The translations under genes were made by a program, and so were the position numbers. From Bacteroidota bacterium (lineage in GTDB: Bacteria > Bacteroidota > Bacteroidia > Cytophagales > Cyclobacteriaceae), in contig JAFDYT010000004.1 of the NCBI GenBank assembly GCA_018266055.1, positions 112,893 through 176,892 on the forward strand: a DNA stretch of 64,000 bases. The letters run 5' to 3'. Of this stretch, positions 1-64,000 are shown in pieces; the stretch's first letter is position 1; each line of letters starts with the position of its first letter. The notes below the pieces were generated by a model, which saw nothing but the letters and a program-made list of their open reading frames with translations, searched no databases and was not told the origin of the DNA.

Positions 1-848
1 TACAAGTTGATTTTAGCTTTTGAAATTCTAAACAGGTTAATGATCAATAAGAGTATGGGTACCCACACACCTAGGATAATCAGGTTTGGAAAAATGAGCA
101 GGTAATAAGGTGCTTTCGAAGGCGGTGACCACAAGGTGCGTTCATCAAAAGTTGATTGATCGACAATGGGTGTGCCAATGGGCGCAGTAACCAATGCCTT
201 TACTGTGCCATACGTTTCGCTTTCATTGAGCACTACCTCAAACGTCAATTCACTATTGATACCCGGCATGGGTGCATCTATCGGCACAATGATCGAACCG
301 TTTTCATCGGTCTCATAACTCTCCTCACCGATTGGAAGCGGAGCATACATCCGCTGCAACTGCACTTTCAGTGATTGTTTTGCCAGCGGCTGCCCCAATC
401 CATCGGTAAGCGTTGCACGGATTTGATTGATACTGTCAACCGCTTCAACAGCAGCCGATAGATTTGCATCGGATACTTTTATTTCTACTTCCGAATCTTC
501 ATAGGTAGGTTGGTTTTCTATTTTCACCACGTAAGTAAAAACCGCAGCTTCCGTTGTCTTTGTCAGGCTACTATCGTTCAAAACAAATTTTGTTTTCCCT
601 TCCGGATTCATGGTTGCCGCACCCAGGTAGAAGAGCGAGTCGTCAGGCATTTTTTTGTACACCTGAATCACAAGACCCGAAGCGGGTTCAAATCCGTTTT
701 CGCCTTTGTATTTAGCAGAAAGAGCGATGAAGGTTTCCCGGTTCATAACCTTTGTGTATTGAGCAGACATTCTCGCTTTATGTGTAGGGCTTTGAGCGAA
801 TGCCACATTTGCGAGAAGTAAAAAAAAGTAGATGAAATAAGTTCTCAT
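1..848 (-). CDS. Secreted or membrane-anchored protein of unknown function. Its 3' end runs off the window. Last visible gene of the efflux-redox operon.
   Basis: Absent from the ORF track because it has no stop in the window. Hand translation from ATG 848-846 gives MRTYFIYFFLLLANVAFAQSPTHK (signal peptide). The frame was checked codon by codon and is open to position 3. A hydrophobic helix YYLLIFPNLIILGVWVPILLLIINLF lies near the edge. Track ORFs 156..374 and 510..821 (+) are antisense shadows. Confidence 0.7.
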   Translation of the reverse strand, partial: MRTYFIYFFLLLANVAFAQSPTHKARMSAQYTKVMNRETFIALSAKYKGENGFEPASGLVIQVYKKMPDDSLFYLGAATMNPEGKTKFVLNDSSLTKTTEAAVFTYVVKIENQPTYEDSEVEIKVSDANLSAAVEAVDSINQIRATLTDGLGQPLAKQSLKVQLQRMYAPLPIGEESYETDENGSIIVPIDAPMPGINSELTFEVVLNESETYGTVKALVTAPIGTPIVDQSTFDERTLWSPPSKAPYYLLIFPNLIILGVWVPILLLIINLFRISKAKINL

Positions 849-851
849 GGA

Positions 852-2162
852 TTATATAGGTTCAGACGGTTTTGTCAATCCTCTTTCCTCGGCCGTTTCA
901 TAAATAGGAACAACGGGAAGAAATCGCACCAGCAAGGTGATGATCAGCAATGCACTCGCCAACGTAGCCGCAGTGATAGACCATTCCATCAGTGTGGGTG
1001 TGTAATGATGCCACGACTGAGGCACACCTTCAATGGGAAGGAATGGATGGCTAAGTGTAGGGATTACAATCAGGTAGCGTTTCCACCAGGCACCCAGCAC
1101 GACTGCCAGTGCCACCAGAAACAACGGAAGAGGTTTCCTGCCTTTGCGAAACAACAATATGATCACCGGAAGAATGAGTCCACCGATGATCACCGTCCAG
1201 AACAACCCTGCGTATTCTCCTTTGAATAAACTTTGAAGATGCATGGCCTCTTCTTCGGTGGATTTGTACGTGGGAATCAGGTACTCATTAATATTAAAAT
1301 ACAAATACAGCAGGCATAGCAGTACCAGCACTTTTCCCATTTTATCAAAATGATCGTCTGTGATATAATCCTCAAGGCTGTACAGTTTGCGAAGAACAAA
1401 CATCACCACCACCACTGCGCCAGATCCTGCTACAAATGCACCGGCAATAAAGTAGGGCCCGAAGTTGGTGCTGTCCCATCCCGGTCGGTAGGTAGTTTCA
1501 AACAGCCATGCCGTTACTGTGTGAATGGCAAACGCAACGGGGATGATCATAATAGATAAGGCCTGTAGCGATAGGGCGTGTATGCGAACTTGCTTTTCAT
1601 TGCCCGACCAGTTCAACGAAAGCCTGTCATACCATTTACTTAACCAGCCTTGTTGATCCGCGTGGCGTTTCAAAATGCTGAAATCGGGCAGTAGCGGATA
1701 GTACAACAATAGAAGGCTGATGACCAGGTAAGTTGTAATCACGATAACGTCCCAGAGGATGGGCGACTGAAGTCTGCCATGCAAGAATAAATTCAGAAGC
1801 CTATCAGGTCGGCCCATATCAATGATGATGGTAATGCCCGCCATGATGATGGCAGCGACAGCGATGATTTCTGCAATGCGCGTAAGCGGTGTGCTCCAAT
1901 GTACACCGGACAGTCGCAGGATGGCGGTGATCAACGAACCTACCAAACTCACGGCAACAAAGAAGACAAAATTGGAAATGTAAATGCCCCACAGCGCATA
2001 GTCTCGCATGCACGTTATAACCAATCCAGACTTAAGTTGCTGAACGTAGGAATACATTCCTGCGAGAATAACAACTACAAGAAAGGCAACCCAAGCATTT
2101 CCCTTCCAGCCAAATTTTTTTGGCGCTAGGTCATTGATCAGTTTTTCATAGGCTGTGTTCAT
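852..2162 (-). CDS. NrfD/PsrC-family polytopic membrane anchor (quinone-interacting) subunit
   Basis: 436 aa with about 10 hydrophobic helices. The N-terminal pattern WGIYISNFVFFVAVSLVGSL is typical of NrfD/PsrC. The start overlaps the stop of the upstream FeS gene (ATGA at 2159-2162). Confidence 0.8.
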   Translation of the reverse strand: MNTAYEKLINDLAPKKFGWKGNAWVAFLVVVILAGMYSYVQQLKSGLVITCMRDYALWGIYISNFVFFVAVSLVGSLITAILRLSGVHWSTPLTRIAEIIAVAAIIMAGITIIIDMGRPDRLLNLFLHGRLQSPILWDVIVITTYLVISLLLLYYPLLPDFSILKRHADQQGWLSKWYDRLSLNWSGNEKQVRIHALSLQALSIMIIPVAFAIHTVTAWLFETTYRPGWDSTNFGPYFIAGAFVAGSGAVVVVMFVLRKLYSLEDYITDDHFDKMGKVLVLLCLLYLYFNINEYLIPTYKSTEEEAMHLQSLFKGEYAGLFWTVIIGGLILPVIILLFRKGRKPLPLFLVALAVVLGAWWKRYLIVIPTLSHPFLPIEGVPQSWHHYTPTLMEWSITAATLASALLIITLLVRFLPVVPIYETAEERGLTKPSEPI

Positions 2163-3115
2163 GGCTCTTGTGGTTTATCGACTGATTGAAACTCAGTGTA
2201 ATTCTTCAGGCCTTCTTCGAAGTCAACTACTCTGTCGCTGGGTGGCAAATAATAGACACTCGGTTGCGTGCCCAGGTTTTCCATCAGCCGGTAGCCCGCG
2301 CGGTCTTTTAAAAGTTTACTCAGTTTGAAGGATTGACCGCTGCCGTTGGTCACGGTGTCTTCATACATATCGCCAAAACTGAACACATCATTGGGGCAAG
2401 CGCTCACACAATGCGGCAGCTCACCTTTGTCGATCATGTGTGGGCAGAAGTCACACTTATCTACCGTACCTTTTTGACTGGGTACACCAGCATAGTCAGG
2501 AGTATAGGCTGCTTCTTCAACATCCTTGCCTTGCCATGGCTCAGACCAATTGAACACCCGCACAGAATAAGGACACGCAGCCATGCAGAACCTGCAGCCG
2601 ATACATCGGTTGTTATCAATCAGCACAATGCCATCTCTTCGCTTGAACGTGGCATCCACCGGGCAAACCTTGACACAGGCTGGCTCATCGCAATGCTGAC
2701 ATAACGTAGGTTGCCAATACGGTGCAGACTTTTCAGATTCCTGCATCTTATAGATTTTGATCCACGCATTTTCTCCGGTGATGTAATGGTTTTTGTTGCA
2801 AGAGCTTTGGCACTTCCTGGCGTTTCGGCATTTAGCCAAATCAACCACCATCACAAATTTCCGGTTGGGAAATCCTTCGCGCGGATTGTAAGCCGATTTA
2901 CTTTCATGAGCATGCGAAACAGCCGAGGCCGGCACCTGCATCAACGTGCCATCGGTGGACATCAGCTCAACAGTTTCTGCTGATTCCGTACTTTCCGACT
3001 TTCCAAATACCTTGGTCAACAATGCTCCGCCCGCTGCGGTGAGTAAACCAAATTTCAAACCCTGCTCCACAAAGGTGCGCCTGGATTTCTGATCACTATT
3101 TTTTTCTTTTTCCAT
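2159..3115 (-). CDS. Tat-exported 4x[4Fe-4S] ferredoxin-type subunit (NrfC/PsrB/HybA-like)
   Basis: 318 aa. Twin-arginine leader SRRTFVEQGLKFGLLTAAGG. Cys clusters CRNARKCQSSC, CQHCDEPACVKVCP, CIGCRFCMAACP and CDFCPH...CVSACP. Confidence 0.85.
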   Translation of the reverse strand: MEKEKNSDQKSRRTFVEQGLKFGLLTAAGGALLTKVFGKSESTESAETVELMSTDGTLMQVPASAVSHAHESKSAYNPREGFPNRKFVMVVDLAKCRNARKCQSSCNKNHYITGENAWIKIYKMQESEKSAPYWQPTLCQHCDEPACVKVCPVDATFKRRDGIVLIDNNRCIGCRFCMAACPYSVRVFNWSEPWQGKDVEEAAYTPDYAGVPSQKGTVDKCDFCPHMIDKGELPHCVSACPNDVFSFGDMYEDTVTNGSGQSFKLSKLLKDRAGYRLMENLGTQPSVYYLPPSDRVVDFEEGLKNYTEFQSVDKPQEP

Positions 3116-3121
3116 AGGTTC

Positions 3122-3379
3122 CTATTTTGAAAAAGCTTTTGGTTTTAGCCAACTCAGCAGCGACTGGTTCGACATTTTTTGTTCAACGACCTTCGCATTT
3201 TTCAACTCGCTTGTTCGCACTTTTACAGCCTTGCCCTCTGCGGTAAGCATGGTTGTGAATTCGGTATCCTCCACTTTATCATCGGAAGGATTTGCCGGCA
3301 GTTTCCCTGCAACGCTCAGGAATGGGAGCGTGAGGCCTGCACCTAAAAATTTTCTTCGGGAGAGTGGATCGTTTTTCAT
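3122..3379 (-). CDS. Small Tat-signal protein of unknown function
   Basis: 85 aa. Leader SRRKFLGAGLTLPFLSVAG. The predicted mature part has no Cys or His. It sits 6 nt upstream of the FeS gene. Confidence 0.6.
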   Translation of the reverse strand: MKNDPLSRRKFLGAGLTLPFLSVAGKLPANPSDDKVEDTEFTTMLTAEGKAVKVRTSELKNAKVVEQKMSNQSLLSWLKPKAFSK

Positions 3380-3474
3380 GTGTTAATATTTATTTTTTAA
3401 GGTCACATGGAATGGCCGGATTATCATACCGTTGTGTGAGGAGCATCTTAATGGCCATTTCATGGGATTCATTT

Positions 3475-4314
3475 TTAAAAATTCCAAAGTCGGTTGATGT
3501 TGAATCCAATCAGGAATTGTCTTTCGGAGAGTTTATTTTCATTCAGGAAGTAATTGGCTTGTGGTAAAATGCGATTGTAGTTGCTCACAAAAACCTGAAA
3601 TGCGTGCGAGCCAGTTGACATTTCTATGCCAAGTGCCAGCCCAGGGTTACTCGAAAAATCACCAAAGGGTTGATTATAGTCGATGATGATTGCAGTCTTG
3701 TCGCTGATATTTGCTTTTCCACCCACAGCCAATGCAAACACATTGTTTGAAACGGAAGGATCGACAAGGTTGTAGTGCGCGAAACTGGGAGCAACCTGAA
3801 GTGATATGGCTTGGTTAAATCTTCTCATAATCAACAGTTGACCGAAATAAGAAAAACGATTGGATTCTTTGGGGAAGAAGGAAGCCGATCTTGCATCAAT
3901 GGCCGTGTTGCCATAAAAGGCGATGCTGACCGGTACTTTACCCGACCGCGTCTGGCGGATCAAACCCACTTTGATATTAAAATCCTGCAAGCGATAATCC
4001 TTGGTGGTACCAAACCCGATGGTGATGCGATCGGAAATGGAGTAAGCGAGCGCTAGCCGGATATTGGATGGCCCCCAAAAACCAGCTAAGTCATTGTTGC
4101 CACTGTTGATTAAACCAAAGCGATGTTGAATATCGAACTGCAACGTCTTCTTTGGGTTGAGAACACCCGTGACGTTGTCAATCAACCATGCACTTTGAAA
4201 GGCATTGCGCTGAGGTTTATCTTTTTTTTCTGCCAGTGAGTCGGCTTCCTGTGCAAACAGATTGTGAGACAATACTAAAAGAAGAATGAAAGAAAATGTA
4301 TTGAAGCGTTTCAT
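3475..4314 (-). CDS. Small outer-membrane beta-barrel protein (family not recognised)
   Basis: 279 aa. Signal peptide MKRFNTFSFILLLVLSHNLFAQ, alternating amphipathic strands, and a C-terminal NINRLWNF ending in an aromatic residue. Confidence 0.65.
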   Translation of the reverse strand: MKRFNTFSFILLLVLSHNLFAQEADSLAEKKDKPQRNAFQSAWLIDNVTGVLNPKKTLQFDIQHRFGLINSGNNDLAGFWGPSNIRLALAYSISDRITIGFGTTKDYRLQDFNIKVGLIRQTRSGKVPVSIAFYGNTAIDARSASFFPKESNRFSYFGQLLIMRRFNQAISLQVAPSFAHYNLVDPSVSNNVFALAVGGKANISDKTAIIIDYNQPFGDFSSNPGLALGIEMSTGSHAFQVFVSNYNRILPQANYFLNENKLSERQFLIGFNINRLWNF

Positions 4315-4334
4315 GATTGTATTATTTTAGTTTA

Positions 4335-4775
4335 TTAATTGTTTTGAGCACCTTCATCGATCCACTTTTTAATGAGCCCAATTTGCAAGGGCGAAAGAGG
4401 CATTGCGGGAGGCATATTTTTACCATCCGCGCTTTTCCACTGTAGCATCTCTACAAGTTCACTACCCTCGGAATCGCCCGGAACGATTCCTTTCCCATCG
4501 TCCAATAGAGAACTGAAGGCAACCTCCTTTCGCAAATCGGGGTTTACATTGCCGGGATTGTGACATCCGGCACATTGCCCGCTTAGAATTGGTTGAATGT
4601 CCAAGGCAAAAGAAACATTGTCTTTTACCGGTACTGATAGCTCGGGCGTTATTTTGTCATTGTCACACGCAGTGAGTAAAAAGCCTAAAGCCAGTGCTGA
4701 AGGCAAAATGATTTTGGTTGACGGTTTCATTTGTTTTGTATTTAGATTTATAAATCGTTTTATCGTTGTGTCCAT
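4335..4775 (-). CDS. Lipoprotein with a single c-type haem motif (cytochrome c domain)
   Basis: 146 aa. CAGCH haem-binding motif (SGQCAGCHNPG). Lipobox LLTAC. The likelier start is the internal MKPSTKIILPS at 4730. Confidence 0.7.
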   Translation of the reverse strand: MDTTIKRFINLNTKQMKPSTKIILPSALALGFLLTACDNDKITPELSVPVKDNVSFALDIQPILSGQCAGCHNPGNVNPDLRKEVAFSSLLDDGKGIVPGDSEGSELVEMLQWKSADGKNMPPAMPLSPLQIGLIKKWIDEGAQNN

Positions 4776-4797
4776 GTTTTATATAAGGTGGCGGTTC

Positions 4798-5898
4798 TCA
4801 CATTTTCATCCCACTCATCGCACCGCCACCTTGTTTTACTTTCCATGCGCTGTTTAGCAGAAAACCACCACGGGTCACTATCTTGTCGCCCGGTGATAGT
4901 CCGCTGAGTATTTCCACTTCGCGTTTGTTCTGAATGCCAATGTCCACCATGTGTTGTTCGAACATGCCGTCACTGGTTTCCACCCAAACGATTACGTTGT
5001 TTTCCAAAAGCAAGGCAGACTTGGGAATGACCAGGGTCTCTTTTCGGTTGCGCTTCAAGTACACATACGCCATCAGGCCAGGCTTATAATTTCCTTTCTG
5101 ATTGTTAACTTTGATGCGCATGAGATTGATCTTCGTGTTGTCCTCCAATCGCGGGTTATCGTACACAATCTCACCTTTGATGCGTTCGCCCGGAAAAGCT
5201 TCAAACTCCACTTCAAGTGTTGGTGACTGTCTTAGGTAATTGATTTCACTGCTGTACAATTGGGCTTCGATCCACAAACTACTTAAGTCTGCCAGCCTGA
5301 ACATGGGGCTACCGATCTCAACGTACTCACCCTCGCGCACGAGCAGGTCTGATAAATACCCACTGCGGTTAGAGTAGAAGGTGATCAGTGGAGAAATGCT
5401 TTTCGTCTTTTCAAGCTCGTTGATTTGTTTTTCCGTCAGCGTCCAAAGCTCAAGGCGTCTCCGGGCTGCTTCGACCATTCTTTGGGTAATCTCTTTTTGA
5501 GTAGTAGCTTTTTTATTTTCATCGATGGCCAGCAGGTATTCGTTTTCGTATGACAACAGTTCTTCGCTATAGATACTGTATAGTGGATCTCTGGTTTTTA
5601 CGAATGTGCCAGGGTTGCGCACAAATAGTTTGTCGACTCTGCCCTTTACACGGGAGCTGACTAGGTTGATGTTCCGTTCATCCACCGCTGCGGTGCCAAT
5701 CAAGGTTGTCTCTTCAAAGATTGTTTTGATTTGCGCATTGTCGATCTGAATGTTAGCCACGACTCTTTCCTGATCGGTTAACGAAAGCATCGCTTCATGC
5801 GCATCGCCATGTCCTTCGTGCGACTGTTCTGGTTTCTGTCTACAGGAGGCCGAGAGGGCGAGAATCAATAGGGTTATATAAATCGCATATCGTTGCAT
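4798..5898 (-). CDS. RND efflux periplasmic adaptor (MFP, CusB-like), lipoprotein
   Basis: 366 aa. Lipobox LALSASC, N-terminal HEGHGDAHE, hairpin/lipoyl/beta-barrel adaptor pattern, and a Met-rich tail GGGAMSGMKM. Confidence 0.8.
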   Translation of the reverse strand: MQRYAIYITLLILALSASCRQKPEQSHEGHGDAHEAMLSLTDQERVVANIQIDNAQIKTIFEETTLIGTAAVDERNINLVSSRVKGRVDKLFVRNPGTFVKTRDPLYSIYSEELLSYENEYLLAIDENKKATTQKEITQRMVEAARRRLELWTLTEKQINELEKTKSISPLITFYSNRSGYLSDLLVREGEYVEIGSPMFRLADLSSLWIEAQLYSSEINYLRQSPTLEVEFEAFPGERIKGEIVYDNPRLEDNTKINLMRIKVNNQKGNYKPGLMAYVYLKRNRKETLVIPKSALLLENNVIVWVETSDGMFEQHMVDIGIQNKREVEILSGLSPGDKIVTRGGFLLNSAWKVKQGGGAMSGMKM

Positions 5899-5901
5899 AA
5901 C

Positions 5902-7137
5902 TCACTCGGGTTTAACCAAACTTTCACGATCCATTAAGTAACCGGCATCCAGCGCCACCTCATCATCAGCCTCTAAGCCACTCAGTACAGCTACACGTCC
6001 TAGCGAAACCGGACCAAGCCTCACGAACCTGATTTCCAAAATGTGAGTACCTTCTTCGGTTTGCCCCACTTTTTTCCATACGGCCTGCCTTCCACCCAAA
6101 TACAGAATGCTGGTTGCAGGCAACGTCAACGACTCTTTTGTTTTTGGGTAGATGGTAGCTTCCAATAGCGAATTGATACGGAGGTTTCTATCTCCATTTG
6201 ATAGATACACTCGAACCTGAATGAACTTCTGACCTGTGGCATATTGTGGCTCGATGTATCGCACAATGGTCTTTATCGGTTTGTCAGGAGCCAACTCGCT
6301 CACCATTGTTATACTGTCGTTCATCGCTATTTCATCCTGATGAAGGTTGTCCACGGATAGAATACCCCACACCTCACGAAGGTCATTGATCCAAAAGAGC
6401 GTTTGCCCTGGCGAAACGTATGCTCCTTCACGGACTGGTCCGGACGCTGAAGTTGTAGAAGATGAAGTCTGCTGTTTTTGTTGGGAACCCGAACCCATGC
6501 CACCACCCATTTTACTTCCTGCTGAAGAAGTCATTGCTGTTCCCGTTGGGGGCATTTGGGTTGATGGGGAATAAAAAATATATCCGTCATACAGACTGTA
6601 GATGGAAAGTGTAAAGAGCGTTTTACCCGATTCGATAATTTGTTTTATTTGAGCATCGGTTATTCCAAGCAGTTTAAGTTTGTGAGCTGCATGTTTTGTA
6701 ATTTCACCTTCAGGGTCAACTCTATGTGCATACAGTAGTTCTTCCTGATTGGTGTTAAGGTCGGGGCTGTATAGTTCCAGTATTTTATCGCCTTTGCGCA
6801 CAAATTGATTTTCATATTTTACATAAAGCTTTTCGATGCGGCCACCCACCCGTGCTGCTACTTGGTTACTCCTGCGTTCATCAAGGGCAATAAATCCATA
6901 CGCGTTAACCGGACTTGATTGAAGTTGCTTTACCGGCTTTACTAACGCCTGGCTTGAAATAACTTTCCGGTTAGTTGGTTCCGCTGAAATGGAAAGCGCT
7001 TTTTGGCCTGCTTCATCTTGCGGATGGGTTCCATGTTTGCTGTGCTGATCGGGCGATTCTTTTTTACACCCGTAAAAGAGTATGGATAAACCGACCATTA
7101 TATATAGCGTGATTTTTTTCATGATGTTATTCTTCAA
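5902..7137 (-). CDS. RND efflux periplasmic adaptor (MFP, CusB-like), second paralogue
   Basis: 411 aa. Lipobox ILFYGC. Internal low-complexity insert GSKMGGGMGSGSQQKQQTSSSTTSASG. It overlaps the pump gene by 11 nt. Confidence 0.8.
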   Translation of the reverse strand: MKNNIMKKITLYIMVGLSILFYGCKKESPDQHSKHGTHPQDEAGQKALSISAEPTNRKVISSQALVKPVKQLQSSPVNAYGFIALDERRSNQVAARVGGRIEKLYVKYENQFVRKGDKILELYSPDLNTNQEELLYAHRVDPEGEITKHAAHKLKLLGITDAQIKQIIESGKTLFTLSIYSLYDGYIFYSPSTQMPPTGTAMTSSAGSKMGGGMGSGSQQKQQTSSSTTSASGPVREGAYVSPGQTLFWINDLREVWGILSVDNLHQDEIAMNDSITMVSELAPDKPIKTIVRYIEPQYATGQKFIQVRVYLSNGDRNLRINSLLEATIYPKTKESLTLPATSILYLGGRQAVWKKVGQTEEGTHILEIRFVRLGPVSLGRVAVLSGLEADDEVALDAGYLMDRESLVKPE

Positions 7138-9058
7138 TATCCAATACTTTGAGTGTTCCGGTTTTTTTCAATTCATATTCCCTCACCACCTGGTAGAATA
7201 CCGGCAGCACCACTAGCACGAAAATGGTAGAAGAGACCAAGCCGAACACAAACGGTATGGCAATAGGCTTCATCACATCACTGCCTGTGCCTGTAGAGAT
7301 GAGTATCGGGATTAATCCCAGGATGTTAGCCAGTACGGTCATCAGCAACGGCCTTACGCGTGGCACTGCGCCTTCGAAAATGGAGTCTTGCAAGTTTTGT
7401 CTATTGATGGACTCATTGGCAGCCTTCTTACTTTCCACTAGTCGTTTGATAGAATCATTCATGTAGGCGATCATCAAAACCCCCGTCTCTACAGCTACTC
7501 CGAACAAGGCGATAAATCCCACCGCTACTGCTACAGAAAAGTTTACGTTATAGAAGTACAAAGAGTAAACTCCGCCAACCAAGGCAACCGGTACGCTGAC
7601 AAACACAATGATTACTTCACGAAATGTGTGGAACGTGATGTATAAAATAATTCCGATAACCAACAGCGTAATGGGGATGATGATCATCAATCGTCTTTCG
7701 GCACGCACCTGGTTTTCGTACTGGCCGCTCCATTGGATATAGTAACCTTTGGGGAGTTTTTTAAATTGAGTATCGATTTTTGCTTTTGCTTCATTTACAA
7801 CGCTTCCCATATCGCGGCCCCGCACATTGAACAACACCGTTCCGCGAAGCCTCGTGTTTTCCGAATTGATCATGGGTGGCCCTTCTACTACTGAGATAGT
7901 GGCCAGTGCAGATAGGGGAACAACACCGTACGAGGCTGTTTGCACCGGCACACGCTTGATCTCATCGAGGTCGTTTCTGTAATCTTGTGCGAGTCTGACT
8001 GTAATAGTAAAACGCTCTCGTCCTTCAACTGTGTTTGTGAGGATCATACCACCCAAAGCCATTTCAATAACCATGTTCACATCTTCTATGCTGAGTGCAT
8101 AGCGGGCAATTGCTTCCCGGTTGATTTTTATATTGAGGTATTTCCCACCGGTGAGTTGCTCTAGATAGAGATCGGTTAGTCCGTCAATACCTCTTAGCGC
8201 TTTTTCAATTTCGGCCGTGAGGATGAATAGAGAGTCGAGGTTTGATCCGAATACCTTTACTCCAACATCCGTGCGGATGCCAGTAGAAAGCATGTTGATC
8301 CGGTTTATGATTGGCTGTGTCCATCCCACCACCACCCCGGGAATACGAACGCGCTCGTTCATCTCCGCGATGAGCTTTTCTTTCGTCATCCCTTCTCTCC
8401 ATTTTGATTTTGGTTTGAGCACCACAATGGTTTCAATCATGGACATGGGAGAGTTGTCGGTGGCTGTGTACGCACGGCCTGCCTTGCCCAATACATTTTC
8501 TACTTCGGGGATACTTTTTAATATGCGATCCTGTATTTGTATTATTCGTTTAGCTTCCGCGTTGGAAACATCAGGTAAGGTGACGGGCATCATCAGTAAC
8601 GAACCTTCATCCAGTGGTGGCATGAACTCGGTGCCAAGATTGAGTACAAAAGGAGTGCTGCCAGCAACCAGTACAAAGCAGATTGCGAGTGTTACATACT
8701 TAAATCGCTGGCACAGGCGTATAACCGGTGTATAAATCCTCACAAAGAAGTTCGACACCGGATTGCGGCTCTCCGGTACTAACCGTCCTTTTACAAATAC
8801 CCTCGCCAGCATGGGCGATACGGTGATGGCCAACAAGGCCGCACCCAGCAGCGAAAATGTTTTGGTCAATACCAACGGAGAAAATAATTTGCTTTCTTGG
8901 CCTGTGAGGAAAAGAACCGGGGCAAATGAGACGATCATAATGATCACCGAGAAGAAGATAGATCGTCCAACAGTTTTGGATGACTCTTCTATAATGGCCA
9001 CACGCTCTTCATCAGAAATTTCCCGCGTGTTCCCAATTCGTTGTTTACTTGTTGCCAT
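7127..9058 (-). CDS. cusA: CusA/CzcA-family heavy-metal RND pump, C-terminal fragment (TM5-TM12) of a frameshifted gene
   Basis: 643 aa, collinear with the CusA region that starts at the TM4-TM5 cytoplasmic loop (FFSVIIMIVSFAPVLFLTGQESKLF ... VRPLLMTVLANILGLIPIL). Confidence 0.85.
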   Translation of the reverse strand: MATSKQRIGNTREISDEERVAIIEESSKTVGRSIFFSVIIMIVSFAPVLFLTGQESKLFSPLVLTKTFSLLGAALLAITVSPMLARVFVKGRLVPESRNPVSNFFVRIYTPVIRLCQRFKYVTLAICFVLVAGSTPFVLNLGTEFMPPLDEGSLLMMPVTLPDVSNAEAKRIIQIQDRILKSIPEVENVLGKAGRAYTATDNSPMSMIETIVVLKPKSKWREGMTKEKLIAEMNERVRIPGVVVGWTQPIINRINMLSTGIRTDVGVKVFGSNLDSLFILTAEIEKALRGIDGLTDLYLEQLTGGKYLNIKINREAIARYALSIEDVNMVIEMALGGMILTNTVEGRERFTITVRLAQDYRNDLDEIKRVPVQTASYGVVPLSALATISVVEGPPMINSENTRLRGTVLFNVRGRDMGSVVNEAKAKIDTQFKKLPKGYYIQWSGQYENQVRAERRLMIIIPITLLVIGIILYITFHTFREVIIVFVSVPVALVGGVYSLYFYNVNFSVAVAVGFIALFGVAVETGVLMIAYMNDSIKRLVESKKAANESINRQNLQDSIFEGAVPRVRPLLMTVLANILGLIPILISTGTGSDVMKPIAIPFVFGLVSSTIFVLVVLPVFYQVVREYELKKTGTLKVLDIEE

Positions 9059-10334
9059 CGTTCGGTTGGGTTAGAAGTACTTTGTTTGTTAATGACCGGT
9101 AAGCATTTTCGGCCATTACAATTCCCGGATCAACGACATCGCCAATGGCCAAGGCAATTCCACCCAACGACATAATGTTGGACGTTACTCCAAAAAGCCG
9201 CATGAGTATGAAGCCAATGAGCACCGAGAGCAGAATAGAAGCAATGGCTACCAAGCCGCTTCTGAAATGGAATAGAAAGAGCACTACCGTAACCGATACA
9301 ATTAGGATCTCCTGCCACAATGCTTCTGAAAGAGTATCGATTGAGTCATTGATGAGTCCACTGCGGTCGTATGCAACATGAAACTCAACTCCTTCAGGAA
9401 GGCCCTTCTTAAATTCCTCTATTCTCACCTTCACGCGCTCGATCACATCTTTGGCATTCTCGCCATAGCGCATCACAACAATTCCGCCAACCGCTTCACC
9501 TTCCCCGTTTTCTTCGATGATACCCAATCTTAATTCACCACCCATCTGGATATGGGCAACGTCCTTCAACCGAATTGGTATAGAGCGATACGTTCCAACA
9601 GAAATGTTCTCAATATCTTCTGGTGTTTTGATGTACCCAAGCCCGCGGATCATGTAGCCCATGTCGTTCATCTCAAAGAGACTGCCTCCTACATCACGGT
9701 TATTATTGACAACCGCTTTCGCTACATCCATCAAGGGCACTCCATAATAAATGAGTTTATGCGGGTCAATGGCTACCTGGTATTGTTTTTGAAATCCTCC
9801 GTATGAGGCCACCTCGCTTACCCCTTTTACATTCTGGAGGGCAAACTTTACATACCAGTCCTGCAAGGCTCGCAATTCACCGAGGTTATAGCCATCTCCT
9901 TTTAATGTGTACCAGAATATGTGGCCGATGCCCGTGCCATCGGGGCCAAGGGTAGGGGTGATGCCGGGCGGAAGAAATTTCTGTGCATAGTTCAGTCGTT
10001 CTAATACCCGAGTACGCGACCAATAGATTTCCGCATCGTCCTCGAAAATGACGAAGATGAAACTCATGCCGAACATGGAGGCGGCACGTATGGTTTTTAT
10101 TTTGGGAATGCCCTGCAGGTTGGTAACCAGTGGATACGTGATCTGGTCTTCCATGATCTGCGGGTTGCGCCCCATCCATTCGGTGAACACAATCACCTGG
10201 TTTTCGGACAGATCGGGAATGGCGTCCACCGGGGTTTCTTTGATGGAATAAATTCCACCAATAACAATCATCACAATCCCGATTAAAACCATAAATCGAT
10301 TGTGAATTGCCCAACTGATTATTTTTTCTACCAT
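9045..10334 (-). CDS. cusA: CusA/CzcA-family heavy-metal RND pump, N-terminal fragment (TM1-TM4)
   Basis: 429 aa. MVEKIISWAIHNRFMVLIG start and the conserved TM4 motif GGIALAIGDVVDPGIVMAEN. It ends in a different frame 14 nt inside the next ORF. Confidence 0.85.
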   Translation of the reverse strand: MVEKIISWAIHNRFMVLIGIVMIVIGGIYSIKETPVDAIPDLSENQVIVFTEWMGRNPQIMEDQITYPLVTNLQGIPKIKTIRAASMFGMSFIFVIFEDDAEIYWSRTRVLERLNYAQKFLPPGITPTLGPDGTGIGHIFWYTLKGDGYNLGELRALQDWYVKFALQNVKGVSEVASYGGFQKQYQVAIDPHKLIYYGVPLMDVAKAVVNNNRDVGGSLFEMNDMGYMIRGLGYIKTPEDIENISVGTYRSIPIRLKDVAHIQMGGELRLGIIEENGEGEAVGGIVVMRYGENAKDVIERVKVRIEEFKKGLPEGVEFHVAYDRSGLINDSIDTLSEALWQEILIVSVTVVLFLFHFRSGLVAIASILLSVLIGFILMRLFGVTSNIMSLGGIALAIGDVVDPGIVMAENAYRSLTNKVLLTQPNDGNK

Positions 10335-10383
10335 AACTTAGTTGTAAAAATCGTGTTGTGTGCCCAAGCACTATTAAATAATT

Positions 10384-10413
10384 CTGTCTATTTGTTATAC
10401 TTTACTGTCTATT
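10384..10413 (-). promoter_or_regulatory. Direct repeat CTGTCTATT x2 at 21-bp spacing, between the AraC-HMA gene and cusA
   Basis: Copies at 10384-10392 and 10405-10413 are identical 9-mers. They sit 50-80 nt upstream of the cusA start at 10334. Confidence 0.45.
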
Positions 10414-10428
10414 GCCAAGTCGATGATG

Positions 10429-11211
10429 TTAATGTTGACAGATTAGATAACCTTTGCTTCCTTTCGTATCTTCGATCGTATAGATTGCATTTTGCCCAAG
10501 TGCGTTTGGGCTTTCATCAAATCGGTATACTTCTTTTATGCTCATGCCTTTGGCTTTTTTCATATTGCCGGCCCCAACAATTTTGTTATCATGAATGTCA
10601 AAAGCACGCACATACCCTTTGGCGTGTATTTCTGAGAGCACTTCCATCAGCGATTGGTTGCGATGCTCCGTTCGTTGAAGTTTTTTAAACTCGCGCACCG
10701 AAAAGCCCGTAACCTTTCTGAATTGTGAAGAAAGGTGCTGCACATTGGTGTAGTGTAGCCTGTCCGCAATTTCACTAAGTGTTGATTGACCTTCGCGCAA
10801 TAGTCTTTTTGCTCGTTCAACGCGCTGCCGGATAAGGTATGCCTCAATAGTAATTTTCTCTACTCGCTTAAATAGCTTACTGAGGTTATGGTAATTTCTC
10901 GATAGCCTTTTGCCGAGGTGTACCGAGAATTTCTCTACCCTGTCAAGTCGCTCCAGTTCATCTAGATATCTTTTTGCCTCAAGTTTAATCGCCTCGGTAG
11001 TTTGCTCATCCTTGGTGTGAATGATTTGAAGATTAAATTCATTCAATCTCTTTTCCAGCAAGGGTAGAATATGGTCATTGTCCGATAAAAAGGATACCTG
11101 CCCGAGTTCAATCTTGACGCGTACCACATTGAACTGATTTAAAATCTGCCGCACCACGTAAATGCAGCGATCGCAAAGCATGTTTTTAATATGCAACTTG
11201 AATATTTTCAT
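10429..11211 (-). CDS. AraC-family regulator with an N-terminal HMA-like CxxC domain and an extra C-terminal domain
   Basis: 260 aa. The N-terminus is MKIFKLHIKNMLCDRCIYVVRQIL. The AraC HTH region is LSEIADRLHYTNVQHLSSQFRKVTGFSVREFKK. A further ~75 aa of unknown function follow. Confidence 0.8.
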   Translation of the reverse strand: MKIFKLHIKNMLCDRCIYVVRQILNQFNVVRVKIELGQVSFLSDNDHILPLLEKRLNEFNLQIIHTKDEQTTEAIKLEAKRYLDELERLDRVEKFSVHLGKRLSRNYHNLSKLFKRVEKITIEAYLIRQRVERAKRLLREGQSTLSEIADRLHYTNVQHLSSQFRKVTGFSVREFKKLQRTEHRNQSLMEVLSEIHAKGYVRAFDIHDNKIVGAGNMKKAKGMSIKEVYRFDESPNALGQNAIYTIEDTKGSKGYLICQH

Positions 11212-11349
11212 AACGCAACCCCGATGGGTTTTAGGTACTAAAAAAAAATGAATGGAAATTTTTGTTATCCCCTCAGAACTTGAGAATAGGACACAAACAT
11301 GCAGTGCTTGCTAAGACTCGTAGCAAGTAGAGGCAAAGAGTTGAATGAC

Positions 11350-11877
11350 TTAAATAAGAAACGTACAGAGAAGAATACGGAGATATTGGCCAGTGTGCAA
11401 TAGTCCAGGTGGGCCATTTGCATGATTATTGTTTGGAGAAAATCTTGTAAGGTTATCAAGTAAGTTCTCATTCAAAACACATGGAAGCATGAATATCTTG
11501 ATGAGCCGCAATTCCAACGAGTGACCCAAACTATTTAATGTAGAAGGCGCATTGGCTAGGGTAGAATAGAACGCCCGAGTCAGATCATCACAGCAGCCTC
11601 CGTCTTTGTCGGTTGCGTTATGATCATGCTTGCCGGTACCGTGATCGTGCGATGGGTGGCTCTCGGCCTTATTCTGATGATGATGATTGGTATGTTTTTT
11701 ATCAGAATGACTATGGGCTGTGGATTTTGATATGCGTGAAGGCCGAACCGTTTGAAAAGAAATTAACCCCACATCGCAGAGAAAGTCACAACTCAAAACC
11801 GATACCATGGACAAAATGACAATCCCTGCCAAGGAACACCTAAACTTCCGTATGGTTTTGAGGCTTATCATTTCCAA
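11350..11877 (-). CDS. His/Cys-rich membrane-anchored putative metal-binding protein
   Basis: 175 aa. TM helix LAGIVILSMVSVLS, then CDFLCD, then HSHSDKKHTNHHHQNKAESHPSHDHGTGKHDH and GGCCDD. The start may be the MISLK methionine at 11871. Confidence 0.5.
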   Translation of the reverse strand: MEMISLKTIRKFRCSLAGIVILSMVSVLSCDFLCDVGLISFQTVRPSRISKSTAHSHSDKKHTNHHHQNKAESHPSHDHGTGKHDHNATDKDGGCCDDLTRAFYSTLANAPSTLNSLGHSLELRLIKIFMLPCVLNENLLDNLTRFSPNNNHANGPPGLLHTGQYLRILLCTFLI

Positions 11878-12101
11878 TTCTTAGAACAAAAGAACGATGC
11901 TAAACCAAAACAAATTATGACAGTCGTTTTATCAAAACATGATTAAAGTCATGAAATAAGGTTACGTTTGACTAAATGTACAAAAAAGTTGTTAGAGATT
12001 TCAATTCTGCGGATTACTAACAAGGTGCAGCGGTATCAGTCGTAACCATGAATACAATATCTCCAGCTAAACTTTTCAAAGGCTCTTCTTTTTTGACTCA
12101 T

Positions 12102-13133
12102 CTATTTAAACTCAATCTTCTTAAGTAGATTGGTGCCTTTAAAATAGTACGCTTCGTAGTAGTTTTCATCAAAAGTGTAAACAGTTTCAACAATGATTTT
12201 ATCGGCATTGCCCTGCCCTGCGATTACCATTTGCTGCTGTTGAAGGGTCAGTTCAGAAAAAGGGATTACTTGTTCAAATTCAAAGCCTTCATCATACGTA
12301 AATTCAAGCGCATAGTTGGCGTTTTGCCATTGCAGTTTTGACTCTACGCCTTTTGACAGAAAACCATACGTTATTGAACCCTTATTTGCATCCAACAAGC
12401 TATTGCCCGATTGGGCGAGCATAAACACACCCGAAACAACCATTGCCCAATATCCAATTTTTTTGAAAACGAACTCGCTTAGCTTGGGTAATATCCATCT
12501 CATTGAAACTGTTGATAGGATGGCCGATGTTGCAACCACCAAGCCGATTGTAATGACATTGGCGTTTATCAAGCCGAAGAGTGCGTAAAGAACAATCTTA
12601 ATCAAATGCAGGGTCACTTCATTTGCCGCCCGTGTAGCCACAATTTCTTCTTTGGTCAAGCCATGCCGCAAGTAAAAACTATTAAAAAGTAAACCTACAA
12701 CACCCGTAATCCCCGATAAGAACCCAGCAAAAAAGCCAATGAGAATAAATTGAAAATGTGATAACTTGTTGCCCTGTTGTTCAATTTTTCTTTTTCTTAA
12801 TGCAAAAGGAAGGTTGGCAACTAAAAAAACACCCATTGCAATCTCCAAGTAGATTGGATTGATAAACCGCAACAACCATGCACCCAGCCACACAGCGGGC
12901 AAAGCAGCGGGAACAAAGTATTTGACAATTGACCAATCGATGTTTTTATAGAATGCTACAAACCGTGATGATGAACTCGTAAAAGTACCAATGGATAAAG
13001 CCGATGGGACTTGATTGATGGGTAAAAGATTGCCTAGGATAGGCATCAGAATAAGCCCGGCACCGCCACCACAAATCGTACTTAATGAAAAGGCTATGTA
13101 GCTACAAACAAATATTAAAAATAGTGTGGACAT
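12102..13133 (-). CDS. TSUP (TauE/SafE) family anion exporter with a ~100-aa C-terminal soluble extension
   Basis: 343 aa. ICGGGAGLILMPILG motif and 7-8 TM helices. The hydrophilic tail runs ANKGSITYGFLSKG...KKIEFK. Confidence 0.75.
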   Translation of the reverse strand: MSTLFLIFVCSYIAFSLSTICGGGAGLILMPILGNLLPINQVPSALSIGTFTSSSSRFVAFYKNIDWSIVKYFVPAALPAVWLGAWLLRFINPIYLEIAMGVFLVANLPFALRKRKIEQQGNKLSHFQFILIGFFAGFLSGITGVVGLLFNSFYLRHGLTKEEIVATRAANEVTLHLIKIVLYALFGLINANVITIGLVVATSAILSTVSMRWILPKLSEFVFKKIGYWAMVVSGVFMLAQSGNSLLDANKGSITYGFLSKGVESKLQWQNANYALEFTYDEGFEFEQVIPFSELTLQQQQMVIAGQGNADKIIVETVYTFDENYYEAYYFKGTNLLKKIEFK

Positions 13134-13159
13134 ATTATTTGTCTAAATAAAATGAAATA

Positions 13160-13184
13160 GCGGAAGGAACTGAGTTCCTTCCGC
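13160..13184 (-). terminator. Rho-independent terminator after the PepSY-like gene
   Basis: Perfect 11-bp stem GCGGAAGGAAC/GTTCCTTCCGC with loop TGA. A T-rich tract follows on the minus strand. Confidence 0.6.
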
Positions 13185-13196
13185 TTGACTACATGA

Positions 13197-13616
13197 CTAT
13201 TTTACTTCTGTGCCGTTGGCTGAGTAAAAAACTTCATCCGTCTTGATTCCGTTTTTAAATTCAATCTCATATTTGACTGCGCCTTTTGAAGTGTCAATCT
13301 TGGCCACTGCTACGATGGTAGCCTTTTTGTGAGTTGAGTTAAAAACCTCCGTTACCCGCTCGGGCAAATCAGTAAACGATAAAGGGCTCTCGGTTTCGAG
13401 CCACTCACCTGTATCTGAGAAATTGGCCGAACACTTTTTGCCGTTCCAATCAAACCCCGCTTCGTATTCATGCTTACCCTCTTTGTCCCACTTAACGTTT
13501 AGGGCATCTGGAAACTTGGCATGAAACGCATCTGTAACTGACTGGGGTGCTTTTGACTGAGCAAAGCCTGTGATGGCCACCAAAGCAGCCGCCACAATTG
13601 AAAATATTTTTTTCAT
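13197..13616 (-). CDS. PepSY-like (DUF2874-type) periplasmic protein
   Basis: 139 aa. Signal peptide MKKIFSIVAAALVAITGFAQ. Repeated beta-hairpin pattern VKWDKEGKHEYEAGF / VKYEIEFKNG. Confidence 0.6.
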   Translation of the reverse strand: MKKIFSIVAAALVAITGFAQSKAPQSVTDAFHAKFPDALNVKWDKEGKHEYEAGFDWNGKKCSANFSDTGEWLETESPLSFTDLPERVTEVFNSTHKKATIVAVAKIDTSKGAVKYEIEFKNGIKTDEVFYSANGTEVK

Positions 13617-13658
13617 TGTGATTATAATTTTAAAATAGTTGAAAAAAAAAATTGACGC

Positions 13659-14132
13659 CTACATGGATGGAAGGCCGTAAGCTGAACTGATAAGTGACGG
13701 TGGTTTAAAAACTTCGGATAGATAGCCATCTCTAATAAAACTAACCCCACTTGCCGACTTTTTGATTTCGGTTATGTAGGGTTTGGCTATTGAAAATGTA
13801 AGGCAAGTGGAAAATGAGACAAATGAAACAGAGCGATGTTGAACTGGATGGCTTTTATGTGGCCTTTGGTCATCTCCGTTCTGATGTTTGTCAAATAGGC
13901 CGTCAATGTTTACAAGGTGGTCGGTGATGAAGTCAAACGCATTCATATCTGCATGCTCGGTAGATTGGCAACTTCGATACATCTGCGGAATTTCGGACAA
14001 GAACGAAAAATCCCCTAAAGGCAAAAGCAACGTGCCGAGTGAATAAAACCCGATAAGGAAATGACAAATTAACTTGTTCACAGGTTGATGAACGGCATTT
14101 TTGGGTTTAAGTTTCTCCACAGGACATTTCAT
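13659..14132 (-). CDS. Hypothetical membrane-anchored protein
   Basis: 157 aa. One TM helix followed by LLLPLGDFSFLSEIPQMYRSC and a His/Asp-rich stretch DKHQNGDDQRPHKSHPVQH. The start is uncertain. Confidence 0.4.
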   Translation of the reverse strand: MKCPVEKLKPKNAVHQPVNKLICHFLIGFYSLGTLLLPLGDFSFLSEIPQMYRSCQSTEHADMNAFDFITDHLVNIDGLFDKHQNGDDQRPHKSHPVQHRSVSFVSFSTCLTFSIAKPYITEIKKSASGVSFIRDGYLSEVFKPPSLISSAYGLPSM

Positions 14133-14242
14133 GGTTCTGTATCAGCTAATGATTTTGAATTATTTGGGCGATTTTTCGCAAACGGCTCTGCTCCTAAGTC
14201 TCACAACCCCCAAATTTCTCTTGATAGTAATTTCATATTACC

Positions 14243-15865
14243 TCAGTACCTGCTATTCTTACTATTCATTGCCCGCTTCCAAATTTGAGATCGGTAGAAC
14301 GGCCCAAGGTATCCACGTACTTTCAAAGTATCAGAATCAATCAACCACAAGGATGATGTATAAACATTCCCATTTCCCGGATCAAGTATTTTTCCACTCA
14401 CCCACTTATCACCTTCTTTTTTGAAGTCCCAGATAATTTTCATCCCGACCACTTTTGTATTCTTTAACTCGCCATCACATCCTGTGCATACGGGGTCAGT
14501 GCCTTCATGTGGCAACAAGAATATTTTGCGAATGAACCCTTTCAATTCTCCGTCTATATTCTTGATTTCAACTATGGATTTCACTTTGTTCCAATTGTCG
14601 TCAATCGTTTGCCAGATGCCCGCAGGGGTTTTCTCATCTATAACTCCTTCACGTTTCCAAGTCTGTGTTCTGTAAAACAAGTTGAGGGGCCCGGCATAGC
14701 CTCTGACTTGTAACGTGTTCGCATCATTCATCCAAATTTTGCTTGTGTAAATCTCCCCGCTCTCTGGATCGAGAATTTTTCCTAATCCCCATGAATTGTC
14801 ATTCTGCTTAAATCCCCAAAAGAAATTCATTCCAACAACCTTTTTATCTTTCCGTTCACCTGTGCATTTGGTACAAACGGGATCTTCTCCCTGAAAGGGT
14901 TCCAACAAGATTTGTGACACTTTCCCCTCGATAGAATTTCCCGATTTTACAATTTCAATTACGGATAATGGAGAGCCTGTTTGCTCATTGTAAGTAGTCC
15001 ATCTTCCCTCGACCGACTGGCCAAGCAAAGCTGTTGAACTCATTAAGATCAAAATAGCAGCAGCTATTGATTTCCTGCTCTTTACTTTTAGCTTGCATGC
15101 CTTTGGCCTTGATGTAACCTCATCAAAAGCTTCGTGATACTTCGCGTTCTCTGTTTTCATCAACTTATCCCACCAAGTAAAGTATAATCCGTAGTTACTG
15201 TGGAAGTGTTCGTGGTGCATATTGTGATGGGTGATGGCAGTGTTCCAATTCAGCAATTTATTTTTAGTGAACCCCTTGGGTAAAATTTCAAATCCCAGGT
15301 GACCGATCACATTTCGAACGATCATATAAGTAAGGAATAAAAAGATAGTTAGGGGATGCAACGGAAGAGCAAACACCATGATGGGAAGTACCACCGCTTG
15401 TACAAACGCTTCCCACGGATGGAAAGAGTAAGCTGCCCAGGGTGAAGGATTGGTTGACTCATGATGAACACGATGAACGTACTTAAATAGTTTTTTGTGG
15501 TGCATTAATCGGTGCGTCCAGTAGAAGTAGAGATCATGGAATACCAGTGTAACAATGAAACTGAAGATCATGTATGCCACACCATAGTCGTTGATGTTAT
15601 AATAGATTAATGTTATGCCGGCTTTCTCCGCAGAATAAATGCAGAAGCCAACCAGTGAAAAGATAATCACTGTACTCATGGAATAGGCAAACTCCTTCCA
15701 CAGTTGTTTGGATTTCGGAAAGTTCACCTGTATGAAAAGGTGTCCCCACCAATTCTTGCCAATCATCCAAAAAAGCACGAAGGCAATACTGGCCGGGATC
15801 AGGTAACGCAGCAAGTCAAACAGGTAAATGTTTGGCCATACATCAATAAAGTTTTTCGCTTCCAT
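14243..15865 (-). CDS. Fatty-acid hydroxylase/sterol-desaturase-family membrane domain fused to two DUF2147-like domains
   Basis: 540 aa. His boxes HRLMHH, HRVHHES and HHNMHHEHFH. An internal signal-peptide-like segment KSIAAAILILMSSTALLGQS is followed by two repeats (GRWTT...VRGY...TQTWKR and GIWQT...VRGY...SQIWKR). Confidence 0.75.
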   Translation of the reverse strand: MEAKNFIDVWPNIYLFDLLRYLIPASIAFVLFWMIGKNWWGHLFIQVNFPKSKQLWKEFAYSMSTVIIFSLVGFCIYSAEKAGITLIYYNINDYGVAYMIFSFIVTLVFHDLYFYWTHRLMHHKKLFKYVHRVHHESTNPSPWAAYSFHPWEAFVQAVVLPIMVFALPLHPLTIFLFLTYMIVRNVIGHLGFEILPKGFTKNKLLNWNTAITHHNMHHEHFHSNYGLYFTWWDKLMKTENAKYHEAFDEVTSRPKACKLKVKSRKSIAAAILILMSSTALLGQSVEGRWTTYNEQTGSPLSVIEIVKSGNSIEGKVSQILLEPFQGEDPVCTKCTGERKDKKVVGMNFFWGFKQNDNSWGLGKILDPESGEIYTSKIWMNDANTLQVRGYAGPLNLFYRTQTWKREGVIDEKTPAGIWQTIDDNWNKVKSIVEIKNIDGELKGFIRKIFLLPHEGTDPVCTGCDGELKNTKVVGMKIIWDFKKEGDKWVSGKILDPGNGNVYTSSLWLIDSDTLKVRGYLGPFYRSQIWKRAMNSKNSRY

Positions 15866-15962
15866 AGTTTAAAATTTATGGGGGCGAACTTATCACTGGC
15901 GTGATTGAAAGTCTCTTTGATTGTGAAAAATCCTTACTGATTTCAAAATCAGCATGAAAAAG

Positions 15963-16988
15963 TCAGTTTACCTGGCTTTTGCGGTAGGCCGTTGGAGTAG
16001 TTCCTTTCAAATCTTTGAACGCTTTGTTGAAAGGGCCAATGGATTGATAGCCCAAATCATACGCTATTTCCAGAATTGTTTTTCGTGTTTGAGCAGGGTC
16101 GGACAAGATTTCACAGGCTTCATTAACCCGGTATTGATTCAGGTAGTCATTAAAATTCCGAAACCCAAGTTGACCGTTAATTAATCGTCTCAGCCTGTAT
16201 TCTTGCTCGTTCATTAACTCGGCTAACGCCCCGATGGTAAGTCCTTCATTCTTATAAACCTTTTGTTCCTCCATCAGAGACTGAAGCTTTGCACTGAGTT
16301 GAGGGTCATCCACGGAAGGAGTTTTTGGTTTTGGAATCTCTTTAAAGAAAAACCCTGGGCGCATCCCAAAATTGCTTAACAGGAAATAAAGTGTGATGGC
16401 GAAAATGGCAAATCGTTGAAGTACTTGAAGAACGATGATTGTTTCTTGTTCGATAGGAATTGCCTCAACAATCAATGTTACACCGATAAGTGCTGCCGTT
16501 CCGACAAGAAAAATATTTCGGAACCTGATGCGCGAATCAACCAAATCGCCCTGCTTTGTCTTCAAAGCTGTGTAGAGTCCGGCCAATACAAATCCAAATG
16601 AAGTTAAACTTGCCACTATCCGGGAGACTTGACGAAAGCCCGACCATGGGATAAAGTCACTAACAAAGAAATTCATGTGTGGAATGAGAAGAACGAGAAT
16701 CCAAATCAGCAAAGACCAACGGAACCTAAAATGGTCATCAAAAATTGAACGAGCTAAAAGCCAGAATAAAACAGGAATGCTAATGGCACCAATGGGTACG
16801 ATGATCCGGAGAATTAATACGGATTGTACCAGATCCGACTCAACTATGATGTAACAGAAAATGCTGATTGTAAGTCCAATGCCTGTCCACGTATTCAGAC
16901 CACTTCGTGAATGCCGTGCAAGCAAAATGCACACCAGCCCCAGCAAGGTGGCCGTAGCAATCTGAACAATGAAATGAATCTCTTGCAT
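15963..16988 (-). CDS. Membrane-embedded AraC-family transcriptional regulator
   Basis: 341 aa. About 6-7 N-terminal TM helices and a C-terminal AraC HTH (ILEIAYDLGYQSIGPFNKAFKDLKGTTPTAYRK). Confidence 0.75.
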   Translation of the reverse strand: MQEIHFIVQIATATLLGLVCILLARHSRSGLNTWTGIGLTISIFCYIIVESDLVQSVLILRIIVPIGAISIPVLFWLLARSIFDDHFRFRWSLLIWILVLLIPHMNFFVSDFIPWSGFRQVSRIVASLTSFGFVLAGLYTALKTKQGDLVDSRIRFRNIFLVGTAALIGVTLIVEAIPIEQETIIVLQVLQRFAIFAITLYFLLSNFGMRPGFFFKEIPKPKTPSVDDPQLSAKLQSLMEEQKVYKNEGLTIGALAELMNEQEYRLRRLINGQLGFRNFNDYLNQYRVNEACEILSDPAQTRKTILEIAYDLGYQSIGPFNKAFKDLKGTTPTAYRKSQVN

Positions 16989-17038
16989 TTTAAAATACCG
17001 AATAATGTCTAAAAATAGCGTTTTTAAACGGTTTTAAA

Positions 17039-17062
17039 CTATTCAATAAATTTATTGAATAG
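17039..17062. promoter_or_regulatory. Perfect 24-bp palindrome, candidate ArsR/SmtB-type operator
   Basis: CTATTCAATAAATTTATTGAATAG. It lies 50 nt upstream of the likely ArsR start at 17112. Confidence 0.6.
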
Positions 17063-17111
17063 ATGGAACCAACTGTTTTTCTTTGTGGTTGAAGGACTAT
17101 TAAGACAGACT

Positions 17112-17780
17112 ATGAACAAACGTCAATTCAAGGACAAGGTATATAGTGAGCTGGCCAAGATCACCAAATCAATGGCCAATCCTCACCGGATGGAAATTAT
17201 CGAGCTGCTTTCACAAGGTGAGTTTTCAGTGGAACAGATAGCGGATCAGATCAGTCTTACCATCGCCAATGCCTCTCAGCATTTACAAGTATTAAAAACT
17301 GCTCAACTGGTTGAGATCAATCGACAAGGTAATTTCATTTTCTATCGGCTTTCCAACGGCAATGTGTTTAAAGCCTGGAAATCATTGCGCGAGCTGGGTG
17401 TTGAACGAATTGCTGCCATTGAAAAAGTGGTGAAAGAGTTTCGGGAGTCAAAGTTTGATTTGGAAATGGTGACCATTGATCAGTTGATTGAAAAGTTAGC
17501 GTCTGGCAAGGTCACAATCCTCGATGTTCGATCCGAATCCGAATTTAAGCAAGGACACATTGCCAACGCAATCTCAATACCAATCGAAGAACTATCTAAG
17601 CGATTGAAAGAATTACCGAAACGCACGGAGATTGTCGCGTATTGTCGCGGGCCATTTTGTGTGTATGCCGATGAAGCAGTTGCCATGTTGACCAAAGCAG
17701 GCTACAAAGCAACACGCTTAGAAGAAGGGTTCCCTGATTGGAAACTGCAAGACCTACCCATAGAAGTTTCAATGAACTAA
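17112..17780 (+). CDS. ArsR/SmtB-family repressor fused to a rhodanese domain
   Basis: Winged HTH: NPHRMEIIELLSQGEFSVEQIADQISLTIANASQHLQVLK. Rhodanese: ILDVRSESEFKQGHI...IVAYCRGPFC. The track start at 17055 lies inside the palindrome, so I chose ATG 17112. Confidence 0.8.
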   Translation: MNKRQFKDKVYSELAKITKSMANPHRMEIIELLSQGEFSVEQIADQISLTIANASQHLQVLKTAQLVEINRQGNFIFYRLSNGNVFKAWKSLRELGVERIAAIEKVVKEFRESKFDLEMVTIDQLIEKLASGKVTILDVRSESEFKQGHIANAISIPIEELSKRLKELPKRTEIVAYCRGPFCVYADEAVAMLTKAGYKATRLEEGFPDWKLQDLPIEVSMN

Positions 17781-17791
17781 CAACATTTACA

Positions 17792-18901
17792 ATGACAACC
17801 GAAGAATCAAAAATTGACATCTCGATATTATCCTCCTGGCTTGAAAAGAAAAAACCTGTTACTGTTTTAGATGTAAGACCAAAAACAGAAAGAGAGGAAT
17901 GGTCGATTCCTGGAAGCGTTCATGCTGACGTCTATGACAAATTGAAAGCCGGAGATACAAATGCGCTTGACCACATTGAATTAAATATAGGCATACCCGT
18001 TGTAACCGTATGTGCAGCAGGTAAGACAAGCTTGAAGGCGGCAGAATTGCTGAAGGACAAAGGATTTGAAGTCTATTCACTCGAAGGTGGAATGAAGGCT
18101 TGGAACTTCGCCTGGAGTACGGCTGAGGTTGTATTGAATGATGTAAAGATTATCCAGATAAGACGATCATCGAAAGGAGTCCTGTCTTATATTATCGGAT
18201 CAGATGATGAGGCCATTGTAATTGATGCGGCCCTTGATTCACACGTTTATCTTGATCTTGCCAACAAAAATGGCTGGACGATCAAGTATGTAACCGATAC
18301 CCACATCCATGCGGATTACCTCTCGCGTACAAGAGAACTGGCAAAGGCAAGTATTGCCACACATGTACTTATTGATGCGGCCAATGTTGAATATGGTTAT
18401 TCACCTGTTAGCAATGGTGATTATTTACATTTTGGAAAAGCAGCACTGGAAGTAATCTACACACCGGGGCATACAATGGAGAGCACTTCATTCCGGCTCG
18501 GTGATGATGCAATATTTACGGGAGATACACTATTTGTAGATGGTGTCGGCAGACCAGACCTGAAAGCCGATCAGGATGAAGCAATCAAGAGGTCAAGACT
18601 CTTGTATGCATCACTCCAACGTTTGCTTACGCTCAATCCAAAAACGTTTGTGCTACCGGCTCACCTGGCAACGGCTGTACCGTTTGATGGTAAACTCATT
18701 TCAGAAACTATCGAAAACCTAAAAGATAAATTAGACATGCTCAAGCTAAAAGAGAGCGAATTTGTGAAGTACACTACCTCACGAATTCCGCCAACTCCTC
18801 CTAATTATTTAACGATAGCAAGCCTGAACAAACAAGGTTCGTATGATGGCCATATTCCGGCTGACCTCGAAGCGGGTGCGAATCGTTGTGCTATTGCTTA
18901 A
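17792..18901 (+). CDS. Rhodanese-MBL-fold fusion (persulfide dioxygenase-like, Blh/ETHE1 type)
   Basis: N-terminal rhodanese (VLDVRPKTEREEWSIPGS...CAAGKTS). MBL motif VTDTHIHADY and YTPGHTMES. I chose ATG 17792, after the upstream stop at 17780. Confidence 0.75.
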   Translation: MTTEESKIDISILSSWLEKKKPVTVLDVRPKTEREEWSIPGSVHADVYDKLKAGDTNALDHIELNIGIPVVTVCAAGKTSLKAAELLKDKGFEVYSLEGGMKAWNFAWSTAEVVLNDVKIIQIRRSSKGVLSYIIGSDDEAIVIDAALDSHVYLDLANKNGWTIKYVTDTHIHADYLSRTRELAKASIATHVLIDAANVEYGYSPVSNGDYLHFGKAALEVIYTPGHTMESTSFRLGDDAIFTGDTLFVDGVGRPDLKADQDEAIKRSRLLYASLQRLLTLNPKTFVLPAHLATAVPFDGKLISETIENLKDKLDMLKLKESEFVKYTTSRIPPTPPNYLTIASLNKQGSYDGHIPADLEAGANRCAIA

Positions 18902-18911
18902 TTAATTTAGT

Positions 18912-20159
18912 ATGGACGTAAGGCTGGGGCTAAAAGAAAACTGGAAGCAATTTACCTTGTTGGTGATTGTCAATGCCTTTGTTGGGGGTATGATTGGTTT
19001 AGAGCGTACCATCATTCCACAAATTGCAGAGGCGGATTTTGGCTTAGCTGCTAAAACTGCGATCCTTTCTTTCATTGTGGTCTTTGGTGTAACAAAGGCG
19101 ATAACCAATTACTACACAGGCACGCTTGCGAATCGGTTTGGCAGAAAAAATCTTTTAGTAGCGGGTTGGATTCTTGCCTTACCCGTTCCTTTACTTCTCA
19201 TTTATGCTCCAAGTTGGAACTGGATTATTGCAGCAAATATTTTCTTGGGAATCAGCCAGGGACTCACCTGGTCGAGTACGGTTGTTATGAAAATTGATCT
19301 GGTCGGAGAAAAGGACAGAGGCTTTGCAATGGGACTCAATGAGTTTGCCGGATACATTGCGCTTGCAGTCATTGCTTTTTTAACCGGATGGATCGCCAGT
19401 AATTACGGGCTTCGTCCATATCCTTTTTACATTGGAATTGCTTTAGGGATTGTTGGATTGTTGATGAGTTGGCTTCTGATCAAAGACACACAACGTCATG
19501 TAAAGCTCGAATCTGTTTCCAGCACTATTCCACTATTGAAGAATGTTTTTTGGGACACCACCTGGAGGCACAAAAACCTAGGGTCTATTACGCAAGCTGG
19601 TTTGGTTAATAACCTTAATGATGGAATGGTATGGGGACTTTTTCCGCTGCTTCTTGTCTCGAAAGGATTTGATCTTCACGAAACCGGAATCATCGTTGCC
19701 ACCTATCCGGCAGTGTGGGGCTTAGGTCAGATTTACACGGGAAAGCTTGCGGACAAATACTGTAAAAAGACCTTACTCTTTATCGGGATGTTTATGCAGG
19801 GGATTGCACTGTTAGGCATGATACACGCAAACACATTCCTTTGGTTCATTGTATTGTCGTCTTTACTCGGCATTGGTACGGCTATCGTTTATCCAACTTT
19901 TTTGGCCGCGATCTCTGATTATACACATCCTGATCAACGACCCAAGAGCATTGGCGTATTCCGCTTGTGGCGTGATCTCGGCTATGCGTTCGGTGCTATC
20001 CTCACCGGATTAATTGCAGACAGCTTTGGATTAGTAGCTCCGATTCTTGCTATCGGATTACTCACCGTGCTTTCATCGTTGATTGTAAAATTCAGGATGA
20101 GTTGTGCCAATAAGCAACTAGCTACACCCGGTTTAAAACTTCAACTATCACCTAATTAA
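18912..20159 (+). CDS. MFS transporter
   Basis: 415 aa with about 12 TM helices. An MFS signature-like motif GTLANRFGRKN lies after TM2. Confidence 0.75.
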   Translation: MDVRLGLKENWKQFTLLVIVNAFVGGMIGLERTIIPQIAEADFGLAAKTAILSFIVVFGVTKAITNYYTGTLANRFGRKNLLVAGWILALPVPLLLIYAPSWNWIIAANIFLGISQGLTWSSTVVMKIDLVGEKDRGFAMGLNEFAGYIALAVIAFLTGWIASNYGLRPYPFYIGIALGIVGLLMSWLLIKDTQRHVKLESVSSTIPLLKNVFWDTTWRHKNLGSITQAGLVNNLNDGMVWGLFPLLLVSKGFDLHETGIIVATYPAVWGLGQIYTGKLADKYCKKTLLFIGMFMQGIALLGMIHANTFLWFIVLSSLLGIGTAIVYPTFLAAISDYTHPDQRPKSIGVFRLWRDLGYAFGAILTGLIADSFGLVAPILAIGLLTVLSSLIVKFRMSCANKQLATPGLKLQLSPN

Positions 20160-20167
20160 ACCTAACC

Positions 20168-20515
20168 ATGAAAATACTTTTCCTCCTCAACGATGCTCCC
20201 TATGGCAGTGACAAGAATTATAATGCACTTCGAACAGCTATCCAACTTCAAAAGCAAGACCAGAATATCAAGATTTGGGTTTACCTCATGAGCGATTCGG
20301 TTACCGGGGCATTATCAGGCCAAAAAGAAAAAACAGGCCAATACAACATTGGCGAAATGCTTACCATTATCATTAAGAATGGTGGCGAAGTAAGGTTGTG
20401 TACCTCCTGTGCTGAAACACGAGGTGTCAGCTCATTGATACCAGGAGCCAATCTTGGAACGTTGGCAGACCTTACGAAATGGATTGTTGAATCAGATAAG
20501 GCTTTAACTTTCTAA
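20168..20515 (+). CDS. DsrE/DsrF-like sulfur-relay family protein
   Basis: 115 aa. MKILFLLNDAPYGSDKNYNALR with a conserved Cys in RLCTSCAETRG. Confidence 0.65.
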   Translation: MKILFLLNDAPYGSDKNYNALRTAIQLQKQDQNIKIWVYLMSDSVTGALSGQKEKTGQYNIGEMLTIIIKNGGEVRLCTSCAETRGVSSLIPGANLGTLADLTKWIVESDKALTF

Positions 20516-20517
20516 CC

Positions 20518-21315
20518 ATGAGCAGCAGTCCGATCTTAAGTCAAAAATATTACGAGGTGCCGTCCGTATTTCAACCGGAGAATCTGCTGCGAGAAGCACG
20601 AAGGCAAAAAGAAATAACCGAACTCGTAATTCCTGAAATCTGTATTCTTGATCCCGATGGAGATATTGAAGAGTTTGTCATTGAAAGATGCCATGCGAAA
20701 CGCAATGATGCATGGGCTTGTTGTCATACCAAACTTTTTGAATTTGAGCATGAAGGCCAAAAGATTGGAATTATAGGTAGAGCGGTAGGAGCATCTTTTG
20801 CAGTGCTATTGGCTGAACAACTTTTTGCATCTGGCTGTAAACTCTTATTGAGTATGACTTCATCAGGCCAGTTGGTGCAACCAATGGAACCTCCTTATTT
20901 TATTCTTATTGAAAAGTCTGTTCGGGACGAAGGAACAAGTTATCACTATTTAGCTCCATCGCAGTTTAGCTTTCTGAATGCTGATATGAAAGAAAAACTA
21001 AACAATGCTTTCAATGATCCTGCCATCAAAATATTTACCGGCTCAACATGGACTACCGATGCACCTTACCGGGAAACGGCAGAAGCGATTGAACACTATA
21101 AATCAATCGGAATCCATGCAGTAGAAATGGAAGCAGCCGCTCTGTATGCTTTTGCCGAAGCCAGGAATAAAAATGTGATTAGCTTCGCTCATGTAACGAA
21201 CCAGATGGCAAGCGTGGAGGGAGATTTTGAAAAGGGAGAACATAATGGTAGCAAAGACGCATTACATGTTTTGTTTAAAGTAATCGATACAATTTCAATT
21301 AAAACCCATACCTAA
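20518..21315 (+). CDS. Nucleoside phosphorylase superfamily (PNP/UDP-1-like) protein
   Basis: 265 aa. The C-terminal motif IHAVEMEAAALYAFAEARN is typical of the family. It starts 3 nt after the DsrE-like gene. Confidence 0.6.
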   Translation: MSSSPILSQKYYEVPSVFQPENLLREARRQKEITELVIPEICILDPDGDIEEFVIERCHAKRNDAWACCHTKLFEFEHEGQKIGIIGRAVGASFAVLLAEQLFASGCKLLLSMTSSGQLVQPMEPPYFILIEKSVRDEGTSYHYLAPSQFSFLNADMKEKLNNAFNDPAIKIFTGSTWTTDAPYRETAEAIEHYKSIGIHAVEMEAAALYAFAEARNKNVISFAHVTNQMASVEGDFEKGEHNGSKDALHVLFKVIDTISIKTHT

Positions 21316-21335
21316 TTGAAATAAAGTGATCTCCC

Positions 21336-23348
21336 TTAAAACCTCATCCGCTGAATTCTCACCGCATTCAATATTGCCAGCAAAGCTACGCCCACATCGG
21401 CAAACACAGCTTCCCACATGGTGGCCAGGCCACCAGCACCGAGTATTAAGACTGCTGCTTTTACAACAAAGGCAAGTGTAATGTTTTGCCAAACAATGCG
21501 CTTGGTGGTTTTGCCTATGTTGATGGCCATCGGAATCTTTGATGGCCTATCATCTTGGATTACTATATCAGCCGTTTCAATGGTGGCATCGCTGCCAAGC
21601 CCGCCCATCGCTATGCCTGCATCGCTCAATGCCACTACAGGCGCATCGTTTACGCCATCGCCCACAAAGGCAACGCTTTCGCCTCGTGCTTTTATTTCTT
21701 TTACCTTGTTCACTTTGTCTTCGGGCAGTAAGTCGCCAAAGGCATTGTCGATGCTCAGTTCTTTGGCAACAAAATTCACCACGGAACTTTTATCGCCACT
21801 GAGCATGGTTGTCTTCACGCCCAAGCGATGGAGTTGTTCGATGGCCGTTTTTGCATCTTCTTTTATTTGGTCGGCAATGGTGATGTAGCCTGCAAATTTT
21901 TTATCGTAGGCCATCGCGATGATGGTGTAAACGATGCTGCTTACATCTACATCGTGCTTGATGCCGAACTTGCTCATGAGTTTGAAATTGCCCACCAGCA
22001 ATTCTTTTCCGTTCACTGCGGCTTTCAATCCATGTCCCGCTATTTCTTCCACGCCCGTCAATTCGATTTTGGAATTTACATCGCCCACATATTGGTGAAT
22101 AGCGGTGGCAACGGGATGTGTGCTTTTGCTTTCCAATGCGTTGACCAATTCCAATATTTCCTTTTCATCAAATCCAGACTGAATATTTACTTGTTGCACT
22201 TTAAAAACTCCCTCGGTGAGTGTGCCTGTTTTGTCCATCACCACATTTTTGATGGATGCCACGATGTCCAAATAATTACTGCCTTTGAAGAGGATGCCGT
22301 TGCGCGAAGAAGCACCAATGCCACCAAAGTAGCCGAGTGGTATCGAAATCACCAATGCGCAGGGACAAGAAATAACTAAGAACACGAGCGAGCGGTAGAG
22401 CCAGTCTCGGAACTGATAATCTGAAACAAAGAAATAAGGCAACACACAAATCAGCAATGCAAGCACCACCACCACAGGTGTATAGTACTTGGCAAAAGTG
22501 CGTATGAACAATTCTGTTTTTGCTTTTTGGGCAGTTGCATTCTGAACCAAATCTAAAATTTTTGAAAGCTTGCTATCGGTATAGGCCGTTGTGACTTTCA
22601 CCAACGAAACGGTGTTGAGGTTAATCATGCCTGCCAATACGGTCTCCTCTTTTTGTTTTGTATCAGGTTTGCTTTCGCCCGTGAGCGCGGCCGTATTGAA
22701 AGAGGCCGAATCGGATAGCAACACACCATCCAACGCTAATTTCTCGCCCGGCTTTAATTGAATGATATTTCCGATAGAAACAGATTCCGCTTTCACGGTG
22801 CGTACGTTGCCTTCTTCCACAACAGTAACTTCATCAGGCCGCTGGTCGAGCAATGCTTTGATGTTCCCTTTGGCTCTCTTTACAGCTAATGTTTGAAAAA
22901 CTTCTCCGATCGCATAGAACAACATCACGGCCACACCCTCAGGGTATTCGCCTATGGAAAATGCACCGATGGTGGCAATGCTCATCAATAAAAATTCGGT
23001 GAAGAATTCTTTTTTGACAATTGCCTTCCATGCTTCTTTTATTACAGGAAAGCCTACGGGCAGATAGGCGAGCAGATACCACGCCAATCTAACCCAGCCC
23101 TTAAAAAAAGAAGGCTGCCAATAATTATCGAAAGCAATCGCGATAAGCAGCAACGCCAAACTTATCAATGATGGCGTAAACATTTGAAACGTGCTTTGCG
23201 CTTTTGGAGAATGGTCGTGGCCGTCCGATTCGGTGTGCCTATCGGTTTTGCCTGAAGTTTTGGCATTAATTTTTTCCTCCAACGAACAACAAGTCATGTG
23301 GCCGTGTTCATCGTAGGTGTGCTTGTGGTGGGGGTCTGTGCTAGTCAT
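21336..23348 (-). CDS. P1B-type heavy-metal ATPase, Zn/Cd/Pb-like (His-rich N-terminus, no classical HMA domain)
   Basis: 670 aa. Motifs SCPCALVISIP, DKTGTLT and GDGVNDAP. The last TM carries FADVGVALL, the Asp-type motif seen in ZntA-like pumps. The N-terminus reads HHKHTYDEHGHMTCC...DGHDH. Confidence 0.85.
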   Translation of the reverse strand: MTSTDPHHKHTYDEHGHMTCCSLEEKINAKTSGKTDRHTESDGHDHSPKAQSTFQMFTPSLISLALLLIAIAFDNYWQPSFFKGWVRLAWYLLAYLPVGFPVIKEAWKAIVKKEFFTEFLLMSIATIGAFSIGEYPEGVAVMLFYAIGEVFQTLAVKRAKGNIKALLDQRPDEVTVVEEGNVRTVKAESVSIGNIIQLKPGEKLALDGVLLSDSASFNTAALTGESKPDTKQKEETVLAGMINLNTVSLVKVTTAYTDSKLSKILDLVQNATAQKAKTELFIRTFAKYYTPVVVVLALLICVLPYFFVSDYQFRDWLYRSLVFLVISCPCALVISIPLGYFGGIGASSRNGILFKGSNYLDIVASIKNVVMDKTGTLTEGVFKVQQVNIQSGFDEKEILELVNALESKSTHPVATAIHQYVGDVNSKIELTGVEEIAGHGLKAAVNGKELLVGNFKLMSKFGIKHDVDVSSIVYTIIAMAYDKKFAGYITIADQIKEDAKTAIEQLHRLGVKTTMLSGDKSSVVNFVAKELSIDNAFGDLLPEDKVNKVKEIKARGESVAFVGDGVNDAPVVALSDAGIAMGGLGSDATIETADIVIQDDRPSKIPMAINIGKTTKRIVWQNITLAFVVKAAVLILGAGGLATMWEAVFADVGVALLAILNAVRIQRMRF

Positions 23349-23368
23349 AATGGAGGTTTCTAATTACA

Positions 23369-24574
23369 TTACTCTTCTTCTTCCGAGTTTTTCATTTTAG
23401 AGAGAATGGCATACGCATTCTTCACTACCACCTGATTGTCTGCGTTAAAATCAGGCGGAAGGATTACTTCAGTATAGCCCATTTCACTGTTTCCTACTTG
23501 TATTTCCATCATTGTAAAATGAAACTCGCTGGCGTGTTGCTCTTTGCTTTCGTCTTTTAATGCGCTGTGGGGCTGCTCTTTCAATTGGTAGAAAATGTAT
23601 TTTTTCCCTTGATAGTCAATGATGGCTTTATCCGGCAAGGCTGGCACTTCGATGCCGCCCGTTTCAACAACAGCCTTCAGGTACATGCCCGGCAGCAAGT
23701 TGGTATCTTCTCTATCAATGTGGCAGTGAACACGTATGGTGCGATCAAGTCCGATTTGGCGACCCAACAAATACACGGTGGCCATTCTTTCCTTGGTTTC
23801 GTTGGCAAGAGTGAACCGAACTTTTTGTCCGATCTTCAGTTTGGGCACATCTTTCTCGAATACAGTAAGTTCAGCGTGCAAGTGCTCGGTATCAACAATT
23901 TCGAACAGGATGTCACTGGGGTTTACAAATTTGCCGATGTTGACGTTCACCTGCGTGACGTAACCATTGATGGGCGAGTAGAGTTGGATGGTGCTTGAAA
24001 TTTTCCCCTCATTTAAGGAGGAGAGGTTAATGTTTATCATTTTCAATTTTTCGGCAAGGCCGTTAGCTTTTGCTTGCCAACTTGCGTACGTTGTTTTGGC
24101 TTGTTGCAATGTCTTTTGGGCATTCACGTTTTCTTTCGCCAAATCTAGTTGCCGATCGTAATCCACTTTAGCAAAGTCAGATTGATTTTTAGCTTCTATG
24201 TAATCTTGTTGCATTTGTATGAAATCAAGATTTTCCATAGTTGCAATCGCCTGGCCTACCTTTACTCTTGATCCTTGCAGCAACGGTGTACTTTTTAAAA
24301 ATCCTCCCAGCGGAACGGAAATGCTGACCATCTGCTGAGGGGGCACATCCAGTTTGCCATTTACTTTTACCGTGCCGCTGATTTGTTTGCTTTCAATTTT
24401 GCCCAATTCAATGCCGGCCGTTTTGTATTGAGCTTCGGTGAACTCCACGGTATTCGCTTCTTCGCTGTGATGCTCTTCGGTGGTCGCCTCTTTTGCGCTC
24501 TTGCTTCCGCACGACATAGTTAAAGCTACTCCAATAAAAATGGAGAGTATAGAAATTGATTTAGATGTAGTCAT
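23369..24574 (-). CDS. czcB: RND efflux periplasmic adaptor (CzcB-like)
   Basis: 401 aa. Lipobox LTMSC, N-terminal EEHHSEE, and adaptor hairpin and barrel regions. Confidence 0.8.
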   Translation of the reverse strand: MTTSKSISILSIFIGVALTMSCGSKSAKEATTEEHHSEEANTVEFTEAQYKTAGIELGKIESKQISGTVKVNGKLDVPPQQMVSISVPLGGFLKSTPLLQGSRVKVGQAIATMENLDFIQMQQDYIEAKNQSDFAKVDYDRQLDLAKENVNAQKTLQQAKTTYASWQAKANGLAEKLKMININLSSLNEGKISSTIQLYSPINGYVTQVNVNIGKFVNPSDILFEIVDTEHLHAELTVFEKDVPKLKIGQKVRFTLANETKERMATVYLLGRQIGLDRTIRVHCHIDREDTNLLPGMYLKAVVETGGIEVPALPDKAIIDYQGKKYIFYQLKEQPHSALKDESKEQHASEFHFTMMEIQVGNSEMGYTEVILPPDFNADNQVVVKNAYAILSKMKNSEEEE

Positions 24575-24582
24575 GGTCGATC

Positions 24583-25809
24583 TTATTTAGTGCCTGATAA
24601 AAATTGAATGTAAATAATGCTTTGGTTGTAGTCGTTTAAGGTTTGTAAATAACCTTCCTTAATGGCAATGGCATTTCGTACCCCCAGCAGATATACGGCA
24701 AAGTCAATTTCGCCCTCGCGAAAGGCAACTTGCGATTGCTTCAGTATCAGTTCTGCATTTGGTAAAGCGGAAGTGCGGTAATACTCCAAACTGTTTCGAT
24801 TCTTTCCATACAGTTGCGCAGCCTGTTGTGATTGTCCCTGTATGATTTTCTGCTGATTGGCGTAATTACTTTCCGCAGCCTGACGGGTAAAGGCTGCGGC
24901 CTTCACTCTGCCCTGATACGGAACAAACCACAGTGGAATGGAGATACCTGCGAAGAACCCGGAGAACCTGGTGTTGTCGTTAGCCACTGTTCCGTTCTCA
25001 ACGTTGATCGTATTGATCAGTGTTTGATTGAAATACCCGATCATTAAATCGGGGGCGAACTTTGCCGTTTCCACTTTCTTCAGGCTTTTCGCTACGTCTA
25101 CTTGCTGCCGCACATACGACAGAAAAGGGTTTGTGAGTATCGTTGTGTCTTGCGATGCATCGAATGGAATCTCGGTTAGCTCATCTTCCGAAATGTCCGG
25201 AAGTTGCTCACTGTTGAGTAGCGTCTGCAATTGCGTACGCAAAATGGTGGCCGTTGATTCATTTTGGCGAAGTTGATTTCTCACCTCATTACGTTGTGTT
25301 TCAGCGGTGGTTTGCTCCAATAGTTTGCTTTCACCCGTCTTGTAGCGTAATGAAGCCGACTTTAAGAACCCTTCGTAAATGCTGTCTTGCTGAAGCAAGA
25401 GTTGATGTCGCGCTTTTACAAAGGCAAGTTGATAGTAAACTTGCTTTACCTGATAAACCAAGTCGTTTTCAGTAAATGCTTTTTTCAATTCAGATGAAGC
25501 AAGCAACGATCGGTTCAGGGAGGCTTGGCTGCCTAAAATGGTAAGAGGAATACTTTGTGTAATGGAAATGTTGTTATCATTTTTAGCAAAGCTATTATAC
25601 TGCCCATACTGCAACGACACATTCGTCTTGGGCAGATCAAATCCTGTTTTCTTCAATTGCCTTTGCGATTCCACTTCATAAGCTACCGCCCTGATGCCCG
25701 CGTTATTTTTTAAAGCGACATCAATGGCTTGTTGAACTGTTAACTTGGTGGACTGGCCAAGCCCCGCAAAAGAGAAACTAGTAATGGTGATGATGATTAA
25801 TATTCTCAT
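24583..25809 (-). CDS. czcC: TolC-family outer-membrane efflux factor (CzcC-like)
   Basis: 408 aa. Signal peptide and a two-fold repeated coiled-coil/beta pattern. It overlaps the pump gene by 4 nt. Confidence 0.8.
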   Translation of the reverse strand: MRILIIITITSFSFAGLGQSTKLTVQQAIDVALKNNAGIRAVAYEVESQRQLKKTGFDLPKTNVSLQYGQYNSFAKNDNNISITQSIPLTILGSQASLNRSLLASSELKKAFTENDLVYQVKQVYYQLAFVKARHQLLLQQDSIYEGFLKSASLRYKTGESKLLEQTTAETQRNEVRNQLRQNESTATILRTQLQTLLNSEQLPDISEDELTEIPFDASQDTTILTNPFLSYVRQQVDVAKSLKKVETAKFAPDLMIGYFNQTLINTINVENGTVANDNTRFSGFFAGISIPLWFVPYQGRVKAAAFTRQAAESNYANQQKIIQGQSQQAAQLYGKNRNSLEYYRTSALPNAELILKQSQVAFREGEIDFAVYLLGVRNAIAIKEGYLQTLNDYNQSIIYIQFLSGTK

Positions 25810-28800
25810 ATCGAAGGCGTATTTATTTTCTTAGAACCAATTTTTTCAAAATAGATAAACAGGCAAGGCAGTACGATCAGGGTAAGAAGTGTTGAGCTGA
25901 TCAACCCTCCGATCACCACGGTGGCCAAGGGTTTTTGCACTTCAGCTCCTGCGCTGGTCGCCAATGCCATCGGCAAAAAACCAAGCGAGGCAACCGCGGC
26001 CGTCATTAACACGGGGCGAAGGCGCACGGAAGTTGCCTTTAATATGATGTCATGCAAATCGGTTATGCCATCTTTTTTCAAGCGGTTGAACTCAGCGATG
26101 AGTACAATTCCGTTCAACACGGCTACCCCGAAAAGTGCGATAAAGCCTATGCCTGCAGAAATACTGAACGGCATGCCACGAAAAAGCAGCGCGAAGATTC
26201 CCCCAATCGCTGACATAGGAATAGCGGTGAGGATAAGGACGGATTGCTTTAGCGAACCAAACGTGAAGAACAGCAGCATTAAAATAAGCAACAGCGCAAC
26301 GGGTACTGCTATCGACAACCGTGCCTTTGCTTCTTTCAGGTTTTCAAATTGCCCACCGTAGGTCGGAAAATACCCTGGCGGAAAATCAACCTGGTTTGTA
26401 ATTTTCTGCTGCAACTCTTCAACAATGCTCTCCACATCGCGTCCTCGCACATTAAAACCTACAATTATTCTTCGCTTTGCATCTTCACGTTGAATCTGAT
26501 TCGGCCCGATTTTGAATTCGACATCGGCTAACTGTTTCAAGGGAATCTGCTCGCCCTTCGGGGAAGAAATGAATAAGTTGCGCACATCTTCAATACTTTG
26601 GCGGCTTTGTGAACTGAGACGAACGGTGAGGTCATATCTTCTTTCGCCTTCGAACACCAACCCGGCTGCTTGCCCTGCAAAGGCTGTATTAATAACCTGG
26701 TTAATATCAGCGATGTTCAGACCATACTTGGCTACCTCATCGCGGTTTATAGTGATTACGATTTGCGGCAAGCCGGTAACTTTCTCTACATATAGGTCGC
26801 GCGCACCCGCTACACTTCCTGCAATTTTTCCAATCCGTTCTGATAGATCGGTAAGGACATTAAGGTCTTCGCCAAAAATTTTAATTGCAACATCTTGTCG
26901 CACGCCTGTCATCAGCTCATTGAATCGCATTTGAATGGGCTGTTGGAATCCAAACGTTACCCCAGGAATTTCTTCTAATGCCTCTCCCATTTTATCGGCA
27001 AGTTCTACTCTGTCAGCGGCTTTTTTCCATTCACTTTTATCTTTTAGGATTACCATCATATCGCAGGCCTCAATAGGCATAGGGTCGGTAGGAATTTCGG
27101 ATGAACCAATTTTGCCGACTACTTCTTTTACCTCGTCAGGAAACTCACGCAACAAAATTTGTGCACCCTTGGAGGCAGTCTCTATAGTATACGACAAACT
27201 ACTTCCGGTAAGTGCTCTGGTTTCTACGGCAAAGTTCCCTTCTTCCAATGTGGGAAGAAATTCGCCCCCCATTCTCATAAAGAAAATGAGGCTTACCAAG
27301 AAGAGGATAACAGATGAAATGACTACAACAAACTTGTGCTTTAGTGCTCTATTGATTATTGGTTCATACACTCGATGAAAAAAGTCCATCATTCTATCAG
27401 AGAAATTGCGTCTATGCTCAGTGTTCTTGCTCAGAAAAAGAGCCGACATCATCGGCACATAAGTAAGTGACAGAAGGAATGCGCCAAGGATAGCAAAGCT
27501 AACGGTCTGGGCCATCGGCTTAAACATTTTACCCTCAATGCCAACCAGCGCAAGAATGGGCAGGTAAACGATCAGAATGATAATCTCACCAAAAGCTGCC
27601 GATGTCCTTATTTTAGAAGCTGATTGGTAAACTTCCAAATCCATTTCTTCTTTCGTCAAGCGGATGGCTCCTCGTAAGCTTAGGTGATGCATCGTAGCTT
27701 CTACAATAATTACGGCCCCATCCACAATCAAACCAAAATCAATAGCACCCAAACTCATCAAGTTGCCGGATACACCAAAGACATGCATGAGAGATACCGC
27801 AAACAGCATGGCCAATGGAATGACGGAAGACACTATCAAGCCCGCTCGCAGATTGCCAAGGAATAAAACCAGAACGAAAATTACAATTAGAGCACCCTCA
27901 ATTAAATTCTTTTCAACAGTGCCCACAGCGCGGTTCACCAATGCGCTCCGGTCAAGAAAGGCTTCAATGGTTACACCTTCGGGCAATGTTTTTTTGATTT
28001 GCTCCATCTTTTGTTTTACGCGATTCACAACAGCGTTGGAGTTTGCACCTTTCAGCATTAAGGCGGTAGCACCTACTACTTCACCTTCTTTGTTATAGGT
28101 CATGGCTCCATAGCGGTTGGCAAACCCAAAGTGCACCTCCGCCACATTGCGTATAAGAACGGGGATACCGGCTGCCGTATTTTTAACTACAATCTTTCCG
28201 ATGTCATCTACGGAATTGATAAGCCCTTCGCTGCGGATAAACCAGGCGTTTGGGTTCCTATCTATGTAAGCGCCCCCTGTATTTTGATTGTTCTTTTCGA
28301 GTGCAGTGAAAATGTCTGCGATGCCCAGATCATAGCTGCGAAGTTTATCGGGGTCAAGCGCTATTTCATATTGCTTTAAAAGGCCCCCAAAGCTTGCGAC
28401 ATCAGCTACACCTGGTGTGCCCAGCAACTGCCTACGCACGATCCAATCTTGGATGCTACGAAGTTCCATCGCGCTGAACTTGTCCTCATAACCTTTCTTT
28501 GGTCGAATGATGTATTGATAAATCTCGCCAAGCCCTGTACTTATTGGAGCCAGTTCGGGAGAGCCCATGCCCGGTGGGATTTGCTTTGCTGCTACCGTCA
28601 ATCTTTCGCTGACTTGCTGACGCGCCCAGTAAACATCAATGTTGTCATGAAAAACAATTGTGACAACTGAAAGGCCGAACCTCGAAAAGCTCCGCATCTC
28701 TTTAATATCTGAAATGGTTGACATTGTTAGCTCTACGGGAAAGGTTACGAGCCGCTCAATATCCAGCGCGGATTGAGAGGGAGCTATCGTGATGATCTGT

Positions 28801-28940
28801 ACCTGGTTGTTGGTGATGTCAGGCACGGCATCAATGGGGAGTTGGGTTATCGAATAACTTCCCCAGGCAATCAGGCCCAGCGTAAACAGGCCGATGATCA
28901 GTTTATTTTGTATTGAGTAATGAATGATTTTATCTAACAT
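25806..28940 (-). CDS. czcA: CzcA/CusA-family heavy-metal RND efflux pump (intact)
   Basis: 1044 aa with 12 TM helices. MLDKIIHYSIQNKLIIGLF start and TM4 motif GAIDFGLIVDGAVIIVE. Confidence 0.9.
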   Translation of the reverse strand: MLDKIIHYSIQNKLIIGLFTLGLIAWGSYSITQLPIDAVPDITNNQVQIITIAPSQSALDIERLVTFPVELTMSTISDIKEMRSFSRFGLSVVTIVFHDNIDVYWARQQVSERLTVAAKQIPPGMGSPELAPISTGLGEIYQYIIRPKKGYEDKFSAMELRSIQDWIVRRQLLGTPGVADVASFGGLLKQYEIALDPDKLRSYDLGIADIFTALEKNNQNTGGAYIDRNPNAWFIRSEGLINSVDDIGKIVVKNTAAGIPVLIRNVAEVHFGFANRYGAMTYNKEGEVVGATALMLKGANSNAVVNRVKQKMEQIKKTLPEGVTIEAFLDRSALVNRAVGTVEKNLIEGALIVIFVLVLFLGNLRAGLIVSSVIPLAMLFAVSLMHVFGVSGNLMSLGAIDFGLIVDGAVIIVEATMHHLSLRGAIRLTKEEMDLEVYQSASKIRTSAAFGEIIILIVYLPILALVGIEGKMFKPMAQTVSFAILGAFLLSLTYVPMMSALFLSKNTEHRRNFSDRMMDFFHRVYEPIINRALKHKFVVVISSVILFLVSLIFFMRMGGEFLPTLEEGNFAVETRALTGSSLSYTIETASKGAQILLREFPDEVKEVVGKIGSSEIPTDPMPIEACDMMVILKDKSEWKKAADRVELADKMGEALEEIPGVTFGFQQPIQMRFNELMTGVRQDVAIKIFGEDLNVLTDLSERIGKIAGSVAGARDLYVEKVTGLPQIVITINRDEVAKYGLNIADINQVINTAFAGQAAGLVFEGERRYDLTVRLSSQSRQSIEDVRNLFISSPKGEQIPLKQLADVEFKIGPNQIQREDAKRRIIVGFNVRGRDVESIVEELQQKITNQVDFPPGYFPTYGGQFENLKEAKARLSIAVPVALLLILMLLFFTFGSLKQSVLILTAIPMSAIGGIFALLFRGMPFSISAGIGFIALFGVAVLNGIVLIAEFNRLKKDGITDLHDIILKATSVRLRPVLMTAAVASLGFLPMALATSAGAEVQKPLATVVIGGLISSTLLTLIVLPCLFIYFEKIGSKKINTPSI

Positions 28941-29179
28941 ATAGGTCAGTGATTAAAATTTAGATTTGGAAGGACTGTTGCTATGATGAACAAGAATAAA
29001 AGAAGCAAGCCCAAGAGTATCCACAAAGCGTAATGGATAATCACTGTGAGAATACTTTTCTTTTGTTGCTTTTTCCGCTTTCTCCGATTGTTCATAATAA
29101 GCCCTAACCATCTTAACCAAGGCTACCGTTGCCTCGGGAAGAAATTTATCGTCATGGAGACGATTGATACTGTAGGAGC

Positions 29180-29500
29180 TTAAATTTTGGGCGGTTGCCA
29201 GATATGGCTATAATCAGACAATACCTGTTTTTCGATGTAGGGTATTGTTTCTTTGGTGTTATGGATAACACCGGCAAAGTCTATAGAAGACGCGTAAGAA
29301 ATTCTAATGTGCGTGGCGCAACATGCGCAAATGCAGAAAGGTGTACATAAATCTTCTTCGTTAGCGGAGTGTGGATGTTGTGATGCGTTTGCAATCTGTT
29401 CTCCTATTCGTTTTTCATCGGTACACGTATTTGCATCGCTGCATGGATAGACCGAGAGTGCTGTTACATACAGTGCCAATATGAAATAGAGTACTTTCAC
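29180..29500 (-). CDS. Small Cys-rich membrane peptide (DUF6660-like) upstream of czcA
   Basis: I chose GTG 29500 (VKVLYFILALYVTALSVYPCSD), because the track start at 29611 overlaps the upstream gene by 59 nt. Motifs are PCSDANTCTD, HPHS and DLCTPFCICACC. Confidence 0.55.
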   Translation of the reverse strand: MKVLYFILALYVTALSVYPCSDANTCTDEKRIGEQIANASQHPHSANEEDLCTPFCICACCATHIRISYASSIDFAGVIHNTKETIPYIEKQVLSDYSHIWQPPKI

Positions 29501-29552
29501 GGTGTAAAGATAAGTTAAAAAATGATGCAATGAAGTTGCAACAAAAATGAGT

Positions 29553-30779
29553 TTAAAAATAACTCGAAAACCCAAACTGAAAGCCAGCTGTTTTTGAGGG
29601 TGGGTTGCCAAGGATATCCGTTATCCAATTGTACCGATAGTTAAGCCTTAGCACCGTGAGGGGAGTCGGCCTCCAGCTAATGCCGGGCACAATGGAAACA
29701 AAATCTTCGCTCATGTTCCCGCTCGTCTCTTTAAAAGTACCCACGTTCCAATCTACATACTCGAAACGGCAGACAACATTGACCACCGACTTATTGAAGT
29801 TAAAAATATTTGTTCTGATAACAGGCTGAACAACATCAAGAAATCCACCCGATTGTTTGTTCCCATATTGCTGCGTGTAGGTATCGGGCACATCTACATT
29901 TACAAAAGCCCATTCACCAACAAGGTATGTTTTTAAAATCGGTAGCTCTGTGTTGAAATCCAACGCCCACACATCCACTCTTCTTTTTTTATCCAATGTA
30001 AAACCGTCCATTTGAAATTTGTTGTACACTCCGCCCATGTACGAAATACCCAGTTCGCCCACCTTCTTATTGCGCAAAGCGATTTTGGCTGTGATGAGTG
30101 GCTCGCCATTAAAACTTTCTTCAAATCGGTCACGGTTCAGTTTGGTGGCGGGCAAATACGTTTTGTTTTGTGCGTTGGAAATGATTTGGTCGTCAAAGCC
30201 ATTGGTGAGATAAAGTTCGTAGGCGTAGGCCCAATTCTTACTATACTTTTTTCCATAGATGCCAAAGCCCACGTTACTCCACGTGGCGGGCAACAGTTGT
30301 GTGGCCGATGTGGGGCGGTCTATAAATTCCCATTTGGGGCCATCGTGATTTTGATTGAATGCTCCGATGGGGTTCATCACTACTCCACCTCTGAAGTTTA
30401 GCAATGGATGAAATTCAAAATCAATGGAAGCAAATTCGATATTGATTTCTTTGGTGCCACCTTCAAACTCAATCTCCGACAAGAATTTTATCCTTCTCGA
30501 TATGCCCGAAGCGACAAACAACGTAAGCCGCTTCATCTGGAATTGATGGCCTTCTGTCAAACCATCAGTGCCCAAGTGCTGCCAGTTGGCCTCCACATAC
30601 CCACCCAAGGCAACGGGTGTTTTACCCACCGAAAGAAACGGACGGTTGTAAACGGCATCCATGTTCAACAGCAGTTTTGAAGTGTCTTTGTTCACCCTCC
30701 TAAACAACGTTGAATCAACCTGCGACCATAGCGGTGTGATGACAAATACAAACAGCAATAATGTCAATAAACCTTTCAT
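29553..30779 (-). CDS. Outer-membrane beta-barrel (porin-like) protein
   Basis: 408 aa. Signal peptide MKGLLTLLLFVFVITPLWSQ and terminal GFQFGFSSYF. Its start overlaps the Rieske gene stop (ATGA). Confidence 0.65.
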   Translation of the reverse strand: MKGLLTLLLFVFVITPLWSQVDSTLFRRVNKDTSKLLLNMDAVYNRPFLSVGKTPVALGGYVEANWQHLGTDGLTEGHQFQMKRLTLFVASGISRRIKFLSEIEFEGGTKEINIEFASIDFEFHPLLNFRGGVVMNPIGAFNQNHDGPKWEFIDRPTSATQLLPATWSNVGFGIYGKKYSKNWAYAYELYLTNGFDDQIISNAQNKTYLPATKLNRDRFEESFNGEPLITAKIALRNKKVGELGISYMGGVYNKFQMDGFTLDKKRRVDVWALDFNTELPILKTYLVGEWAFVNVDVPDTYTQQYGNKQSGGFLDVVQPVIRTNIFNFNKSVVNVVCRFEYVDWNVGTFKETSGNMSEDFVSIVPGISWRPTPLTVLRLNYRYNWITDILGNPPSKTAGFQFGFSSYF

Positions 30780-31240
30780 GATAGTCGTAAGTCAATTATT
30801 ATCTTGTCACCCAAAATGGAGGTAGGAAATGAGCGTAGGTTTTTTTCGGCTGGCCCGTGATTAACGATTCCTTTATTGGTGAATTCGCTACCGTGGCTGG
30901 GGCATTGTAAATGGTCGCCCACAGCCTGCAACTCGGCACCTTGGTGCGAACACTTCATCCAAAGTGCACTGTATTCATTTTCTGAAATGCGGTAGAGATA
31001 AATGGGGAATTCAAGTTTGTCGTTCTGCACGATGATGTATTGGCGCATTTCTGTTTTCCCTTTCTTCACAAATGCAAATTCTGATATCGCAACTTCTAAA
31101 CCATTGGAGGCGATTGTTCCGTCAACATAGTGTGTAGCCTGGCAACTTTCAAGCATCATTGGCAGGGCGGTAGCACCTACGCAAAAAATGCAACCTTGCC
31201 GTAAAAATTTTTTTCTATCCATACTATCACAAACTTTCAA
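30776..31240 (-). CDS. Rieske [2Fe-2S] domain protein with a Tat-like leader
   Basis: Rieske ligands CSHQG...CPSHGSEF. The leader is DRKKFLRQGCIFCVGATAL. The start may be 31222. Confidence 0.75.
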   Translation of the reverse strand: MKVCDSMDRKKFLRQGCIFCVGATALPMMLESCQATHYVDGTIASNGLEVAISEFAFVKKGKTEMRQYIIVQNDKLEFPIYLYRISENEYSALWMKCSHQGAELQAVGDHLQCPSHGSEFTNKGIVNHGPAEKNLRSFPTSILGDKIIIDLRLS

Positions 31241-32423
31241 GAAAGCTGATTAGTTTTTTCCTTTCGTTCGCTGGCAACGATTCAAATGACTCTTTGCTTT
31301 TCGTGCCTTCTCCACCGTGCAGGCGAATGGCCTCTTCTATACTCTTTGCACGACCGTCATGCAATAGAAAATACTCACCGCCTTGCGAGTTTTTAGAAAG
31401 CCCCAAGCCCCATAAGGGAGGCGTTCTCCATTCAGATGTTTTTGCTGAACCTTCTGTATAACCATCATCCAAACCACTGCCCATATCATGCAGCAATAAA
31501 TCCGTATATGGATAGAATACTTTATTGCTCAATGATTGGATAGTAGTGCTTGCTGTTTTCATTTCAGGGCGATGACAGCCTCCACACCCAAGATTTAAGA
31601 ATAACTGTTTACCTGAAAGAACATCGCTATCCTCTTGTCGCTGAATGGGGGCTTTAAGCGTTTTCAAATAAAAAACCACGTCTTGAATTTCTTGGTTGGA
31701 AATCTCAGGGTCAATTTCGACTCCTGAATAAGTATCGGTTGGTTCAAAGGTGGATGTGATACCGATGTCTTGGTTGTATGCTTGTGCCGTTTGTTGCAAG
31801 AGATTGTAGGTAGCTGCCTTCTTGCCAAACCTGCCGATGTACTTTCCGTTTTGCACAACGCTTCCATCGCGTGGCATTACATATGCTTTCAACTCAACCC
31901 AATTAGGCACACCGCTAATGCCATCGCCATTTAAATCATCAAGGTCAGAGAACAATAAAATATCACTGTCGCTTACGGCATCTAAAAAACCCAGCCCCGT
32001 ATTGGCGGGCGGTGTGAATTGAGAGAAGGTTGCATCTGCTGGAATTTGTTCGGGAGTAAACCCTGGAATGGAGCGATGCTGCAATTGGGGCCCACCTAAT
32101 TTCAAGAACTGATTCCCTGTTTCGTTGATTTGACCGAACCGCGTCAGTGTTGTAAACGGATGACCTTTGCCATCGCCCGGATGTCAGCTACCGCAGGACG
32201 TGGAAACAAACAACGGCCCAAGGCCATTTGAAGAGTTGAATACTTGGTCGTTGAATGATACATCGCCTCTTAAGAATTGAATGTTTTCGGCTGCCGATAA
32301 GTCGGCAACGGGGCCATCTAATAGTGCTGAGTCATCCAAGGCAACGGGTTCAAATGTTTCACATGATAGTACGCAAAACAAAGCGACAATGCACAGAAAT
32401 AGTATGGGGCTAATCTTCTTCAT
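31227..32423 (-). pseudogene. DUF1111-type di-haem c lipoprotein (putative peroxidase or thiol oxidoreductase) interrupted by one in-frame TGA
   Basis: Track ORFs 32184..32423 and 31227..32105 share a frame (81 nt apart) with only TGA 32184-32186 between them. The translation reads GLGPLFVSTSCGS-TGA-HPGDGKGHP. A second motif, CGGCH, is intact. The lipobox is VLSC. Confidence 0.7.
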
Positions 32424-32451
32424 TCAAATTTAAGATTGCCAAAATTAAAAA

Positions 32452-32467
32452 GTTAGACTATTCTAAC
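32452..32467. promoter_or_regulatory. Inverted repeat GTTAGA-N4-TCTAAC, candidate DtxR/MntR-family box
   Basis: It lies in the 100-bp divergent spacer between the di-haem gene and the DtxR-like gene. The core resembles the TTAG...CTAA half-sites of DtxR-family operators. Confidence 0.4.
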
Positions 32468-32523
32468 AAATTAATTTGATGAATATACTTCGCAATCATT
32501 ATTTTTGAACTAAAACTGAGGGC

Positions 32524-33174
32524 ATGGACTCACTCACGGAAGAAAACTACATTAAATCCATTTATGCGTTGTCACTGGCTACGGGGGAGGTCTTTGTTTC
32601 GGAATTGGCTAAAAAGCTGAACATAAAACAGCCTTCGGTGAACAGCATGATGAAACGATTGGCAACTAAAAAGGTAGTTGCCTATGCCCCTTATAAAGGT
32701 ATCCGCTTGACGGAAAAGGGAAAAAAAGAGGCGTTGTCAATCATCAGAAGGCATCGGTTGGCTGAGTTGTTCTTGGTGAAAGTAATGGAACTCGGCTGGG
32801 AAGAGGTGCACGACATAGCCGAGCAACTGGAACATGTTGACTCCAAGCGTTTTTATAGCCGCATGGACGAGATGCTTAACTTTCCCAAGTTTGACCCGCA
32901 TGGAGAGCCTATACCAGATAGCAACGGAAAAATTTACACACAAAAGCGTACTGCGCTCAGCGACCTTGTAGAAGGATTAACCGCTACCATTGCAGCGGTT
33001 GGTGAGGACGAAAAATCATTCCTCGACCACTTGAACGCCAAAGGATTGCAAATTGGAGATACTGTGACTCTTAAGAAAAGAGAACTGTTCGATGGTTCCG
33101 TTACCTTGCAGCACAAGTCGAAAAAAGAAATACTGCTTACGCATCAAGTGGCGGAAAGGATTTGGGTGGAATGA
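32524..33174 (+). CDS. DtxR/MntR-family metal-dependent repressor with a C-terminal FeoA/SH3-like domain
   Basis: 216 aa. EENYIKSIYAL, HTH VSELAKKLNIKQPSVNSMMKRL, and metal-site region RRHRLAELFL...EEVHDIAEQLEH. Confidence 0.8.
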   Translation: MDSLTEENYIKSIYALSLATGEVFVSELAKKLNIKQPSVNSMMKRLATKKVVAYAPYKGIRLTEKGKKEALSIIRRHRLAELFLVKVMELGWEEVHDIAEQLEHVDSKRFYSRMDEMLNFPKFDPHGEPIPDSNGKIYTQKRTALSDLVEGLTATIAAVGEDEKSFLDHLNAKGLQIGDTVTLKKRELFDGSVTLQHKSKKEILLTHQVAERIWVE

Positions 33175-33195
33175 GATGACCACCCATAAATTACA

Positions 33196-33402
33196 CTAGG
33201 CTTTTTCTGCTTTGTATCCGGCCTTCTTCACCGCTTCAACAATCTTCTCTTCGCTTACCTCATTGACAACCGTGAGCACTTTTGAGGGATTGTTGATATC
33301 CACTTCCCAATTGTCTTCGCCCACGGCTTCGTTTAAGAAAGGTGTTACTTTGGCTATACAGCCAGCACACTTAATGTTGGTATTGAATTTTACTGCTTCC
33401 AT
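33196..33402 (-). CDS. copZ: HMA-domain metallochaperone (CopZ-like)
   Basis: 68 aa with a CAGC metal-binding motif in a ferredoxin-like beta-alpha-beta-beta-alpha-beta pattern. Confidence 0.8.
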   Translation of the reverse strand: MEAVKFNTNIKCAGCIAKVTPFLNEAVGEDNWEVDINNPSKVLTVVNEVSEEKIVEAVKKAGYKAEKA

Positions 33403-33507
33403 ACAATTTTAGTTTGAAGTTTCTATACTGGAATGATATACAAATTAATGTGGTTACACGTGGAAGATAATTACACAATAGCCACAAAGTTTTACATGAT
33501 TTCCGGT

Positions 33508-35745
33508 CTATATTTTTGAGGCCCTAAGCCGTAAGCTATTCCCGACAACACTCACCGAACTCAACGCCATGGCTGCACCGGCAATCATCGGGTCGAGCAA
33601 AAAACCATTTACAGGATAGAGTACACCTGCGGCCAACGGAATGCCAATCACATTATATATAAACGCCCAGAACAAGTTCTGTCTGATACCTCTGACCGTT
33701 TTTCTGGAAAGGTTAAATGCTTTGGGCAGCAACTGAAGATCGGACGTAATCAAAGTTATCTTAGCTACGTCTATCGCTATGTCCGAACCCTTACCCATTG
33801 CCACACTAACATCGGCTTGCGCCAACGCATGAGAGTCGTTGATGCCATCGCCCACCATCGCTACTACTTTGCTTTGCTCTTGCAATTCTTTCACGAACGA
33901 AGCCTTGCCGCTGGGTAGTACTTCTGCCTGGTAGTGCTTTAAATTCAATTGCGATGCAACGGCCTTAGCCGTTTGTTCATTGTCGCCCGTGAGCATATAC
34001 ACTTCAATGCCTTTGTCTTGAAGCGCAGCAATAGCAGCTTTTGATGTAGCTTTTATTTTATCCGCAATAGAGATAACGGCCAGCACTGTTTTGTCATTGG
34101 TGAAGAAGACAACTGTTTTTGCTTCACTCTGCCAACTTGTTGCCAGTTGCTCGGTAGCATCTGTTAAATTGATGTGATTTTCATGAAGAAGGTTTTTGTT
34201 GCCAATAAAGTAGACAGTATGATCAACTATGGCCCGAACACCACGACCCGTAAGGCTTTCAAAATCGGTCATCGCTACGTTGTTGATGAAGTCTTTCTTC
34301 AACTCATTCACAACAGCCTCTGCTAAGGGATGCTCCGATTTTGATTCCAATGCATAAAGGATGTTCTTCATTTCAGGCAAATCATTTTCTACTTGCCAAC
34401 TCAGATTCGTTACTACGGGCTTGCCTTCGGTGATGGTTCCTGTTTTGTCCAAGATAACCGCATTTACCTTATGCGCCAGTTCAAGACTTTCTGCGTCCTT
34501 AATCAAAATGTTATTTTCAGCACCTTTACCTACACCTACCATGATGGCGGTTGGAGTTGCAAGTCCAAGCGCACATGGACAAGCAATCACAAGCACCGTG
34601 ACAGAAGTAAGTAGTGCATGAGTAAACGCGTTATCACCGCCAAACAACATCCATACGGCAAATGTGAGGATGGCAATACCAATTACAACCGGCACGAAAA
34701 CACCTGCGATTTTATCTACCAACTTTTGAACAGGCGCTTTGCTGCCTTGCGCCTGCTGCACCATCTTAATGATTTGTGCCAAAATGGTATCTCCTCCAAC
34801 CTTCAGTGCTTCAAACTGAAAGCTGCCTTTTTGGTTTACTGTACCCGCAAATACTTTCTCACCAGCTATTTTTTCCACAGGAACTGGTTCCCCTGAAATC
34901 ATACTTTCATCTACATACGATGCACCATTTCTCACTATGCCATCCACGGGGATTTTCTCTCCGGGCTTTACCACGATAACGTTACCAACCTTTACTGATG
35001 CTATTGGTATTTCCTGTTCCACTTCATCAACCATCACACGCACCGTTTTGGGCTGCAAGCCCATCAGCTTTTTGATGGCCGATGAGGTGCTGGATTTAGC
35101 CCGCTCTTCCAACAACTTCCCTAACGATATAAAAGCTATCACCACGGCTGCCGCTTCGAAGTAAACGTGCGCGTGCAAACCACGCTGGTGCCAGAATTCA
35201 GGAGAGAACGTATTGAATGTGCTAAAGATAAAAGCGATGCCTGTTGAAAGTGCTACCAGCGTATCCATATTCGCTTTACCGTGTCTGGCCTGCTTCCAGG
35301 CATTCACATAAAAGTTTCTGCCAAACCAGAAAACCACTGGTGCGGCAAGCAACATAGAGATATAATTGCCATAAGGCATATCCATAAAAAACATACCGAT
35401 AACTACTACAGGCACGGATAAGATAGAAGACCAAAGTGTGCGGCTCTTAACTTCCTTATAATGCTTGCGTTGTGCTTCTTCCTGAACGGCTTGCGGGTCT
35501 TCCACATTCACCACCAAATCATAACCGATAGAGCGAACGGTATTTTGAAGGTCAGTGGGTTGAGAAATGGAACTATCATACTCTACCCAAGCAGATTGAT
35601 TGGCGAAATTCACACCTGCATCTTTCACACCAGTAGCTTTCTTAAGAATGGACTCCACGCTTACGGCACAGGCTGCACATGTCATTTCCAATACCGGAAA
35701 AGTTTCGCGTTTAACTGCTGGAGTTCTGTTTTTGGACGTTGTCAA
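33508..35745 (-). CDS. copA: Cu(I)-translocating P1B-1 ATPase
   Basis: 745 aa. HMA domain [11 protein letters not shown]. Motifs [38 protein letters not shown] and [15 protein letters not shown]. Confidence 0.9.
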
Positions 35746-35884
35746 TGTTCTACTCTTTTGAACTACAAAAATCGATTACATCCCATCAGAAAGTATTATA
35801 CTATACCCGAAAAGAATTATAGAATTTCTGAACTTCTCAAGTAAAAATTTATGCTTTTGACATTCTTCCAAGTATTTATAAGAT

Positions 35885-36112
35885 ATGAATACTATTGAAA
35901 TGAAGAGGTTGCTTAGGGAAGCCTTAAGTCCTCATTTGAAGAATCTTAGAATAATCAAAGTGAAAGTGTCTCACAAAGAATTTGCTGATTTGATCGAGGA
36001 GTTCAAACACCGCCTTATGGCTAATCCAGAGGAATACTTGAAAGGGATTGAAAACACGTTCGATGTTAAACTTATGATCGAGAGCATCATTGATGAAATC
36101 GTAGAGAATTAG
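35885..36112 (+). CDS. Hypothetical small protein
   Basis: 75 aa ORF, helical and acidic, with no recognisable motif. Confidence 0.35.
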   Translation: MNTIEMKRLLREALSPHLKNLRIIKVKVSHKEFADLIEEFKHRLMANPEEYLKGIENTFDVKLMIESIIDEIVEN

Positions 36113-36120
36113 GAGCAGAG

Positions 36121-36696
36121 TTAATTGATATTGTCCAGGGGTTTTCGCTTCTGGTCAATATCTCTTGATTTCTTTAACTCTGAAGGCGTAAAACCTGTCA
36201 CTTTTTTAAACTGTGCTGAGAGATGAGCTACGCTGCTATAGCCCAAACGGTTGGCAATTTCGCTGAAGTTTAGTTCATCATAGAATATCAACTCCTTTAC
36301 GCGTTCAATTTTCTGGCGGATAATGAATTGTTCTAACGTGATGCCTTCTACCGAAGAAAAGAGACTGCTGAGTGCATTATAGTCCACTTTCAATTCTTCG
36401 GCAAGTACTGTTGACCAATTGAATTTTAAGTTGACAGCGTCCGCGTGATGAATTTTTTGAATCACCCGGTTTTTGACTGATTCAATCAGCCTCGCCTTGC
36501 GGTCGTCAATCCGTTCGAAACCCAAGGCAACCAGGGAAGTATCCAAGCGGCTTAACTGTGCTTCGTTAAGTTGATTTTCTTCCAGGATAACCTCTCCCAA
36601 TGATACCTTTTGTGGATGAAACCCTTGCTTTTCCAATTCCTGCCGAACCACCATAATACAGCGGTTGCAAACCATGTTTTTGATGTAGAGGGTCAT
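36121..36696 (-). CDS. AraC-family regulator with an N-terminal HMA-like CxxC domain (short form)
   Basis: 191 aa. The N-terminus is MTLYIKNMVCNRCIMVVRQELEKQG. The AraC HTH region is FSEIANRLGYSSVAHLSAQFKKVTGFTPSELKK. Confidence 0.8.
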   Translation of the reverse strand: MTLYIKNMVCNRCIMVVRQELEKQGFHPQKVSLGEVILEENQLNEAQLSRLDTSLVALGFERIDDRKARLIESVKNRVIQKIHHADAVNLKFNWSTVLAEELKVDYNALSSLFSSVEGITLEQFIIRQKIERVKELIFYDELNFSEIANRLGYSSVAHLSAQFKKVTGFTPSELKKSRDIDQKRKPLDNIN

Positions 36697-36745
36697 GTGC
36701 TAATCTACTCAGTACGAAGTGAAAATATTTTATCAAAGATACAAA

Positions 36746-38005
36746 CTATGGTGAAGTTGAAATTTGTTGTAATTGCGAGCCGCCTTGAGCCATTTTCGCC
36801 CTGAGAAGTTCCATATCCTTGCTGATTTTCTTCTGAACAATCTTTCCATAAATCTGAGTAGTTCGAATGTCCGTATGACCCAACAGTTCCATCGTAGTCT
36901 CCATGGGCACATCATTCGTAAGCAGCACAGTGGTAGCAAATGTATGTCGAGCCGTATGGCTGGTAAGGTTCTTTTTGATGCCACATATATCTGCCACCTC
37001 TTTTAAATAACCATTGTAACGTTGGTTGCTGTTCAGTGGCAGCAGTTTGCGATTAGCTTTACAGTAAGGATGATTTTTATATTTATCAATAATCTCAAGA
37101 GGAATGGGCAACAATGGAATATTCTCTGTCGTATCCGTTTTTTGTCTATCCCGGATGATCCATTTGCGGCCATCAATTCCAACAGCTATATGATCAGGTC
37201 CCAAGGCTTCGGCATCGGAGTAAGAGTAACCTGTATAGCAAACAAATATGTAACAGTCACGCACCTCTTCCAATCGCGCAATGGGCATTGATTTTTCATA
37301 CATCAACTCCAACTCCTGTTCATCAAGAAACTCCCGCTTGGTCCGTTTGTAGGTGCACTTAAAATTTGTAAACTTATTGGAAGGCACATACTCCAGGGTC
37401 ACTGCATACTCCATTACTTGCTTCAAGTCCTTTGCGTATTTCATCGCGGTATTATGACCGATTTTTTCGGCCGTCCGTAAATACTGCTGAAACTCGGTAA
37501 TGAAGTTGATCTTTGCTTCACTGACTTCAATGTCTGACTTTTTTAGTTTGAGTTTAAGAAACGAAACGCATTTGCCTTTTAATATTTCAAATCGATTATA
37601 GCGTGTGGCTTTGATATCGCCTACTTCCACTTTGTCGTCCATGTGTTCCATGAATTGGTCAAACACCTGAAGAAAAGTCTTCTGTTTAGGTTTGATTCCT
37701 TTATAAGATTTTTTTACCTCTTCAGGGGTAACATACTCTTGGGTAGCAGCCAATACATTATAGTGCTTCGTGATTTCTGCTTCAACCAACACAAGATGCT
37801 TGTTGATCTCTTTGGCACTTGGGCATTCCTTTGCAACACAATTGTTTTCTGCATCCCAATACTCAAGCATCACTTGTTTCATCGCGGAACACTCCGCGAT
37901 TTTTCCATCGATGGTAATGCGCGCCCAGATAGGTACGAGCCCTTGGCTGTTTACTTTTCTTTTGTTCAGCCAAAAGCGAACGGTGAATTTTTGATTGAGG
38001 TTCAT
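36746..38005 (-). CDS. int: Tyrosine site-specific recombinase/integrase (host-like GC)
   Basis: 419 aa. The N-terminal arm-type domain is FWLNKRKVNSQGLVPIWARITIDG. The catalytic C-terminus is HTARHTFATTVLL...LLGHTDIRTTQIYGKIV. Confidence 0.85.
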   Translation of the reverse strand: MNLNQKFTVRFWLNKRKVNSQGLVPIWARITIDGKIAECSAMKQVMLEYWDAENNCVAKECPSAKEINKHLVLVEAEITKHYNVLAATQEYVTPEEVKKSYKGIKPKQKTFLQVFDQFMEHMDDKVEVGDIKATRYNRFEILKGKCVSFLKLKLKKSDIEVSEAKINFITEFQQYLRTAEKIGHNTAMKYAKDLKQVMEYAVTLEYVPSNKFTNFKCTYKRTKREFLDEQELELMYEKSMPIARLEEVRDCYIFVCYTGYSYSDAEALGPDHIAVGIDGRKWIIRDRQKTDTTENIPLLPIPLEIIDKYKNHPYCKANRKLLPLNSNQRYNGYLKEVADICGIKKNLTSHTARHTFATTVLLTNDVPMETTMELLGHTDIRTTQIYGKIVQKKISKDMELLRAKMAQGGSQLQQISTSP

Positions 38006-38077
38006 AACAGTATGAGTTAAGGTTACCTCGTTCCTAAGCGGAGCAGTAAATCAATCGAAAGACCTTACGTAAGATTC

Positions 38078-38122
38078 TGTGACCAATATACCTGATAGGC
38101 ATTGGTCACAGGATTGGTCACA
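38078..38122. repeat. 10-mer ATTGGTCACA in three copies (one inverted, two direct) upstream of the integrase
   Basis: TGTGACCAAT at 38078-38087, then 13 nt, then ATTGGTCACA at 38101-38110, then GG, then ATTGGTCACA at 38113-38122. Confidence 0.6.
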
Positions 38123-38194
38123 AATCAGATGGTTTTGTTTGTTGTTTTATGAGTTCGCCACCTTTGAAATTGAGCGAAAACATAAGGTGTGAAA

Positions 38195-38221
38195 TGAAAA
38201 AGGGGCGGATGTTCGCCCCTT
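38195..38221 (-). terminator. Orphan rho-independent terminator hairpin in the junction
   Basis: Stem AAGGGGCG/CGCCCCTT with a 6-nt loop (38200-38221). The T-run is present only on the minus strand (A-run 38197-38201 on +). Confidence 0.5.
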
Positions 38222-38417
38222 AGTGATCCCGCTGGGAGGTAAACCTTGAGCTATGTTAGGACATTAATTCAATTTCTGCTACATAGAACAACTTTTTAAG
38301 CCATCTTGAAACACTTAAATCTAACGTAATCTAACAATCCGTGCAATAAACTGTGCAATAAGATGTCCTCGTGATACAACCTTTGATAAAATAGCACAAT
38401 AACGAAAAAGCTATTTT

Positions 38418-39599
38418 ATGAAATCGAGATTAGTACACCACCAAGGAGCCGTTCAGGCTTACTTGGCCTACAAGGGCAAACGCCTTTACTACAACACCGG
38501 AGTCAAAGCGCCATCGGCGGCGCTGGACAAAGACAACTTCGTCAAGCCGACTTTCGTCGAGTACGCGAACAAGCTGAACGAAACCATCATGACGAAGAAG
38601 GCCGAGTTCGACGACGCGATATTGAAAGACCTCAAAGCGAACGGCGACGTCGACCTGTTGCGCGTCAAATCGATCTTATACGCCACAAACGTCGAGATCA
38701 AGAAAACAGTCGACAAAGATTCGCTGACGCTCGACGAGGTATTGAATGAATTCACTTCGTCGCTGATCAAGTTGAACCGCGGGCGAAAGTGGCGCTACGA
38801 ACTTCTTCACAAGATTTTGAAAAAGCATAGAAGGCCGGCCAAAGAGGTGTCGAAAAAAGAGGTCGCCGAAATCTACGACGAGTTCAAAACCGGCGTCAAC
38901 GCGAACACCGCGCACACGAGATTGAAGGACTTCAAGAAATTCTACAAGTGGGCGCGCGAAGAAGGGTACGCTTTGCCGCGCGTCGACTGGGACGAGATCG
39001 CGCCGAAGACGTTCAAACCCGACTTCGTTTACTTGGACGACGCCAAGCTGCAACAGCTGAAAGAACACGTCGGGTCGACGCCGCACTTGGAGCGCGTGCG
39101 CCAGATATTCATGGTGCTCTGTCACACCGCCATGAGGTATTCCGAATATCACTCGTTGAAAAAAGAAGAGGTGATAATCAAGGGCGAAGAGATGTACGTC
39201 GACAAGGTCAGCCACAAAACCAAGACGCGGTTCATCGTGCCGGTGACCGACGAACAAGTGCAAAAGATTTTAAAGAACCCGCCCAAGATGGTCGGAGCGG
39301 TTTTCAACCGGAGCGTTCGCGAGCTTGGCAAAGAGCTGAAGTGGGAAGAGGTCGTTCGCTTTCGCACCGACACCGCCAAATACGAGTCGGATCACTTTTA
39401 CAATTTCCTGTGCTCGAGCGTGGGGCGCCACACCGCGGCGACGAGCTGGGCGATTCGCGGCGCCGACGAGTACGACGCGATGCAGTGGGCGGGCTGGAGC
39501 ACGCCGACCATGTTCAGGTATTATCAGAATAGGTTTGACATCACAAACAGCTTTAAGAAGATGAAGGAGCTGATACAACCCGTAATGAAAATCGCATGA
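38418..39599 (+). CDS. int: Phage tyrosine integrase
   Basis: 393 aa. Catalytic region CHTAMRYSEY...VGRHTAATSWAIRG...WAGWSTPTMFRYYQ. It is the first gene of the GC-rich block. Confidence 0.8.
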   Translation: MKSRLVHHQGAVQAYLAYKGKRLYYNTGVKAPSAALDKDNFVKPTFVEYANKLNETIMTKKAEFDDAILKDLKANGDVDLLRVKSILYATNVEIKKTVDKDSLTLDEVLNEFTSSLIKLNRGRKWRYELLHKILKKHRRPAKEVSKKEVAEIYDEFKTGVNANTAHTRLKDFKKFYKWAREEGYALPRVDWDEIAPKTFKPDFVYLDDAKLQQLKEHVGSTPHLERVRQIFMVLCHTAMRYSEYHSLKKEEVIIKGEEMYVDKVSHKTKTRFIVPVTDEQVQKILKNPPKMVGAVFNRSVRELGKELKWEEVVRFRTDTAKYESDHFYNFLCSSVGRHTAATSWAIRGADEYDAMQWAGWSTPTMFRYYQNRFDITNSFKKMKELIQPVMKIA

Positions 39600-40018
39600 G
39601 CTACTATCCCGACAAGGCGATACCGCTCGCAGTCTCCACTTTAGAAGAGGTGACGAAGCTGATCGTTAAGAAAGACGACAAGGCGAGCGACGAATCGCTC
39701 GAAGCGATCTTCGTAGAAATGTTTCGTGACGAAACTCTAAAGCGCGAAGAAATCGACGAGATGTTTTTCAGACTTCATGCGGCGTGCTCGTCGGCGGTGA
39801 GGTTCATGAAATCGGAAAACTTCAAAACTGTAATGATCGAAAAAGAAATGGCCAAAGAACTTTCATACGAAGAAGTCGGCGAAGAGCTCGGCGTCTCGTA
39901 TTCGCAAGTGAAGAAGTTAGTCAAGGAAGGCAAACTGAACACCATAAAATATTCGCAAAGAACGGTGCGGATAACGTACGGCGAGATCGAACGTTACAGA
40001 AGGGAGGAATCGGTATGA
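39596..40018 (+). CDS. Excisionase-like HTH DNA-binding protein
   Basis: 140 aa. The C-terminal region LSYEEVGEELGVSYSQVKKLVKEGKLNTIKYSQRTVRITYGEIERY resembles MerR/Xis-type HTH proteins. It overlaps the int stop by 4 nt. Confidence 0.5.
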   Translation: MSYYPDKAIPLAVSTLEEVTKLIVKKDDKASDESLEAIFVEMFRDETLKREEIDEMFFRLHAACSSAVRFMKSENFKTVMIEKEMAKELSYEEVGEELGVSYSQVKKLVKEGKLNTIKYSQRTVRITYGEIERYRREESV

Positions 40019-40251
40019 AATACAAAGTGATCATTGTCCCATCTTCCGACGACGAAAAGCTTTACCAACGGTTGTGCGACACGTTCGACGAGGCTTATGA
40101 AATCATGAAGCGGCGGAACTCTAAAGGCAAGAACGATACCGCGCAGCTTTTCGAGTTTGAGACACAAGCCGAACGACAGGCTTTTCTAAAGGGCGTCGAG
40201 GTGATGGCGGGGTACTTCGGCGACGGCTTGGCGTACCAGAACACTCTATAA
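40015..40251 (+). CDS. Hypothetical phage protein
   Basis: 78 aa from ATG 40015 (ATGA overlap with the upstream stop). The longer track ORF 39784..40251 overlaps the upstream gene in another frame. Confidence 0.5.
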   Translation: MKYKVIIVPSSDDEKLYQRLCDTFDEAYEIMKRRNSKGKNDTAQLFEFETQAERQAFLKGVEVMAGYFGDGLAYQNTL

Positions 40252-40274
40252 TATAGAGTGAAACCGGTGCAAGT

Positions 40275-40298
40275 AAGGGCTCCATTTGAGCCCTTTTT
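40275..40298 (+). terminator. Rho-independent terminator
   Basis: Stem AAGGGCTC/GAGCCCTT, loop CATTT, followed by a T-run. Confidence 0.65.
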
Positions 40299-40568
40299 CT
40301 TTGCCAAATATTATTCGGTTTTTTTGAAAATAAGTTGCATAAAATTTTACTACATGGCTATTATTGGTTTCCTTAGCACTGTTGCAACGGTCTGACAGAC
40401 AGCGCATTCGCTAAGATTTCGAGTCTAACGAAGCATGGGATCAGATCAAAAAAAGGGTACACATTTTTGTTAGTCCTTCTTTTGAAGCCTCCCTTAAAAA
40501 GGCTTGAAAACGAAACAAGGGGGTTTGGAAAATCCAAGCCCGACAATTTCTAACCTCAAATTTCTGTT

Positions 40569-40817
40569 ATGAAAAATTTGAAAGAACTTTTGAAGCTGAA
40601 AGGCGAAAAGGTCAAACACATCGTAATCGGCGACGACGGCAAAATCGCGCCGCTGACAACCGGCGCCAAAGGCACCGTGTCGGACTTGGACGATTCGATC
40701 CTTAAAGAAGTCTTCGGCGAGTTTCCTTTGAGCGACGGTAACGTCAACAACTTCAAGCTGTTGAAGTCGGTGAAGCTGAGCCAAGAGAAAAAGGCGAAGA
40801 AGGAAAAAGCGAAATAA
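40569..40817 (+). CDS. Small Lys-rich phage protein immediately upstream of terL (small terminase candidate, unproven)
   Basis: 82 aa with a basic tail SQEKKAKKEKAK. The call rests on position only. Confidence 0.4.
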   Translation: MKNLKELLKLKGEKVKHIVIGDDGKIAPLTTGAKGTVSDLDDSILKEVFGEFPLSDGNVNNFKLLKSVKLSQEKKAKKEKAK

Positions 40818-40837
40818 AGATTTCGCAACGAAAAAAG

Positions 40838-40862
40838 AGCGGGATGACTTCCCGCTTTTTTT
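40838..40862 (+). terminator. Hairpin with T-run between the small gene and terL
   Basis: Stem AGCGGGA/TCCCGCT, loop TGACT, T-run 40856-40862. Confidence 0.5.
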
Positions 40863-40879
40863 ATGTGAATAGATAGTCA

Positions 40880-42256
40880 ATGACTATCGACTTAGAAAAA
40901 CAGGTACTTCCCGTTTACAGAGATTTCTTCTACGACAAATCTTACTTCTCAATCATCTGGGGCTCACGCGGGTCGGGCAAGACTCGCGCCGTCGCGCAGA
41001 AGATAATGTTTCGCGCATTGTCCGAAAGGAACCATTTGTTCGTCGTCATCCGCAACAAGATGATCGACCACGCCAACAGCACTTATCGCGAGTTGAAGAC
41101 TGTCGCCGACCAATGGGGCGTCTACTCGCAGTGCGACTTCATGCGCGCGCCGTTGTCGATACGTCTGCCCGAGAACAACTGTGAAATACTTTTCCTCGGG
41201 TTAGACGACCCGCAGCGTTTGAAAGGCTTAAGTGGCGTCACCGGCCTTTGGTTCGAGGAAGTATCGGAGGTCGACAAGATGGAAAGCTTCGACGAGGTCA
41301 TGTCCGGCTTTCGTCCCGACCGCGGTTTGTACGAACAGGTCATCATGACGTTCAACCCGATCTCGAAAGACCACTGGTTGAAGAAAAGGTTCTTCGACGA
41401 GAACCCGGACGAAAGCAGGACTTATAAAATACATACGACGTGGCAGGACAACCCATTTCTGAACCGCAACACGGTGCAGACATATTTGAACTTGCGCTTC
41501 ACGAACGAAAGGCTTTACCGCGTCAACACGCTCGGCGAGTGGGGCAGCGAGAATGACGAGAAGCAATTTTATAAAATGTTCCGGTACAGCCAGCACGTCG
41601 ACACCGAAGGCAAGTGCGTTTACAACCCGGAAAAGACGTTGCACGTCAGCTGGGATTTCAATTTGCAGCCCGGGATGACGATGGTGATGTTCCAGGTCTA
41701 CGGCCGGGAAGTGAGAGTCATCGACGAGATGCTGGCCGAGAGCCCGCACAATACGGTGTACGGCGCGTGTCAGCTGTTCATGGCAAAGTACCCCGACCAC
41801 CAAGACGGGCTTTACATATATGCCGACCCTGCCGGCAAAGAACGATCGCAGGTCGTACACTCTAACCAAAGCAACATCGAAAGGATCGCGTACGACTTGG
41901 CCGACTATCATCCGGTGTTCAATTTGCACAAGGCGCACCCGCGCGTGCCGATACGAGGTCAATGGATCAACCTGATTTTGTCACAACACTATGACATCAA
42001 AGTGTTGATCAACCCGAAATGCAAAAACCTGATATCGGACTTCGCCGAAGTGCAGGAGGACGCCGAGGGCAAGAAGGTCAAAGAGATGACGCGCACCAAG
42101 ACCGCTTCATATCAGAGAAATGGCCACGCCAGCGATGCATTCGACTATTTCATCACTTACTATTTCAAAAAAGAATGGGAGAAGTTTAGTAAGCCGCGCA
42201 ACGGTTTGACCAACATGCAGGTTGTGCAGCGACTCCCATTAAAATATGGCTATTGA
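40880..42256 (+). CDS. terL: Terminase large subunit (PBSX/Terminase_3-6-like)
   Basis: 458 aa. Walker A WGSRGSGKTRA and Walker B-like GLWFEEVSE. The C-terminal nuclease region carries DFNLQPG, YADPAG and HASDAFDY. Confidence 0.85.
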   Translation: MTIDLEKQVLPVYRDFFYDKSYFSIIWGSRGSGKTRAVAQKIMFRALSERNHLFVVIRNKMIDHANSTYRELKTVADQWGVYSQCDFMRAPLSIRLPENNCEILFLGLDDPQRLKGLSGVTGLWFEEVSEVDKMESFDEVMSGFRPDRGLYEQVIMTFNPISKDHWLKKRFFDENPDESRTYKIHTTWQDNPFLNRNTVQTYLNLRFTNERLYRVNTLGEWGSENDEKQFYKMFRYSQHVDTEGKCVYNPEKTLHVSWDFNLQPGMTMVMFQVYGREVRVIDEMLAESPHNTVYGACQLFMAKYPDHQDGLYIYADPAGKERSQVVHSNQSNIERIAYDLADYHPVFNLHKAHPRVPIRGQWINLILSQHYDIKVLINPKCKNLISDFAEVQEDAEGKKVKEMTRTKTASYQRNGHASDAFDYFITYYFKKEWEKFSKPRNGLTNMQVVQRLPLKYGY

Positions 42257-42260
42257 AAAA

Positions 42261-42286
42261 GGCGCAACTATCGTCGCGCCTTTTTA
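42261..42286 (+). terminator. Rho-independent terminator after terL
   Basis: Stem GGCGCAAC/GTCGCGCC (7 of 8 bp), loop TATC, then TTTTT. Confidence 0.6.
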
Positions 42287-42296
42287 TAAATACCTC

Positions 42297-42584
42297 ATGA
42301 CCAAGGACGAATTTCGCAAATCCTTCTACACCGAGCACGACGCTTGGGAGCAGACGTTCCAAGCGTGGCGCGAGATATACAAGTTCGACGTAACGCCGAC
42401 CGACGACATGTTCCGCCGCGCGCTGGTCGCCCGGTTAGATTACGTGATCAAGCACAAAGGCAACACCTCCGACTTGTTCGAACTGGCCATATCGGACTTG
42501 CAGTCCCCGAACATGGCGTTGAAGCACCGCATCGTCTTCTTAAACGGCCATGACAACCGTTCGAAGGTCATCTCAAAGAGATAA
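42297..42584 (+). CDS. Hypothetical phage protein
   Basis: 95 aa from MTKDEFRK. The track start at 42246 lies inside the terL terminator. Confidence 0.45.
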   Translation: MTKDEFRKSFYTEHDAWEQTFQAWREIYKFDVTPTDDMFRRALVARLDYVIKHKGNTSDLFELAISDLQSPNMALKHRIVFLNGHDNRSKVISKR

Positions 42585-42906
42585 GCTTTTTGTTTTCGAA
42601 AACCGCCGTCAGCTTGATCGGGGACGCCTGATTGGCTTTCCATATCACCGTGTCACTCGGCAGCGAAAAGCAGAAGTCGGTCGGCTTGCCCGCAGGCTTA
42701 CACGCTTCGAAAGCTTCGATCGTCACGCGATGCGTGGCCGAACCGTTGATCGTCTTGTGCCCGGTCTTCTGACACCGGAACTTGAAGTAAGCCGCGTCGA
42801 ACAACGCGGCTTGTATTTTGAAAACGGTGACGAACACTTTATTATCGTTCTGGCTGCCGTAGCCGGCGCGATCTCTCGCCTCGGCTTTCGCGATGTCTAT
42901 TTCCAT
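42568..42906 (-). CDS. Hypothetical protein (minus-strand cassette, gene 2)
   Basis: 112 aa with no recognisable motif. It starts 4 nt after the upstream minus-strand gene. Confidence 0.45.
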   Translation of the reverse strand: MEIDIAKAEARDRAGYGSQNDNKVFVTVFKIQAALFDAAYFKFRCQKTGHKTINGSATHRVTIEAFEACKPAGKPTDFCFSLPSDTVIWKANQASPIKLTAVFENKKLISLR

Positions 42907-42909
42907 TTT

Positions 42910-43593
42910 TTAAAGTTTCAAATCCACCTGATTGTACAATTTCGCCCCGTGGGACTTTAAAACCTTTACCACTTTTTCTAAGTCTTGCGCCTCGTACAAA
43001 CTTCGCATCGTCAAGGTTGCGCCGTCTGCGTCGATGAAACGGTGCAGAATGTAGTTCACCGTCGCGTACTGCTTCAACGCTCGGTTGATGTGGTAAAACG
43101 GGTAGTCAGGGTAAAGGAAATGCAAGTCGCCGGTTTCGTACGGCTTGTAAAACTTCAACCGCAGTTCGCCGTGGGCCAAGCTCAAATTGCGCAACGTCTC
43201 GGCCTCGTCAAGCGGCGCGTCATAGAACGTGACGCAGGTGTCGTCGCCCGCGTATCGGTCGTGCGTAAGCGACGTCTGACTTTTGTCGAAATACGAGTCG
43301 CGGAACTCGGGCGTCGAGATTAAAATGTGCGACTTGGCGTACACCGAGCTGAACAGGCTCTCTTTGCGATGGAGCTCTTCGACCTGTATGTCGTGCAGCC
43401 GCTTCGAGCGCTCGCAGCGTTTGGCGTGCAACTTCAACAGGTGTTTCAGCTGTCGCTCGCCGCGACGCTCGACGATGCGCAACAGCTCATTCAACTTATC
43501 ATTTGAGTCGGTTTCCTTGAAACCTTCTCCTATCTGTAATGTGGATTCCATAGAACGACAGACGCGATTCGAACGCATCGAAAATCTAACCAT
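42910..43593 (-). CDS. Hypothetical protein (minus-strand cassette, gene 1)
   Basis: 227 aa. The N-terminus is basic and helical, and the C-terminus is alpha/beta-like. The likelier start is MESTLQ at 43551. Confidence 0.5.
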   Translation of the reverse strand: MVRFSMRSNRVCRSMESTLQIGEGFKETDSNDKLNELLRIVERRGERQLKHLLKLHAKRCERSKRLHDIQVEELHRKESLFSSVYAKSHILISTPEFRDSYFDKSQTSLTHDRYAGDDTCVTFYDAPLDEAETLRNLSLAHGELRLKFYKPYETGDLHFLYPDYPFYHINRALKQYATVNYILHRFIDADGATLTMRSLYEAQDLEKVVKVLKSHGAKLYNQVDLKL

Positions 43594-43941
43594 TGTGTCG
43601 CTTGGAATCGAGGGGCCACTTTCGCGAAGGGAAGCATTAAATGCACGTCTTGCGTTTTACGGGCAACGGGATTTCGTTACACAAAGATACCATGAGAGAT
43701 GCCGGATTTAAAAAACATTTCAGGAAAATATTTTCAAAACGGCAAAAGTTGGAAAGCTAAAAATTCTTAAATCTCTAAGCATCATTTTGACTTTTCACAA
43801 AAAGCTTTAAAAAACGCATATAGTATACCGTTGAAAAAACGCGACTACTTTAAGTAATCGGCGACCGGTCAAAAAAAATCTTTTAAGTAATTAAACAATC
43901 CAAACTATGAATACTATAAATAGTTAAACAACTACATCAAT

Positions 43942-44136
43942 ATGAAAATGACAAAAGAAGAGCTAAACGTTAAGAACGAAGAAGCCGGCGTGAAGATTCG
44001 CACAATTAAAGTATCGCAATCGGCTTACGAGGCTTTGACATTAATGAAAGCGGAGCTGACGAAAGCGAAAGGCAGGCACATAACCTTTTCGGAGGTAATA
44101 GAAGCGATGCCGGCTAACGCGTTCCGCACAATATGA
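43942..44136 (+). CDS. Small ribbon-helix-helix-like protein
   Basis: 64 aa. IKVSQSAYEALTLMKAEL...ITFSEVIEAM fits a strand-helix-helix pattern. Confidence 0.45.
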   Translation: MKMTKEELNVKNEEAGVKIRTIKVSQSAYEALTLMKAELTKAKGRHITFSEVIEAMPANAFRTI

Positions 44137-44169
44137 AACGCAATAGGCTTTTAGAACCTGATCGGCGAG

Positions 44170-44466
44170 ATGAAGCGTGGCGATGTAAATTTGAACCACA
44201 TCATAACCGGATATTACAATTACATCGGGTATGTCGAAAAAGAAAACAAACGCAAGGCTAAAGCGGTGAAGCCTGTAGCTATCAAACCCGAAAAACGCGA
44301 GAAAAAAATTAAACAGTTACGCGTCGATCGCTTGACGATTTTGAAAAGGAACTTGATGAAATACCACGGCTTGGAAGAGCTGACGGCGGCGTATTACGAA
44401 ACTCGCGATTTCGCCAAATACAAAGAGCAATTGAAAGCTGACGTTTGGGAAAGGCGGCGAAAGTGA
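44170..44466 (+). CDS. Hypothetical basic phage protein
   Basis: 98 aa, Lys/Arg-rich. Confidence 0.4.
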   Translation: MKRGDVNLNHIITGYYNYIGYVEKENKRKAKAVKPVAIKPEKREKKIKQLRVDRLTILKRNLMKYHGLEELTAAYYETRDFAKYKEQLKADVWERRRK

Positions 44467-44613
44467 AATTCAAAAATCAGGAAATTTTGGGCGGGACATT
44501 GAGAGCGTGATGTCCATGGCTCAGAAAATAACACCATTGCCTCGTGTAATGATCCGTGTAATAAGAAGCTCAACATGCTTTCATTCATCACGTCTTGAAG
44601 CATTGTATGAAAA

Positions 44614-45030
44614 CTAATTGGACTTGAACCCAGACCTGTCCGCTATCACGATCTGAATCGGCTCGATGTTCGATTCGGGCAACACATGTGTTTGTATGTC
44701 GGACGGTGGCAGTTCTTTCTTATCCGACGACGGCAATGTGAAGTTGATAGAGAGCCCATTAGACTTATCGCCATCTTTGCGTACAGACTTCGGTGAGACG
44801 TACTCGCCTAATGCAGAGAACGCTTGCAGGAACGCTTTGGGGTCGGACTGTTGCAGCTCCATCAAGGTGACGATGGCCATCTTCCAACCGACCTCGTCCA
44901 TCCACGCTTTGAAGACTTCTTTGCCCACGCCTTTCTTGGTCAGACCGATGGCCTGCCACTGGGTTTCGATGCGGGTTAAAGTTTCCTCAAGGGAAGGTGG
45001 CATTTTCTTTGAAAGAGCGTTCGAACTCAT
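44614..45030 (-). CDS. Hypothetical phage protein diverging from the replication module
   Basis: 138 aa with no recognisable motif. It faces the repeat-rich 350-bp spacer. Confidence 0.45.
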   Translation of the reverse strand: MSSNALSKKMPPSLEETLTRIETQWQAIGLTKKGVGKEVFKAWMDEVGWKMAIVTLMELQQSDPKAFLQAFSALGEYVSPKSVRKDGDKSNGLSINFTLPSSDKKELPPSDIQTHVLPESNIEPIQIVIADRSGFKSN

Positions 45031-45379
45031 GAGAGAAGCGATTATCTAAATTTCAATTATCTATTCGATTTCGAAATCGGAAACCAAATCACATCGTTGT
45101 GAACCGTGTAACATTGAAACATCAATAAACTGCCGCCGGAGACTTGCTATAGAGAATAGCTTAATCTATTATAATAATAATTTTTTCTATAGAGATCTCT
45201 AAGGTTAATATTATCTGTTACTGTATTACATCTGCCATCGAATCGGCCCGGCTAACGACGGCCGGTAATGATTTTACAAGCAGTGTAACATAGTGGCTCG
45301 AATTTTTTTGTTACGCGAACGCCGAAACTCGCCAGCGCATTCGCATATATAGGTTAACAAAAAACAAACCAACGATTAC

Positions 45380-47701
45380 ATGATTACAGTTTCCCAAATA
45401 GACAACGTCGTCTTTTTCAGCAAATACGCCAACGCCAAGGCCCCGGCGCCGGTTGGCAAAATTTCTTTAACAGATTTGAAAAACATTATGACGTCGGATC
45501 AAACCGTTTTAGATAAGGTGGCTCAATTGAGGCAGCTCAAATCGACCTTAGATTTATCGAGGCCGGACGACAAACGAAAGTACCAAGAGTTTAAATTATC
45601 CAACTTCGGCGGCTTCACGCCATCGGGCGAGTTCGAGTATCGCGACGAAAACGGGTTATCAGATTATTCAAAGATCGTCCACGTCGACTTGGACAACTTG
45701 CCGGGCAACCTTTTGATAAAGACCTTTGACGATGTTTGCAAACAGCGCGGAGTGTTCGCCAGCGTCGTCTTCGCTATGGTCTCGCCGGGCGGCGACGGTT
45801 TGAAAATATTTCACGCCGTATCGTCGCCGACGCAGCTGCCCGACGCGGTTCAGTTCCATTATCATTCCTACGACCGTTTGACATCTGATTATGTAAGCCA
45901 CGACCCAGCTCTTAAAAGCCACATCGACTTCGGCTGTCACGACATCTCAAGGCTGTGTTACTTCTCGCACGACGCGTCGTTTTTCTTATCTCAATCGTTC
46001 ACACCGGCCGACGTCGATTACGAAAGCTTTTTAAAGAAAAACGAAAGGCACAAACGCTTTCTGTCGTGCTACGAAATGTGGCACGTCGAACAGCCGGTCG
46101 AATTCGATGACGCGACGTCGGTGCTCGACGAGCTGTTGCATTATTTGACGGACAAAAAGCTTAGCATCACCAAGACCTACGACCAGTGGTATCGCGTGCT
46201 GTTTGCGTTGCGCGCCTCTTTGCCCGAGCAATCGGCCTACAGTTACGCGCGAAAGTTCAGCCAATTGGACCCCAACTTCAACGAGGCCGAGTTTGAGATC
46301 AAGATCAACAGCATGCGACGCAAGTTCAAGCGCGACGTATCTCCGACCATCGGGACCATCTTGCACTACGCCGCGCAGGTCGGCTTTCGCAGCAAATTGA
46401 AAAACCGCCTCGCCATCGCAGCGCGCTTCGATTCGGTGGTACACATGCTTTGCAAATACGACGTGACCATGCGCTATAACACTTTCACCAAGCGTTACGA
46501 ATTTCTTGAGGACGGCAAATACGTCGACTTCGACGATCGCCGTCTGGACTGGATTCACACCAATGTTCTGTCGCAGTCGATGAAACGTAACGACGTCAGC
46601 TCTTTTCTGCACGCGCGAGCTCCGAAGCACGACCCGGTCAAGGAGTTCGTGGCATCGATGCCGGCGTGGGACAACGTCGACCGGTTGCACTCTTTGATCG
46701 AGACGTTGAACCCGCGCAGTTACGTCGACCGCGAGTTCATGGCGAAGCTGTTCAAGCTGTGGTGCGTCAACTTTTTCAAACAGGCGTTGGACAACCAGGC
46801 CAACGAGTACATGGTCGTGTTGCAGGGCGCGCAGGGAGTCGGCAAGACCCGATGGGTGAAGAAGCTGTTCAAGGACTTCTTCGACCAGTATTACGAAATC
46901 TTCTTCACGACGAAGAACTTGGACCCGAAGAAGAAGGATGACCTTTTCATCTTGTCGGAAAAGTTGGTCGTCTTCAACGACGAGCTGGCCGAAGTTCTGC
47001 GCGACTATAATGACAGTGCCGCTTTGAAGTCGGCCTTATCGAACGAGTCGAACACTTTGCGGCAGGCTTACGGCCGCTACAACACCGACAACCGTCGCAC
47101 CGCCAGCATGCTGGGCGCCGTCAACGACGCACAGCTGATCAAGGACGACACCGGCGCGAGGAGGTTCTGGGTGATCGAGTGCGGCGACATCGATTACCAG
47201 CACAACGTCGACGTCAAACAGTTCTGGGCGCAGATGTATTCGATCTATTTGACAAAGGAAGAGCTTTACGTCGACAGCGCCGAGAACAAGACTTTAAGCG
47301 ACATCAACTCACGCTTCGACATCTCGACGCAGGAGGAGGACGTGATCCGCGAGCATCTGGTCGCCGACATGGAGACCGGTCAGCCGTTGACGCCATTGCA
47401 GGCTTACACGATCTTGTGCGAGGCTTACAAAGAGTACGGCTTGAAGATCAACTATCAAACCTTCTCACGGAAAATGAGCAAGGTCTTCGGCCCGACCAGC
47501 GACAACGACGTGAAGCGCCTTTCGCGTCGCGCGACCGGCAAGCCGACGTGGGTCTACTTTGTCTCGTGGGTCGACGGCGGCATGAAGGTCAACGCGCCCG
47601 TCGCCCGCACCGACGACATGCCTCGGCACGGAATCTTTCGCAACATCAAACAGATGACATCATCGGCTCTCGAAGAAAGCTTATTAAAACAGATCAAATA
47701 A
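45380..47701 (+). CDS. VirE-family primase-helicase (BT4734-like N-terminal domain plus P-loop NTPase)
   Basis: 773 aa. The N-terminus (VFFSKYANAKAP...IVHVDLDNL) is typical of VirE_N/BT4734-like domains of Bacteroidota mobile elements. Walker A is LQGAQGVGKTRW and Walker B is VVFNDEL. Confidence 0.75.
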   Translation: MITVSQIDNVVFFSKYANAKAPAPVGKISLTDLKNIMTSDQTVLDKVAQLRQLKSTLDLSRPDDKRKYQEFKLSNFGGFTPSGEFEYRDENGLSDYSKIVHVDLDNLPGNLLIKTFDDVCKQRGVFASVVFAMVSPGGDGLKIFHAVSSPTQLPDAVQFHYHSYDRLTSDYVSHDPALKSHIDFGCHDISRLCYFSHDASFFLSQSFTPADVDYESFLKKNERHKRFLSCYEMWHVEQPVEFDDATSVLDELLHYLTDKKLSITKTYDQWYRVLFALRASLPEQSAYSYARKFSQLDPNFNEAEFEIKINSMRRKFKRDVSPTIGTILHYAAQVGFRSKLKNRLAIAARFDSVVHMLCKYDVTMRYNTFTKRYEFLEDGKYVDFDDRRLDWIHTNVLSQSMKRNDVSSFLHARAPKHDPVKEFVASMPAWDNVDRLHSLIETLNPRSYVDREFMAKLFKLWCVNFFKQALDNQANEYMVVLQGAQGVGKTRWVKKLFKDFFDQYYEIFFTTKNLDPKKKDDLFILSEKLVVFNDELAEVLRDYNDSAALKSALSNESNTLRQAYGRYNTDNRRTASMLGAVNDAQLIKDDTGARRFWVIECGDIDYQHNVDVKQFWAQMYSIYLTKEELYVDSAENKTLSDINSRFDISTQEEDVIREHLVADMETGQPLTPLQAYTILCEAYKEYGLKINYQTFSRKMSKVFGPTSDNDVKRLSRRATGKPTWVYFVSWVDGGMKVNAPVARTDDMPRHGIFRNIKQMTSSALEESLLKQIK

Positions 47702-47706
47702 TTTTT

Positions 47707-48051
47707 ATGAAACTATTTTACAGCAACTACATCGACGGCAGACTGCATTTCTTTCTTCCGAACACAACCGGTGTCAAATCGGTTGCCAGACAGGCTAACG
47801 TCAAGCTAAGCAATTTGCGCAAGCAAAAGCGCTTCGCCGAAAAGGTGGTGATTTACATCAACGAGCGCGATCGCTTTTTCAACACCGCCATCGAGCCGTT
47901 GGATTATTGCATCAACTCCTGTAACGACTTGAACCACTTGAAGCGTCGTGACAGGCCCGAACCCTTGGAGCGTTTCGATTTGGTCGAGTTCACGCCGGCG
48001 CAGATGCCGACCGTCGAGCAGATAGAGAAAAGCATCAAGTTCGTCTTATGA
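47707..48051 (+). CDS. Hypothetical phage protein
   Basis: 114 aa from ATG 47707. The 5' two-thirds of track ORF 47179..48051 is an Arg-rich shadow of the primase gene. Confidence 0.5.
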   Translation: MKLFYSNYIDGRLHFFLPNTTGVKSVARQANVKLSNLRKQKRFAEKVVIYINERDRFFNTAIEPLDYCINSCNDLNHLKRRDRPEPLERFDLVEFTPAQMPTVEQIEKSIKFVL

Positions 48052-48178
48052 GAAAAATATATTTTAGCGATTGATTGCAACTATTTGAAATGGCTTGCTA
48101 AAAGGCATATAATCATTACGATATATAAATCTACCGGCGGACACAATCACCGGATACAAAATTTTCATAAACACAATT

Positions 48179-48826
48179 ATGAATCACTTAGACAAAAACG
48201 GGATCGACGTGGACGCGCTTTTCAGCGACGCGCCGGTTGTAAAAAAGAACTTCCCCGAGCCGATCTGGTGCGAGGGCAGCAACGGCAAGCCGGACAACGG
48301 CCGCTTCATCGTCACGATCAAGCTGAAGCCGACGCTGATCGAGCACGTCAAAGACGGCCGCATCTCCTTCACGGTGTTGAAGAGGAAAAAAGTCGGCGAG
48401 TTCGGCGCGACCCACGCAATCTGCGTCAACCAGAACGAGTGGCCCGAGGTCAAACAGGTCAATTCAATCTTCTTGACGATCGCCAAAGTTGAGAACGAGC
48501 ACGCGACCTCGTTCACGCTGACGACCGCACAGCTCAACAGCCTCGCGTACACGCCGAAGGGCGGCACCGGCAAATCGATCAAGCTCGAATTCGTCGACAA
48601 CGGCTTGCAAGTCGGAGTGTTCCGTTACTTGCAGGACACGCCGAAGGAGGCGACCGGGTTCAAAGCGGCGCAGAAGATTTTAAGCGTGCAAAATGCCGGC
48701 GGTTCGTATGAATCTTCGTTCGAAGATAAATTGGCCAACACGTTGAAAAATGTCGCGACGCTCACGGCACAAAATTCGGCGAACGTCGCCAACCAAGCGG
48801 TCGACGACTTTTTAAGCGGACTATAA
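48179..48826 (+). CDS. Hypothetical phage protein
   Basis: 215 aa with no recognisable motif. Confidence 0.5.
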   Translation: MNHLDKNGIDVDALFSDAPVVKKNFPEPIWCEGSNGKPDNGRFIVTIKLKPTLIEHVKDGRISFTVLKRKKVGEFGATHAICVNQNEWPEVKQVNSIFLTIAKVENEHATSFTLTTAQLNSLAYTPKGGTGKSIKLEFVDNGLQVGVFRYLQDTPKEATGFKAAQKILSVQNAGGSYESSFEDKLANTLKNVATLTAQNSANVANQAVDDFLSGL

Positions 48827-48829
48827 AAG

Positions 48830-49012
48830 ATGAAACCGAAACGAGGCAGGCCGTTTGTGGCGGAAAAAGACAAAGAGCAGACCAAACTGTTGTTGGTCGC
48901 GCTGAGCTTGGACCGTCACAGGGCGTTGAAAAAGTACAGCAAAGAGCATCGCATGACGATGCGCAAAGTGATACAGGCCGCCTTGGATTTATTTTTTAAG
49001 GGGAAATGCTGA
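48830..49012 (+). CDS. Ribbon-helix-helix (CopG/Arc-like) protein
   Basis: 60 aa. KLLLVALSLDRHRALKKYSKEHRMTMRKVIQAALDLFF. Confidence 0.55.
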   Translation: MKPKRGRPFVAEKDKEQTKLLLVALSLDRHRALKKYSKEHRMTMRKVIQAALDLFFKGKC

Positions 49013-49198
49013 CGCGGGAGACCCGCGTACGGACGATGTAGATGTTCATGTTAGATGCTTACGTCCTTTGAAACATCCCCACCTTATTAAAGGGACATGG
49101 TGCCGGCGGAGATCGCCGGACGAGCTTCTTTTGGTTTAGACAATTCCACGAGGTCAAAGCTTTTGAAACATCCCTTTCTTAAAAACTGATGAAGTGCA

Positions 49199-49435
49199 AT
49201 GATTGAAAAAAAGATAAAATTCAATAAACCGATGCCCGACGAAATTCTCGAAGAAATGTACCTATTGAATATCGTCAAAGCGGTTAGACGCGACGCGATC
49301 GACCCGCACGTGAAAGTTCATGTTAGCTCAAAGGATGAGCTTACTGATGTCGTGAAAATGATCAATGACATCATCAAAAAACACGGCGGCCTAAAACAAG
49401 GTTTGATGATTTACGATGATCAAAATAACTTTTGA
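49199..49435 (+). CDS. Hypothetical phage protein
   Basis: 78 aa ORF in a low-GC patch. Confidence 0.4.
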   Translation: MIEKKIKFNKPMPDEILEEMYLLNIVKAVRRDAIDPHVKVHVSSKDELTDVVKMINDIIKKHGGLKQGLMIYDDQNNF

Positions 49436-49766
49436 CGCCCCCATCGACCAAGCGTTCTGTAAACACTTGGCCGATCAGACGCATTACGCGACGATGCTCA
49501 AGGAGGGCAGCGTAATCTTTTTGACCGACTATTACGACGACCAAAGCTTCGCTTACTCGATACAACTATTGGTCGAAAGACAGTATAAGGTCTTAAAAGT
49601 AAATGACAAAGAATATGTACAACCAGATTTCGAAACAATCGACGACGACACAGAACAGCTTGCGGTCGAACATGATACGCGATCTACAACAACAGCTTCA
49701 ACAGTTGTTGTCACAGAACTCACTAAATCCAAAGGTGGTAGAAAAAATAGAAAACGTGCGCGCTGA
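49416..49766 (+). CDS. Hypothetical acidic phage protein
   Basis: 116 aa. The 3' part overlaps the alternative ORF 49603..49803, and I cannot tell which frame is real there. Confidence 0.35.
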   Translation: MIKITFDAPIDQAFCKHLADQTHYATMLKEGSVIFLTDYYDDQSFAYSIQLLVERQYKVLKVNDKEYVQPDFETIDDDTEQLAVEHDTRSTTTASTVVVTELTKSKGGRKNRKRAR

Positions 49767-49836
49767 TTTGTATTTCTGGACGCACGAGGAAATGCAACGC
49801 TAACCGACGTTTCGGTTTAAAAAACAAAATTTCTTT

Positions 49837-50103
49837 ATGATTACTTTATTAACAATTGTCATCGCATTGATCGCCGCCATTTTGGTGATTAAAAAATATG
49901 TGGGAAAAATTCCAGATCGGGTTGTCAAAACTGTCGCTTGCAAAGTATCTCGCATCGAAAACGACACGTTATTTTTAGATAGCCCGGTTGGAGTTTTAGA
50001 TTTTTTCATGAGCGAACGTTTAAAAACCTTCAATCTTGCGATCGGCGATGACGTCATCGTTGAACACTATGACAACGGATTAAAAAGTGTAAAGCGTGTA
50101 TGA
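49837..50103 (+). CDS. Hypothetical membrane-anchored phage protein
   Basis: 88 aa with an N-terminal TM helix MITLLTIVIALIAAILVI. Confidence 0.45.
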   Translation: MITLLTIVIALIAAILVIKKYVGKIPDRVVKTVACKVSRIENDTLFLDSPVGVLDFFMSERLKTFNLAIGDDVIVEHYDNGLKSVKRV

Positions 50104-50522
50104 AAGAAACGATGGGCAACAAAAGCAGGCCGAAGCAAGACAAGCAATTGTCGATCCACGTCACCGACTTTCAAAAGCTTTTGCAGATGCAACTGTGGCG
50201 CGAATACGACAGCGACGCCGAGATGATTCGCGAAAGCATTTCTATCGCGACGCAATATTTCAAAAGGCAAAAGGAGCGCGGGCCGATGCCGGAGTTCTAT
50301 GACGATTTCCACACAGTGGCCTTCAGGTCGGACGCCGAATGCGACGACAATTTGAAGTGGCTATTGGAGCACCGGCATTTCAAAAGCCCGCAGAAGGCCG
50401 TGAAGACGGCGATCCGCATGGCGTACCAGATTTTGGAAAAACGTTACGGTTATGTGCCGCTTGATAAGATGCCGAAGCCGAACCGCAAGAAGAAGGCCAG
50501 AAAAAATATAGAAGAAAAATGA
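50100..50522 (+). CDS. Hypothetical phage protein
   Basis: 140 aa. ATGA overlap with the upstream gene. Confidence 0.45.
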   Translation: MKETMGNKSRPKQDKQLSIHVTDFQKLLQMQLWREYDSDAEMIRESISIATQYFKRQKERGPMPEFYDDFHTVAFRSDAECDDNLKWLLEHRHFKSPQKAVKTAIRMAYQILEKRYGYVPLDKMPKPNRKKKARKNIEEK

Positions 50523-50641
50523 TCGAAGCACTTTTCACAAGCGTAATGCTGTTCACATTATCGAGCTTCAGCTTCATGTTTGGCATAATTTTCACATTGT
50601 TCGTGCAAGCGTTTATTAAAGGGAGGAAGAAACAATGTTAG
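50519..50641 (+). CDS. Unannotated 40-aa single-TM peptide
   Basis: Hand translation gives MIEALFTSVMLFTLSSFSFMFGIIFTLFVQAFIKGRKKQC. Its ATG overlaps the upstream TGA (ATGA at 50519-50522), and its stop at 50639-50641 overlaps the next ATG at 50635. It is below the track size cutoff. Confidence 0.45.
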   Translation: MIEALFTSVMLFTLSSFSFMFGIIFTLFVQAFIKGRKKQC

Positions 50642-50901
50642 TAACTGTTTACGTAGATTCGCTTATCCAAGCTGAAGCGTTGCGCAATTTTCAGCGAATA
50701 GATGTCAAACATGTTGGAGAAACCGCGTCAACATTTTACTCGGTTTCATATCAAAATGCGCCTCCCGATTTAACGGATTTCTTAAAAGACGAATTGATGC
50801 ATAACCCGCCGATTGAACTCGTATATCAAATTTCAAACACTGAGATGACTCTTTTGAAAGATTTGCAATTGGTTTATGGATTTGAAATTCAGGAACCGTA
50901 A
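50635..50901 (+). CDS. Hypothetical phage protein
   Basis: 88 aa ORF. Confidence 0.4.
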   Translation: MLVTVYVDSLIQAEALRNFQRIDVKHVGETASTFYSVSYQNAPPDLTDFLKDELMHNPPIELVYQISNTEMTLLKDLQLVYGFEIQEP

Positions 50902-50910
50902 AGCAAAGCG

Positions 50911-51174
50911 ATGTTGATATTAACGACTTCCAAAGCGGCCGAACATTTAAGGCTCGTCGGCAAAGACGTATCGGACAATTATGTGATGTCCGATGCCAAG
51001 AATCTTTCAGCCGGCTCTTTTGGCTCTTTTGAACATAAGGTTGAGCTGAAGCTTTTTGAAGTCGACACCGCTGACACAGACTTAGAAACATTGATCAATC
51101 TATCGATCGCGTTCAATTTCAAATTTGAAATTTATCGGAACAATAGGTTCTATCGTCCGTTCTATTCTCCATAG
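50911..51174 (+). CDS. Hypothetical phage protein
   Basis: 87 aa ORF, the last + strand gene. It converges with the tail module (13-nt overlap). Confidence 0.4.
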   Translation: MLILTTSKAAEHLRLVGKDVSDNYVMSDAKNLSAGSFGSFEHKVELKLFEVDTADTDLETLINLSIAFNFKFEIYRNNRFYRPFYSP

Positions 51175-51410
51175 AACAAATCCCTGAAATCCTTACGCAC
51201 TCTCGCTTCGGGAAAGTGATCGTACAAGTTGTCGGTGGCATTTGCTATGTACTCGCTATAAGAGATCGATTTGTCAAGGTTGTAAGCGAGGTAATCGCAA
51301 TAACGTATCACCTTTGACAGTTCGTTCTGCAACGCTTCGATCTGTAAGCTTTGCACTTCAGTCAGCTTCTCAAGCTTCTTGCACTTCAATTTCAGCATCT
51401 CGTATTCCAT
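51162..51410 (-). CDS. Small coiled-coil protein after the tail fibre gene (fibre-assembly chaperone position)
   Basis: 82 aa with heptad-like LKLKCKKLEKLTEVQSLQIEALQNEL. The call rests on position only. Confidence 0.4.
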   Translation of the reverse strand: MEYEMLKLKCKKLEKLTEVQSLQIEALQNELSKVIRYCDYLAYNLDKSISYSEYIANATDNLYDHFPEARVRKDFRDLFYGE

Positions 51411-51418
51411 AGCTTAGA

Positions 51419-52867
51419 TTAAGAGCCAGTCACAGGCGAAGGTGTGCGTCTAACCCATTGCACTTCGAAGCTCGGTTTCGAGAAGTACCAGTTGACCGAC
51501 GCCGAGTAGCCCGAGTACTGCGACGTGTTGTTGCCGTCGAAAGACGTCTTGTAATTGATGTTCGACCCGCTGGTCGGATAGTTCGTGTCGCAGAACGTGA
51601 ACGTGTGGCTGATCCTTGCGCCGTTCGAGTTGTGGTTGATCGACCTATAGGCGACCAACGTGGTGTTGTTGCGGTAAAGGTAAACGGTGTTGACGCCGTT
51701 GTTGTCGTTCTCCTGTACGATGAACGTTATCGTGATCTTCGGAAAGAAGTTCGGGTCGCCGCTGAAGGCCGTCGTGATGAAGCCGCCCGTGCCGTTCAAC
51801 GTGATGTCGTTGGCCGTGTTGGTGCTGCGCAGGTAATAGAAGCTGGCGCCGAGGTCGTGCGGGCAGTAGTTCATGTAACCGTTCAACGGCGTAATCTGTG
51901 CCGTCAAAACCGCGTCGGCCGCCGACCTTGTCGACGCCTCGAAGTTGATGTTGTTCTGCAAAGTCGTATCGGCCGAAGATCGCGCCGCCGATTCGGAGTT
52001 GATGCTGTTCTGCAAAGCGGTGTCGGCGTTGGTGCGGTTGGTCACCTCGGTCGTCACCTGGGACTGCAACGAGTCGGTAATCACGGTGCGGTTGGAAATC
52101 TCGTTGTTCAAGCCGGTGTTGATCGTCGCGTCGGCGTTGATGCGGTTTGTCGTCTCCGTGCTAAGCGCCGACGACACCGCCGACAACTGCCCGAACGTCG
52201 CCGCGTCCTGCGCCGACACTCCGTTCGACAGGTTGATGATGCCGTGACCCGTCATGCTTAAAGTGTTGCCCAACGTCGTGGCGCCGCTTACAGTCAATGT
52301 CCCGCCGCCGGTCAAGTTGACGTTGCCGTTGGCGTTGACGCTGAACGCGCCGCTGAATGTGTTGCTGTTCGTGAAGTTGTTGGCACCGCTGAAAGTCCCG
52401 TTGCCGGTGAAGGTCTTGTTGCCGCCGACGGTCTGCGTGCCCGTTACGAAGACCCAAGCCGACTGCGACTGCTGCCATGACCGGCCGCCGCCCGTTGTGA
52501 TCGTGACGTACTGGCCCGAACCCGGAATGGTATCGCCGCCGGTCGCGCCGTAGAACTGTCGCGTCGCTCTCGATACTCCGTCTTCGTACGGCAGATATTC
52601 CTGAAGCACTGGCGCCGCGCTGTATAAGTAGTACGGAAGCGAAACCCCCGTCACGCCGTTGAAGCTTAAGAAGTTGTCGTCGCAAAAGATCAGGCCGCTT
52701 GATATGTTATATAAGCCGCCGACGAACGAGACGTTGCAACCGTAGACGACCATCGCGCCGTTGTTGGTGAAGAGCCCCTTCATCGCGTTTTGGAATTCTG
52801 ACTGAAGCGTCAATAGGTCGTCGACCTTTCGTGGGCGTCCGCCGGTTTCCGCGTATAAGTTTAGCAT
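51419..52867 (-). CDS. Tail fibre protein
   Basis: 482 aa. Gly/Thr/Asn-rich beta repeats (GNKTFTGNGTFSGANNFTNSNTFSGAFSVNANGNVNLTGGGTLTVSG). A fibre-type repeat tract follows: ETTNRINADATINTGLNNEISNRT...NRTNADTALQNSINSESAARSSADTTLQNNINFEASTRSAADAVL. Confidence 0.75.
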   Translation of the reverse strand: MLNLYAETGGRPRKVDDLLTLQSEFQNAMKGLFTNNGAMVVYGCNVSFVGGLYNISSGLIFCDDNFLSFNGVTGVSLPYYLYSAAPVLQEYLPYEDGVSRATRQFYGATGGDTIPGSGQYVTITTGGGRSWQQSQSAWVFVTGTQTVGGNKTFTGNGTFSGANNFTNSNTFSGAFSVNANGNVNLTGGGTLTVSGATTLGNTLSMTGHGIINLSNGVSAQDAATFGQLSAVSSALSTETTNRINADATINTGLNNEISNRTVITDSLQSQVTTEVTNRTNADTALQNSINSESAARSSADTTLQNNINFEASTRSAADAVLTAQITPLNGYMNYCPHDLGASFYYLRSTNTANDITLNGTGGFITTAFSGDPNFFPKITITFIVQENDNNGVNTVYLYRNNTTLVAYRSINHNSNGARISHTFTFCDTNYPTSGSNINYKTSFDGNNTSQYSGYSASVNWYFSKPSFEVQWVRRTPSPVTGS

Positions 52868-52892
52868 TCTGTTTCTATATTTTTTTTATCTA

Positions 52893-53441
52893 TCAGTTGT
52901 ACAAGATGGTATATCGTCTGGCCGCCGCCTTGTACTTCTCGACGTACCCCTTCATCTGCGAATCTTGAGATGACAGGCTTGACGGCGCGATGATCTCGAA
53001 ATCGTACGACGTCCCGCTTGTGCCGTTAGTGCCGTGCAACAAATTGGGGTTCTCGCCGATGAAGTATAAAAAGCCTTCCGACGCAACGTGACCGGACGTC
53101 CCGGCGGTGCCGTGAGACACTTCGCCGATGAAGTAATCGAAATCGGCGACTTGGTTTTCGGAAATCAACCAGTCGACCTCATTGAAAAGTTGTTGGTTCA
53201 AAATGTAAATGCGGCGCAAAGTCGGGTCGAAGTTGTCGTTCAAGACGTTTTCAAGCGCAAACGTCTGCCCGTTATATGAGAGCTCGACCAACTTCTGCAA
53301 CCTGTACGCGTTGGCGTTGTCGATCGTGTATGTCAACGGGTCGAGCAAAGACTCTATCCAAGCCAAAGTACGCGGGGTGCGCAGCTTCGGTCGTATGTGT
53401 CGCGTTACGAACTTTTGGAAATCAATCGAATACTGCGTCAT
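52893..53441 (-). CDS. Baseplate/tail-fibre-proximal protein (P2 gpI-like position)
   Basis: 182 aa. ATGA overlap with the upstream gene. The call rests on position. Confidence 0.4.
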   Translation of the reverse strand: MTQYSIDFQKFVTRHIRPKLRTPRTLAWIESLLDPLTYTIDNANAYRLQKLVELSYNGQTFALENVLNDNFDPTLRRIYILNQQLFNEVDWLISENQVADFDYFIGEVSHGTAGTSGHVASEGFLYFIGENPNLLHGTNGTSGTSYDFEIIAPSSLSSQDSQMKGYVEKYKAAARRYTILYN

Positions 53442-54247
53442 GAGTTAACCTGCGGCACGAATGAAATTGTTTCGAGAAATGTGTTGCCCGTGCCCGTCGC
53501 TTGCGTGATGTAGCCGGCGAAAGTCTCGTACTCCCGCGTTACGGTATATGTGTTGACGCCGACGATGGCTGTCATGTCACTAATGTAGAAATCGTAAACG
53601 CCCTGCACTTTTAAAACTTCCTCGATAAGCTGGTTGACCAAAAGATTTCCGTTGAAGGTCAAACCGTTCGCCAAGTAATTGTTCAACGCGTTGATGACCG
53701 ATGTTTGCATGTCCGACATCGCATAGATGCCGTTGAAGTAAACTGTGCCGGTGATTTTGATCTGGTCGGCGTTCAATGAAATGATGTTCAACGCCGTGCC
53801 CGCAAACTTGATCTTTTGCATGTAGGTCGAAAATTGCGTCAACTCTTGGTTGCTCAACGCGCTTTCCGAACCGATCGAGCCTTTCGCGACCTTGATCGTC
53901 AAACTGCCGTCGTTGATGTCGACGACTGCGCATCTTGATATGATCTGTTTGGTAGCGTCCAGTGTCGCATAAGTACCGTCGGCTTGCAACGTGTCGCCGA
54001 GTTGGAATTCCAAACACTTCGTTTGGTACCACGGAGAAGTGCCAGAGATTTGTGAATTGATCTTGGCGTTGATTTCTGCCTCGGCCGAGTCGAACAATGT
54101 CTCGACGGTGCGTATGCCGTCCGACACGATGCCGATGATCAGATTGGCCACGCCGACCGCCGACGCGAGGCTGATCGCGTTGAGCTGCGGGAAAGTCCGC
54201 ATCTTCGTGACGATGCCGTTATAGATTGTGGTTAAGTCCCTTGCCAT
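53438..54247 (-). CDS. Baseplate wedge protein (gpJ-like position)
   Basis: 269 aa. Assigned from its position in a V-W-J-I-H-G-like order, with no motif proof. Confidence 0.4.
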   Translation of the reverse strand: MARDLTTIYNGIVTKMRTFPQLNAISLASAVGVANLIIGIVSDGIRTVETLFDSAEAEINAKINSQISGTSPWYQTKCLEFQLGDTLQADGTYATLDATKQIISRCAVVDINDGSLTIKVAKGSIGSESALSNQELTQFSTYMQKIKFAGTALNIISLNADQIKITGTVYFNGIYAMSDMQTSVINALNNYLANGLTFNGNLLVNQLIEEVLKVQGVYDFYISDMTAIVGVNTYTVTREYETFAGYITQATGTGNTFLETISFVPQVNS

Positions 54248-54329
54248 TAAGGTTGAATGGTTTGGACTTATATATTAAAGGCGACTTACATTTTGCCCGT
54301 TCCTAAATCTTGAAAAAAATTCTTGCGAT

Positions 54330-57227
54330 TTAGAAAGTGCTAAGAGCGACTCGCTTCCATGTGTTGGTCGCGGTGCAGATGTACAAGTAGCCGCTATCGA
54401 AACGAATCTCGCCAATGGTGCCGGTGCTGCTCGACGTCGACGGAGCCGAAGAAGTCGTTATGCCCGTCACAGCCGACGCTTGTGATATTACAAAAGCTTT
54501 GTCGACCAACGATCGATCGGTGTAATTTGCAGAATAATCTGAACCATACTCAATACCAGATTGGTTAGTTCCGGTTCGAGTGTCGTTGAAGTAAATCGAG
54601 CTTGCTGTATCAGACCCGATGAAGAGCGATCCACCCAAACCCTGAATCTGTAAATTGGCAATCACATTGTTTATCGTCATGCCATAACTTGAGCTTCCGG
54701 TGTCTATGTAACTCCCGCCGCCGCCTTGCAAATGAACTGCGCCTGTAGACAAGCTTTGAATTGTGATGGCATCCGCCGCATAAAGACCGATTGTGTTAAG
54801 GTTTGTAGTATATCCCAGTGAGAAATTGACGCTGCCGTCAAGCGCTATGTCTCCGGTCAAAGTGCCGCCCAACTGCACGTCGGTGCTGCCGACCATCGTC
54901 AAGCCGTTCGACGCGGTGTAAGTCAAGCCGCCGCTCGTCAGATCGTAAACCGTCGATCCGACTTTGTACTTCAGCTTGTGAGAATCGCTGCCGTCGGAGT
55001 ACATCAACCCCCCGTTGCCCGACACTGCCGTTGAAGGCAGAGTCACGGCATCGCTGACGAAAGTTGCTCCGACCGCGCTACCGAAGTCGGTCGAGCTGCC
55101 GAACATTTTAAGGTTCTGTCCCGTCAATGTCAAATATTTCGAACCGACGGTGCCGCCTTCCGCCGACAGTTGGACTTCGCCGGAATCGGCGGTGCTGCCC
55201 AGATAAAAATAGTTCGGGCCAAGCCGCGCCATCTGGTTCAACGTCCCACCCTCGTCCATCTTGAAGATGAATTCGCCGTATCCGCCCAAGACCGGCGTGA
55301 GGTAGCGACAGTCGATCACGCCCGCCGTTATCTCAGTGTTGAACTGCGATGACAAATTGAAGTCGATGCCGACTCCGTAGTACGGGCCGCTCGACGCGGC
55401 CGATCCCGACGACATCAGGTTTGAAAGCTGCAACACCGAGTTGGTGCTCATTGACGTGACGATGTTTTTGATCTTGTGAACGCCCGTCAAAACTGCTCCG
55501 TTGGAGTCGACGGTGTAGCCCGCGTTCTGGGTATTCGAATACAATGAGAATGAATCGGCGTTGACCCCGAAAGCGCTCAGCTCGGTGCTGAGCCCGATCC
55601 CCAAAAGCTGGTGGCCGTCGATGAAAGTCGGGCTTGTTATTGTCCCGCCCAACGAGACGGTTCCGCTTGATTCTGTCAAGCCGTTGGCGAAAGTGTAGGA
55701 CGAGCCGCCGCCCACGGACGACAAGTTCACGTATTCGATTTTGCCGTTCGACGAATCGCGCACCAACACTTGCGTGCCGTTGGTTCCTGCCAACGCCGGA
55801 GTAGATGCAATGTTCAAATTAGGGACATAGACTTGATCGGGTTCGCCCGCCCTTGCCTTGATCGCGTTGCCGCCCAAGACGATCGACCGTGGTGAGTCCG
55901 TTGGTATGTTGTGGTCTTGACCGCCGATGATGGCCGAATATGCGCCAAGCGCGCCGTGTCCCGACGTAGATTGGTTGATAGAGTTGTGAGAGATGTTGAT
56001 GGCGTTGCCGGCCGCGATGACATAGCGATAATTGCTAAGGTTGTCGCGAGTCGAACCGCCGATCGACGGGACGCCGTCGATGCCGATGGCTACGCCGCCT
56101 TCTCCGCCTGTGCCCAAAACACGCGCGCCCTCGCCGCCGACGAAACTGTTGATCGCGAAGTTGTCGTTGAAAGTGCCGTATGTGAAAGTGCTGGAGCCCG
56201 AGAACCAATTGACGTTGTCGCCGATGATGTGACCGAAGCCGACCATCGCCGAATCGGTGACGGTGCCGCCGCCCGCCGGGTTGCCGTAGATTTCCATTTT
56301 CTCCCCGAAGACAAAGACGTTGTTGATGTAGTTCAAGCTGTCGTGAACCGTCGGGTTGGTCTGCGTCATCACGACCAAGACGTTGTCATTGCCGGTGTAC
56401 GTCGAATTCGGCGCGCCGATGCTCGTGCCGGTGCCGAAAACGAAATCATTGGACGGTATGTTGGTCGTCAGATGGTAAGCGTTGCTTGAGTTGGTCGCCC
56501 AGCCCGCGGTTCCGTTAGATACTTTGGTATCGACGTAATTTTTATCAACCAATGAACGCGAAGTGTAATTGGTTGAATAATCTGCGGCGTATTCGACGCC
56601 GCTTCTGTTTGAACCCGTTCTTGAGTCGGTGATCAACAACGAGTGCGCGCTGTCGAGCCCGACGTCGATTTGTGTTTTCGTATTCGCGCCGTCCGGGTTG
56701 CCGCCGTAAAGGTGGACGCCCGTCGAAGTCAACTCGGTTCGAGCCTGCAATGTGCCCGACGGATATAACGACATCCTGATCGTGTTGCCCTGCATCCTGA
56801 AATCGGAAAACGCGGAATAATCTGATGCACCCGCCGCGAAGTCAATGAAGCTCATCGGCGCGACGTTCGAACCGAGCTCGAATTGAAAGTTGCCCTCGAT
56901 GTCGACGTCCTGAGTCAGCGTCCCGCCCAACGTTATCACGTCGGCAGTGTTTGTCAACCCGTTTTGGAAGACGTAAGTCGCGACGCCGTTGGTTCCGCCT
57001 CCGCCCCCGGTGCCTTTAGCCACTAAGTCAGAATTGGTCACGCCGTTGGCGAACCAATATTCGACGCCGGTGATGTTGACCGTCAAGCCCTGATAACGTA
57101 AAGGCCCCGCGATCGTCGTCAACACTTCCGACAATGAGCCGTAAGGGACGCCCGCCGCGTTGAAATATTTCGAATCGATCGGTTTGCCCGCGTTGATTTG
57201 AAGATTGTCATTTAGAACTATAGCCAT
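54330..57227 (-). CDS. Large tail fibre or receptor-binding protein with internally repeated modules
   Basis: 965 aa, Gly/Ser/Thr/Asn-rich. Three NGLT...LGGTLT modules and two copies of a TRTG(S/T)N(R/Q)SG(V/I)EY..DYS.NYT.RSLVDK segment. Confidence 0.75.
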   Translation of the reverse strand: MAIVLNDNLQINAGKPIDSKYFNAAGVPYGSLSEVLTTIAGPLRYQGLTVNITGVEYWFANGVTNSDLVAKGTGGGGGTNGVATYVFQNGLTNTADVITLGGTLTQDVDIEGNFQFELGSNVAPMSFIDFAAGASDYSAFSDFRMQGNTIRMSLYPSGTLQARTELTSTGVHLYGGNPDGANTKTQIDVGLDSAHSLLITDSRTGSNRSGVEYAADYSTNYTSRSLVDKNYVDTKVSNGTAGWATNSSNAYHLTTNIPSNDFVFGTGTSIGAPNSTYTGNDNVLVVMTQTNPTVHDSLNYINNVFVFGEKMEIYGNPAGGGTVTDSAMVGFGHIIGDNVNWFSGSSTFTYGTFNDNFAINSFVGGEGARVLGTGGEGGVAIGIDGVPSIGGSTRDNLSNYRYVIAAGNAINISHNSINQSTSGHGALGAYSAIIGGQDHNIPTDSPRSIVLGGNAIKARAGEPDQVYVPNLNIASTPALAGTNGTQVLVRDSSNGKIEYVNLSSVGGGSSYTFANGLTESSGTVSLGGTITSPTFIDGHQLLGIGLSTELSAFGVNADSFSLYSNTQNAGYTVDSNGAVLTGVHKIKNIVTSMSTNSVLQLSNLMSSGSAASSGPYYGVGIDFNLSSQFNTEITAGVIDCRYLTPVLGGYGEFIFKMDEGGTLNQMARLGPNYFYLGSTADSGEVQLSAEGGTVGSKYLTLTGQNLKMFGSSTDFGSAVGATFVSDAVTLPSTAVSGNGGLMYSDGSDSHKLKYKVGSTVYDLTSGGLTYTASNGLTMVGSTDVQLGGTLTGDIALDGSVNFSLGYTTNLNTIGLYAADAITIQSLSTGAVHLQGGGGSYIDTGSSSYGMTINNVIANLQIQGLGGSLFIGSDTASSIYFNDTRTGTNQSGIEYGSDYSANYTDRSLVDKAFVISQASAVTGITTSSAPSTSSSTGTIGEIRFDSGYLYICTATNTWKRVALSTF

Positions 57228-57243
57228 TTAGTGTGTGAATATT

Positions 57244-58512
57244 TTATGACAGCGTCATCGCGCTGCTTACAGCCGTCTGATAATTGCTGATGTATATTTT
57301 GTAACTGACGCCGCTCCACAAAGAGGACGGCGAATTGATCGTCACCGTCACTGGATCGGGGAACAAATTTCCGCCCGACGAAACCGCGCCGCCGATCGCG
57401 CCGTTGTTCAATGCGGTTATGAACCAAGTCGACCTGTTCGCCGACGTCGACGGTATTGCGAACCACAAGAAATCTGAGCTGCCGCTTGCGAAGCTGACGC
57501 TGATCGCGCCGCTCGACGATGATACCACTTTAGTTCCGCCGTTGATCAACGCTTGGTTCGCCGTTGGACGTACACCGGTCGACTTGCCGTAGAAGAACGG
57601 GTACAATGATGACACCGTGAACGATGACGAATTGAAAGAACCGCTTTGCGTATTGGTGCCTTCCGCTCTCCACGATTGCGAGATCGGGGAAGTGTTACTG
57701 ATAGTGCCGATCGAAACGGTGTCGGTTCCGGTGTTGGCAGCACCGGTATCGATCAATGTGTTGGTGTGTTGGTCCCTGATATTAATAGAGTTGACGGCGA
57801 CGTTGCTTGAATTGCTGGTCGACCAGTTGAAAGTCTTGCTGCCGCTTAGCGCGACACCGACCTCTATCAATGCGGGCTGCCCCACTATTGAAAAGCTTGT
57901 GAACGATGGGGCGAGATAAGTGACAAGCATGCTTTCCAATATTTGTGACACCGTCTTGCCGCTCAAAGCAGAGCCCGCCGCCAATGCGCCGACCGTCACG
58001 TTAGAAGGCGACGCGCCGGTGTAATACATGTTGGCGCTTGTGCCGGAGCCTCCGCCTAAAGAGTTTATCGTGATGCTGTCAGACGCGACGTCGATCGTCA
58101 CGTTTGTCCCGGGCTTTATCGATTTCAGTTGCACGACGTTCGACAACGTCGAAGCGTAAAGCCCATCGCCCGTTCCGATATTAGCCACGTCAGCTATCGT
58201 GGGCGTGCGATAAACGCCATCGCCGCTTAAGAAAGTATCGCTGCCTTGGCTCGTGCTAAGCAGATTGATCAACGACAGCTCCGACGCCGATACGAACTTG
58301 TGAACCGTTGACGTATCGTTCAGATCGTCGGGCGTCAAGACCACGTCGCCGACTTTGGTGTTGACCGACGTGACCGGGCCGGACAAAGCGGCGATGCTGA
58401 CGGCCGTCGCCGATCTGTATTCGTTGATGCCGTCGTCGATCAGCAAAAAATAATTTGCCGATGACGGGTCGGGTTGTAAGTCGTACTGTGTTATGATTTT
58501 GTTTCCTGCCAT
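57244..58512 (-). CDS. Tail fibre/structural protein
   Basis: 422 aa, Ser/Thr/Gly-rich with beta-rich composition, lying between the fibre genes. Confidence 0.55.
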   Translation of the reverse strand: MAGNKIITQYDLQPDPSSANYFLLIDDGINEYRSATAVSIAALSGPVTSVNTKVGDVVLTPDDLNDTSTVHKFVSASELSLINLLSTSQGSDTFLSGDGVYRTPTIADVANIGTGDGLYASTLSNVVQLKSIKPGTNVTIDVASDSITINSLGGGSGTSANMYYTGASPSNVTVGALAAGSALSGKTVSQILESMLVTYLAPSFTSFSIVGQPALIEVGVALSGSKTFNWSTSNSSNVAVNSINIRDQHTNTLIDTGAANTGTDTVSIGTISNTSPISQSWRAEGTNTQSGSFNSSSFTVSSLYPFFYGKSTGVRPTANQALINGGTKVVSSSSGAISVSFASGSSDFLWFAIPSTSANRSTWFITALNNGAIGGAVSSGGNLFPDPVTVTINSPSSLWSGVSYKIYISNYQTAVSSAMTLS

Positions 58513-58531
58513 TTTCTTATTTATAGTTTTT

Positions 58532-59359
58532 TCAATCGGCGATAATGAAAGCGCCTTCGTGATCGCGCACAGGCAAACCGGCGTGATCGATTATGTAATA
58601 CTCGACGTACGTGAAATTGATGTCGACCGTCACGGTGGCCGTTGTCAAAATTGAATCGGTGACGACCAATGTGTAAGCGCCGCTGCTTACGCCGTTCAAG
58701 TTCTGCGTCGTCGCTCCGTTCGACCAATTATAAGAGTACGGCAATACTCCGCCTTTGACCTGCACCATCGCAAAGCCGTTCGACGTGCCGGTGTCGTCGC
58801 CGATCGATAACACGATTATCCTGAGATCGCCGGTGTAGAAATCGACGTAGTCGGAATTGTTGATCACGTAATTGTCGACCGGCATGTTGACGATGGTCGT
58901 GTCGATCTTCACCACCTGTCCCGACGTTAAAGAATCGTCGATGGTCAAACCGTTGTCGGTTAAAAATTTCTGAACGTAAGATATGTCGTGATAAAACTGT
59001 AACACTACGTCGAATATCGACTGGCCGGATTGCACGACCCAAGTGTCGGAGACCTTTCGCGGGTCCGATTGTACGATCGGCGCTTTCACACCGCCGATTA
59101 TTTTGACGCTCGGGTTGATCGACTTCTTGATGAAGTCGAAGTTGTTGACGGTCGAGTCGTTCTTTTCGAAAAACGATACGGTCGAGTTACTCGTCGCGTC
59201 GCCCGACGCCGACCGCACTTTTAAAACCTGACCGGCCTTCAGATCGCTATCGATCGACAAATCGTTGTCTTGCAACAATATGTCGACGCCCGTCACGCTG
59301 CCGTAATAACGCAACGCGATGTCGTAAATGGATTGGCCGTCCTGTACAACTATCGTCAT
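58532..59359 (-). CDS. Tail-module protein with two LysM-like domains and a SprB-type repeat
   Basis: 275 aa. LysM-like segments are VQDGQSIYDIALRYYGS...LKAGQVLKV and VQSGQSIFDVVLQFYHD...LTSGQVVKI. The SprB-like segment is VKGGVLPYSYNWSNGATTQNLNGVSSGAYTLVVTD. Confidence 0.65.
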   Translation of the reverse strand: MTIVVQDGQSIYDIALRYYGSVTGVDILLQDNDLSIDSDLKAGQVLKVRSASGDATSNSTVSFFEKNDSTVNNFDFIKKSINPSVKIIGGVKAPIVQSDPRKVSDTWVVQSGQSIFDVVLQFYHDISYVQKFLTDNGLTIDDSLTSGQVVKIDTTIVNMPVDNYVINNSDYVDFYTGDLRIIVLSIGDDTGTSNGFAMVQVKGGVLPYSYNWSNGATTQNLNGVSSGAYTLVVTDSILTTATVTVDINFTYVEYYIIDHAGLPVRDHEGAFIIAD

Positions 59360-59691
59360 GGGCGGTATGCTTCGACGTTTAATACGAAGTTGTCGTTGAG
59401 TATCAACTGCGTTTGCAATTCTTCCTGATTGACGTTGAACCGAATGTCCTCGTATCCGTCGCGTTTCAATTGCTGCTGCACAAGCGTCTCAAGCTGCGAG
59501 ACCGAGATGTTGCCGTTTAAGAATCGGTTGACGCCGACGCCGACCAACGGCGACATGAACCACCCGCCCGGAGCCGAGTCGATGATCTGTTCGATGTTCT
59601 GATTGTCCGACAAACCGACGACCCAGTCACCGTTTTGCACCATGAGGTCGGACGTGTCGTCCAATAAAATGTCTGATAAAAATGTAGCCAT
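59356..59691 (-). CDS. Small baseplate protein (gp25/gpW-like position)
   Basis: 111 aa. Assigned from size and position. NIEQIIDSAPGGWFMSPLVGVG loosely resembles the gp25-family core. Confidence 0.35.
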   Translation of the reverse strand: MATFLSDILLDDTSDLMVQNGDWVVGLSDNQNIEQIIDSAPGGWFMSPLVGVGVNRFLNGNISVSQLETLVQQQLKRDGYEDIRFNVNQEELQTQLILNDNFVLNVEAYRP

Positions 59692-59895
59692 GTTGCTTAT
59701 ATATTATAGCGTGGAAACAAAACATGGATTTAGGATAGAATCCTAATGGCAGAAGTGCCGGAACACAAATGAAAACTGAAGACGTCAAAATCGATATATT
59801 GGTCGAGGCGGCCTGTGCCGTACACGACGAGCGAATATCTTTAGAGCCTTTCACGGGCTGGGTCTTAGAATGGATCGTGAAACGCCGCGAGGAAA

Positions 59896-60135
59896 TCAGC
59901 TTAGCCCGCCGATCACGACTCCCGGAGCCGACTGCGTCTGCGTTGTCGGAGAGCCCGCAGTTATAATGGTGCCGATTGGAATTGTTAACGTTGCCGATTT
60001 GATCGCGTTCTCTAATGCGGTCGCAAGTCCATCGGCGAATTGAGATTTAACAACGTTGGGATCGCTCGAATTGGCAAAGCTTTGGTTCAATACCGTTAAT
60101 ATTTCCGCTTTAATTGTTGCGTGAACTAAACTCAT
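59896..60135 (-). CDS. Hypothetical tail-module protein
   Basis: 79 aa. Overlaps the upstream gene by 4 nt. Confidence 0.4.
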   Translation of the reverse strand: MSLVHATIKAEILTVLNQSFANSSDPNVVKSQFADGLATALENAIKSATLTIPIGTIITAGSPTTQTQSAPGVVIGGLS

Positions 60136-60731
60136 TGATATACACTTAAGATTTTTGTAAACGCATTCAACGCGTCTGTGTAAGCATTTGTGATGTCTGC
60201 AATATTTATTGGTACACTTGATGCACCTGTCGATGTCATCACTGTTAAATTCTCCATTGCAGATTTAATTTCGCTATTGGCGTTTTTCAAATCGGTGATT
60301 GCATCCTTTAAACTTTGTCCATCAACAACTAACTTCATTCCATTCGGCAAAACGTCGAACTCGACGTGCGCGTTTGAATCGACGATCTGAAACTTTGTGT
60401 CGATCGTGGTTATCACTTCGGGCGACGTCACATATAATTGCGTAAGTTGTCCCGTCAACGCGACGAACGAATTCAATTTGTCATATTGAACCACTGTGAC
60501 TATGCTGTCGATTTCCGGGATCGGCACGACGCTTTTGTTGACGCCAAGTTGCGTGACAAGCGGTACCTCGTAATGCACTTTGCCGGTCGCCTGACCGACG
60601 CAGTCGATTGTGAAATTGGTGATGTCGACCGCGAACACGACGCAGTTCTCGGCCCCGAGCTGCGGTGCAGAGTTCTGTTGCACAAACTTTTTGAGGTTCT
60701 CATTTATGACGTGTAAGTTTTCCATCGTCAT
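60132..60731 (-). CDS. Baseplate spike/hub-associated protein (gpV-like position)
   Basis: 199 aa. An N-terminal beta-rich part is followed by a helical tail. The call rests on position. Confidence 0.35.
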   Translation of the reverse strand: MTMENLHVINENLKKFVQQNSAPQLGAENCVVFAVDITNFTIDCVGQATGKVHYEVPLVTQLGVNKSVVPIPEIDSIVTVVQYDKLNSFVALTGQLTQLYVTSPEVITTIDTKFQIVDSNAHVEFDVLPNGMKLVVDGQSLKDAITDLKNANSEIKSAMENLTVMTSTGASSVPINIADITNAYTDALNAFTKILSVYQ

Positions 60732-60896
60732 TATCTATTAAGAATTGCGATCGGAACTACTTTAAGCCACGTTACCGAATGTAAAAAGAGCCACGAAAAA
60801 AGATCCAGATAATGATATAGTATAAGTTATAATTATAAATTTCTTCTCCGCGAAATTTTAAAAAGTCGGAAAGGCCGATTTCAAAAAAATGACTTC

Positions 60897-62231
60897 TTAA
60901 ACTCTTCGCCCGATGTATATCTTTTGACGGTAGCTCGCGCCGTCGGCGTTGAACTCCCTTTCGACCGCTTTGACGAGGTAAGACGATTGGCTCTGCCCGC
61001 CGCGCGACGGGGCGTCCGGGTCGTACAATGTCACGATGTCGCCGGAGTAAACGGCGGGCGCGCCGAACGTGGTGAAGGAACCGGCGTAGCCGTCATACTT
61101 GTAGCGTAACAATTCCTGTTGCGCCAAGTCCTCAAGTTGAGATTGCGAGTCGGGCGACGTGGTGTCGTAGTTGTAGACGAACAGCTTCTTCACCTCGCCC
61201 TCGGCGTCGCCGAAGTATTCGAGCTGCCCGTTGTTCAACGTCTGCGTGTTGGTCACCTTCGTCTTGTACTTGTTGTTGACGATCTTGGTCTGCACGTTGT
61301 TCTTGATGTTGATGACCTCGATGCGGTACTTGACGCTTTTCGCCGATTGAAAGTACAAGCTCGAACTGTCGATGATGTTCTGTTTGAACGCGAACAAATG
61401 CTCTTTCTGAAATATCGCCCACGACTGCGGGCCGATGTAAATTTTCCCGCCGCGGAAGTAGGCGAGGATGCCCGCGTAATCCTTGAGGTCGTCGAATATC
61501 TGTGCCAATGAAAACGCGCCGTCCGATTTGTAGCCCGGCAATTCGACCGAGACCGTGGTCACGTTAGATTTGTCGAAAGAGTCACCGACGATCGGCAACG
61601 TCGTGTCGTACAGGTACACTTTCAAAATGTCATCGAGCGAAGTCTTCTTCGGCAGATAGGAATTCACGGAGCCGAGCGTGACGCCGAGCGAGCCGTCGTC
61701 CTTGACGATCGGGTTTGCTGGAACGACTTTGTTGTTGATCTTCCTGCCCGTCAGAAAGTCGTCGGGGAAAAGTCGGTTGTTGCGTTTCAACGCCCACATC
61801 TCGTTCTCGCAGCGTAACACTATCGGCACGCCTATCTGCACGTCGGCGATATAACCGGTGAAGTACGCCGTGTAATCGGGCTTCGAGTTCGTTTGCTGCG
61901 CGACGGCGGGATTCGAAGTGTTGATGATCGGCACCGTGTACCACATTTTTAAACTGACGTAATCGCCGATTTGGAAAAGCAAATCGGGAGTGACCGAAAC
62001 GTCGACGCCGGTGTCGGTCGTGTAACGGAACTTCAAGCCTTTTGCCAACGCTATTTCGCAAGTGTTGACGAGGTTCTCGTTGCTCTCCGACGTCTTTATG
62101 CCGACGACTTCGTCGAAGTTGAAATTCTGGTTGGCGCGCATCACGATCGGCGTGCCGTCCTGAGTGTTGCCGACGGTTCGGCTTTCTCCGGTCGTTATGT
62201 CGATCTCGCAATGTAGTTCTAAGTACGCCAT
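60897..62231 (-). CDS. Baseplate hub / late-control-D-like tail protein
   Basis: 444 aa. It is the second gene after the tape measure. Assigned from size and position. Confidence 0.4.
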   Translation of the reverse strand: MAYLELHCEIDITTGESRTVGNTQDGTPIVMRANQNFNFDEVVGIKTSESNENLVNTCEIALAKGLKFRYTTDTGVDVSVTPDLLFQIGDYVSLKMWYTVPIINTSNPAVAQQTNSKPDYTAYFTGYIADVQIGVPIVLRCENEMWALKRNNRLFPDDFLTGRKINNKVVPANPIVKDDGSLGVTLGSVNSYLPKKTSLDDILKVYLYDTTLPIVGDSFDKSNVTTVSVELPGYKSDGAFSLAQIFDDLKDYAGILAYFRGGKIYIGPQSWAIFQKEHLFAFKQNIIDSSSLYFQSAKSVKYRIEVINIKNNVQTKIVNNKYKTKVTNTQTLNNGQLEYFGDAEGEVKKLFVYNYDTTSPDSQSQLEDLAQQELLRYKYDGYAGSFTTFGAPAVYSGDIVTLYDPDAPSRGGQSQSSYLVKAVEREFNADGASYRQKIYIGRRV

Positions 62232-62232
62232 A

Positions 62233-62922
62233 TCAATGACCCAGCACCGTGTCGTTGTTGGTCGGAATCTGCGCGTCGATGGTGTCTTCGTTTGAGATCG
62301 CGATGGCCGTGAAAAATCCCGCCTGCTGGTTGACGTAGCCCGCGCGCTGCGGCATCGAGTAATCCAATATGACGATGCGGTCGATGTTGAAGAAGTTTAA
62401 AAAGCGACACGAGACCGTCAAAGGCTCTTTGCTTTCCAAAATCTTGATCATCTTCCTTATCGGCGCTTCGGGCATGACGTTCTCCCAGCTGGACGCGATG
62501 TTGAAGTTTGCCGTGATCTTATAACTGCCTTTGGCGAGGTACTCGACGACCATGTCGTCGCGTCCCGCGATCGTCGTCATGTTCATCACCTTCGCCAGGT
62601 CGACCCGAAGGATGCACTCTTGCAGGCGGATCGAATCCGGGTCGCCGCTTAGAAAGTTTTCTTCGCTGATGTTGTTTGCTGTGCGCTGAATCTGCGTCGC
62701 AAGCTGGTTGCCTAATGAGACGGTCGAGCCGCCGACGTTGACGCTGCCGCTTATGTCGACCGAACCGATGTCGGGTCGCAGCGATAGTATCACGTCCGAG
62801 TAGACCCAAGTGCCGAAGCGCGACAGGGACGCCTTGCCGAGGTACTTGTCGTCGGGGACGATCGGCGCGTTGATCCCGGAGCCGCCGAGCTTGTTTTGAA
62901 GAAATGATCCTAAGCCTGCCAT
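62233..62922 (-). CDS. Tail assembly protein following the tape measure
   Basis: 229 aa. Its stop at 62233 sits 1 nt before the start (62231) of the next gene. Confidence 0.4.
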   Translation of the reverse strand: MAGLGSFLQNKLGGSGINAPIVPDDKYLGKASLSRFGTWVYSDVILSLRPDIGSVDISGSVNVGGSTVSLGNQLATQIQRTANNISEENFLSGDPDSIRLQECILRVDLAKVMNMTTIAGRDDMVVEYLAKGSYKITANFNIASSWENVMPEAPIRKMIKILESKEPLTVSCRFLNFFNIDRIVILDYSMPQRAGYVNQQAGFFTAIAISNEDTIDAQIPTNNDTVLGH

Positions 62923-62939
62923 TCATTATTTGATATTTT

Positions 62940-64000
62940 TTACTTGAAGCTGTGCTGCGTCATGTTGCCGATACTTGCCAAGATGCGCGCGAATTCGTGT
63001 TCGACCGACGTCTGGCTTTCGACGACTGAGTTCACTTCGTAGTGGAAGCTGTCCTTGTTGAAGTGTAAGTTGACCGTCACGCTTTGTGGCGCCGATCCAA
63101 CTCGCACGGCCGCGTCTTTAAGGTGGCCCGTTGCGCCTGTCGCATGTCCGGTGCCGCCCGACGATAAAGTCGGCGTGACCGTTTCGTTGCCCTTCTGCAC
63201 GTTGCCGAAGCCCTTGTTCAGTTCTTCCAATTTCTTCTTCGCCTCCGCTTCGCGCTTCTCGCGCAATAACTTCGACTTGGTGTTGTTGAATACTTCGTCG
63301 GCGCCCGTCCCTTTGAAGATGTCGCCCGTCACGGTTTCGTAAATCAATCTTTGCGGTATCGTGGCAGACAATAAAAGACCCTTGCCGGCAAGCTTGGCCG
63401 CCTCACCGTAGTCACCGCGTTTGAAAGCGTCGATCGCTTCGAAGAACGGCTTGAAAGTGTCGGTGAAAAATTTCGCGATGTTCGACAACACCTTCGGGAT
63501 GAATGTGCCGAGGTTGGTGAATGCGTACTTGGCCGCCTCCCAAAATGCAAGTATGCCCTCTTTGAAACCCTCGATCTCGTTCCACGCGTAGACGAACGCG
63601 CCGACCAATGCGCCGATCGCGACGATGACGATGCCGATCGGGTTGGCGGTCAATGCCGCGTTAAGAAGCCACTGCGCCGCCGTCACTATTTTCGTGACTG
63701 CCGCGACCGCGAGCGACGCTGTCTGAAACGCGACGTAAGCGCCGAGCACCGAATAGACGATGACTTTGTATTCCGACAAAACGTCGGCGACGAACTTGAT
63801 ACTGTCGGCGACAAGCTTCGCGGCCGGCACCACGTAAGTGTTCAACGCGTTGGCGAAATTTTGAGCGACCGTCGCGCCGTTTAATCCCTCTTTTGTCCAA
63901 AGCCCGAAGGCGATTCCCAATTCGTTGATCGCATCGCCTATCGGGGACAGCGCCGTGAAAAGGTTCCCAAAAGCCTCCTTGACCGGTTGGATGTTGTCGA
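62940..64000 (-). CDS. Tail tape measure protein, C-terminal part (5' end beyond the window)
   Basis: The frame stays open upstream of the track TTG start at 63920, all the way to position 64000 (DNIQPVKEAFGNLFTALSPIGDAINELGIAFG). Long hydrophobic/Ala/Gly helices (IVYSVLGAYVAFQTASLAVAAVTKIV...IGIVIVAIGALVGAFVYAW) are typical of tape measures. Confidence 0.65.
   Translation of the reverse strand, partial: DNIQPVKEAFGNLFTALSPIGDAINELGIAFGLWTKEGLNGATVAQNFANALNTYVVPAAKLVADSIKFVADVLSEYKVIVYSVLGAYVAFQTASLAVAAVTKIVTAAQWLLNAALTANPIGIVIVAIGALVGAFVYAWNEIEGFKEGILAFWEAAKYAFTNLGTFIPKVLSNIAKFFTDTFKPFFEAIDAFKRGDYGEAAKLAGKGLLLSATIPQRLIYETVTGDIFKGTGADEVFNNTKSKLLREKREAEAKKKLEELNKGFGNVQKGNETVTPTLSSGGTGHATGATGHLKDAAVRVGSAPQSVTVNLHFNKDSFHYEVNSVVESQTSVEHEFARILASIGNMTQHSFK

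Follow-up and report, generated by a model that had tools for sequence, protein, structure and literature searches.

A split CusA-type efflux pump beside a redox cassette probably akin to alternative complex III in a Cytophagales locus

Closest described systems and layout of the locus

Among described efflux systems, CusCFBA of Escherichia coli is the closest to the pump encoded in the window (the whole stretch of 64,000 nucleotides of Bacteroidota DNA analysed here). The pump fragments best match CusA, which is the best solved structure for the C-fragment (E = 1e-154; M573, M623 and M672 aligned to Met), the adaptors are CusB-type and homologous split operons adjoin CusF. Unlike the E. coli system, the pump consists of two polypeptides cut in the TM4–TM5 loop, the single adaptor is replaced by two different ones, the operon has no CusC or CusF gene and the regulator is of the AraC type rather than CusRS. 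TriABC–OpmH of Pseudomonas aeruginosa is an RND pump with two distinct adaptors and an outer-membrane factor (OMF) encoded elsewhere. It is alike, by description, in the two non-identical adaptor genes per RND operon and the separately encoded OMF, but TriC, a single-chain pump of the HAE1 type, acts on a drug (triclosan), whereas the pump described here is a metal pump.

The redox genes that follow the pump most resemble alternative complex III (ActABCDEF). The NrfD protein is closest to ActC among solved structures (PDB; full length, E = 6e-50), the Fe–S protein matches the C-terminal Fe–S part of ActB, the monohaem lipoprotein cytochrome c is like ActE, and quinol:cytochrome c activity is expected. 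In contrast to that complex, the cassette lacks the pentahaem ActA, the molybdopterin-like ActB1 domain and a second NrfD (ActF), and adds an Ig-like anchored subunit, a small Tat protein and an outer-membrane barrel. NrfCD, DsrOP and NosGH likewise combine a Tat-exported four-cluster ferredoxin with an NrfD subunit, have no molybdopterin catalytic subunit and deliver electrons to c-type cytochromes of the periplasm. Of the NCBIfam models, DsrO fits the Fe–S protein best (191.9 bits), and the protein scores nearer to DsrO than to ActB; however, the cassette falls below the DsrO/DsrP cutoffs (200/350 bits) and has its own conserved partner set in place of NrfAB, DsrMKJ or NosZ. As in the porin–cytochrome conduits MtrCAB and Cyc2, a cytochrome c gene adjoins an outer-membrane barrel gene, and an MtrC-like hexahaem gene lies directly upstream of the cassette in other lineages. 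The cassette differs in its barrel of only 12–14 strands and its monohaem cytochrome, and no cytochrome–barrel fusion was found among the best 120 DUF5777 homologues. Finally, CcoG is an Fe–S cupric reductase that feeds the Cu(I) exporter CcoI; it partners a P1B-ATPase and acts on the cytoplasmic side. Fe–S-based reduction of Cu(II) to supply a Cu(I)-specific transporter may be a logic common to both, but the cytoplasmic-side CcoG has no sequence relationship to the cassette.

The locus is a string of 11 co-directional minus-strand genes (852–11211, plus the partial last gene) that overlap or are separated by at most 95 nt, the widest gaps being those from AraC to RND (94 nt) and from the barrel to the Tat protein (95 nt) (Table 1). 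The tight packing and the gene identities given in the initial annotation were borne out, the latter by Pfam and NCBIfam profile matches. A terminator separating pump from redox genes was looked for, and nothing terminator-like was seen in the short intergenic gaps of the string. The coding strand shows no TAnnTTTG element, and the promoter scan does not cover Bacteroidota promoters. Short gaps and synteny suggest co-transcription. The string is made up of two autonomous modules, the pump (module A) and the redox cassette (module B). Module B has seven genes, the seventh of which (a second cytochrome c) lies just outside the window. The last gene in the window, previously described as running off its end, has 282 codons, as in L003, and lacks only its stop codon. 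The region has an island-like character and contains integrases at 36.7–39.6 kb of the window.

Table 1. Features of the locus, with positions in the window
Feature	Position	Strand	Matches and remarks
His-rich putative lipoprotein (H-rich stretch, GGCCDD motif)	11350..11877	-	upstream of the regulator, just outside the gene string
AraC-family regulator	10429..11211	-	HTH_18 and HTH_AraC
Conserved intergenic motif AGTAAAGTATAACAAATAGACAGAATTATTT	10376..10406	-	putative operator or promoter element, located after the regulator gene
RND pump N-fragment, 429 aa (TM1, first periplasmic loop, TM2–TM4)	9045..10334	-	ACR_tran 1–415, TIGR00914 1–423
RND pump C-fragment, 643 aa (TM5–TM12, second periplasmic loop, CusA Met triad)	7127..9058	-	ACR_tran 418–1021
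Adaptor 1, 411 aa, CusB-type	5902..7137	-	HlyD_D23, HlyD_3, HlyD_D4
Adaptor 2, 366 aa, CusB/CzcB-type	4798..5898	-	HlyD_D23 (E 5e-56); TIGR01730 (113 bits, above cutoff)
Monohaem cytochrome c lipoprotein (CAGCH)	4335..4775	-	weak PSCyt1 and Cytochrome_CBB3
DUF5777 outer-membrane beta-barrel, C-terminal ...RLWNF	3475..4314	-	DUF5777 (E 5e-72)
Small twin-arginine-signal protein, 85 aa	3122..3379	-	SRRKF motif
Tat-exported poly-ferredoxin, 318 aa, four cluster motifs, 15 Cys	2159..3115	-	Fer4_11
NrfD-family quinol-interacting membrane subunit, 436 aa, ActC-like	852..2162	-	NrfD (E 4e-28)
Signal-peptide protein, two Ig-like domains and C-terminal membrane helix	1..848	-	translation; weak Big_1/MG4 matches in relatives

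A naturally split pump with two adaptors

Both RND fragments match TIGR00914 (CusA/CzcA), and their genes overlap by 14 nt in the window. Two overlapping open reading frames in place of one cusA, in an operon with no OEP gene and with a barrel gene downstream, could be read as a frameshifted pseudogene whose missing outer-membrane channel is replaced by the DUF5777 protein. The comparison with relatives contradicts this reading, which we regard as highly improbable. The split is conserved in nine of nine relatives while the junction sequences vary; the C-fragment has its own ATG within an 8–23-nt overlap in the eight relatives with clean sequence, and in the ninth (L015) an N base makes the two fragments look fused. 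The best 120 homologues of the N-fragment are all approximately 415–460 aa long and are therefore split too, which points to a widespread split-pump family. Given the conserved split and dN/dS values of 0.02–0.04 on both fragments (N-fragment, 0.03), the pump is not a pseudogene; the two pieces of cusA seen in the initial annotation are real, and reflect a natural cut in the predicted cytoplasmic TM4–TM5 loop rather than damage. Nor does the barrel resemble a channel of the TolC type: its 12–14 strands give fold matches to NanC, FapF and OmpG, it accompanies the cassette and not the pump, and the OMF-less pump of L092 has no barrel. With its Met triad conserved, the protein is predicted to be a Cu(I)/Ag(I) pump of the CusA type.

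The two adaptors, both with HlyD_D23 (the CusB barrel-sandwich), are paired in every split-pump operon examined; adaptor 1 has a Met/Gly/Ser-rich insert and a His-rich N-terminus, and adaptor 2 a His-rich N-terminus and a Met-rich C-terminus. No OEP gene is present within 852–11211, whereas the second RND operon of the window has one (24583–25809), as noted previously. In Pontibacter, Daejeonella and three further loci (L089, L090 and L093) the order is RND-N, RND-C, OEP, adaptor a, adaptor b, and these operons adjoin CusF, multicopper oxidases and HMA proteins, which is in keeping with a copper-related setting for the locus as judged from its genes. The OMF gene kept between pump and adaptors in these homologues would have been lost here, so that the pump would have to borrow a channel encoded elsewhere. 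This loss is independent of the cassette, given that L092 lacks both.

A widespread redox cassette that travels with and without the pump

The cytochrome c has a lipobox (LLTAC, followed by DNDK), and its true start is probably the ATG at 4730, as in relatives; 63 of the 80 loci carry the family, 51 of whose 64 members have a single CxxCH. The neighbouring barrel (67 of 80 loci; AF2 model, pLDDT 86.5) has three invariant histidines (H64, H180 and H237). The 85-aa Tat protein, whose family occurs in 55+8 loci, contains neither Cys nor His, shows no cofactor ligand among its conserved residues and has no Pfam or NCBIfam match; it is presumably an accessory subunit. In the Fe–S protein, previously described as carrying four [4Fe–4S] clusters, the four cluster motifs are present, but with 15 rather than 16 Cys one cluster may be 3Fe–4S or have a non-Cys ligand; among solved structures it comes closest to ArrB, PsrB and the C-terminal part of ActB. 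The NrfD protein shows 70–86% identity across 13 aligned sequences. The Ig-like protein (weak Big_1 matches in 14 and MG4 in 8 of 25 relatives) stands after NrfD in 65 of the 80 loci as well as in tandem paralogous modules, and in relatives its gene is followed by that of a monohaem cytochrome c.

This cassette is widespread and uncharacterised: at least 588 genome stretches encode an NrfD relative, and each of seven co-directional cassette families occurs in 55–80 of 80 genome loci. The same gene order as in the window is found in 10 genome loci and 8 metagenome loci, and the arrangement is more than chance. Among 10 close metagenome relatives of the pump, found through adaptor 2, the cassette stands directly after adaptor 2 in 8, and adaptor 2–cassette gaps in relatives are 18–80 nt. 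Regulator, pump and cassette occur together in the window and in L003, L006, L009, L015, L095, L100, L101 and L104. The neighbourhood thus recurs in relatives but is not fixed, and pump and redox genes are not welded into one system. The gene upstream of 54 informative cassettes belongs to the pump in 9, is AraC in 3, encodes an MtrC-like, dihaem c, EB_dh or YceI protein in 36 and is unclassified in 6; 45 of the 54 cassettes therefore have no pump beside them. Conversely, L098 and L099 (the latter classed as regulator and pump only) have near-identical pumps and the same regulator but no cassette, L092 has a pump with neither regulator nor cassette, and L013 and Belliella have the cassette only.

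The slot downstream of adaptor 2 is variable among loci: it leads directly to Mrr_cat and P-ATPase genes in L090, L092 and L093, and holds the cassette before Mrr_cat in L001, L100 and L103. Such a slot would suit a chance arrival, in which a general respiratory or extracellular electron-transfer branch, with cytochrome c handing quinol electrons on to a terminal oxidase or to Fe(III)/Mn(IV) reductases at the surface, landed in a metal-resistance island with no functional or regulatory tie to the pump. The integrases of the island-like window and a Belliella cassette lying between IS21 and an integrase are consistent with this, as are the partners of the cassette in Flavobacteriales and Chitinophagales (MtrC-like hexahaem, dihaem c and EB_dh haem proteins upstream, hemA downstream). 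Flavobacteriaceae have tandem Fe–S/NrfD/Ig/cytochrome c modules. For Melioribacter, Fe(III) reduction supplied by an NrfCD pair with no catalytic subunit has also been proposed (PMC3534657). We nevertheless consider a purely accidental neighbourhood quite unlikely, as the pump–cassette junction is kept in at least 18 loci despite saturated synonymous divergence, and the regulator is tied to the cassette even where the pump is missing.

A probable shared regulator and a possible role in copper handling

That tie is seen in L008, L014 and L023, where the regulator, the intergenic motif and the His-rich lipoprotein directly precede a pump-free cassette, which links cassette and regulator independently of the pump. 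The strict motif pattern occurs once per locus, directly after the AraC gene, in these three loci and in the pump-linked L003, L006 and L015; in the window and in L009 the motif deviates slightly, and the strict pattern misses it. The motif follows the AraC gene whichever module stands first. Members of the His-rich lipoprotein family lie upstream of the AraC gene in 10 loci of Cytophagales, whether or not a pump is present; 9 of the 10 have a lipobox-like signal, and the protein of the window matches no Pfam family. The regulator had been annotated as AraC–HMA. Its AraC assignment stands, whereas an HMA domain was not detected with Pfam or hhalign; an NM-x-C-[DE]-R-C motif invariant across 10 relatives and a beta-alpha-beta-beta-alpha-beta N-terminus, predicted at low confidence by a single-sequence model, suggest an N-terminal CxxC domain whose HMA-like nature is unproven. 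The C-terminal domain of the regulator has no family assignment.

The initial annotation suggested coupled redox conversion and export of a metal or metalloid, which can be cast as a dedicated export machine: the quinol chain would convert the metal in the periplasm, for example between Cu(II) and Cu(I), the OMF-less pump would depend on that conversion, and both gene sets would make up one system. The motif common to both modules, the 18–80-nt junctions after adaptor 2, a Met-triad pump that binds only the reduced ion and the precedent of CcoG acting upstream of CcoI are compatible with it. So are the His-rich and Met-rich envelope proteins that accompany the cassette in the Cytophagales clade, where a His-rich lipoprotein upstream and a Met-rich barrel downstream flank it independently of the pump. 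However, pumps occur without the cassette and the cassette is pump-free in most lineages, no copper-binding catalytic subunit is identifiable in it, and conserved Cys, His or Met ligands are missing from its cofactor-less subunits. We therefore judge a single redox-coupled export system unlikely; direct Cu redox coupling of cassette to pump is possible but unproven. Beyond the Cytophagales clade, no metal-related genes adjoin the cassette, so that any copper role would be lineage-specific.

The reading that we favour, and hold to be reasonably probable, is that two self-sufficient modules are juxtaposed under one regulator. The modules are separable and would share the regulator in one Cytophagales lineage. 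Module A would be a two-polypeptide Cu(I)/Ag(I) RND pump with two different CusB-type adaptors, and module B a stripped-down analogue of alternative complex III co-regulated with it. By analogy with ActC, the NrfD subunit would draw electrons from menaquinol; the Tat-exported poly-ferredoxin would relay them to two monohaem c-type cytochromes, one of them the lipoprotein encoded beside the DUF5777 barrel, with the small Tat protein and the Ig-like anchored protein as cofactor-less subunits. These roles suggest a menaquinol:cytochrome c oxidoreductase with its electron flow directed towards the outer membrane. In the one Cytophagales lineage, the cassette would sit within the pump locus, with adaptor 2 on one side and the Mrr/P-type ATPase genes on the other, and both modules would be read from the promoter region after the CxxC-bearing regulator. 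Joint induction is therefore probable, with copper or silver as the likeliest inducers. As the weakest step of this proposal, the lineage may use these electrons in envelope copper handling, for example to reduce Cu(II) to Cu(I), the form bound by the Met-triad pump.

Gene string and split RND pump

The ORF map of the minus strand at 852–11211 reproduced the gene list of the initial annotation, and the profile searches that it had proposed confirmed the gene identities, with matches to ACR_tran, HlyD, Fer4-type, NrfD and, weakly, cytochrome c profiles. The junctions are overlaps or gaps of 3–95 nt; those at 4798/4775, 4335/4314 and 3475/3379 are gaps of 22, 20 and 95 nt, and the true start of the cytochrome c gene is probably 4730. 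The genome closest to the window is that of Flammeovirgaceae bacterium UBA5008 (locus L003; approximately 90–93% DNA identity). A scan for sigma-70 promoters and terminators gave no excess of sites over shuffled sequence, and the junction gaps contained none; the coding strand of 1–12.3 kb has no Bacteroidetes −7 element (TAnnTTTG), an Rfam scan of 1–12.5 kb returned chance-level matches only (no family) and a repeat search found nothing meaningful. The short gaps, their lack of terminator-like sites and the conserved gene order are indirect evidence that pump and cassette may share one transcript. A perfect TTGACA-16-TATAAT (12/12) is present on the minus strand at 851–878, within the 3′-terminal part of the NrfD gene and immediately before the start of the Ig-like protein gene; Bacteroidota normally use a different promoter consensus.

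Positions and profile support of the genes in the pump and redox string
Feature	Position	Strand	Support
AraC regulator	10429–11211	minus	ORF map
RND N-fragment (RND-N)	9045–10334	minus	ACR_tran 1–415; TIGR00914 1–423
RND C-fragment (RND-C)	7127–9058	minus	ACR_tran 418–1021; TIGR00914 428–1039
Adaptor 1	5902–7137	minus	HlyD_D23
Adaptor 2	4798–5898	minus	HlyD_D23
Cytochrome c	4335–4775	minus	weak cytochrome c match; CAGCH and lipobox
DUF5777 barrel	3475–4314	minus	DUF5777, E = 5e-72
85-aa Tat protein	3122–3379	minus	ORF map
Fe-S protein	2159–3115	minus	Fer4_11
NrfD	852–2162	minus	NrfD, E = 4e-28
Signal-peptide (Ig-like) protein	848 to window edge	minus	ORF; only the stop codon missing

The RND pump is encoded as two fragments of 429 and 643 aa with a 14-nt gene overlap, not as a single polypeptide of ~1,040 aa as in the TIGR00914 type, and this arrangement is kept in relatives. 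Pfam and NCBIfam profiles indicate that the fragments together span the RND fold (all 12 TM helices and both periplasmic loops); because each is partial, each alone falls under the 701-bit TIGR00914 cutoff (466 and 616 bits). The break follows ACR_tran position 415, within the cytoplasmic loop past TM4, and does not separate the pseudo-symmetric halves. RND-C has E. coli CusA as its best match (E = 1e-154), and all three residues of the CusA Cu(I)/Ag(I) triad (M573, M623 and M672; phmmer, CusA 3T51) align to Met. The break site is the same in 8 related genomes, with RND-C having its own ATG, an overlap of 8–23 nt and junction sequences that vary; all 120 best homologues of RND-N are ~415–460 aa long (from Pontibacter, Daejeonella, Chitinophagales and others), and dN/dS is 0.02–0.04 on both fragments. 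The conserved break, separate ATG, split homologues and dN/dS effectively exclude a cusA pseudogene or sequencing frameshift. An apparent RND-N/RND-C fusion in a related locus (L015) is due to an ambiguous base.

The two adaptors, in place of one, are CusB-type (HlyD_D23, E = 5e-56 and 8e-43). As the initial annotation had stated, the string contains no outer-membrane factor (OMF): the corresponding gene, OEP, is absent from 852–11211 and present at 24583–25809, in a complete second RND operon (23369–28940). Homologous split-pump operons retain it, in the order RND-N, RND-C, OEP, adaptor a, adaptor b (Pontibacter, Daejeonella and the related loci L089, L090 and L093), often adjoin genes for CusF, multicopper oxidases and HMA proteins, and usually precede an Mrr_cat gene and a P-type ATPase gene. 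The pump type of the window has lost an OEP gene that homologous operons keep, and, given that one related locus (L092) lacks both OEP and the redox cassette, OMF loss is independent of the cassette. The pump can be likened to CusCBA in its working, although it differs from Cus in not being a single polypeptide and in having no OMF in the operon; with TriABC it shares the presence of two adaptors.

Several further features of split-pump loci were observed. An Mrr_cat/ATP-cone protein and an 887-aa P-type ATPase consistently follow these operons (L090, L092, L093, L098, L099 and L001); the ATPase has Cation_ATPase_N/C domains and is not of the heavy-metal P1B type. In some operons a small ArsR/SmtB-like gene lies directly upstream of RND-N, instead of or besides the AraC regulator gene (L004, 1366–1884; L007 and L010; L089, 9664–9954). 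In Pontibacter (L085/L086, 5408–8895), genes for an FAD/NAD/2Fe-2S oxidoreductase and a small multihaem cytochrome are found just upstream of an OMF-containing split-pump operon, which makes a second and independent instance in which redox genes adjoin a pump of this family. A gene call of 1457–1521 aa in L001/L002 (20116–21317) matches ACR_tran and OEP, and represents either a fused RND/OMF protein or a gene-calling artefact. Synonymous divergence between 852–11211 and L003 forms a mosaic (saturated in AraC, 1.16 in RND-N and 0.07–0.44 from RND-C through NrfD), which suggests a recombination breakpoint within the pump region.

The redox cassette and its relatives

A scan of 185,579 species genomes with NrfD found at least 588 stretches that encode a relative, of which the best 80 were kept, compared with the window proteins by tblastn and clustered by all of their ORFs. 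Seven co-directional families recur in 55–80 of these best 80 loci, which belong to Cytophagales, Flavobacteriales, Chitinophagaceae and Ignavibacteria: a lipoprotein monohaem cytochrome c (~127 aa), the DUF5777 barrel, the small Tat protein (~88 aa), the Fe-S protein, NrfD, an Ig-like protein with a C-terminal helix (~285 aa) and, in the relatives, another monohaem cytochrome c (~134 aa) that DUF3144 often follows. The string contains no multihaem gene and no second NrfD gene. In the lipoprotein cytochrome c, the sequence C-DNDK is similar to a Bacteroidota lipoprotein export signal. In Flavobacteriaceae (L033, L055, L058, L060, L075 and L081), two or three tandem paralogous Fe-S/NrfD/Ig-like/cytochrome c modules follow the first cassette, often with hemA nearby.

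NrfD finds its best PDB matches, at full length, in the ActC chains of alternative complex III (ACIII; 6LOD_C, 6F0K_C, 8K9E_C and 6BTM_C; E = 6e-50 to 4e-46). The 318-aa Fe-S protein, initially annotated as carrying four [4Fe-4S] clusters, retains its identity with a corrected count of 15 cysteines; it resembles ArrB, PsrB and only the C-terminal Fe-S part of ActB. The likeness to ACIII lies in the ActC-type quinol subunit, NrfD, whereas the cassette is without the pentahaem ActA, the molybdopterin-like B1 domain of ActB and ActF. The cassette would work in a manner similar to ACIII or NrfCD/DsrOP, but the NCBIfam cutoffs are not reached (DsrO, 191.9 bits against 200; DsrP for NrfD, 149.4 bits against 350), and no DsrMKJ partner genes were found nearby. 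Porin–cytochrome conduits of the Mtr and Cyc2 types have a barrel of 16–26 strands that encloses or is fused to a cytochrome, unlike DUF5777, which was modelled (pLDDT 86.5) as a barrel of only 12–14 strands, similar to NanC, FapF and OmpG, and is the sole domain in its top 120 homologues, all ~280 aa or shorter. The cassette is therefore not a member of any of these three groups. By analogy, its core would act as a menaquinol:cytochrome c oxidoreductase and have a partner in the outer membrane. The number of strands, the similarity to NanC, FapF and OmpG, the travel of the barrel with the cassette and the barrel-less, OMF-less L092 effectively exclude DUF5777 as a TolC substitute.

No conserved cofactor ligands were found in the small Tat protein or the Ig-like protein. 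The former matched no family in Pfam or NCBIfam; for the latter, the Pfam matches were limited to weak ones to Big_1 and MG4, and a PDB profile search returned only spurious ubiquitin matches. A short motif is common to the Tat protein (EFTTMLTAEGKAVKV) and the N-terminal extension of the Fe-S protein (VELMSTDGTLMQV); its family-wide conserved form is EEY-x-TLL-x-DG-x-x-VKV, and it may be a docking hairpin used twice.

In a genome paper on Melioribacter, the periplasmic cytochromes for Fe(III) reduction were proposed to be fed by an NrfCD pair that is an orphan (PMC3534657), and a review of NrfD proteins does not list the NrfD group of the cassette (PMC8076601). A literature search yielded no description of DUF5777, of the cassette or of the split pump; these two modules, and the copper link to a shared regulator, appear to be undescribed in the literature searched.

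Association of pump, cassette and regulator

How often the neighbourhood recurs, a count suggested with the initial annotation, was determined from both sides. Among 54 cassette loci with enough sequence, the genes directly upstream are adaptors and pump in 9 and the AraC regulator in 3; in 36, MtrC-like hexahaem cytochrome, dihaem cytochrome c, EB_dh haem-binding protein or YceI genes occur there, alone or combined, and 6 have other genes. Scanning metagenomes with adaptor 2 identified 10 close relatives that were informative, 8 of which have the cassette directly downstream. The combined form, with pump and cassette, was observed in MAGs only; the cassette alone is carried by Belliella baltica DSM 15883 (Belba_1305 region, CP003281) and Eudoraea adriatica DSM 19308. 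In the other two (L098 and L099), a 211-aa lipoprotein gene takes the place of the cassette, followed by Mrr_cat and the ATPase; L099 has the pump without the cassette even though its AraC regulator is the same and its RND-N is 95% identical. The slot that the cassette fills, after adaptor 2 and before Mrr_cat, is variable. Neighbour joining of NrfD sequences places every pump-linked locus in a single Cytophagales clade, where these loci interleave with loci in which AraC directly precedes the cassette (L008, L014 and L023; "regulator-direct") and with an Ignavibacteria locus without pump or regulator. Every combination of regulator, pump and cassette exists, and the modules are therefore separable, contrary to the single welded system that was first proposed; metal export obligately coupled to the redox genes is an unlikely reading, even with the cassette directly behind the pump in most of its close relatives.

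The hexahaem cytochrome gene upstream of the cassette (L032, 304–1380; L081, 6167–7252; and 12 other loci) encodes a protein that matches MtrC/MtrF domain II/IV and in which a lipoprotein-like signal precedes a collagen-like G-x-D repeat at the N-terminus.

The regulator was first described as an AraC-HMA protein. The AraC assignment holds; the HMA domain is not detectable by profile (no Pfam match even at E up to 10) and rests on an NM-x-C-[DE]-R-C motif that, with its CxxC, is invariant among relatives. Alignment with the HMA domain of an ATPase from the window (hhalign) covers only 20 columns around the CxxC (probability 6%), and a low-confidence single-sequence AF2 model (pLDDT 59.5) has a beta-alpha-beta-beta-alpha-beta order, for which a Foldseek search was uninformative.

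Pump-linked and regulator-direct loci have further elements in common. The motif ATTAAAGTATAACAnAnAGnCAnAATT follows the AraC gene exactly once per locus, by strict pattern, in L003, L006 and L015 (pump-linked) and in L008, L014 and L023 (regulator-direct), with close variants, missed by this pattern, in the window (~10376–10406) and L009. A gene for a His-rich putative lipoprotein (window 11350–11877; GGCCDD motif, no Pfam family) is conserved upstream of AraC in 10 Cytophagales loci, pump or no pump, including the regulator-direct ones. A small Met-rich barrel follows the cassette in the Cytophagales clade and in Belliella baltica, where the cassette sits among IS21, integrase and MerT/HMA genes. 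The motif, lipoprotein and barrel place the cassette of this clade in a metal-flavoured regulon, with or without the pump; a purely accidental neighbourhood likewise seems improbable. The Met-rich stretch (GMGMDMNMY...) of the barrel, an OMP_b-brl_2 protein encoded after DUF3144 (L003, 13018–13722; L091, 14998–15723; and other Cytophagales loci), recalls Cu(I)-binding Met motifs.

Beyond the string, the window at 12102–36000 resembles a metal/stress island, with a TauE exporter, an FA_hydroxylase–DUF2147 fusion, a rhodanese and metallo-beta-lactamase, two P-type ATPases (one with an HMA domain), the second RND operon with its OEP gene and a DHOR dihaem oxidoreductase. Two tyrosine integrases (36746–38005 and 38418–39599), with genes for a phage terminase large subunit and VapE/primase after them, likely mark an island or prophage boundary adjoining the metal genes (36746–47701).

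Possible role in envelope copper handling

We consider it fairly probable that the string combines two modules under one CxxC-AraC regulator, a pump for Cu(I)/Ag(I) and a cassette that moves menaquinol electrons. The regulator would control both; the split CusA and its two adaptors would export the metal through a borrowed outer-membrane channel, and NrfD and the Fe-S protein would carry electrons from menaquinol to the two cytochromes, close to the outer membrane. The weakest step is that these electrons might serve copper chemistry, for example the reduction of Cu(II) to Cu(I). It is doubtful that the cassette represents a new class of ACIII-like, menaquinol-driven envelope metal oxidoreductase that, in this lineage, reduces Cu(II) to Cu(I) or otherwise sets the Cu/Ag redox state at the periplasm/outer-membrane interface, feeding an OMF-less two-piece CusA; if true, metal export would be redox-coupled and powered by the respiratory chain.

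If the modules are merely neighbours, the value of the locus lies in two uncharacterised families catalogued, with no new mechanism. The split CusA, cut past TM4 and served by two adaptors, is a natural experiment on the assembly of RND protomers. The ACIII-like complex is widespread, with NrfD relatives in at least 588 genome stretches in Bacteroidota and Ignavibacteria; given a barrel of its own in the outer membrane and haem partners that are lineage-specific, it could form a branch of respiratory or extracellular electron transfer in these groups that has gone unrecognised. With both modules behind one putative metal-sensing regulator in one lineage, a role of the respiratory chain in envelope copper handling becomes testable.

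Follow-up and report, generated by a model that had tools for sequence, protein, structure and literature searches.

We found that an 85-amino-acid reading frame immediately upstream of a NrfC/NrfD-type gene pair is a genuine gene under purifying selection, and on balance we think that its product is probably a small accessory protein, exported to serve an electron-transfer module of the quinol:cytochrome c kind. The module itself is most likely of the NrfCD type that needs no large catalytic subunit. The genes lie in a 64,000-nucleotide stretch of a Bacteroidota genome, which we call the window (Table 1). An initial annotation of this DNA had placed the iron-sulfur (FeS) subunit, the NrfD-like subunit, and the small protein at 2159 to 3379. 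That interval does contain the small ORF and the FeS gene, but the NrfD gene (852 to 2162) falls outside it.

TABLE 1 Genes of the cassette and its neighborhood
Position	Strand	Feature	Basis or remark
L033:8465-8875, just beyond window start		136-aa monohaem cytochrome c	One CxxCH
1..848	-	p282, 282-aa protein	Stop codon just outside window
852..2162	-	436-aa NrfD/PsrC-type quinone-interacting membrane subunit, nearest DsrP	Pfam, NCBIfam
2159..3115	-	318-aa Tat-leader iron-sulfur subunit, NrfC/PsrB type, nearest DsrO	Fer4_11, alignments
3122..3379	-	85-aa small protein	ORF list; homologues, alignments, dN/dS; no Pfam/NCBIfam model
3475..4314	-	279-aa DUF5777 beta-barrel protein, predicted outer membrane	Pfam, 5e-72
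4335..4775	-	146-aa monohaem cytochrome c, lipoprotein-type leader (CAGCH)	One CxxCH
4798..7137 (4798-5898, 5902-7137)	-	Two CusB-type RND adaptor genes	Pfam/NCBIfam
7127..10334 (N-terminal half 9045-10334, C-terminal half 7127-9058)	-	CusA-type RND pump, two ORFs	
10429..11211	-	AraC-type regulator with N-terminal CxxC (HMA-like) domain, operon head	

The small ORF is a genuine gene with a twin-arginine leader

All 67 candidate homologues of the small ORF had E values of ≤0.01, and the ORF was found in all 30 close related genome loci. Restricting the comparison to pairs with a dS of 0.05 to 2, we found a median pairwise dN/dS of 0.14 for the whole gene (n = 76) and of 0.06 for residues 39 to 85 (n = 75). 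The homologues, the conserved loci, and the overall dN/dS rule out a chance reading frame. Contigs from RNA-Seq libraries (X15, X16, and X19) matched the operon at ≥99% identity, with patchy cover at a depth of 2.6 to 8.8, and one X15 contig spanned 3295 to 3474; because DNA may have been carried over into the libraries, we do not take these contigs as proof of transcription. A scan of positions 700 to 5000, made with models that leave Bacteroidota promoters uncovered, gave 9 promoter-like sites (7.3 ± 2.6 expected) and 2 terminator-like sites (4.6 ± 1.8 expected), and the 95-bp intergenic stretch before the small gene contained no such site.

The protein begins with MKNDPLSRRKFLGAG. Tat leaders follow the pattern S/T-R-R-x-F-L-K and continue with an h-region of weak hydrophobicity; a basic residue precedes the cleavage site. 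The small protein matches this motif with SRRKFLG, followed by a 15-residue h-region and then K-LPA, and TatC is encoded in the same genome. Judged from its sequence, the leader is probably cleaved near the LPA-N junction. A beta-hairpin, TMLTAEGKAVKV, comes after the leader, and the C terminus carries a motif of the small protein's own, SNQSLLSWLKPK (given as SNQSLLSWL). The initial annotation had described a twin-arginine leader and a mature part free of Cys and His; we found both features, with Cys and His absent from all 85 residues. A role as a metal ligand was rejected because of this absence and because distant members do not keep the two Met residues. In about 9 of 31 aligned members, Lys takes the place of the second Arg of the leader, and one homologue has Ser there, so Tat targeting of all members is uncertain.

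Within the hydrophobic stretch, P19, F20, and L21 are invariant among 21 close homologues. Such invariance is odd for a leader that is merely discarded and would suit an uncleaved anchor. The small protein might thus be a membrane subunit that keeps its twin-arginine leader as an N-terminal anchor, in the manner of Rieske proteins, beside NrfD, with the hairpin and the W-helix on the periplasmic face. The lack of a canonical AxA cleavage site in some members points the same way. We nevertheless consider this arrangement unlikely: the stretch spans just some 15 residues, many of them Gly, Thr, Ser, or Pro, the P-F-L residues are lost in distant members, and in most members the stretch is followed by a basic residue and then (L/M)-x-A, which has the look of a cleavable Tat leader.

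The small protein resembles the N terminus of the adjoining FeS protein

In a profile-profile comparison with hhalign, the small protein matched the N-terminal ~75 residues of the FeS protein, comprising leader and beta-hairpin (97.7%; E = 1.7e-12; 68 columns). Leader composition contributes part of this score. BLASTP gave no alignment between the two proteins, and the kinship is visible at the profile level only. Searched against its own genome, the small-protein profile matched only the small ORF and the FeS N terminus (E = 1.1e-7). Seven of its 12 matches in a sample of 401 genomes of the class were the N termini of 308- to 334-aa frames, and 32 of 35 homologous FeS N termini matched it. 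By these profile comparisons, the small protein and the N terminus of the FeS protein next to it, with leader and hairpin, are paralogous. This kinship with the FeS N-terminal arm offers a testable hypothesis on how complexes acquire extra subunits.

The family has at least 548 clusters at an E value of ≤1e-3, and among the best 150 of these, 147 are 61 to 130 aa long. None of 13 members scored above the cut-off of a Pfam or NCBIfam model (best E values, 0.008 to 0.3, to unrelated models). Judged from these searches, the small protein belongs to a large family that has no name in the curated libraries. Against the PDB, the best match of the profile was to a MarR/SarZ regulator (E = 0.067), which is not significant. 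A search of the literature on NrfD-like/NrfC modules in Bacteroidetes returned nothing on the cassette or the small protein. An FeS-derived family of this kind gives a testable angle on why a cofactor-less peptide retains a Tat leader.

Because the homology to the FeS protein is limited to its N-terminal ~75 residues, the small ORF could also be a functionless leftover, now decaying, from a partial duplication at the 5' end of the FeS gene. We regard this as hardly credible. The dN/dS of the mature part and the size of the family speak against decay, as do a C-terminal xNxExxxW motif that is kept in distant members and absent from the FeS protein and stable inheritance inside three clades of FeS proteins.

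The FeS and NrfD subunits are a predicted four-cluster, quinone-interacting pair

The FeS protein matched Fer4_11 with an E value of 5.3e-22 (78.3 bits; cut-off, 26.2). As the initial annotation had stated, it has a Tat leader of its own (SRRTF), the R13 of which is invariant in 41 sequences. Fifteen Cys residues are invariant. Cys groups II to IV are canonical (C139/142/147/151, C171/174/177/181, and C221/224/236/240), whereas group I, C-x2-A-x2-C-x3-C, has three Cys (C96, C102, and C106), with Ala99 at the place of the second. This Ala is almost invariant in the 41 sequences and aligns with the second Cys of CxxCxxCxxxC in ArrB and PsrB. The pattern fits three [4Fe-4S] clusters and one predicted [3Fe-4S] cluster, and by its sequence features the protein is an NrfC/PsrB-type four-cluster subunit (CISM beta subunit). 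By PsrB/DmsB numbering, group I presumably ligates the cluster far from the membrane. An AF2 model built from the 41 sequences had a mean pLDDT of 50.3, too low to show where the N-terminal hairpin docks, and gave only strands at 48 to 52 and 58 to 62 at low confidence.

The NrfD protein matched PF03916 over profile positions 5 to 308 of 313 with 99.5 bits (cut-off, 25.8) and belongs to this family. Its gene overlaps the FeS gene by 4 bp and is separated from the next gene by 3 bp.

Consistent with the initial annotation, which had found no molybdopterin subunit beside the pair, a search of the whole genome (100% complete) with PF00384 gave no match to this molybdopterin family. In psrABC-type operons, the gene for the catalytic (A) subunit often lies upstream of the FeS gene, the place occupied here by the small gene. 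The small protein might therefore stand in structurally for the absent A subunit, perhaps as what is left of the Tat leader of a molybdopterin subunit, and the passage on Qrc in PMC13059093 does describe a catalytic-type subunit, QrcB, that has lost its cofactors. We find this very improbable. The small-protein profile matches the FeS N terminus and not a molybdopterin protein, the protein has no Cys for an FS0 cluster, and none of 104 candidates was a longer or fused relative, which is weak evidence. The distribution of the gene, described next, also argues against it.

A conserved core to which the small protein is optionally added

Downstream of 35 more distant homologous FeS genes, we found NrfD in 33 cassettes and p282 in 31. 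A cytochrome of the 136-aa type follows directly in 22 of the 35 and lies elsewhere in the cassette in some others. The conserved core is FeS, NrfD, p282, and a monohaem cytochrome c. The initial annotation, which had overlooked p282, took the small protein for the only third partner of the pair; p282 and the 136-aa cytochrome c, which are kept with the pair, contradict this. The genes for the 146-aa cytochrome c lipoprotein and the DUF5777 barrel, both present in 30 of 30 close loci, are frequent additions to the core. We found no publication on DUF5777 under that name.

The p282 protein has a signal peptide, two Ig-like beta-sandwich domains, an RTxWSPP motif, and a C-terminal membrane helix, and it has no conserved Cys, His, or Met. 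A fold search with its structure model (pLDDT, 82.8) yielded nothing beyond generic folds of the tandem Ig, macroglobulin, and cytokine-receptor-like types, with a TM-score of ≤0.33 on the query. These findings define a Bacteroidota variant that has no name so far and is characterized by a monohaem cytochrome and a constant anchored subunit of the Ig-like type; its marker, the p282 family, occurs in 29 of the 401 class genomes sampled.

The small gene lies upstream of only 7 of the 35 distant FeS genes and is absent from the other 28. Co-occurrence with FeS/NrfD pairs, which the initial annotation had proposed to look for, is thus complete in the close loci and does not extend to most distant ones. 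The 28 cassettes indicate that the module works without the small protein, which is therefore no generic substitute for a catalytic subunit, as had been proposed, but an optional addition. Of the 37 loci that carry it, 36 have the FeS gene as the very next gene, and the remaining locus (L019) stops at a contig edge; wherever the DNA continues, the FeS genes that accompany it belong to one particular NrfC-like lineage. In a quick FeS tree, the small-bearing cassettes form three supported clades, with 3 label changes compared with a shuffled mean of 20.9. Gene adjacency and this co-inheritance are the evidence that associates the small protein with the FeS/NrfD pair.

One further explanation gives the small protein the role of an escort in export or assembly, which would pair in the cytoplasm with the FeS protein once this has folded, cross the membrane with it through Tat, and stay outside the working complex. 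A cofactor-less protein has no evident need for Tat, the leaders of the two proteins are related and their genes are 6 bp apart, and one locus (L041) keeps the small-FeS pair with no NrfD following. Still, 28 of 35 homologous FeS proteins manage without such a partner, and the known Tat proofreading chaperones are cytoplasmic and have no leader. We judge an escort role to be decidedly unlikely, and we retain the reading as an accessory protein of the module.

The module resembles known NrfCD-type systems

NrfCD-type modules are a main link between the quinone pool and periplasmic redox partners in bacteria that have no bc1 complex. NosGH of clade II nos clusters is an NrfCD-type quinol dehydrogenase module without a catalytic subunit. 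Modules of this kind that feed c-type cytochromes are already in print (PMC3534657). As described in the relevant passage of that paper, Mros1571/1572 of Melioribacter roseus share with the present module a four-cluster FeS protein with a Tat leader, an NrfD protein, the lack of a molybdopterin subunit, and presumed partners among the c-type cytochromes. The present module also has the constant Ig-like p282, a frequent DUF5777 barrel, and, in some lineages, the small Tat-leader paralogue, of which that passage makes no mention.

Alternative complex III (ACIII; ActABCDEF; 6F0K, 6BTM, and 6LOD) is likewise a quinol:cytochrome c oxidoreductase; its FeS domain is NrfC-like, and it contains an NrfD-like subunit. 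Its monohaem subunit ActE is comparable to the monohaem cytochromes found here, and ActB chains were among the PDB sequence matches of the FeS protein. However, ActB is 933 to 1039 aa long and has a molybdopterin-like domain, while the present FeS protein has 318 aa and no B1 domain, and ACIII has two NrfD-like subunits, the pentahaem ActA, and ActD, compared with one NrfD and neither ActA nor ActD in the present cassette. We rejected an assignment to ACIII on the basis of the 318-aa FeS protein, the single NrfD, and the single CxxCH in each cytochrome. The present FeS protein lacks a Cys in its first group, the one that we take to be far from the membrane. The [3Fe-4S] cluster of ACIII, in contrast, lies next to the quinol site, according to a passage of PMC8076601. 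The set of one [3Fe-4S] and three [4Fe-4S] clusters given for ACIII and Qrc in Table 1 of that paper is the set predicted here from the Cys pattern; DsrO, with four [4Fe-4S] clusters in the same table, differs from the present protein with its three-Cys first group.

DsrO and DsrP of DsrMKJOP were the best-scoring named families, both below their cut-offs. The FeS protein scored 191.9 bits against DsrO (NF045797; model positions 12 to 234 of 235; cut-off, 200) and was rejected as a DsrO equivalog, and the NrfD protein scored 149.4 bits against DsrP (cut-off, 350). No DsrM, DsrK, or DsrJ was found in the scanned part of the operon. In QrcABCD, Nhc, and Hmc, an FeS/NrfD pair exchanges electrons with periplasmic c-type cytochromes, as we presume here, and QrcC has one [3Fe-4S] cluster, like that predicted for the present FeS protein. 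These systems have multihaem cytochromes and, in Qrc, the large cofactor-less QrcB, whereas the present module has monohaem cytochromes, and its additional proteins are small or Ig-like. Scores against QrcC (126; cut-off, 400) and QrcD (80; cut-off, 570) were far below the cut-offs.

With ACIII and the remaining NrfCD modules that lack a catalytic subunit as models, we suggest that the core would oxidize menaquinol at NrfD. Electrons would then pass through the three [4Fe-4S] clusters and the predicted [3Fe-4S] cluster to c-type cytochromes, the direction and the acceptor both being proposed by analogy. After Tat export and cleavage of its leader, the small protein, by then a basic peptide of about 55 residues, may bind the FeS protein as an extra subunit, possibly by beta-strand addition through its hairpin, which is like that at the FeS N terminus.

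A copper-sensing regulator and a cus pump precede the cassette

Of 30 loci, 20 have genes for cus adaptors upstream of the cassette; the 6 Flavobacteriaceae-type loci have none there. At locus L024, a 43%-identical AraC orthologue stands directly upstream of the cassette, and no cus genes are present. The position of the cassette after the regulator and the pump suggests that quinol-driven periplasmic electron transfer is tied to copper handling, a tie that is unexplored in aerobic Cytophagales. The copper link was seen only in the Cytophagales clade, whose genomes, being related, should not be treated as independent cases. In that clade, the CxxC-AraC regulator would turn on the module together with the cus copper pump; with such co-induction, the end acceptor would probably be copper linked.

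A bolder version, which we think improbable, is that the seven-gene cassette is a copper-induced, envelope-spanning conduit that reduces Cu(II) for the Cus pump. Electrons may run from menaquinol through NrfD/FeS and the monohaem cytochromes c to the DUF5777 outer-membrane barrel and reduce Cu(II) in the periplasm or at the cell surface to Cu(I), which Cus-type pumps export. The pump served may be the split CusA, which has no outer-membrane factor of its own. The small protein may then be a novel type of Tat-exported "detachable docking arm," a free copy of the FeS hairpin with a W-helix of its own, recruiting a partner to the [3Fe-4S] exit face. If this were true, the small-protein family would mark a widespread, unnamed class of extra subunits of Bacteroidota respiratory modules. 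The same split of CusA was found in locus L011.

The small ORF is a real gene in a conserved cassette

The ORF listing of the window places the small ORF in one tightly packed minus-strand gene string, which runs from a CxxC-AraC regulator to p282, an Ig-like anchored protein. The small gene is 6 bp from the FeS gene, the FeS and NrfD genes overlap by 4 bp, and NrfD and p282 are 3 bp apart. DNA fetched past the window start showed that p282 is complete. A DUF3144 protein (86 to 87 aa) follows the second cytochrome c, cytc2, in the window's genome and in locus L006, and may be an eighth cassette member in some genomes.

Features of the cassette, its surroundings and related loci (window positions unless a fetched locus is named; L033 is the window's own genome)
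Feature	Position	Strand	Basis
AraC-type regulator with N-terminal CxxC domain	10429-11211	-	family scan
CusA-type RND pump, two ORFs	9045-10334 and 7127-9058	-	family scan
Two CusB-type adaptors	5902-7137 and 4798-5898	-	family scan
Monohaem cytochrome c, 146 aa, lipoprotein-type leader	4335-4775	-	family scan
DUF5777 beta-barrel, 279 aa	3475-4314	-	family scan
Stretch absent in X17 strain	3374-3457
Small ORF, 85 aa	3122-3379	-	ORF listing
FeS protein, 318 aa	2159-3115	-	family scan
NrfD protein, 436 aa	852-2162	-	family scan
p282, 282 aa	3-848	-	ORF listing
cytc2, 136-aa monohaem cytochrome c (CQSCH)	after p282, past window start
DUF3144 protein, 86 aa	L033:8178-8438, after cytc2, past window start	-
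DUF3144 protein	L006:10830-11093
Second metal-export block	21336-32105	-
Split CusA-type pump	L011:100-3310
Slot gene, T9SS-sorted	L036:4351-5160
Slot gene, T9SS-sorted	L038:5095-5919
Slot, multihaem cytochrome and cytochrome b561	L037:5729-7325
Small-ORF and FeS pair	L041:6094-7231 (G298:C60)	-

As the initial annotation had described, the small protein has an SRRKFLG leader and the FeS protein has its own leader, SRRTF. The small protein contains no Cys or His. TatC is encoded in the window's genome. A word-indexed search returned 67 candidates, all of them homologues (57 to 95 aa, 60 to 96% identity); those with names are all "hypothetical protein" and come from Cyclobacteriaceae or Cytophagales MAGs. 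Scanning one genome per species gave 30 close loci: 24 are Cytophagales-type, and the other 6 bear Flavobacteriaceae or uncultured Bacteroidetes labels. Their gene neighbors are constant: the small ORF, the cytochrome c lipoprotein and DUF5777 were present in 30/30, FeS in 29, NrfD in 27, p282 in 25 and cytc2 in 24, and the missing neighbors all fall at contig ends (L019, L014, L021, L007, L030, and L028).

We found a median dN/dS of 0.14 for the small gene (pairwise Nei-Gojobori, 76 pairs of Cytophagales-type copies), whereas the leader gave 0.19 (107 pairs) and residues 39 to 85, in the mature part, gave 0.06 (75 pairs); pairs were kept only at dS 0.05 to 2. A functionless remnant is disfavored, and we concluded that the small ORF is a genuine gene. 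In a related strain (sequencing run X17, 90 to 99% identity), 84 bp are missing from the 95-bp gap that separates DUF5777 from the small gene, so most of that spacer is dispensable.

The small protein resembles the N-terminus of the FeS protein

We compared an alignment of 31 small proteins with one of 41 FeS proteins using hhalign and found that small-protein columns 5 to 75 match FeS columns 4 to 75 (probability, 97.7%; E, 1.7e-12). In the window's genome, the small-protein profile has exactly two matches, the small ORF and the FeS gene, the latter through the profile's first 66 positions (E, 1.1e-7). A narrower profile gave 12 matches in 401 sampled genomes of the class; 5 are open frames of 86 to 102 aa, and 7 are N-termini of 308- to 334-aa frames. 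The common part is the twin-arginine leader and a hairpin, EKVKVLTxDGKLVEVD in FeS proteins (ETVELMSTDGTLMQV in the window) and xIKMLTxDGKLVEID in small proteins (EFTTMLTAEGKAVKV in the window). The small proteins have a further motif in common, at the C-terminus, which FeS proteins lack (SNQSLLSWLKPK in the window; SNKEVLEWM, SHDELLTWV, or TNTELQNWI in distant members). The sequence comparisons thus support well a homology that we call distant, because BLASTP of a single small/FeS pair found no match and leader composition feeds part of the profile score.

Exhaustive HMMER searching of 1.84 billion cluster representatives matched 548 proteins with an E value of 1e-3 or less, 60 of them with 1e-10 or less, and 147 of the best 150 matches are 61 to 130 aa long. 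None of 13 members scanned reached a Pfam or NCBIfam cutoff. The small protein is therefore a member of an unnamed, undescribed family, whose size is new, as is its paralogy to the FeS N-terminus. One profile match, P0101, is a eukaryote-like protein of 1,595 aa in which 12 repeated stretches (FQGFQTASGKAVTVSEDALLKAKARMLELE) match positions 37 to 76, the hairpin-plus-helix part. These repeats resemble the BRC repeats of BRCA2-type proteins. The likeness probably reflects convergence toward a hairpin-helix peptide motif; we take it as a lead for the binding mode and make no claim of homology.

The small gene is optional and follows particular FeS lineages

With p282 as a paralogue-free marker, we found that 29 of the 401 class genomes sampled carry the cassette family, frequently with 2 to 3 copies. 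The distant set comprised 35 FeS genes of the cassette's lineage, drawn from 31 fetched loci. FeS is followed by NrfD in 33/35 and by p282 in 31/35; cytc2 comes directly after p282 in 22/35 and has another place within the cassette in some of the rest. Only 7/35 FeS genes have a stand-alone small ORF immediately upstream, whereas 32/35 FeS N-termini match the small-protein profile. The small gene is thus optional. The initial annotation had made the small protein the only third partner, in place of a catalytic subunit. The constant companions proved to be others, such as p282, and a stand-in is disfavored by the match to the FeS N-terminus and by the scarcity of the ORF upstream of FeS.

In a quick maximum-likelihood tree built from 63 FeS proteins, the cassettes with a small gene group into three supported clades (29, 4, and 2 rows), with 3 label changes versus a shuffled mean of 20.9. 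Therefore, the small gene is stably inherited with particular FeS lineages; this optional, clade-bound distribution is new. The small-ORF and FeS pair in L041 has no NrfD, p282, or cytochrome gene downstream; its persistence without NrfD suggests that the small protein's partner is FeS and not NrfD. That pair closes a gene string in which one gene encodes a T9SS-sorted protein of 533 aa bearing a CTSCH motif. Several genomes (L034, L038, L049, and L050) carry two tandem FeS-NrfD-p282 triplets.

Most small proteins have a short, weakly hydrophobic h-region, then a basic residue, then (L/M)-x-A, which looks like a cleavable Tat signal; an uncleaved anchor is a live alternative. Cleavage would leave a basic peptide of about 55 residues with a hairpin and a short helix. 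Because the small protein copies the FeS protein's own arm and is coinherited with FeS, we propose that the peptide may serve as an extra subunit that attaches by strand addition to the FeS subunit or to the interface between FeS and p282. A role as an export escort is also live.

We found no conserved Cys, His, or Met in the p282 alignment. Its AF2 model (mean pLDDT, 82.8) has two Ig-like sandwiches and a C-terminal helix, and a fold search gave generic matches only. Thus, p282 is probably a structural subunit.

The FeS/NrfD module may pass electrons to monohaem cytochromes

The FeS protein is of the NrfC/PsrB type; in sequence, the solved proteins nearest to it are ArrB, PsrB, and the FeS part of ActB from alternative complex III (ACIII). 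Its invariant Cys number 15. The alignment to ArrB and PsrB gives the first Cys group the pattern C-x2-A-x2-C-x3-C, where Ala99 hardly varies. A motif of this kind in which the second Cys is replaced classically marks a [3Fe-4S] cluster, and this predicted 3-Cys first cluster is new. We take the altered cluster to be the one farthest from the membrane (PsrB/DmsB numbering), where a catalytic subunit normally docks. Table 1 of PMC8076601 gives the predicted cofactor set for ACIII ActB and QrcC, which are the two cytochrome-linked members in that table.

The best named families fell below cutoff, DsrO with 191.9 bits (cutoff, 200) and DsrP with 149.4 bits (cutoff, 350), and there are no DsrMKJ genes nearby. 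A catalytic subunit encoded elsewhere had also been considered; an unlinked molybdoenzyme partner is unlikely because the window's genome, which is 100% complete, has no PF00384 match. Passages of PMC3534657 already describe NrfCD pairs without a catalytic subunit that use c-type cytochromes as acceptors, and the window's module is a new variant of this NrfCD/ACIII kind. In the best-supported mechanism, menaquinol would be oxidized at NrfD, and electrons would pass via FeS to the monohaem cytochromes; we infer both the direction of electron flow and the final acceptor.

The cassette has different neighbors in different lineages

A pair of cus-type adaptor genes immediately precedes the cassette, on the same strand, in 20/30 close loci. 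L024 has no cus genes and keeps a CxxC-AraC regulator orthologue (43% identical) directly upstream, which suggests that the cassette itself answers to this regulator; this link independent of cus is new. Flavobacteriaceae-type loci also lack cus genes; the upstream position there belongs to a dihaem cytochrome c or to a protein with an EB_dh domain. In distant cassettes, other genes fill the slot between the DUF5777 barrel and FeS. The L036 and L038 slot genes encode proteins of about 270 aa with a Por_Secre_tail (T9SS) sorting domain and a CTCH (L036) or CxxCH (L038) motif, and L037 has a 327-aa multihaem cytochrome with MtrC-like domain matches plus cytochrome b561. These three slots hint at electron transfer to the cell surface. 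T9SS-sorted CxxCH-type additions occur in L036, L038, and L041. Because upstream and slot genes differ among lineages, the family looks like a general cell-envelope electron module coupled to different end points.

Copper is likely the theme in the window's clade. The CusA-type pump is encoded by overlapping ORFs (429-aa N-terminal and 643-aa C-terminal halves). The same split (429 plus 645 aa) in Ohtaekwangia-labelled L011 makes it look like a conserved split rather than a sequencing frameshift. The window's cus operon has no outer-membrane factor gene. A second metal-export block encodes a P-type ATPase, an adaptor, an outer-membrane efflux protein, and an RND pump that is intact at 1,044 aa. 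After this block come DUF6660, a protein of 408 aa without a family, a Rieske [2Fe-2S] protein, and a di-haem oxidoreductase (DHOR).

Follow-up and report, generated by a model that had tools for sequence, protein, structure and literature searches.

A candidate copper-responsive AraC-type regulator with an HMA-like N-terminal domain at the head of a cus-type operon in Bacteroidota

A gene for an AraC-type regulator with an HMA-like N-terminus precedes a cus-type operon in the 64-kb stretch of Bacteroidota DNA analysed here (the window), and it raises the question of whether such a protein could be a copper sensor. Textbook examples of such sensors are CueR, CsoR, CopY, and CusRS. According to a review (PMC10141476), the homologs of known copper sensors seen in Bacteroidota are of the two-component and ECF types only, which bears on how the phylum might switch on its copA, copZ, and multicopper oxidase genes. 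This large phylum spans gut Bacteroides, Prevotella, and Alistipes, pathogens of fish and poultry, and degraders in soil and the sea. Here we offer a candidate regulator family, proposed ligand residues (C13 and C16), and a predicted operator described by its half-sites, spacing, and promoter phasing. We also flag a misnamed protein domain family, a CusA pump whose split is conserved, and a redox module putatively co-regulated with copper efflux, all of which are uncharacterised.

The regulator gene occupies 10429..11211 on the minus strand, with an ATG start, 260 codons, and a TAA stop. The initial annotation had given the same coordinates without a strand; the coordinates stood, and the strand was assigned here. 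The three peptides that it quoted, MKIFKLHIKNMLCDRCIYVVRQIL..., HRNQSLMEVLSEIHAKGYVRAFD..., and ...GYLICQH, were all present in the 260-aa protein. The gene model was based on the ORF list, on 15 full-length homologs (45–92% identity, with synteny kept), and on an AlphaFold model with a mean pLDDT of 81.8 and a pTM of 0.70. The region lies within an integrase-flanked island, and near-identical copies occur in many unrelated metagenomes.

Directly downstream on the same strand is a CusA-type RND pump, in agreement with the earlier placement of the regulator at the head of a cus operon. The pump is encoded by two genes, one for an N-terminal half of 429 aa (9045..10334, minus strand; Pfam ACR_tran positions 1–415) and one for a C-terminal half of 643 aa (7127..9058, minus strand; identified by its PDB match), which overlap by 14 nt. 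This split is kept in all homologous loci. One seemingly unsplit cusA, at locus L024, was taken as a hint that the split is a frameshift, and this reading was dropped: the record contains an N, and the junction is as in the other loci. The best PDB match of the pump was E. coli CusA (1e-154, vs 4e-90 for ZneA), and Met was found at all three positions aligned with Met573, Met623, and Met672, the Cu(I)/Ag(I) triad of CusA. Further genes follow on the minus strand: two for CusB-like membrane-fusion proteins (5902..7137 and 4798..5898; Pfam HlyD_D23, synteny conserved), a cytochrome c lipoprotein with CAGCH (4335..4775), a DUF5777 barrel (3475..4314), an 85-aa Tat protein recognised by its sequence (3122..3379), an NrfC-like 4Fe-4S protein (2159..3115), and an NrfD-like membrane protein (852..2162); the cytochrome, barrel, NrfC-like, and NrfD-like assignments are from Pfam. 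The redox module (852..4775, minus strand) is apparently co-transcribed, judging from the short intergenic gaps.

The N-terminal domain (aa 1–63; 11023..11211, minus strand) had been described as an HMA fold with a CxxC loop. AlphaFold predicted a beta-alpha-beta-beta-alpha-beta fold for aa 1–62 with a pLDDT of ~90, which supplies the structure prediction proposed in the initial annotation; the predicted elements are strand 2–9, helix 14–26, strands 30–35 and 38–43, helix 48–57, and a short last strand at 61–62. Foldseek matched this domain to HAH1 (TM 0.72, rmsd 2.3), GolB (TM 0.73, rmsd 1.9), Atx1, and Ccc2a, all in the TM range of 0.70–0.75. A profile of 32 homologous N-termini matched 36 PDB sequences, 35 of which were HMA domains (E 4e-10 to 1e-3), including those of ATP7B (4e-10), CopZ (2.7e-4), and CopA. 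Pfam HMA (PF00403) was matched unaided by 22 of the 32 relatives' N-termini (best 1.5e-7). The regulator's own N-terminus did not match PF00403 at E values up to 10, and it gave a weak match to NCBIfam CopZ (E=0.019, aa 5–36); since the relatives and the profile do match, HMA membership is assigned at the family level only. The predicted fold, the Foldseek matches, and the family profile agree with the earlier description, and together they indicate that the N-terminus is a diverged HMA domain.

The loop N-M-L-C13-D-R-C16 lies between strand 1 and helix 1 and falls on the CxxC of CopZ and ATP7B in the alignment, and its C13-D-R-C16 codons (11164..11175, minus strand) would encode the metal ligands, as proposed from conservation. 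Of the 89 homologous ORFs (~80 genomes), 88 contain the motif [NG]-M-[VL]-C-x-R-C, which argues that the CxxC loop is not due to chance. N10, M11, C13, R15, and C16 were invariant in alignment A6, and within the clade that shares the three-domain architecture of the window protein the CxxC loop was invariant save in P0010. The CxxC loops of HMA domains are known Cu(I)-binding sites, and Cu-bridged dimers are known for Atox1 and CopZ. Cysteine-based modules N-terminal to an AraC-type DNA-binding domain are also known from Ada and RclR. Ada carries an N-terminal Cys4-Zn site whose zinc has a structural and a catalytic role (methyl acceptor), and RclR is a sensor of oxidants; neither is HMA-fold.

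Residues 67–178 (10678..11013, minus strand) form an AraC/XylS DNA-binding domain of seven helices with two HTH motifs, assigned by Pfam and Foldseek. Both HTH_18 (aa 101–177; 53.9 bits vs a cut-off of 33.6) and HTH_AraC (33.6 bits vs a cut-off of 26.6) scored above their cut-offs, which bears out the standard AraC HTH pair noted before. The predicted helices are at 67–87, 95–103, 107–118, 122–140, 145–151, 157–168, and 172–178, and Foldseek TM scores by target were 0.79 for 3oio, 0.75 for AdpA-DNA, 0.74 for SoxS, and 0.71 for the DNA-binding domain of AraC. Pfam and NCBIfam detected only AraC-type domains in the protein; domains of the MerR/CueR, CsoR, CopY, or CusRS type were absent. The class II activators AraC, RhaS, MarA, and SoxS have the same DNA-binding domain, which here too is C-terminal to the sensor/dimerisation domain. 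In AraC the sensor is a cupin-type sugar-binding domain, whereas here it would be the ~63-aa HMA domain, with almost no linker to helix 1; the 260-aa protein also differs from AraC in having an extra domain past the DNA-binding domain.

A shorter paralogue next to copA, pointed out in the initial annotation, was located: a two-domain protein of 191 aa (36121..36696, minus strand; Pfam HTH_18) is encoded upstream of a CPC-type CopA and shares 37% identity with the 260-aa regulator (188 aa aligned, E 8e-35). Relatives with this two-domain HMA-AraC form are present in at least 562 species genomes, mostly of Bacteroidota, a lower bound from a genome scan with alignment A5. Among 64 two-domain loci examined, the regulator was directly upstream of copA or copZ in 49 (the next same-strand gene encoded CopA in 44 and CopZ in 5), and a copper gene lay within 5 kb in 55; the partners of this family also include multicopper oxidase genes. 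The HMA-AraC architecture is thus not confined to the window: that of the shorter paralogue is the common form, and the 260-aa protein, with its combination of HMA, AraC, and extra C-terminal domain, is a rare derivative. Full-text searches of the literature outside subscription-only sources turned up no paper on HMA-AraC regulators, and the family is large and apparently unstudied.

By its genomic context, the two-domain family would do the same job as CueR, the MerR-type Cu(I)/Ag(I) sensor of copA and cueO, namely that of a cytoplasmic one-component sensor that turns on the genes of CopA, CopZ, and multicopper oxidases. In fold and mechanism it is nevertheless unrelated to CueR: the regulator here has neither a MerR domain nor an inverted repeat in a long promoter spacer. 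CueR holds its metal with a dimer-interface Cys pair, whereas here the ligands are proposed to lie in the HMA loop, and there is no sign of a DNA-distortion mechanism. CopY/CopZ of Enterococcus hirae is similar in that an HMA protein takes part in the signalling path, and the window also has a copZ-like gene with a predicted operator (described below). In that system, though, the HMA protein is a separate chaperone and the repressor, CopY, has a winged-helix fold and a CxCx4CxC site, while the present regulator carries an HMA domain of its own.

The same contexts bear on whether the CxxC is instead a thiol-disulfide redox or electrophile switch that responds to oxidative or thiol stress in the manner of the RclR cysteines. 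Two invariant cysteines in a CxxC arrangement would suit such a switch, as would the tie of the three-domain form to a respiratory-type redox module, and copper itself also causes oxidative and thiol stress. The entire domain is HMA, however, including the Met before the first Cys as in GMxCxxC loops, and what accompanies the family are genes for CopA, CopZ, and multicopper oxidases rather than oxidative-stress genes. We consider this explanation very unlikely and take the HMA domain as the putative metal sensor.

Family loci outside the window yielded a motif, AATTATATAACA, which occurs twice, exactly 21 bp apart and with constant spacing to the −7 promoter box. For the position weight matrix (PWM), the training set was restricted to 48 loci of other genomes, and the matrix scored high at the 21-bp gap alone (mean best score 16.9, vs <3 at the other gaps of 15–27 bp). 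In the 64-kb window, a score of ≥10 was reached at 3 of 127,936 positions, which lie before copZ, copA, and cusA, each on the correct strand before its gene. The best of these (PWM 19.7) is the predicted operator at 33469..33501 (minus strand), before the gene for a 68-aa copZ-like protein with a KCAGC loop (33196..33402, minus strand; called from its ORF and sequence). The predicted operator before copA (33508..35745) is at 35794..35826 (minus strand; PWM 17.6), with a TTTTTG box and then the start of copA downstream of it.

The third and weakest predicted site (PWM 12.2) is in the araC-cusA spacer at 10372..10404 (minus strand). The spacer is the 94-nt segment 10335..10428, just as it had been described, and the predicted operator falls inside this segment, which had been proposed for EMSA. 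The site would consist of a distal half-site, TAAAGTATAACA (10393..10404, minus strand), and a promoter-proximal one, AATTATTTAATA (10372..10383, minus strand), both placed by the family consensus with their starts 21 bp apart. The prediction of this 2 × 12-nt direct repeat was made in silico, and its geometry fits the family. Shuffled versions of the spacer reached 12.2 in 35 of 20,000 trials. In the closest homologs (L020–L025) the same spacer reached only ~9–11, and did so only with 21–22-bp spacing permitted and with all loci used for training. Other three-domain loci also carry predicted sites before their target genes (17.4 in L006; 11.0 before cusA in L004/L027). A 9-mer, AATAGACAG, which is repeated 21 bp apart in the spacer, was first taken as the operator; this was dropped on finding that the repeat is not conserved in L001 or L020–L025, and that the elements conserved in the family-wide consensus are TAAAGTATAACA and AATTATTTAATA instead.

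The promoter-proximal predicted half-site overlaps the −33 region of the promoter. TTTG was found at an offset of 35–36 from this half-site in 24 of 42 family loci, and TTTA at offset 35 in the window, L042, L075, L081, and L082. The offset points to a candidate Bacteroidota-type −7 box of the cus operon, GATTTTTA (10345..10352, minus strand), with TTTA for TTTG. A sigma-70 scan, which does not model Bacteroidota promoters, detected nothing beyond chance, and a terminator scan detected none between araC and cusA. AraC binds the direct repeats I1-I2 with 21-bp periodicity, and I2 overlaps −35. The predicted operator resembles araI1-I2 in its direct repeats, its 21-bp periodicity, and the position of the proximal repeat over −35/−33. 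The copA/copZ context and the predicted operator give independent, family-level support to the putative assignment as an AraC regulator with an HMA sensor.

On this evidence, we propose with slightly better than even confidence that the gene product is a one-component Cu(I)/Ag(I)-responsive activator of the AraC/XylS type with an HMA sensor. The CopZ/Atox1-type HMA domain would bind Cu(I), and probably Ag(I), via Cys13 and Cys16, with the metal drawn from the free pool or delivered by a chaperone of the CopZ type. Metal loading would then favour productive binding of two protomers to the two half-sites spaced 21 bp apart (10372..10404). Metal-induced dimerisation may be the most economical switch, because HMA domains form Cu(I)-bridged dimers. 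With its proximal half-site overlapping the −33 region, the protein would be an activator of the class-II type, comparable to AraC at araI1-I2. The target would be the long operon that begins at 10334 and comprises the split cusA, the two cusB-like genes, and the genes for cytochrome c, DUF5777, and the NrfC- and NrfD-like proteins. In this scheme, the analysis itself provides the domain identities, the conserved CxxC loop, the link to copper-export genes throughout the family, and the conserved predicted operator with its geometry; we infer the metal binding, the identity of the metal, the dimerisation switch, and activation rather than repression.

The last of these points has a counterpart in which the sensor is the same and the sign opposite: an apo-repressor would block the −33 region and Cu(I) would release it, as with CopY or CsoR. 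The predicted operator overlaps the −33 region, a position also suited to repression, and its position alone appears to fit both activation and repression; moreover, Enterococcus CopY takes Cu(I) from an HMA chaperone and represses. AraC/XylS proteins with tandem repeats abutting or overlapping −35, such as AraC, MarA, SoxS, and RhaS, nevertheless typically activate. The fixed phasing between site and −7 box in 24 of the 42 loci also counts against a repressor, which needs overlap but not phasing, and it would suit contacts between an activator and RNA polymerase. We judge the repressor unlikely and retain the activator as the preferred reading.

The predicted operator likewise bears on whether the gene, carried on a mobile metal-resistance island, could be decaying or no longer functional, with its operon controlled otherwise, as the flanking integrase and the near-identical copies in many unrelated metagenomes might be taken to suggest. 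Such decay is scarcely credible, since the ORF is intact here and in the 15 orthologs (45–92% identity, synteny conserved), the functional residues are invariant, and a matching predicted operator is present; in addition, the gene is covered by contigs from the RNA-type runs X13 and X20, which are short and of low depth.

The C-terminal domain (aa 183–260; 10432..10665, minus strand) was delimited by conservation, hmmsearch, and the model. The unassigned C-terminal extension of ~75 residues reported earlier proved real: ~78 residues are conserved across the 15 full-length homologs, and Pfam and NCBIfam scans matched them to no family. The model has one helix and five strands (pLDDT 77), and a PDB fold search gave no significant match (best E 0.12, with low TM). 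A weak BLAST match to the HMA domain of the paralogue (E 0.19) led us to consider the domain as a degenerate HMA, which was rejected because of an hhalign probability of 0.3%. A regulatory domain that follows an AraC DNA-binding domain has a precedent in Rob; the C-terminal domain of Rob is GyrI-like and Rob has no N-terminal sensor, in contrast to the present protein, whose C-terminal domain has no significant fold match in the PDB.

A profile built from 13 C-terminal domains was searched with hmmsearch against 1.84 billion proteins and detected ~88 relatives, mostly stand-alone proteins of ~100 aa (E 8.5e-8 to 1e-3, covering profile positions ~3–75). None of the stand-alone type is encoded in the 64-kb window. 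NCBI records name the stand-alone relatives 'phosphoribosylpyrophosphate synthetase' (e.g., P0159 of Mucilaginibacter paludis), a misnomer, since neither the domain nor 41 stand-alone relatives matched Pribosyltran or Pribosyl_synth, or anything else, in Pfam or NCBIfam. The stand-alone proteins and aa 183–260 have in common the pattern G-[YF]...F...Y-R-F-[ED]...Y.I....G.KG.L, with its Y-R-F-[ED] and G-x-K-G motifs. They differ in that the stand-alone relatives have an acidic S-D-P-x-D motif, the most conserved feature of that family, and a C-terminal A-Y-G-x-Y tail, both absent from the fused copies, which instead end in an invariant I-C-Q. The Cys of this ending, C258 (codon 10438..10440, minus strand), corresponds to C76 of the domain and is invariant in the 13 sequences. 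The 78-aa domain is a clade-specific addition and may serve as a second input, an oligomerisation module, or, through Cys258, a donor of a third thiolate.

The three-domain form was seen only in a small clade of Cytophagales, where it precedes the split CusA-type pump and/or the cytochrome c/DUF5777/NrfC/NrfD module. The module was present in every three-domain locus with enough flanking sequence (the window, L001, L004, L006, and L028–L030), and in L006 and L028–L030 it directly follows the regulator with no pump. The three-domain form thus tracks the module as much as the pump, and from the pump-less operons its signal could differ from that of the two-domain family.

These loci are relevant to a further explanation that concerns the three-domain subfamily, in which the C-terminal domain senses a non-metal ligand or a partner protein, for example a signal tied to the NrfC/NrfD-cytochrome module, and the HMA domain is an inherited module for dimerisation or docking. 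The co-occurrence with the redox module in all these loci, four of them without the pump, is consistent with it, and so is the membership of the domain in an independent, widespread stand-alone family. Yet P0010 is the sole exception to an invariant CxxC loop in the three-domain clade, the S-D-P-x-D that is most conserved in the stand-alone family has been lost from the fused copies, and the genomic contexts of stand-alone members (2OG-Fe(II) oxygenase, MoxR ATPase, two-component system) give no consistent functional lead. We regard this explanation as quite unlikely.

A broader and tentative reading, which we consider possible rather than probable, is that HMA-AraC proteins fill the place of the missing general sensor of cytoplasmic copper in Bacteroidota and neighbouring phyla. 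As activators they would be assembled on the 21-bp repeats by Cu(I) that bridges the HMA domains of two protomers or that CopZ delivers by HMA-HMA docking, a mechanism not described for any metalloregulator. In the three-domain clade, the new C-terminal domain with its invariant terminal cysteine would add a second input, which would couple copper/silver efflux to the redox module, which would carry out periplasmic NrfC/NrfD-cytochrome c electron transfer.

Immediately upstream of the regulator, the window has a gene for a His-rich membrane protein of 175 aa (11350..11877, minus strand), for which a Pfam scan found no family. Its position directly upstream of the regulator is kept in L020–L033 and L001–L004.

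The regulator gene (10429..11211, minus strand) encodes a 260-aa ORF, and the peptides quoted from it in the initial annotation all match exactly. The AraC DNA-binding domain is the sole part recognized by Pfam (HTH_18 at aa 101–177, 53.9 bits; HTH_AraC, 33.6 bits), and neither Pfam nor NCBIfam places the protein in a known copper-sensor family. Its N-terminal domain falls below the Pfam HMA threshold and has a weak match to NCBIfam CopZ (E 0.019). Three independent lines, that is, fold, profile, and relatives, identify it as an HMA domain. AlphaFold prediction of the regulator from a 36-sequence alignment, the structure prediction that had been proposed for this domain, gave a beta-alpha-beta-beta-alpha-beta fold for aa 1–62 with pLDDT of about 90. 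Foldseek aligned this fold with HAH1 (TM 0.72, rmsd 2.3 Å) and GolB (TM 0.73, rmsd 1.9 Å) as well as with Atx1 and Ccc2a. A profile of 32 homologous N-termini retrieved 36 PDB sequences, 35 of them HMA domains and mostly from Cu(I) proteins (ATP7B, 4e-10; B. subtilis CopZ, 2.7e-4), with the CxxC of the family falling on the CxxC of the HMA domains. Individually, 22 of the 32 relatives matched PF00403 (best 1.5e-7). The loop [NG]-M-[VL]-C-x-R-C was found in 88 of 89 homologous ORFs, and N10, M11, C13, R15, and C16 are invariant in the family alignment.

The reading as an AraC regulator with a built-in HMA-like CxxC domain thus stands with regard to architecture, but not as a peculiarity of the window: when one genome per species was scanned, at least 599 pattern matches resulted, and among the matches listed at least 562 species genomes encode an HMA-AraC relative. 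Most relatives listed are from Bacteroidota (Flavobacterium, Chryseobacterium, Chitinophaga, Prevotella, Alistipes, Cyclobacteriaceae), the remainder being from Ignavibacteria and, in a few cases, from MAGs labelled otherwise. Nearly all of those listed have the two-domain form (~187–191 aa), which lacks the C-terminal domain. The shorter paralogue noticed near copA (36121..36696, minus strand; 191 aa, 37% identity to the 260-aa regulator) is of this form and lies upstream of a CPC-type CopA gene. The window's three-domain protein is a rare sub-variant, found among the matches listed at about a dozen loci and only in Cyclobacteriaceae, Chryseolinea, and Flammeovirgaceae. Its nearest two-domain relatives, P0016 and P0019, retain what appears to be a trace of the C-terminal domain's first hairpin, which suggests that they may have arisen by secondary truncation of the three-domain form. 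Searches of the freely accessible full-text literature yielded no account of an HMA-AraC regulator; a prior description may exist in subscription-only papers. A survey of copper signalling lists only two-component and ECF homologs for Bacteroidota (PMC10141476). We rate HMA-AraC as a putative one-component metalloregulator with an undescribed sensor–output pairing.

The two-domain genes are associated with copper genes. The same-strand gene that follows encodes CopA at 44 of 64 two-domain loci, CopZ at five, DUF3347 at two, and CusA at one, and a copper-related gene, multicopper oxidase genes included, lies within 5 kb at 55 of the 64. Two HMA-AraC genes stand in tandem upstream of copA at seven of these loci, mostly in Chitinophagaceae (L041, L049, L053, L057, L058, L078, L096).

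Spacers downstream of HMA-AraC regulators share a direct repeat. A 12-nt position weight matrix (PWM), trained only on 48 two-domain loci of other genomes, gave the half-site consensus AATTATATAACA. Pairs of half-sites scored high only at 21 bp start-to-start (mean best 16.9), and for all other gaps in the range 15–27 the mean best was <3. The -7 box of Bacteroidota is TAnnTTTG; at 24 of 42 loci, the proximal half-site starts 35–36 nt away from its TTTG, which puts this half-site over the -33 region. When the whole window was scanned on both strands (127,936 positions), only three positions scored ≥10, all on the minus strand: 33469..33501 (19.7) before a copZ-like gene, 35794..35826 (17.6) before copA, and 10372..10404 (12.2) in the 94-nt spacer (10335..10428) between the regulator and the same-strand downstream RND pump gene. 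Shuffled versions of this spacer reached 12.2 in 35 of 20,000 cases. It carries TTTA at offset 35, as do several family members. At other three-domain loci, predicted sites also precede the targets (L006, 17.4; L004 and L027, 11.0 before cusA). The best-scoring predicted operator is the own copy of the copZ-like gene (33196..33402, minus strand), which lies just downstream of copA and encodes 68 aa with a K-C-A-G-C loop, under the 100-aa ORF cut-off. The two-domain paralogue and the copA promoter are 375 nt apart, and a 75-aa ORF (35885..36112, plus strand) fills most of this gap.

At the DNA level, the 260-aa regulator is predicted to resemble AraC, which at araI1-I2 occupies 17-bp sites with a 21-bp period, I2 lying over -35. 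Most likely, two protomers would bind the tandem half-sites in the same manner, Cu(I) or Ag(I) at C13/C16 would control half-site occupation, and the DNA-bound regulator would then activate the promoter. The analysis shows the domain identities, their conservation, the association with copper genes, and the operator geometry; metal binding, the identity of the metal, dimerization, and the sign of regulation are inferred. The simplest switch would be metal-bridged HMA dimerization, which is seen in Atox1 and CopZ structures; alternatively, metal may be transferred from CopZ. In physiological role, the regulator would resemble CueR and CopY-CopZ.

The downstream RND pump (7127..10334, minus strand) is of the CusA type: its best PDB match is E. 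coli CusA (1e-154, versus 4e-90 for ZneA), and all three residues aligned with the established Met573/Met623/Met672 triad of CusA are methionine. The pump is encoded by two ORFs (429 and 643 aa) that overlap by 14 nt (ATGGCAACAAGTAA), the break falling in the cytoplasmic loop that follows TM4. Every homologous locus (L001, L003, L004, L020–L027) has the same split, at the junction ATGAAAACAACTGA, one locus with the split having a regulator only 50% identical; L034 is also split, at a different junction with a short gap between the halves. The split cusA appears to be a true two-gene RND transporter rather than a sequencing error. L024 is only apparently unsplit, owing to an N in the record. 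After the pump, with short gaps, follows a five-gene redox module (852..4775, minus strand). Its products are a cytochrome c lipoprotein (CAGCH), an outer-membrane-type barrel with DUF5777, two proteins with Tat signals (one of 85 aa, the other an NrfC-like 4Fe-4S protein), and an NrfD-like membrane protein. The module resembles a quinol-linked electron-transfer system that faces the periplasm and would be co-regulated with copper efflux. No terminator was found between araC and cusA, and the genes as far as the nrfD-like one are spaced by 0–95 nt, which is consistent with one long operon. The three-domain regulator is followed either by split cusA, two cusB-like genes, and the redox module (window, L001, L004) or by the redox module alone without the pump (L006, at 8914..13981, and L028–L030). 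It is always preceded by a gene for a His-rich membrane protein (175 aa; 11350..11877, minus strand), which is immediately upstream also in L001–L004 and L020–L033. This protein, which matches no Pfam family, combines a hydrophobic segment at its N-terminus with a long His-rich stretch (HSHSDKKHTNHHHQNKAESHPSHDHGTGKHDH) and the motif GGCCDD. Short, low-depth, identical contigs from two RNA-type runs cover the regulator, the His-rich gene, and cusA, compatible with their transcription and uninformative on induction.

Presence of the C-terminal domain correlates with the redox module. This domain (aa 183–260) matches no Pfam or NCBIfam family, in agreement with its initial description as unassigned. 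Exhaustive hmmsearch of 1.84 billion representative proteins with a profile of 13 C-terminal domains gave 92 matches, about 88 of which are not AraC fusions. With few exceptions, these are stand-alone proteins roughly 100 aa long that have in common the pattern G-[YF]...F...Y-R-F-[ED]...Y-x-I...G-x-K-G-x-L. The stand-alone proteins carry an acidic S-D-P-x-D motif, whereas the fused copies lack it and end in an invariant I-C-Q, which includes the domain's invariant terminal cysteine. Members are named "phosphoribosylpyrophosphate synthetase" by NCBI and, in some cases, "Fe2+ or Zn2+ uptake regulation protein" by JGI; neither name is backed by Pfam or NCBIfam models, and both appear to be propagated errors. 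The family is widespread (P0159, P0165, P0225, and ~200 relatives), with no solved relative and no informative lead from the genomic contexts of its members. Modelled alone (AlphaFold, 54 sequences), the C-terminal domain has one helix and five strands (pLDDT 77) and no significant PDB match (best E 0.12). A degenerate HMA domain was ruled out (hhalign probability 0.3%).

In its first ~38 kb (~850..38005), the window resembles an island for metal and sulfur stress. Besides the cus and cop genes, the island carries genes for an ArsR-rhodanese regulator and a rhodanese-metallo-beta-lactamase protein (both within 17055..18901), a DsrE-like protein (20168..20515), a P-type ATPase that lacks an HMA domain (21336..23348), a second RND pump, this one full-length, with membrane-fusion protein and outer-membrane factor (23369..28940), a DUF6660 protein (29180..29611), and a DtxR/MntR-type regulator (32524..33174). 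Integrase genes (36746..38005, minus strand; 38418..39599, plus strand) flank its copA end, and metagenomes from hot springs, microbial mats, lakes, mine drainage, and sludge, many of them unrelated, contain near-identical copies of the araC region. These results suggest that the metal-resistance island is probably a mobile element.
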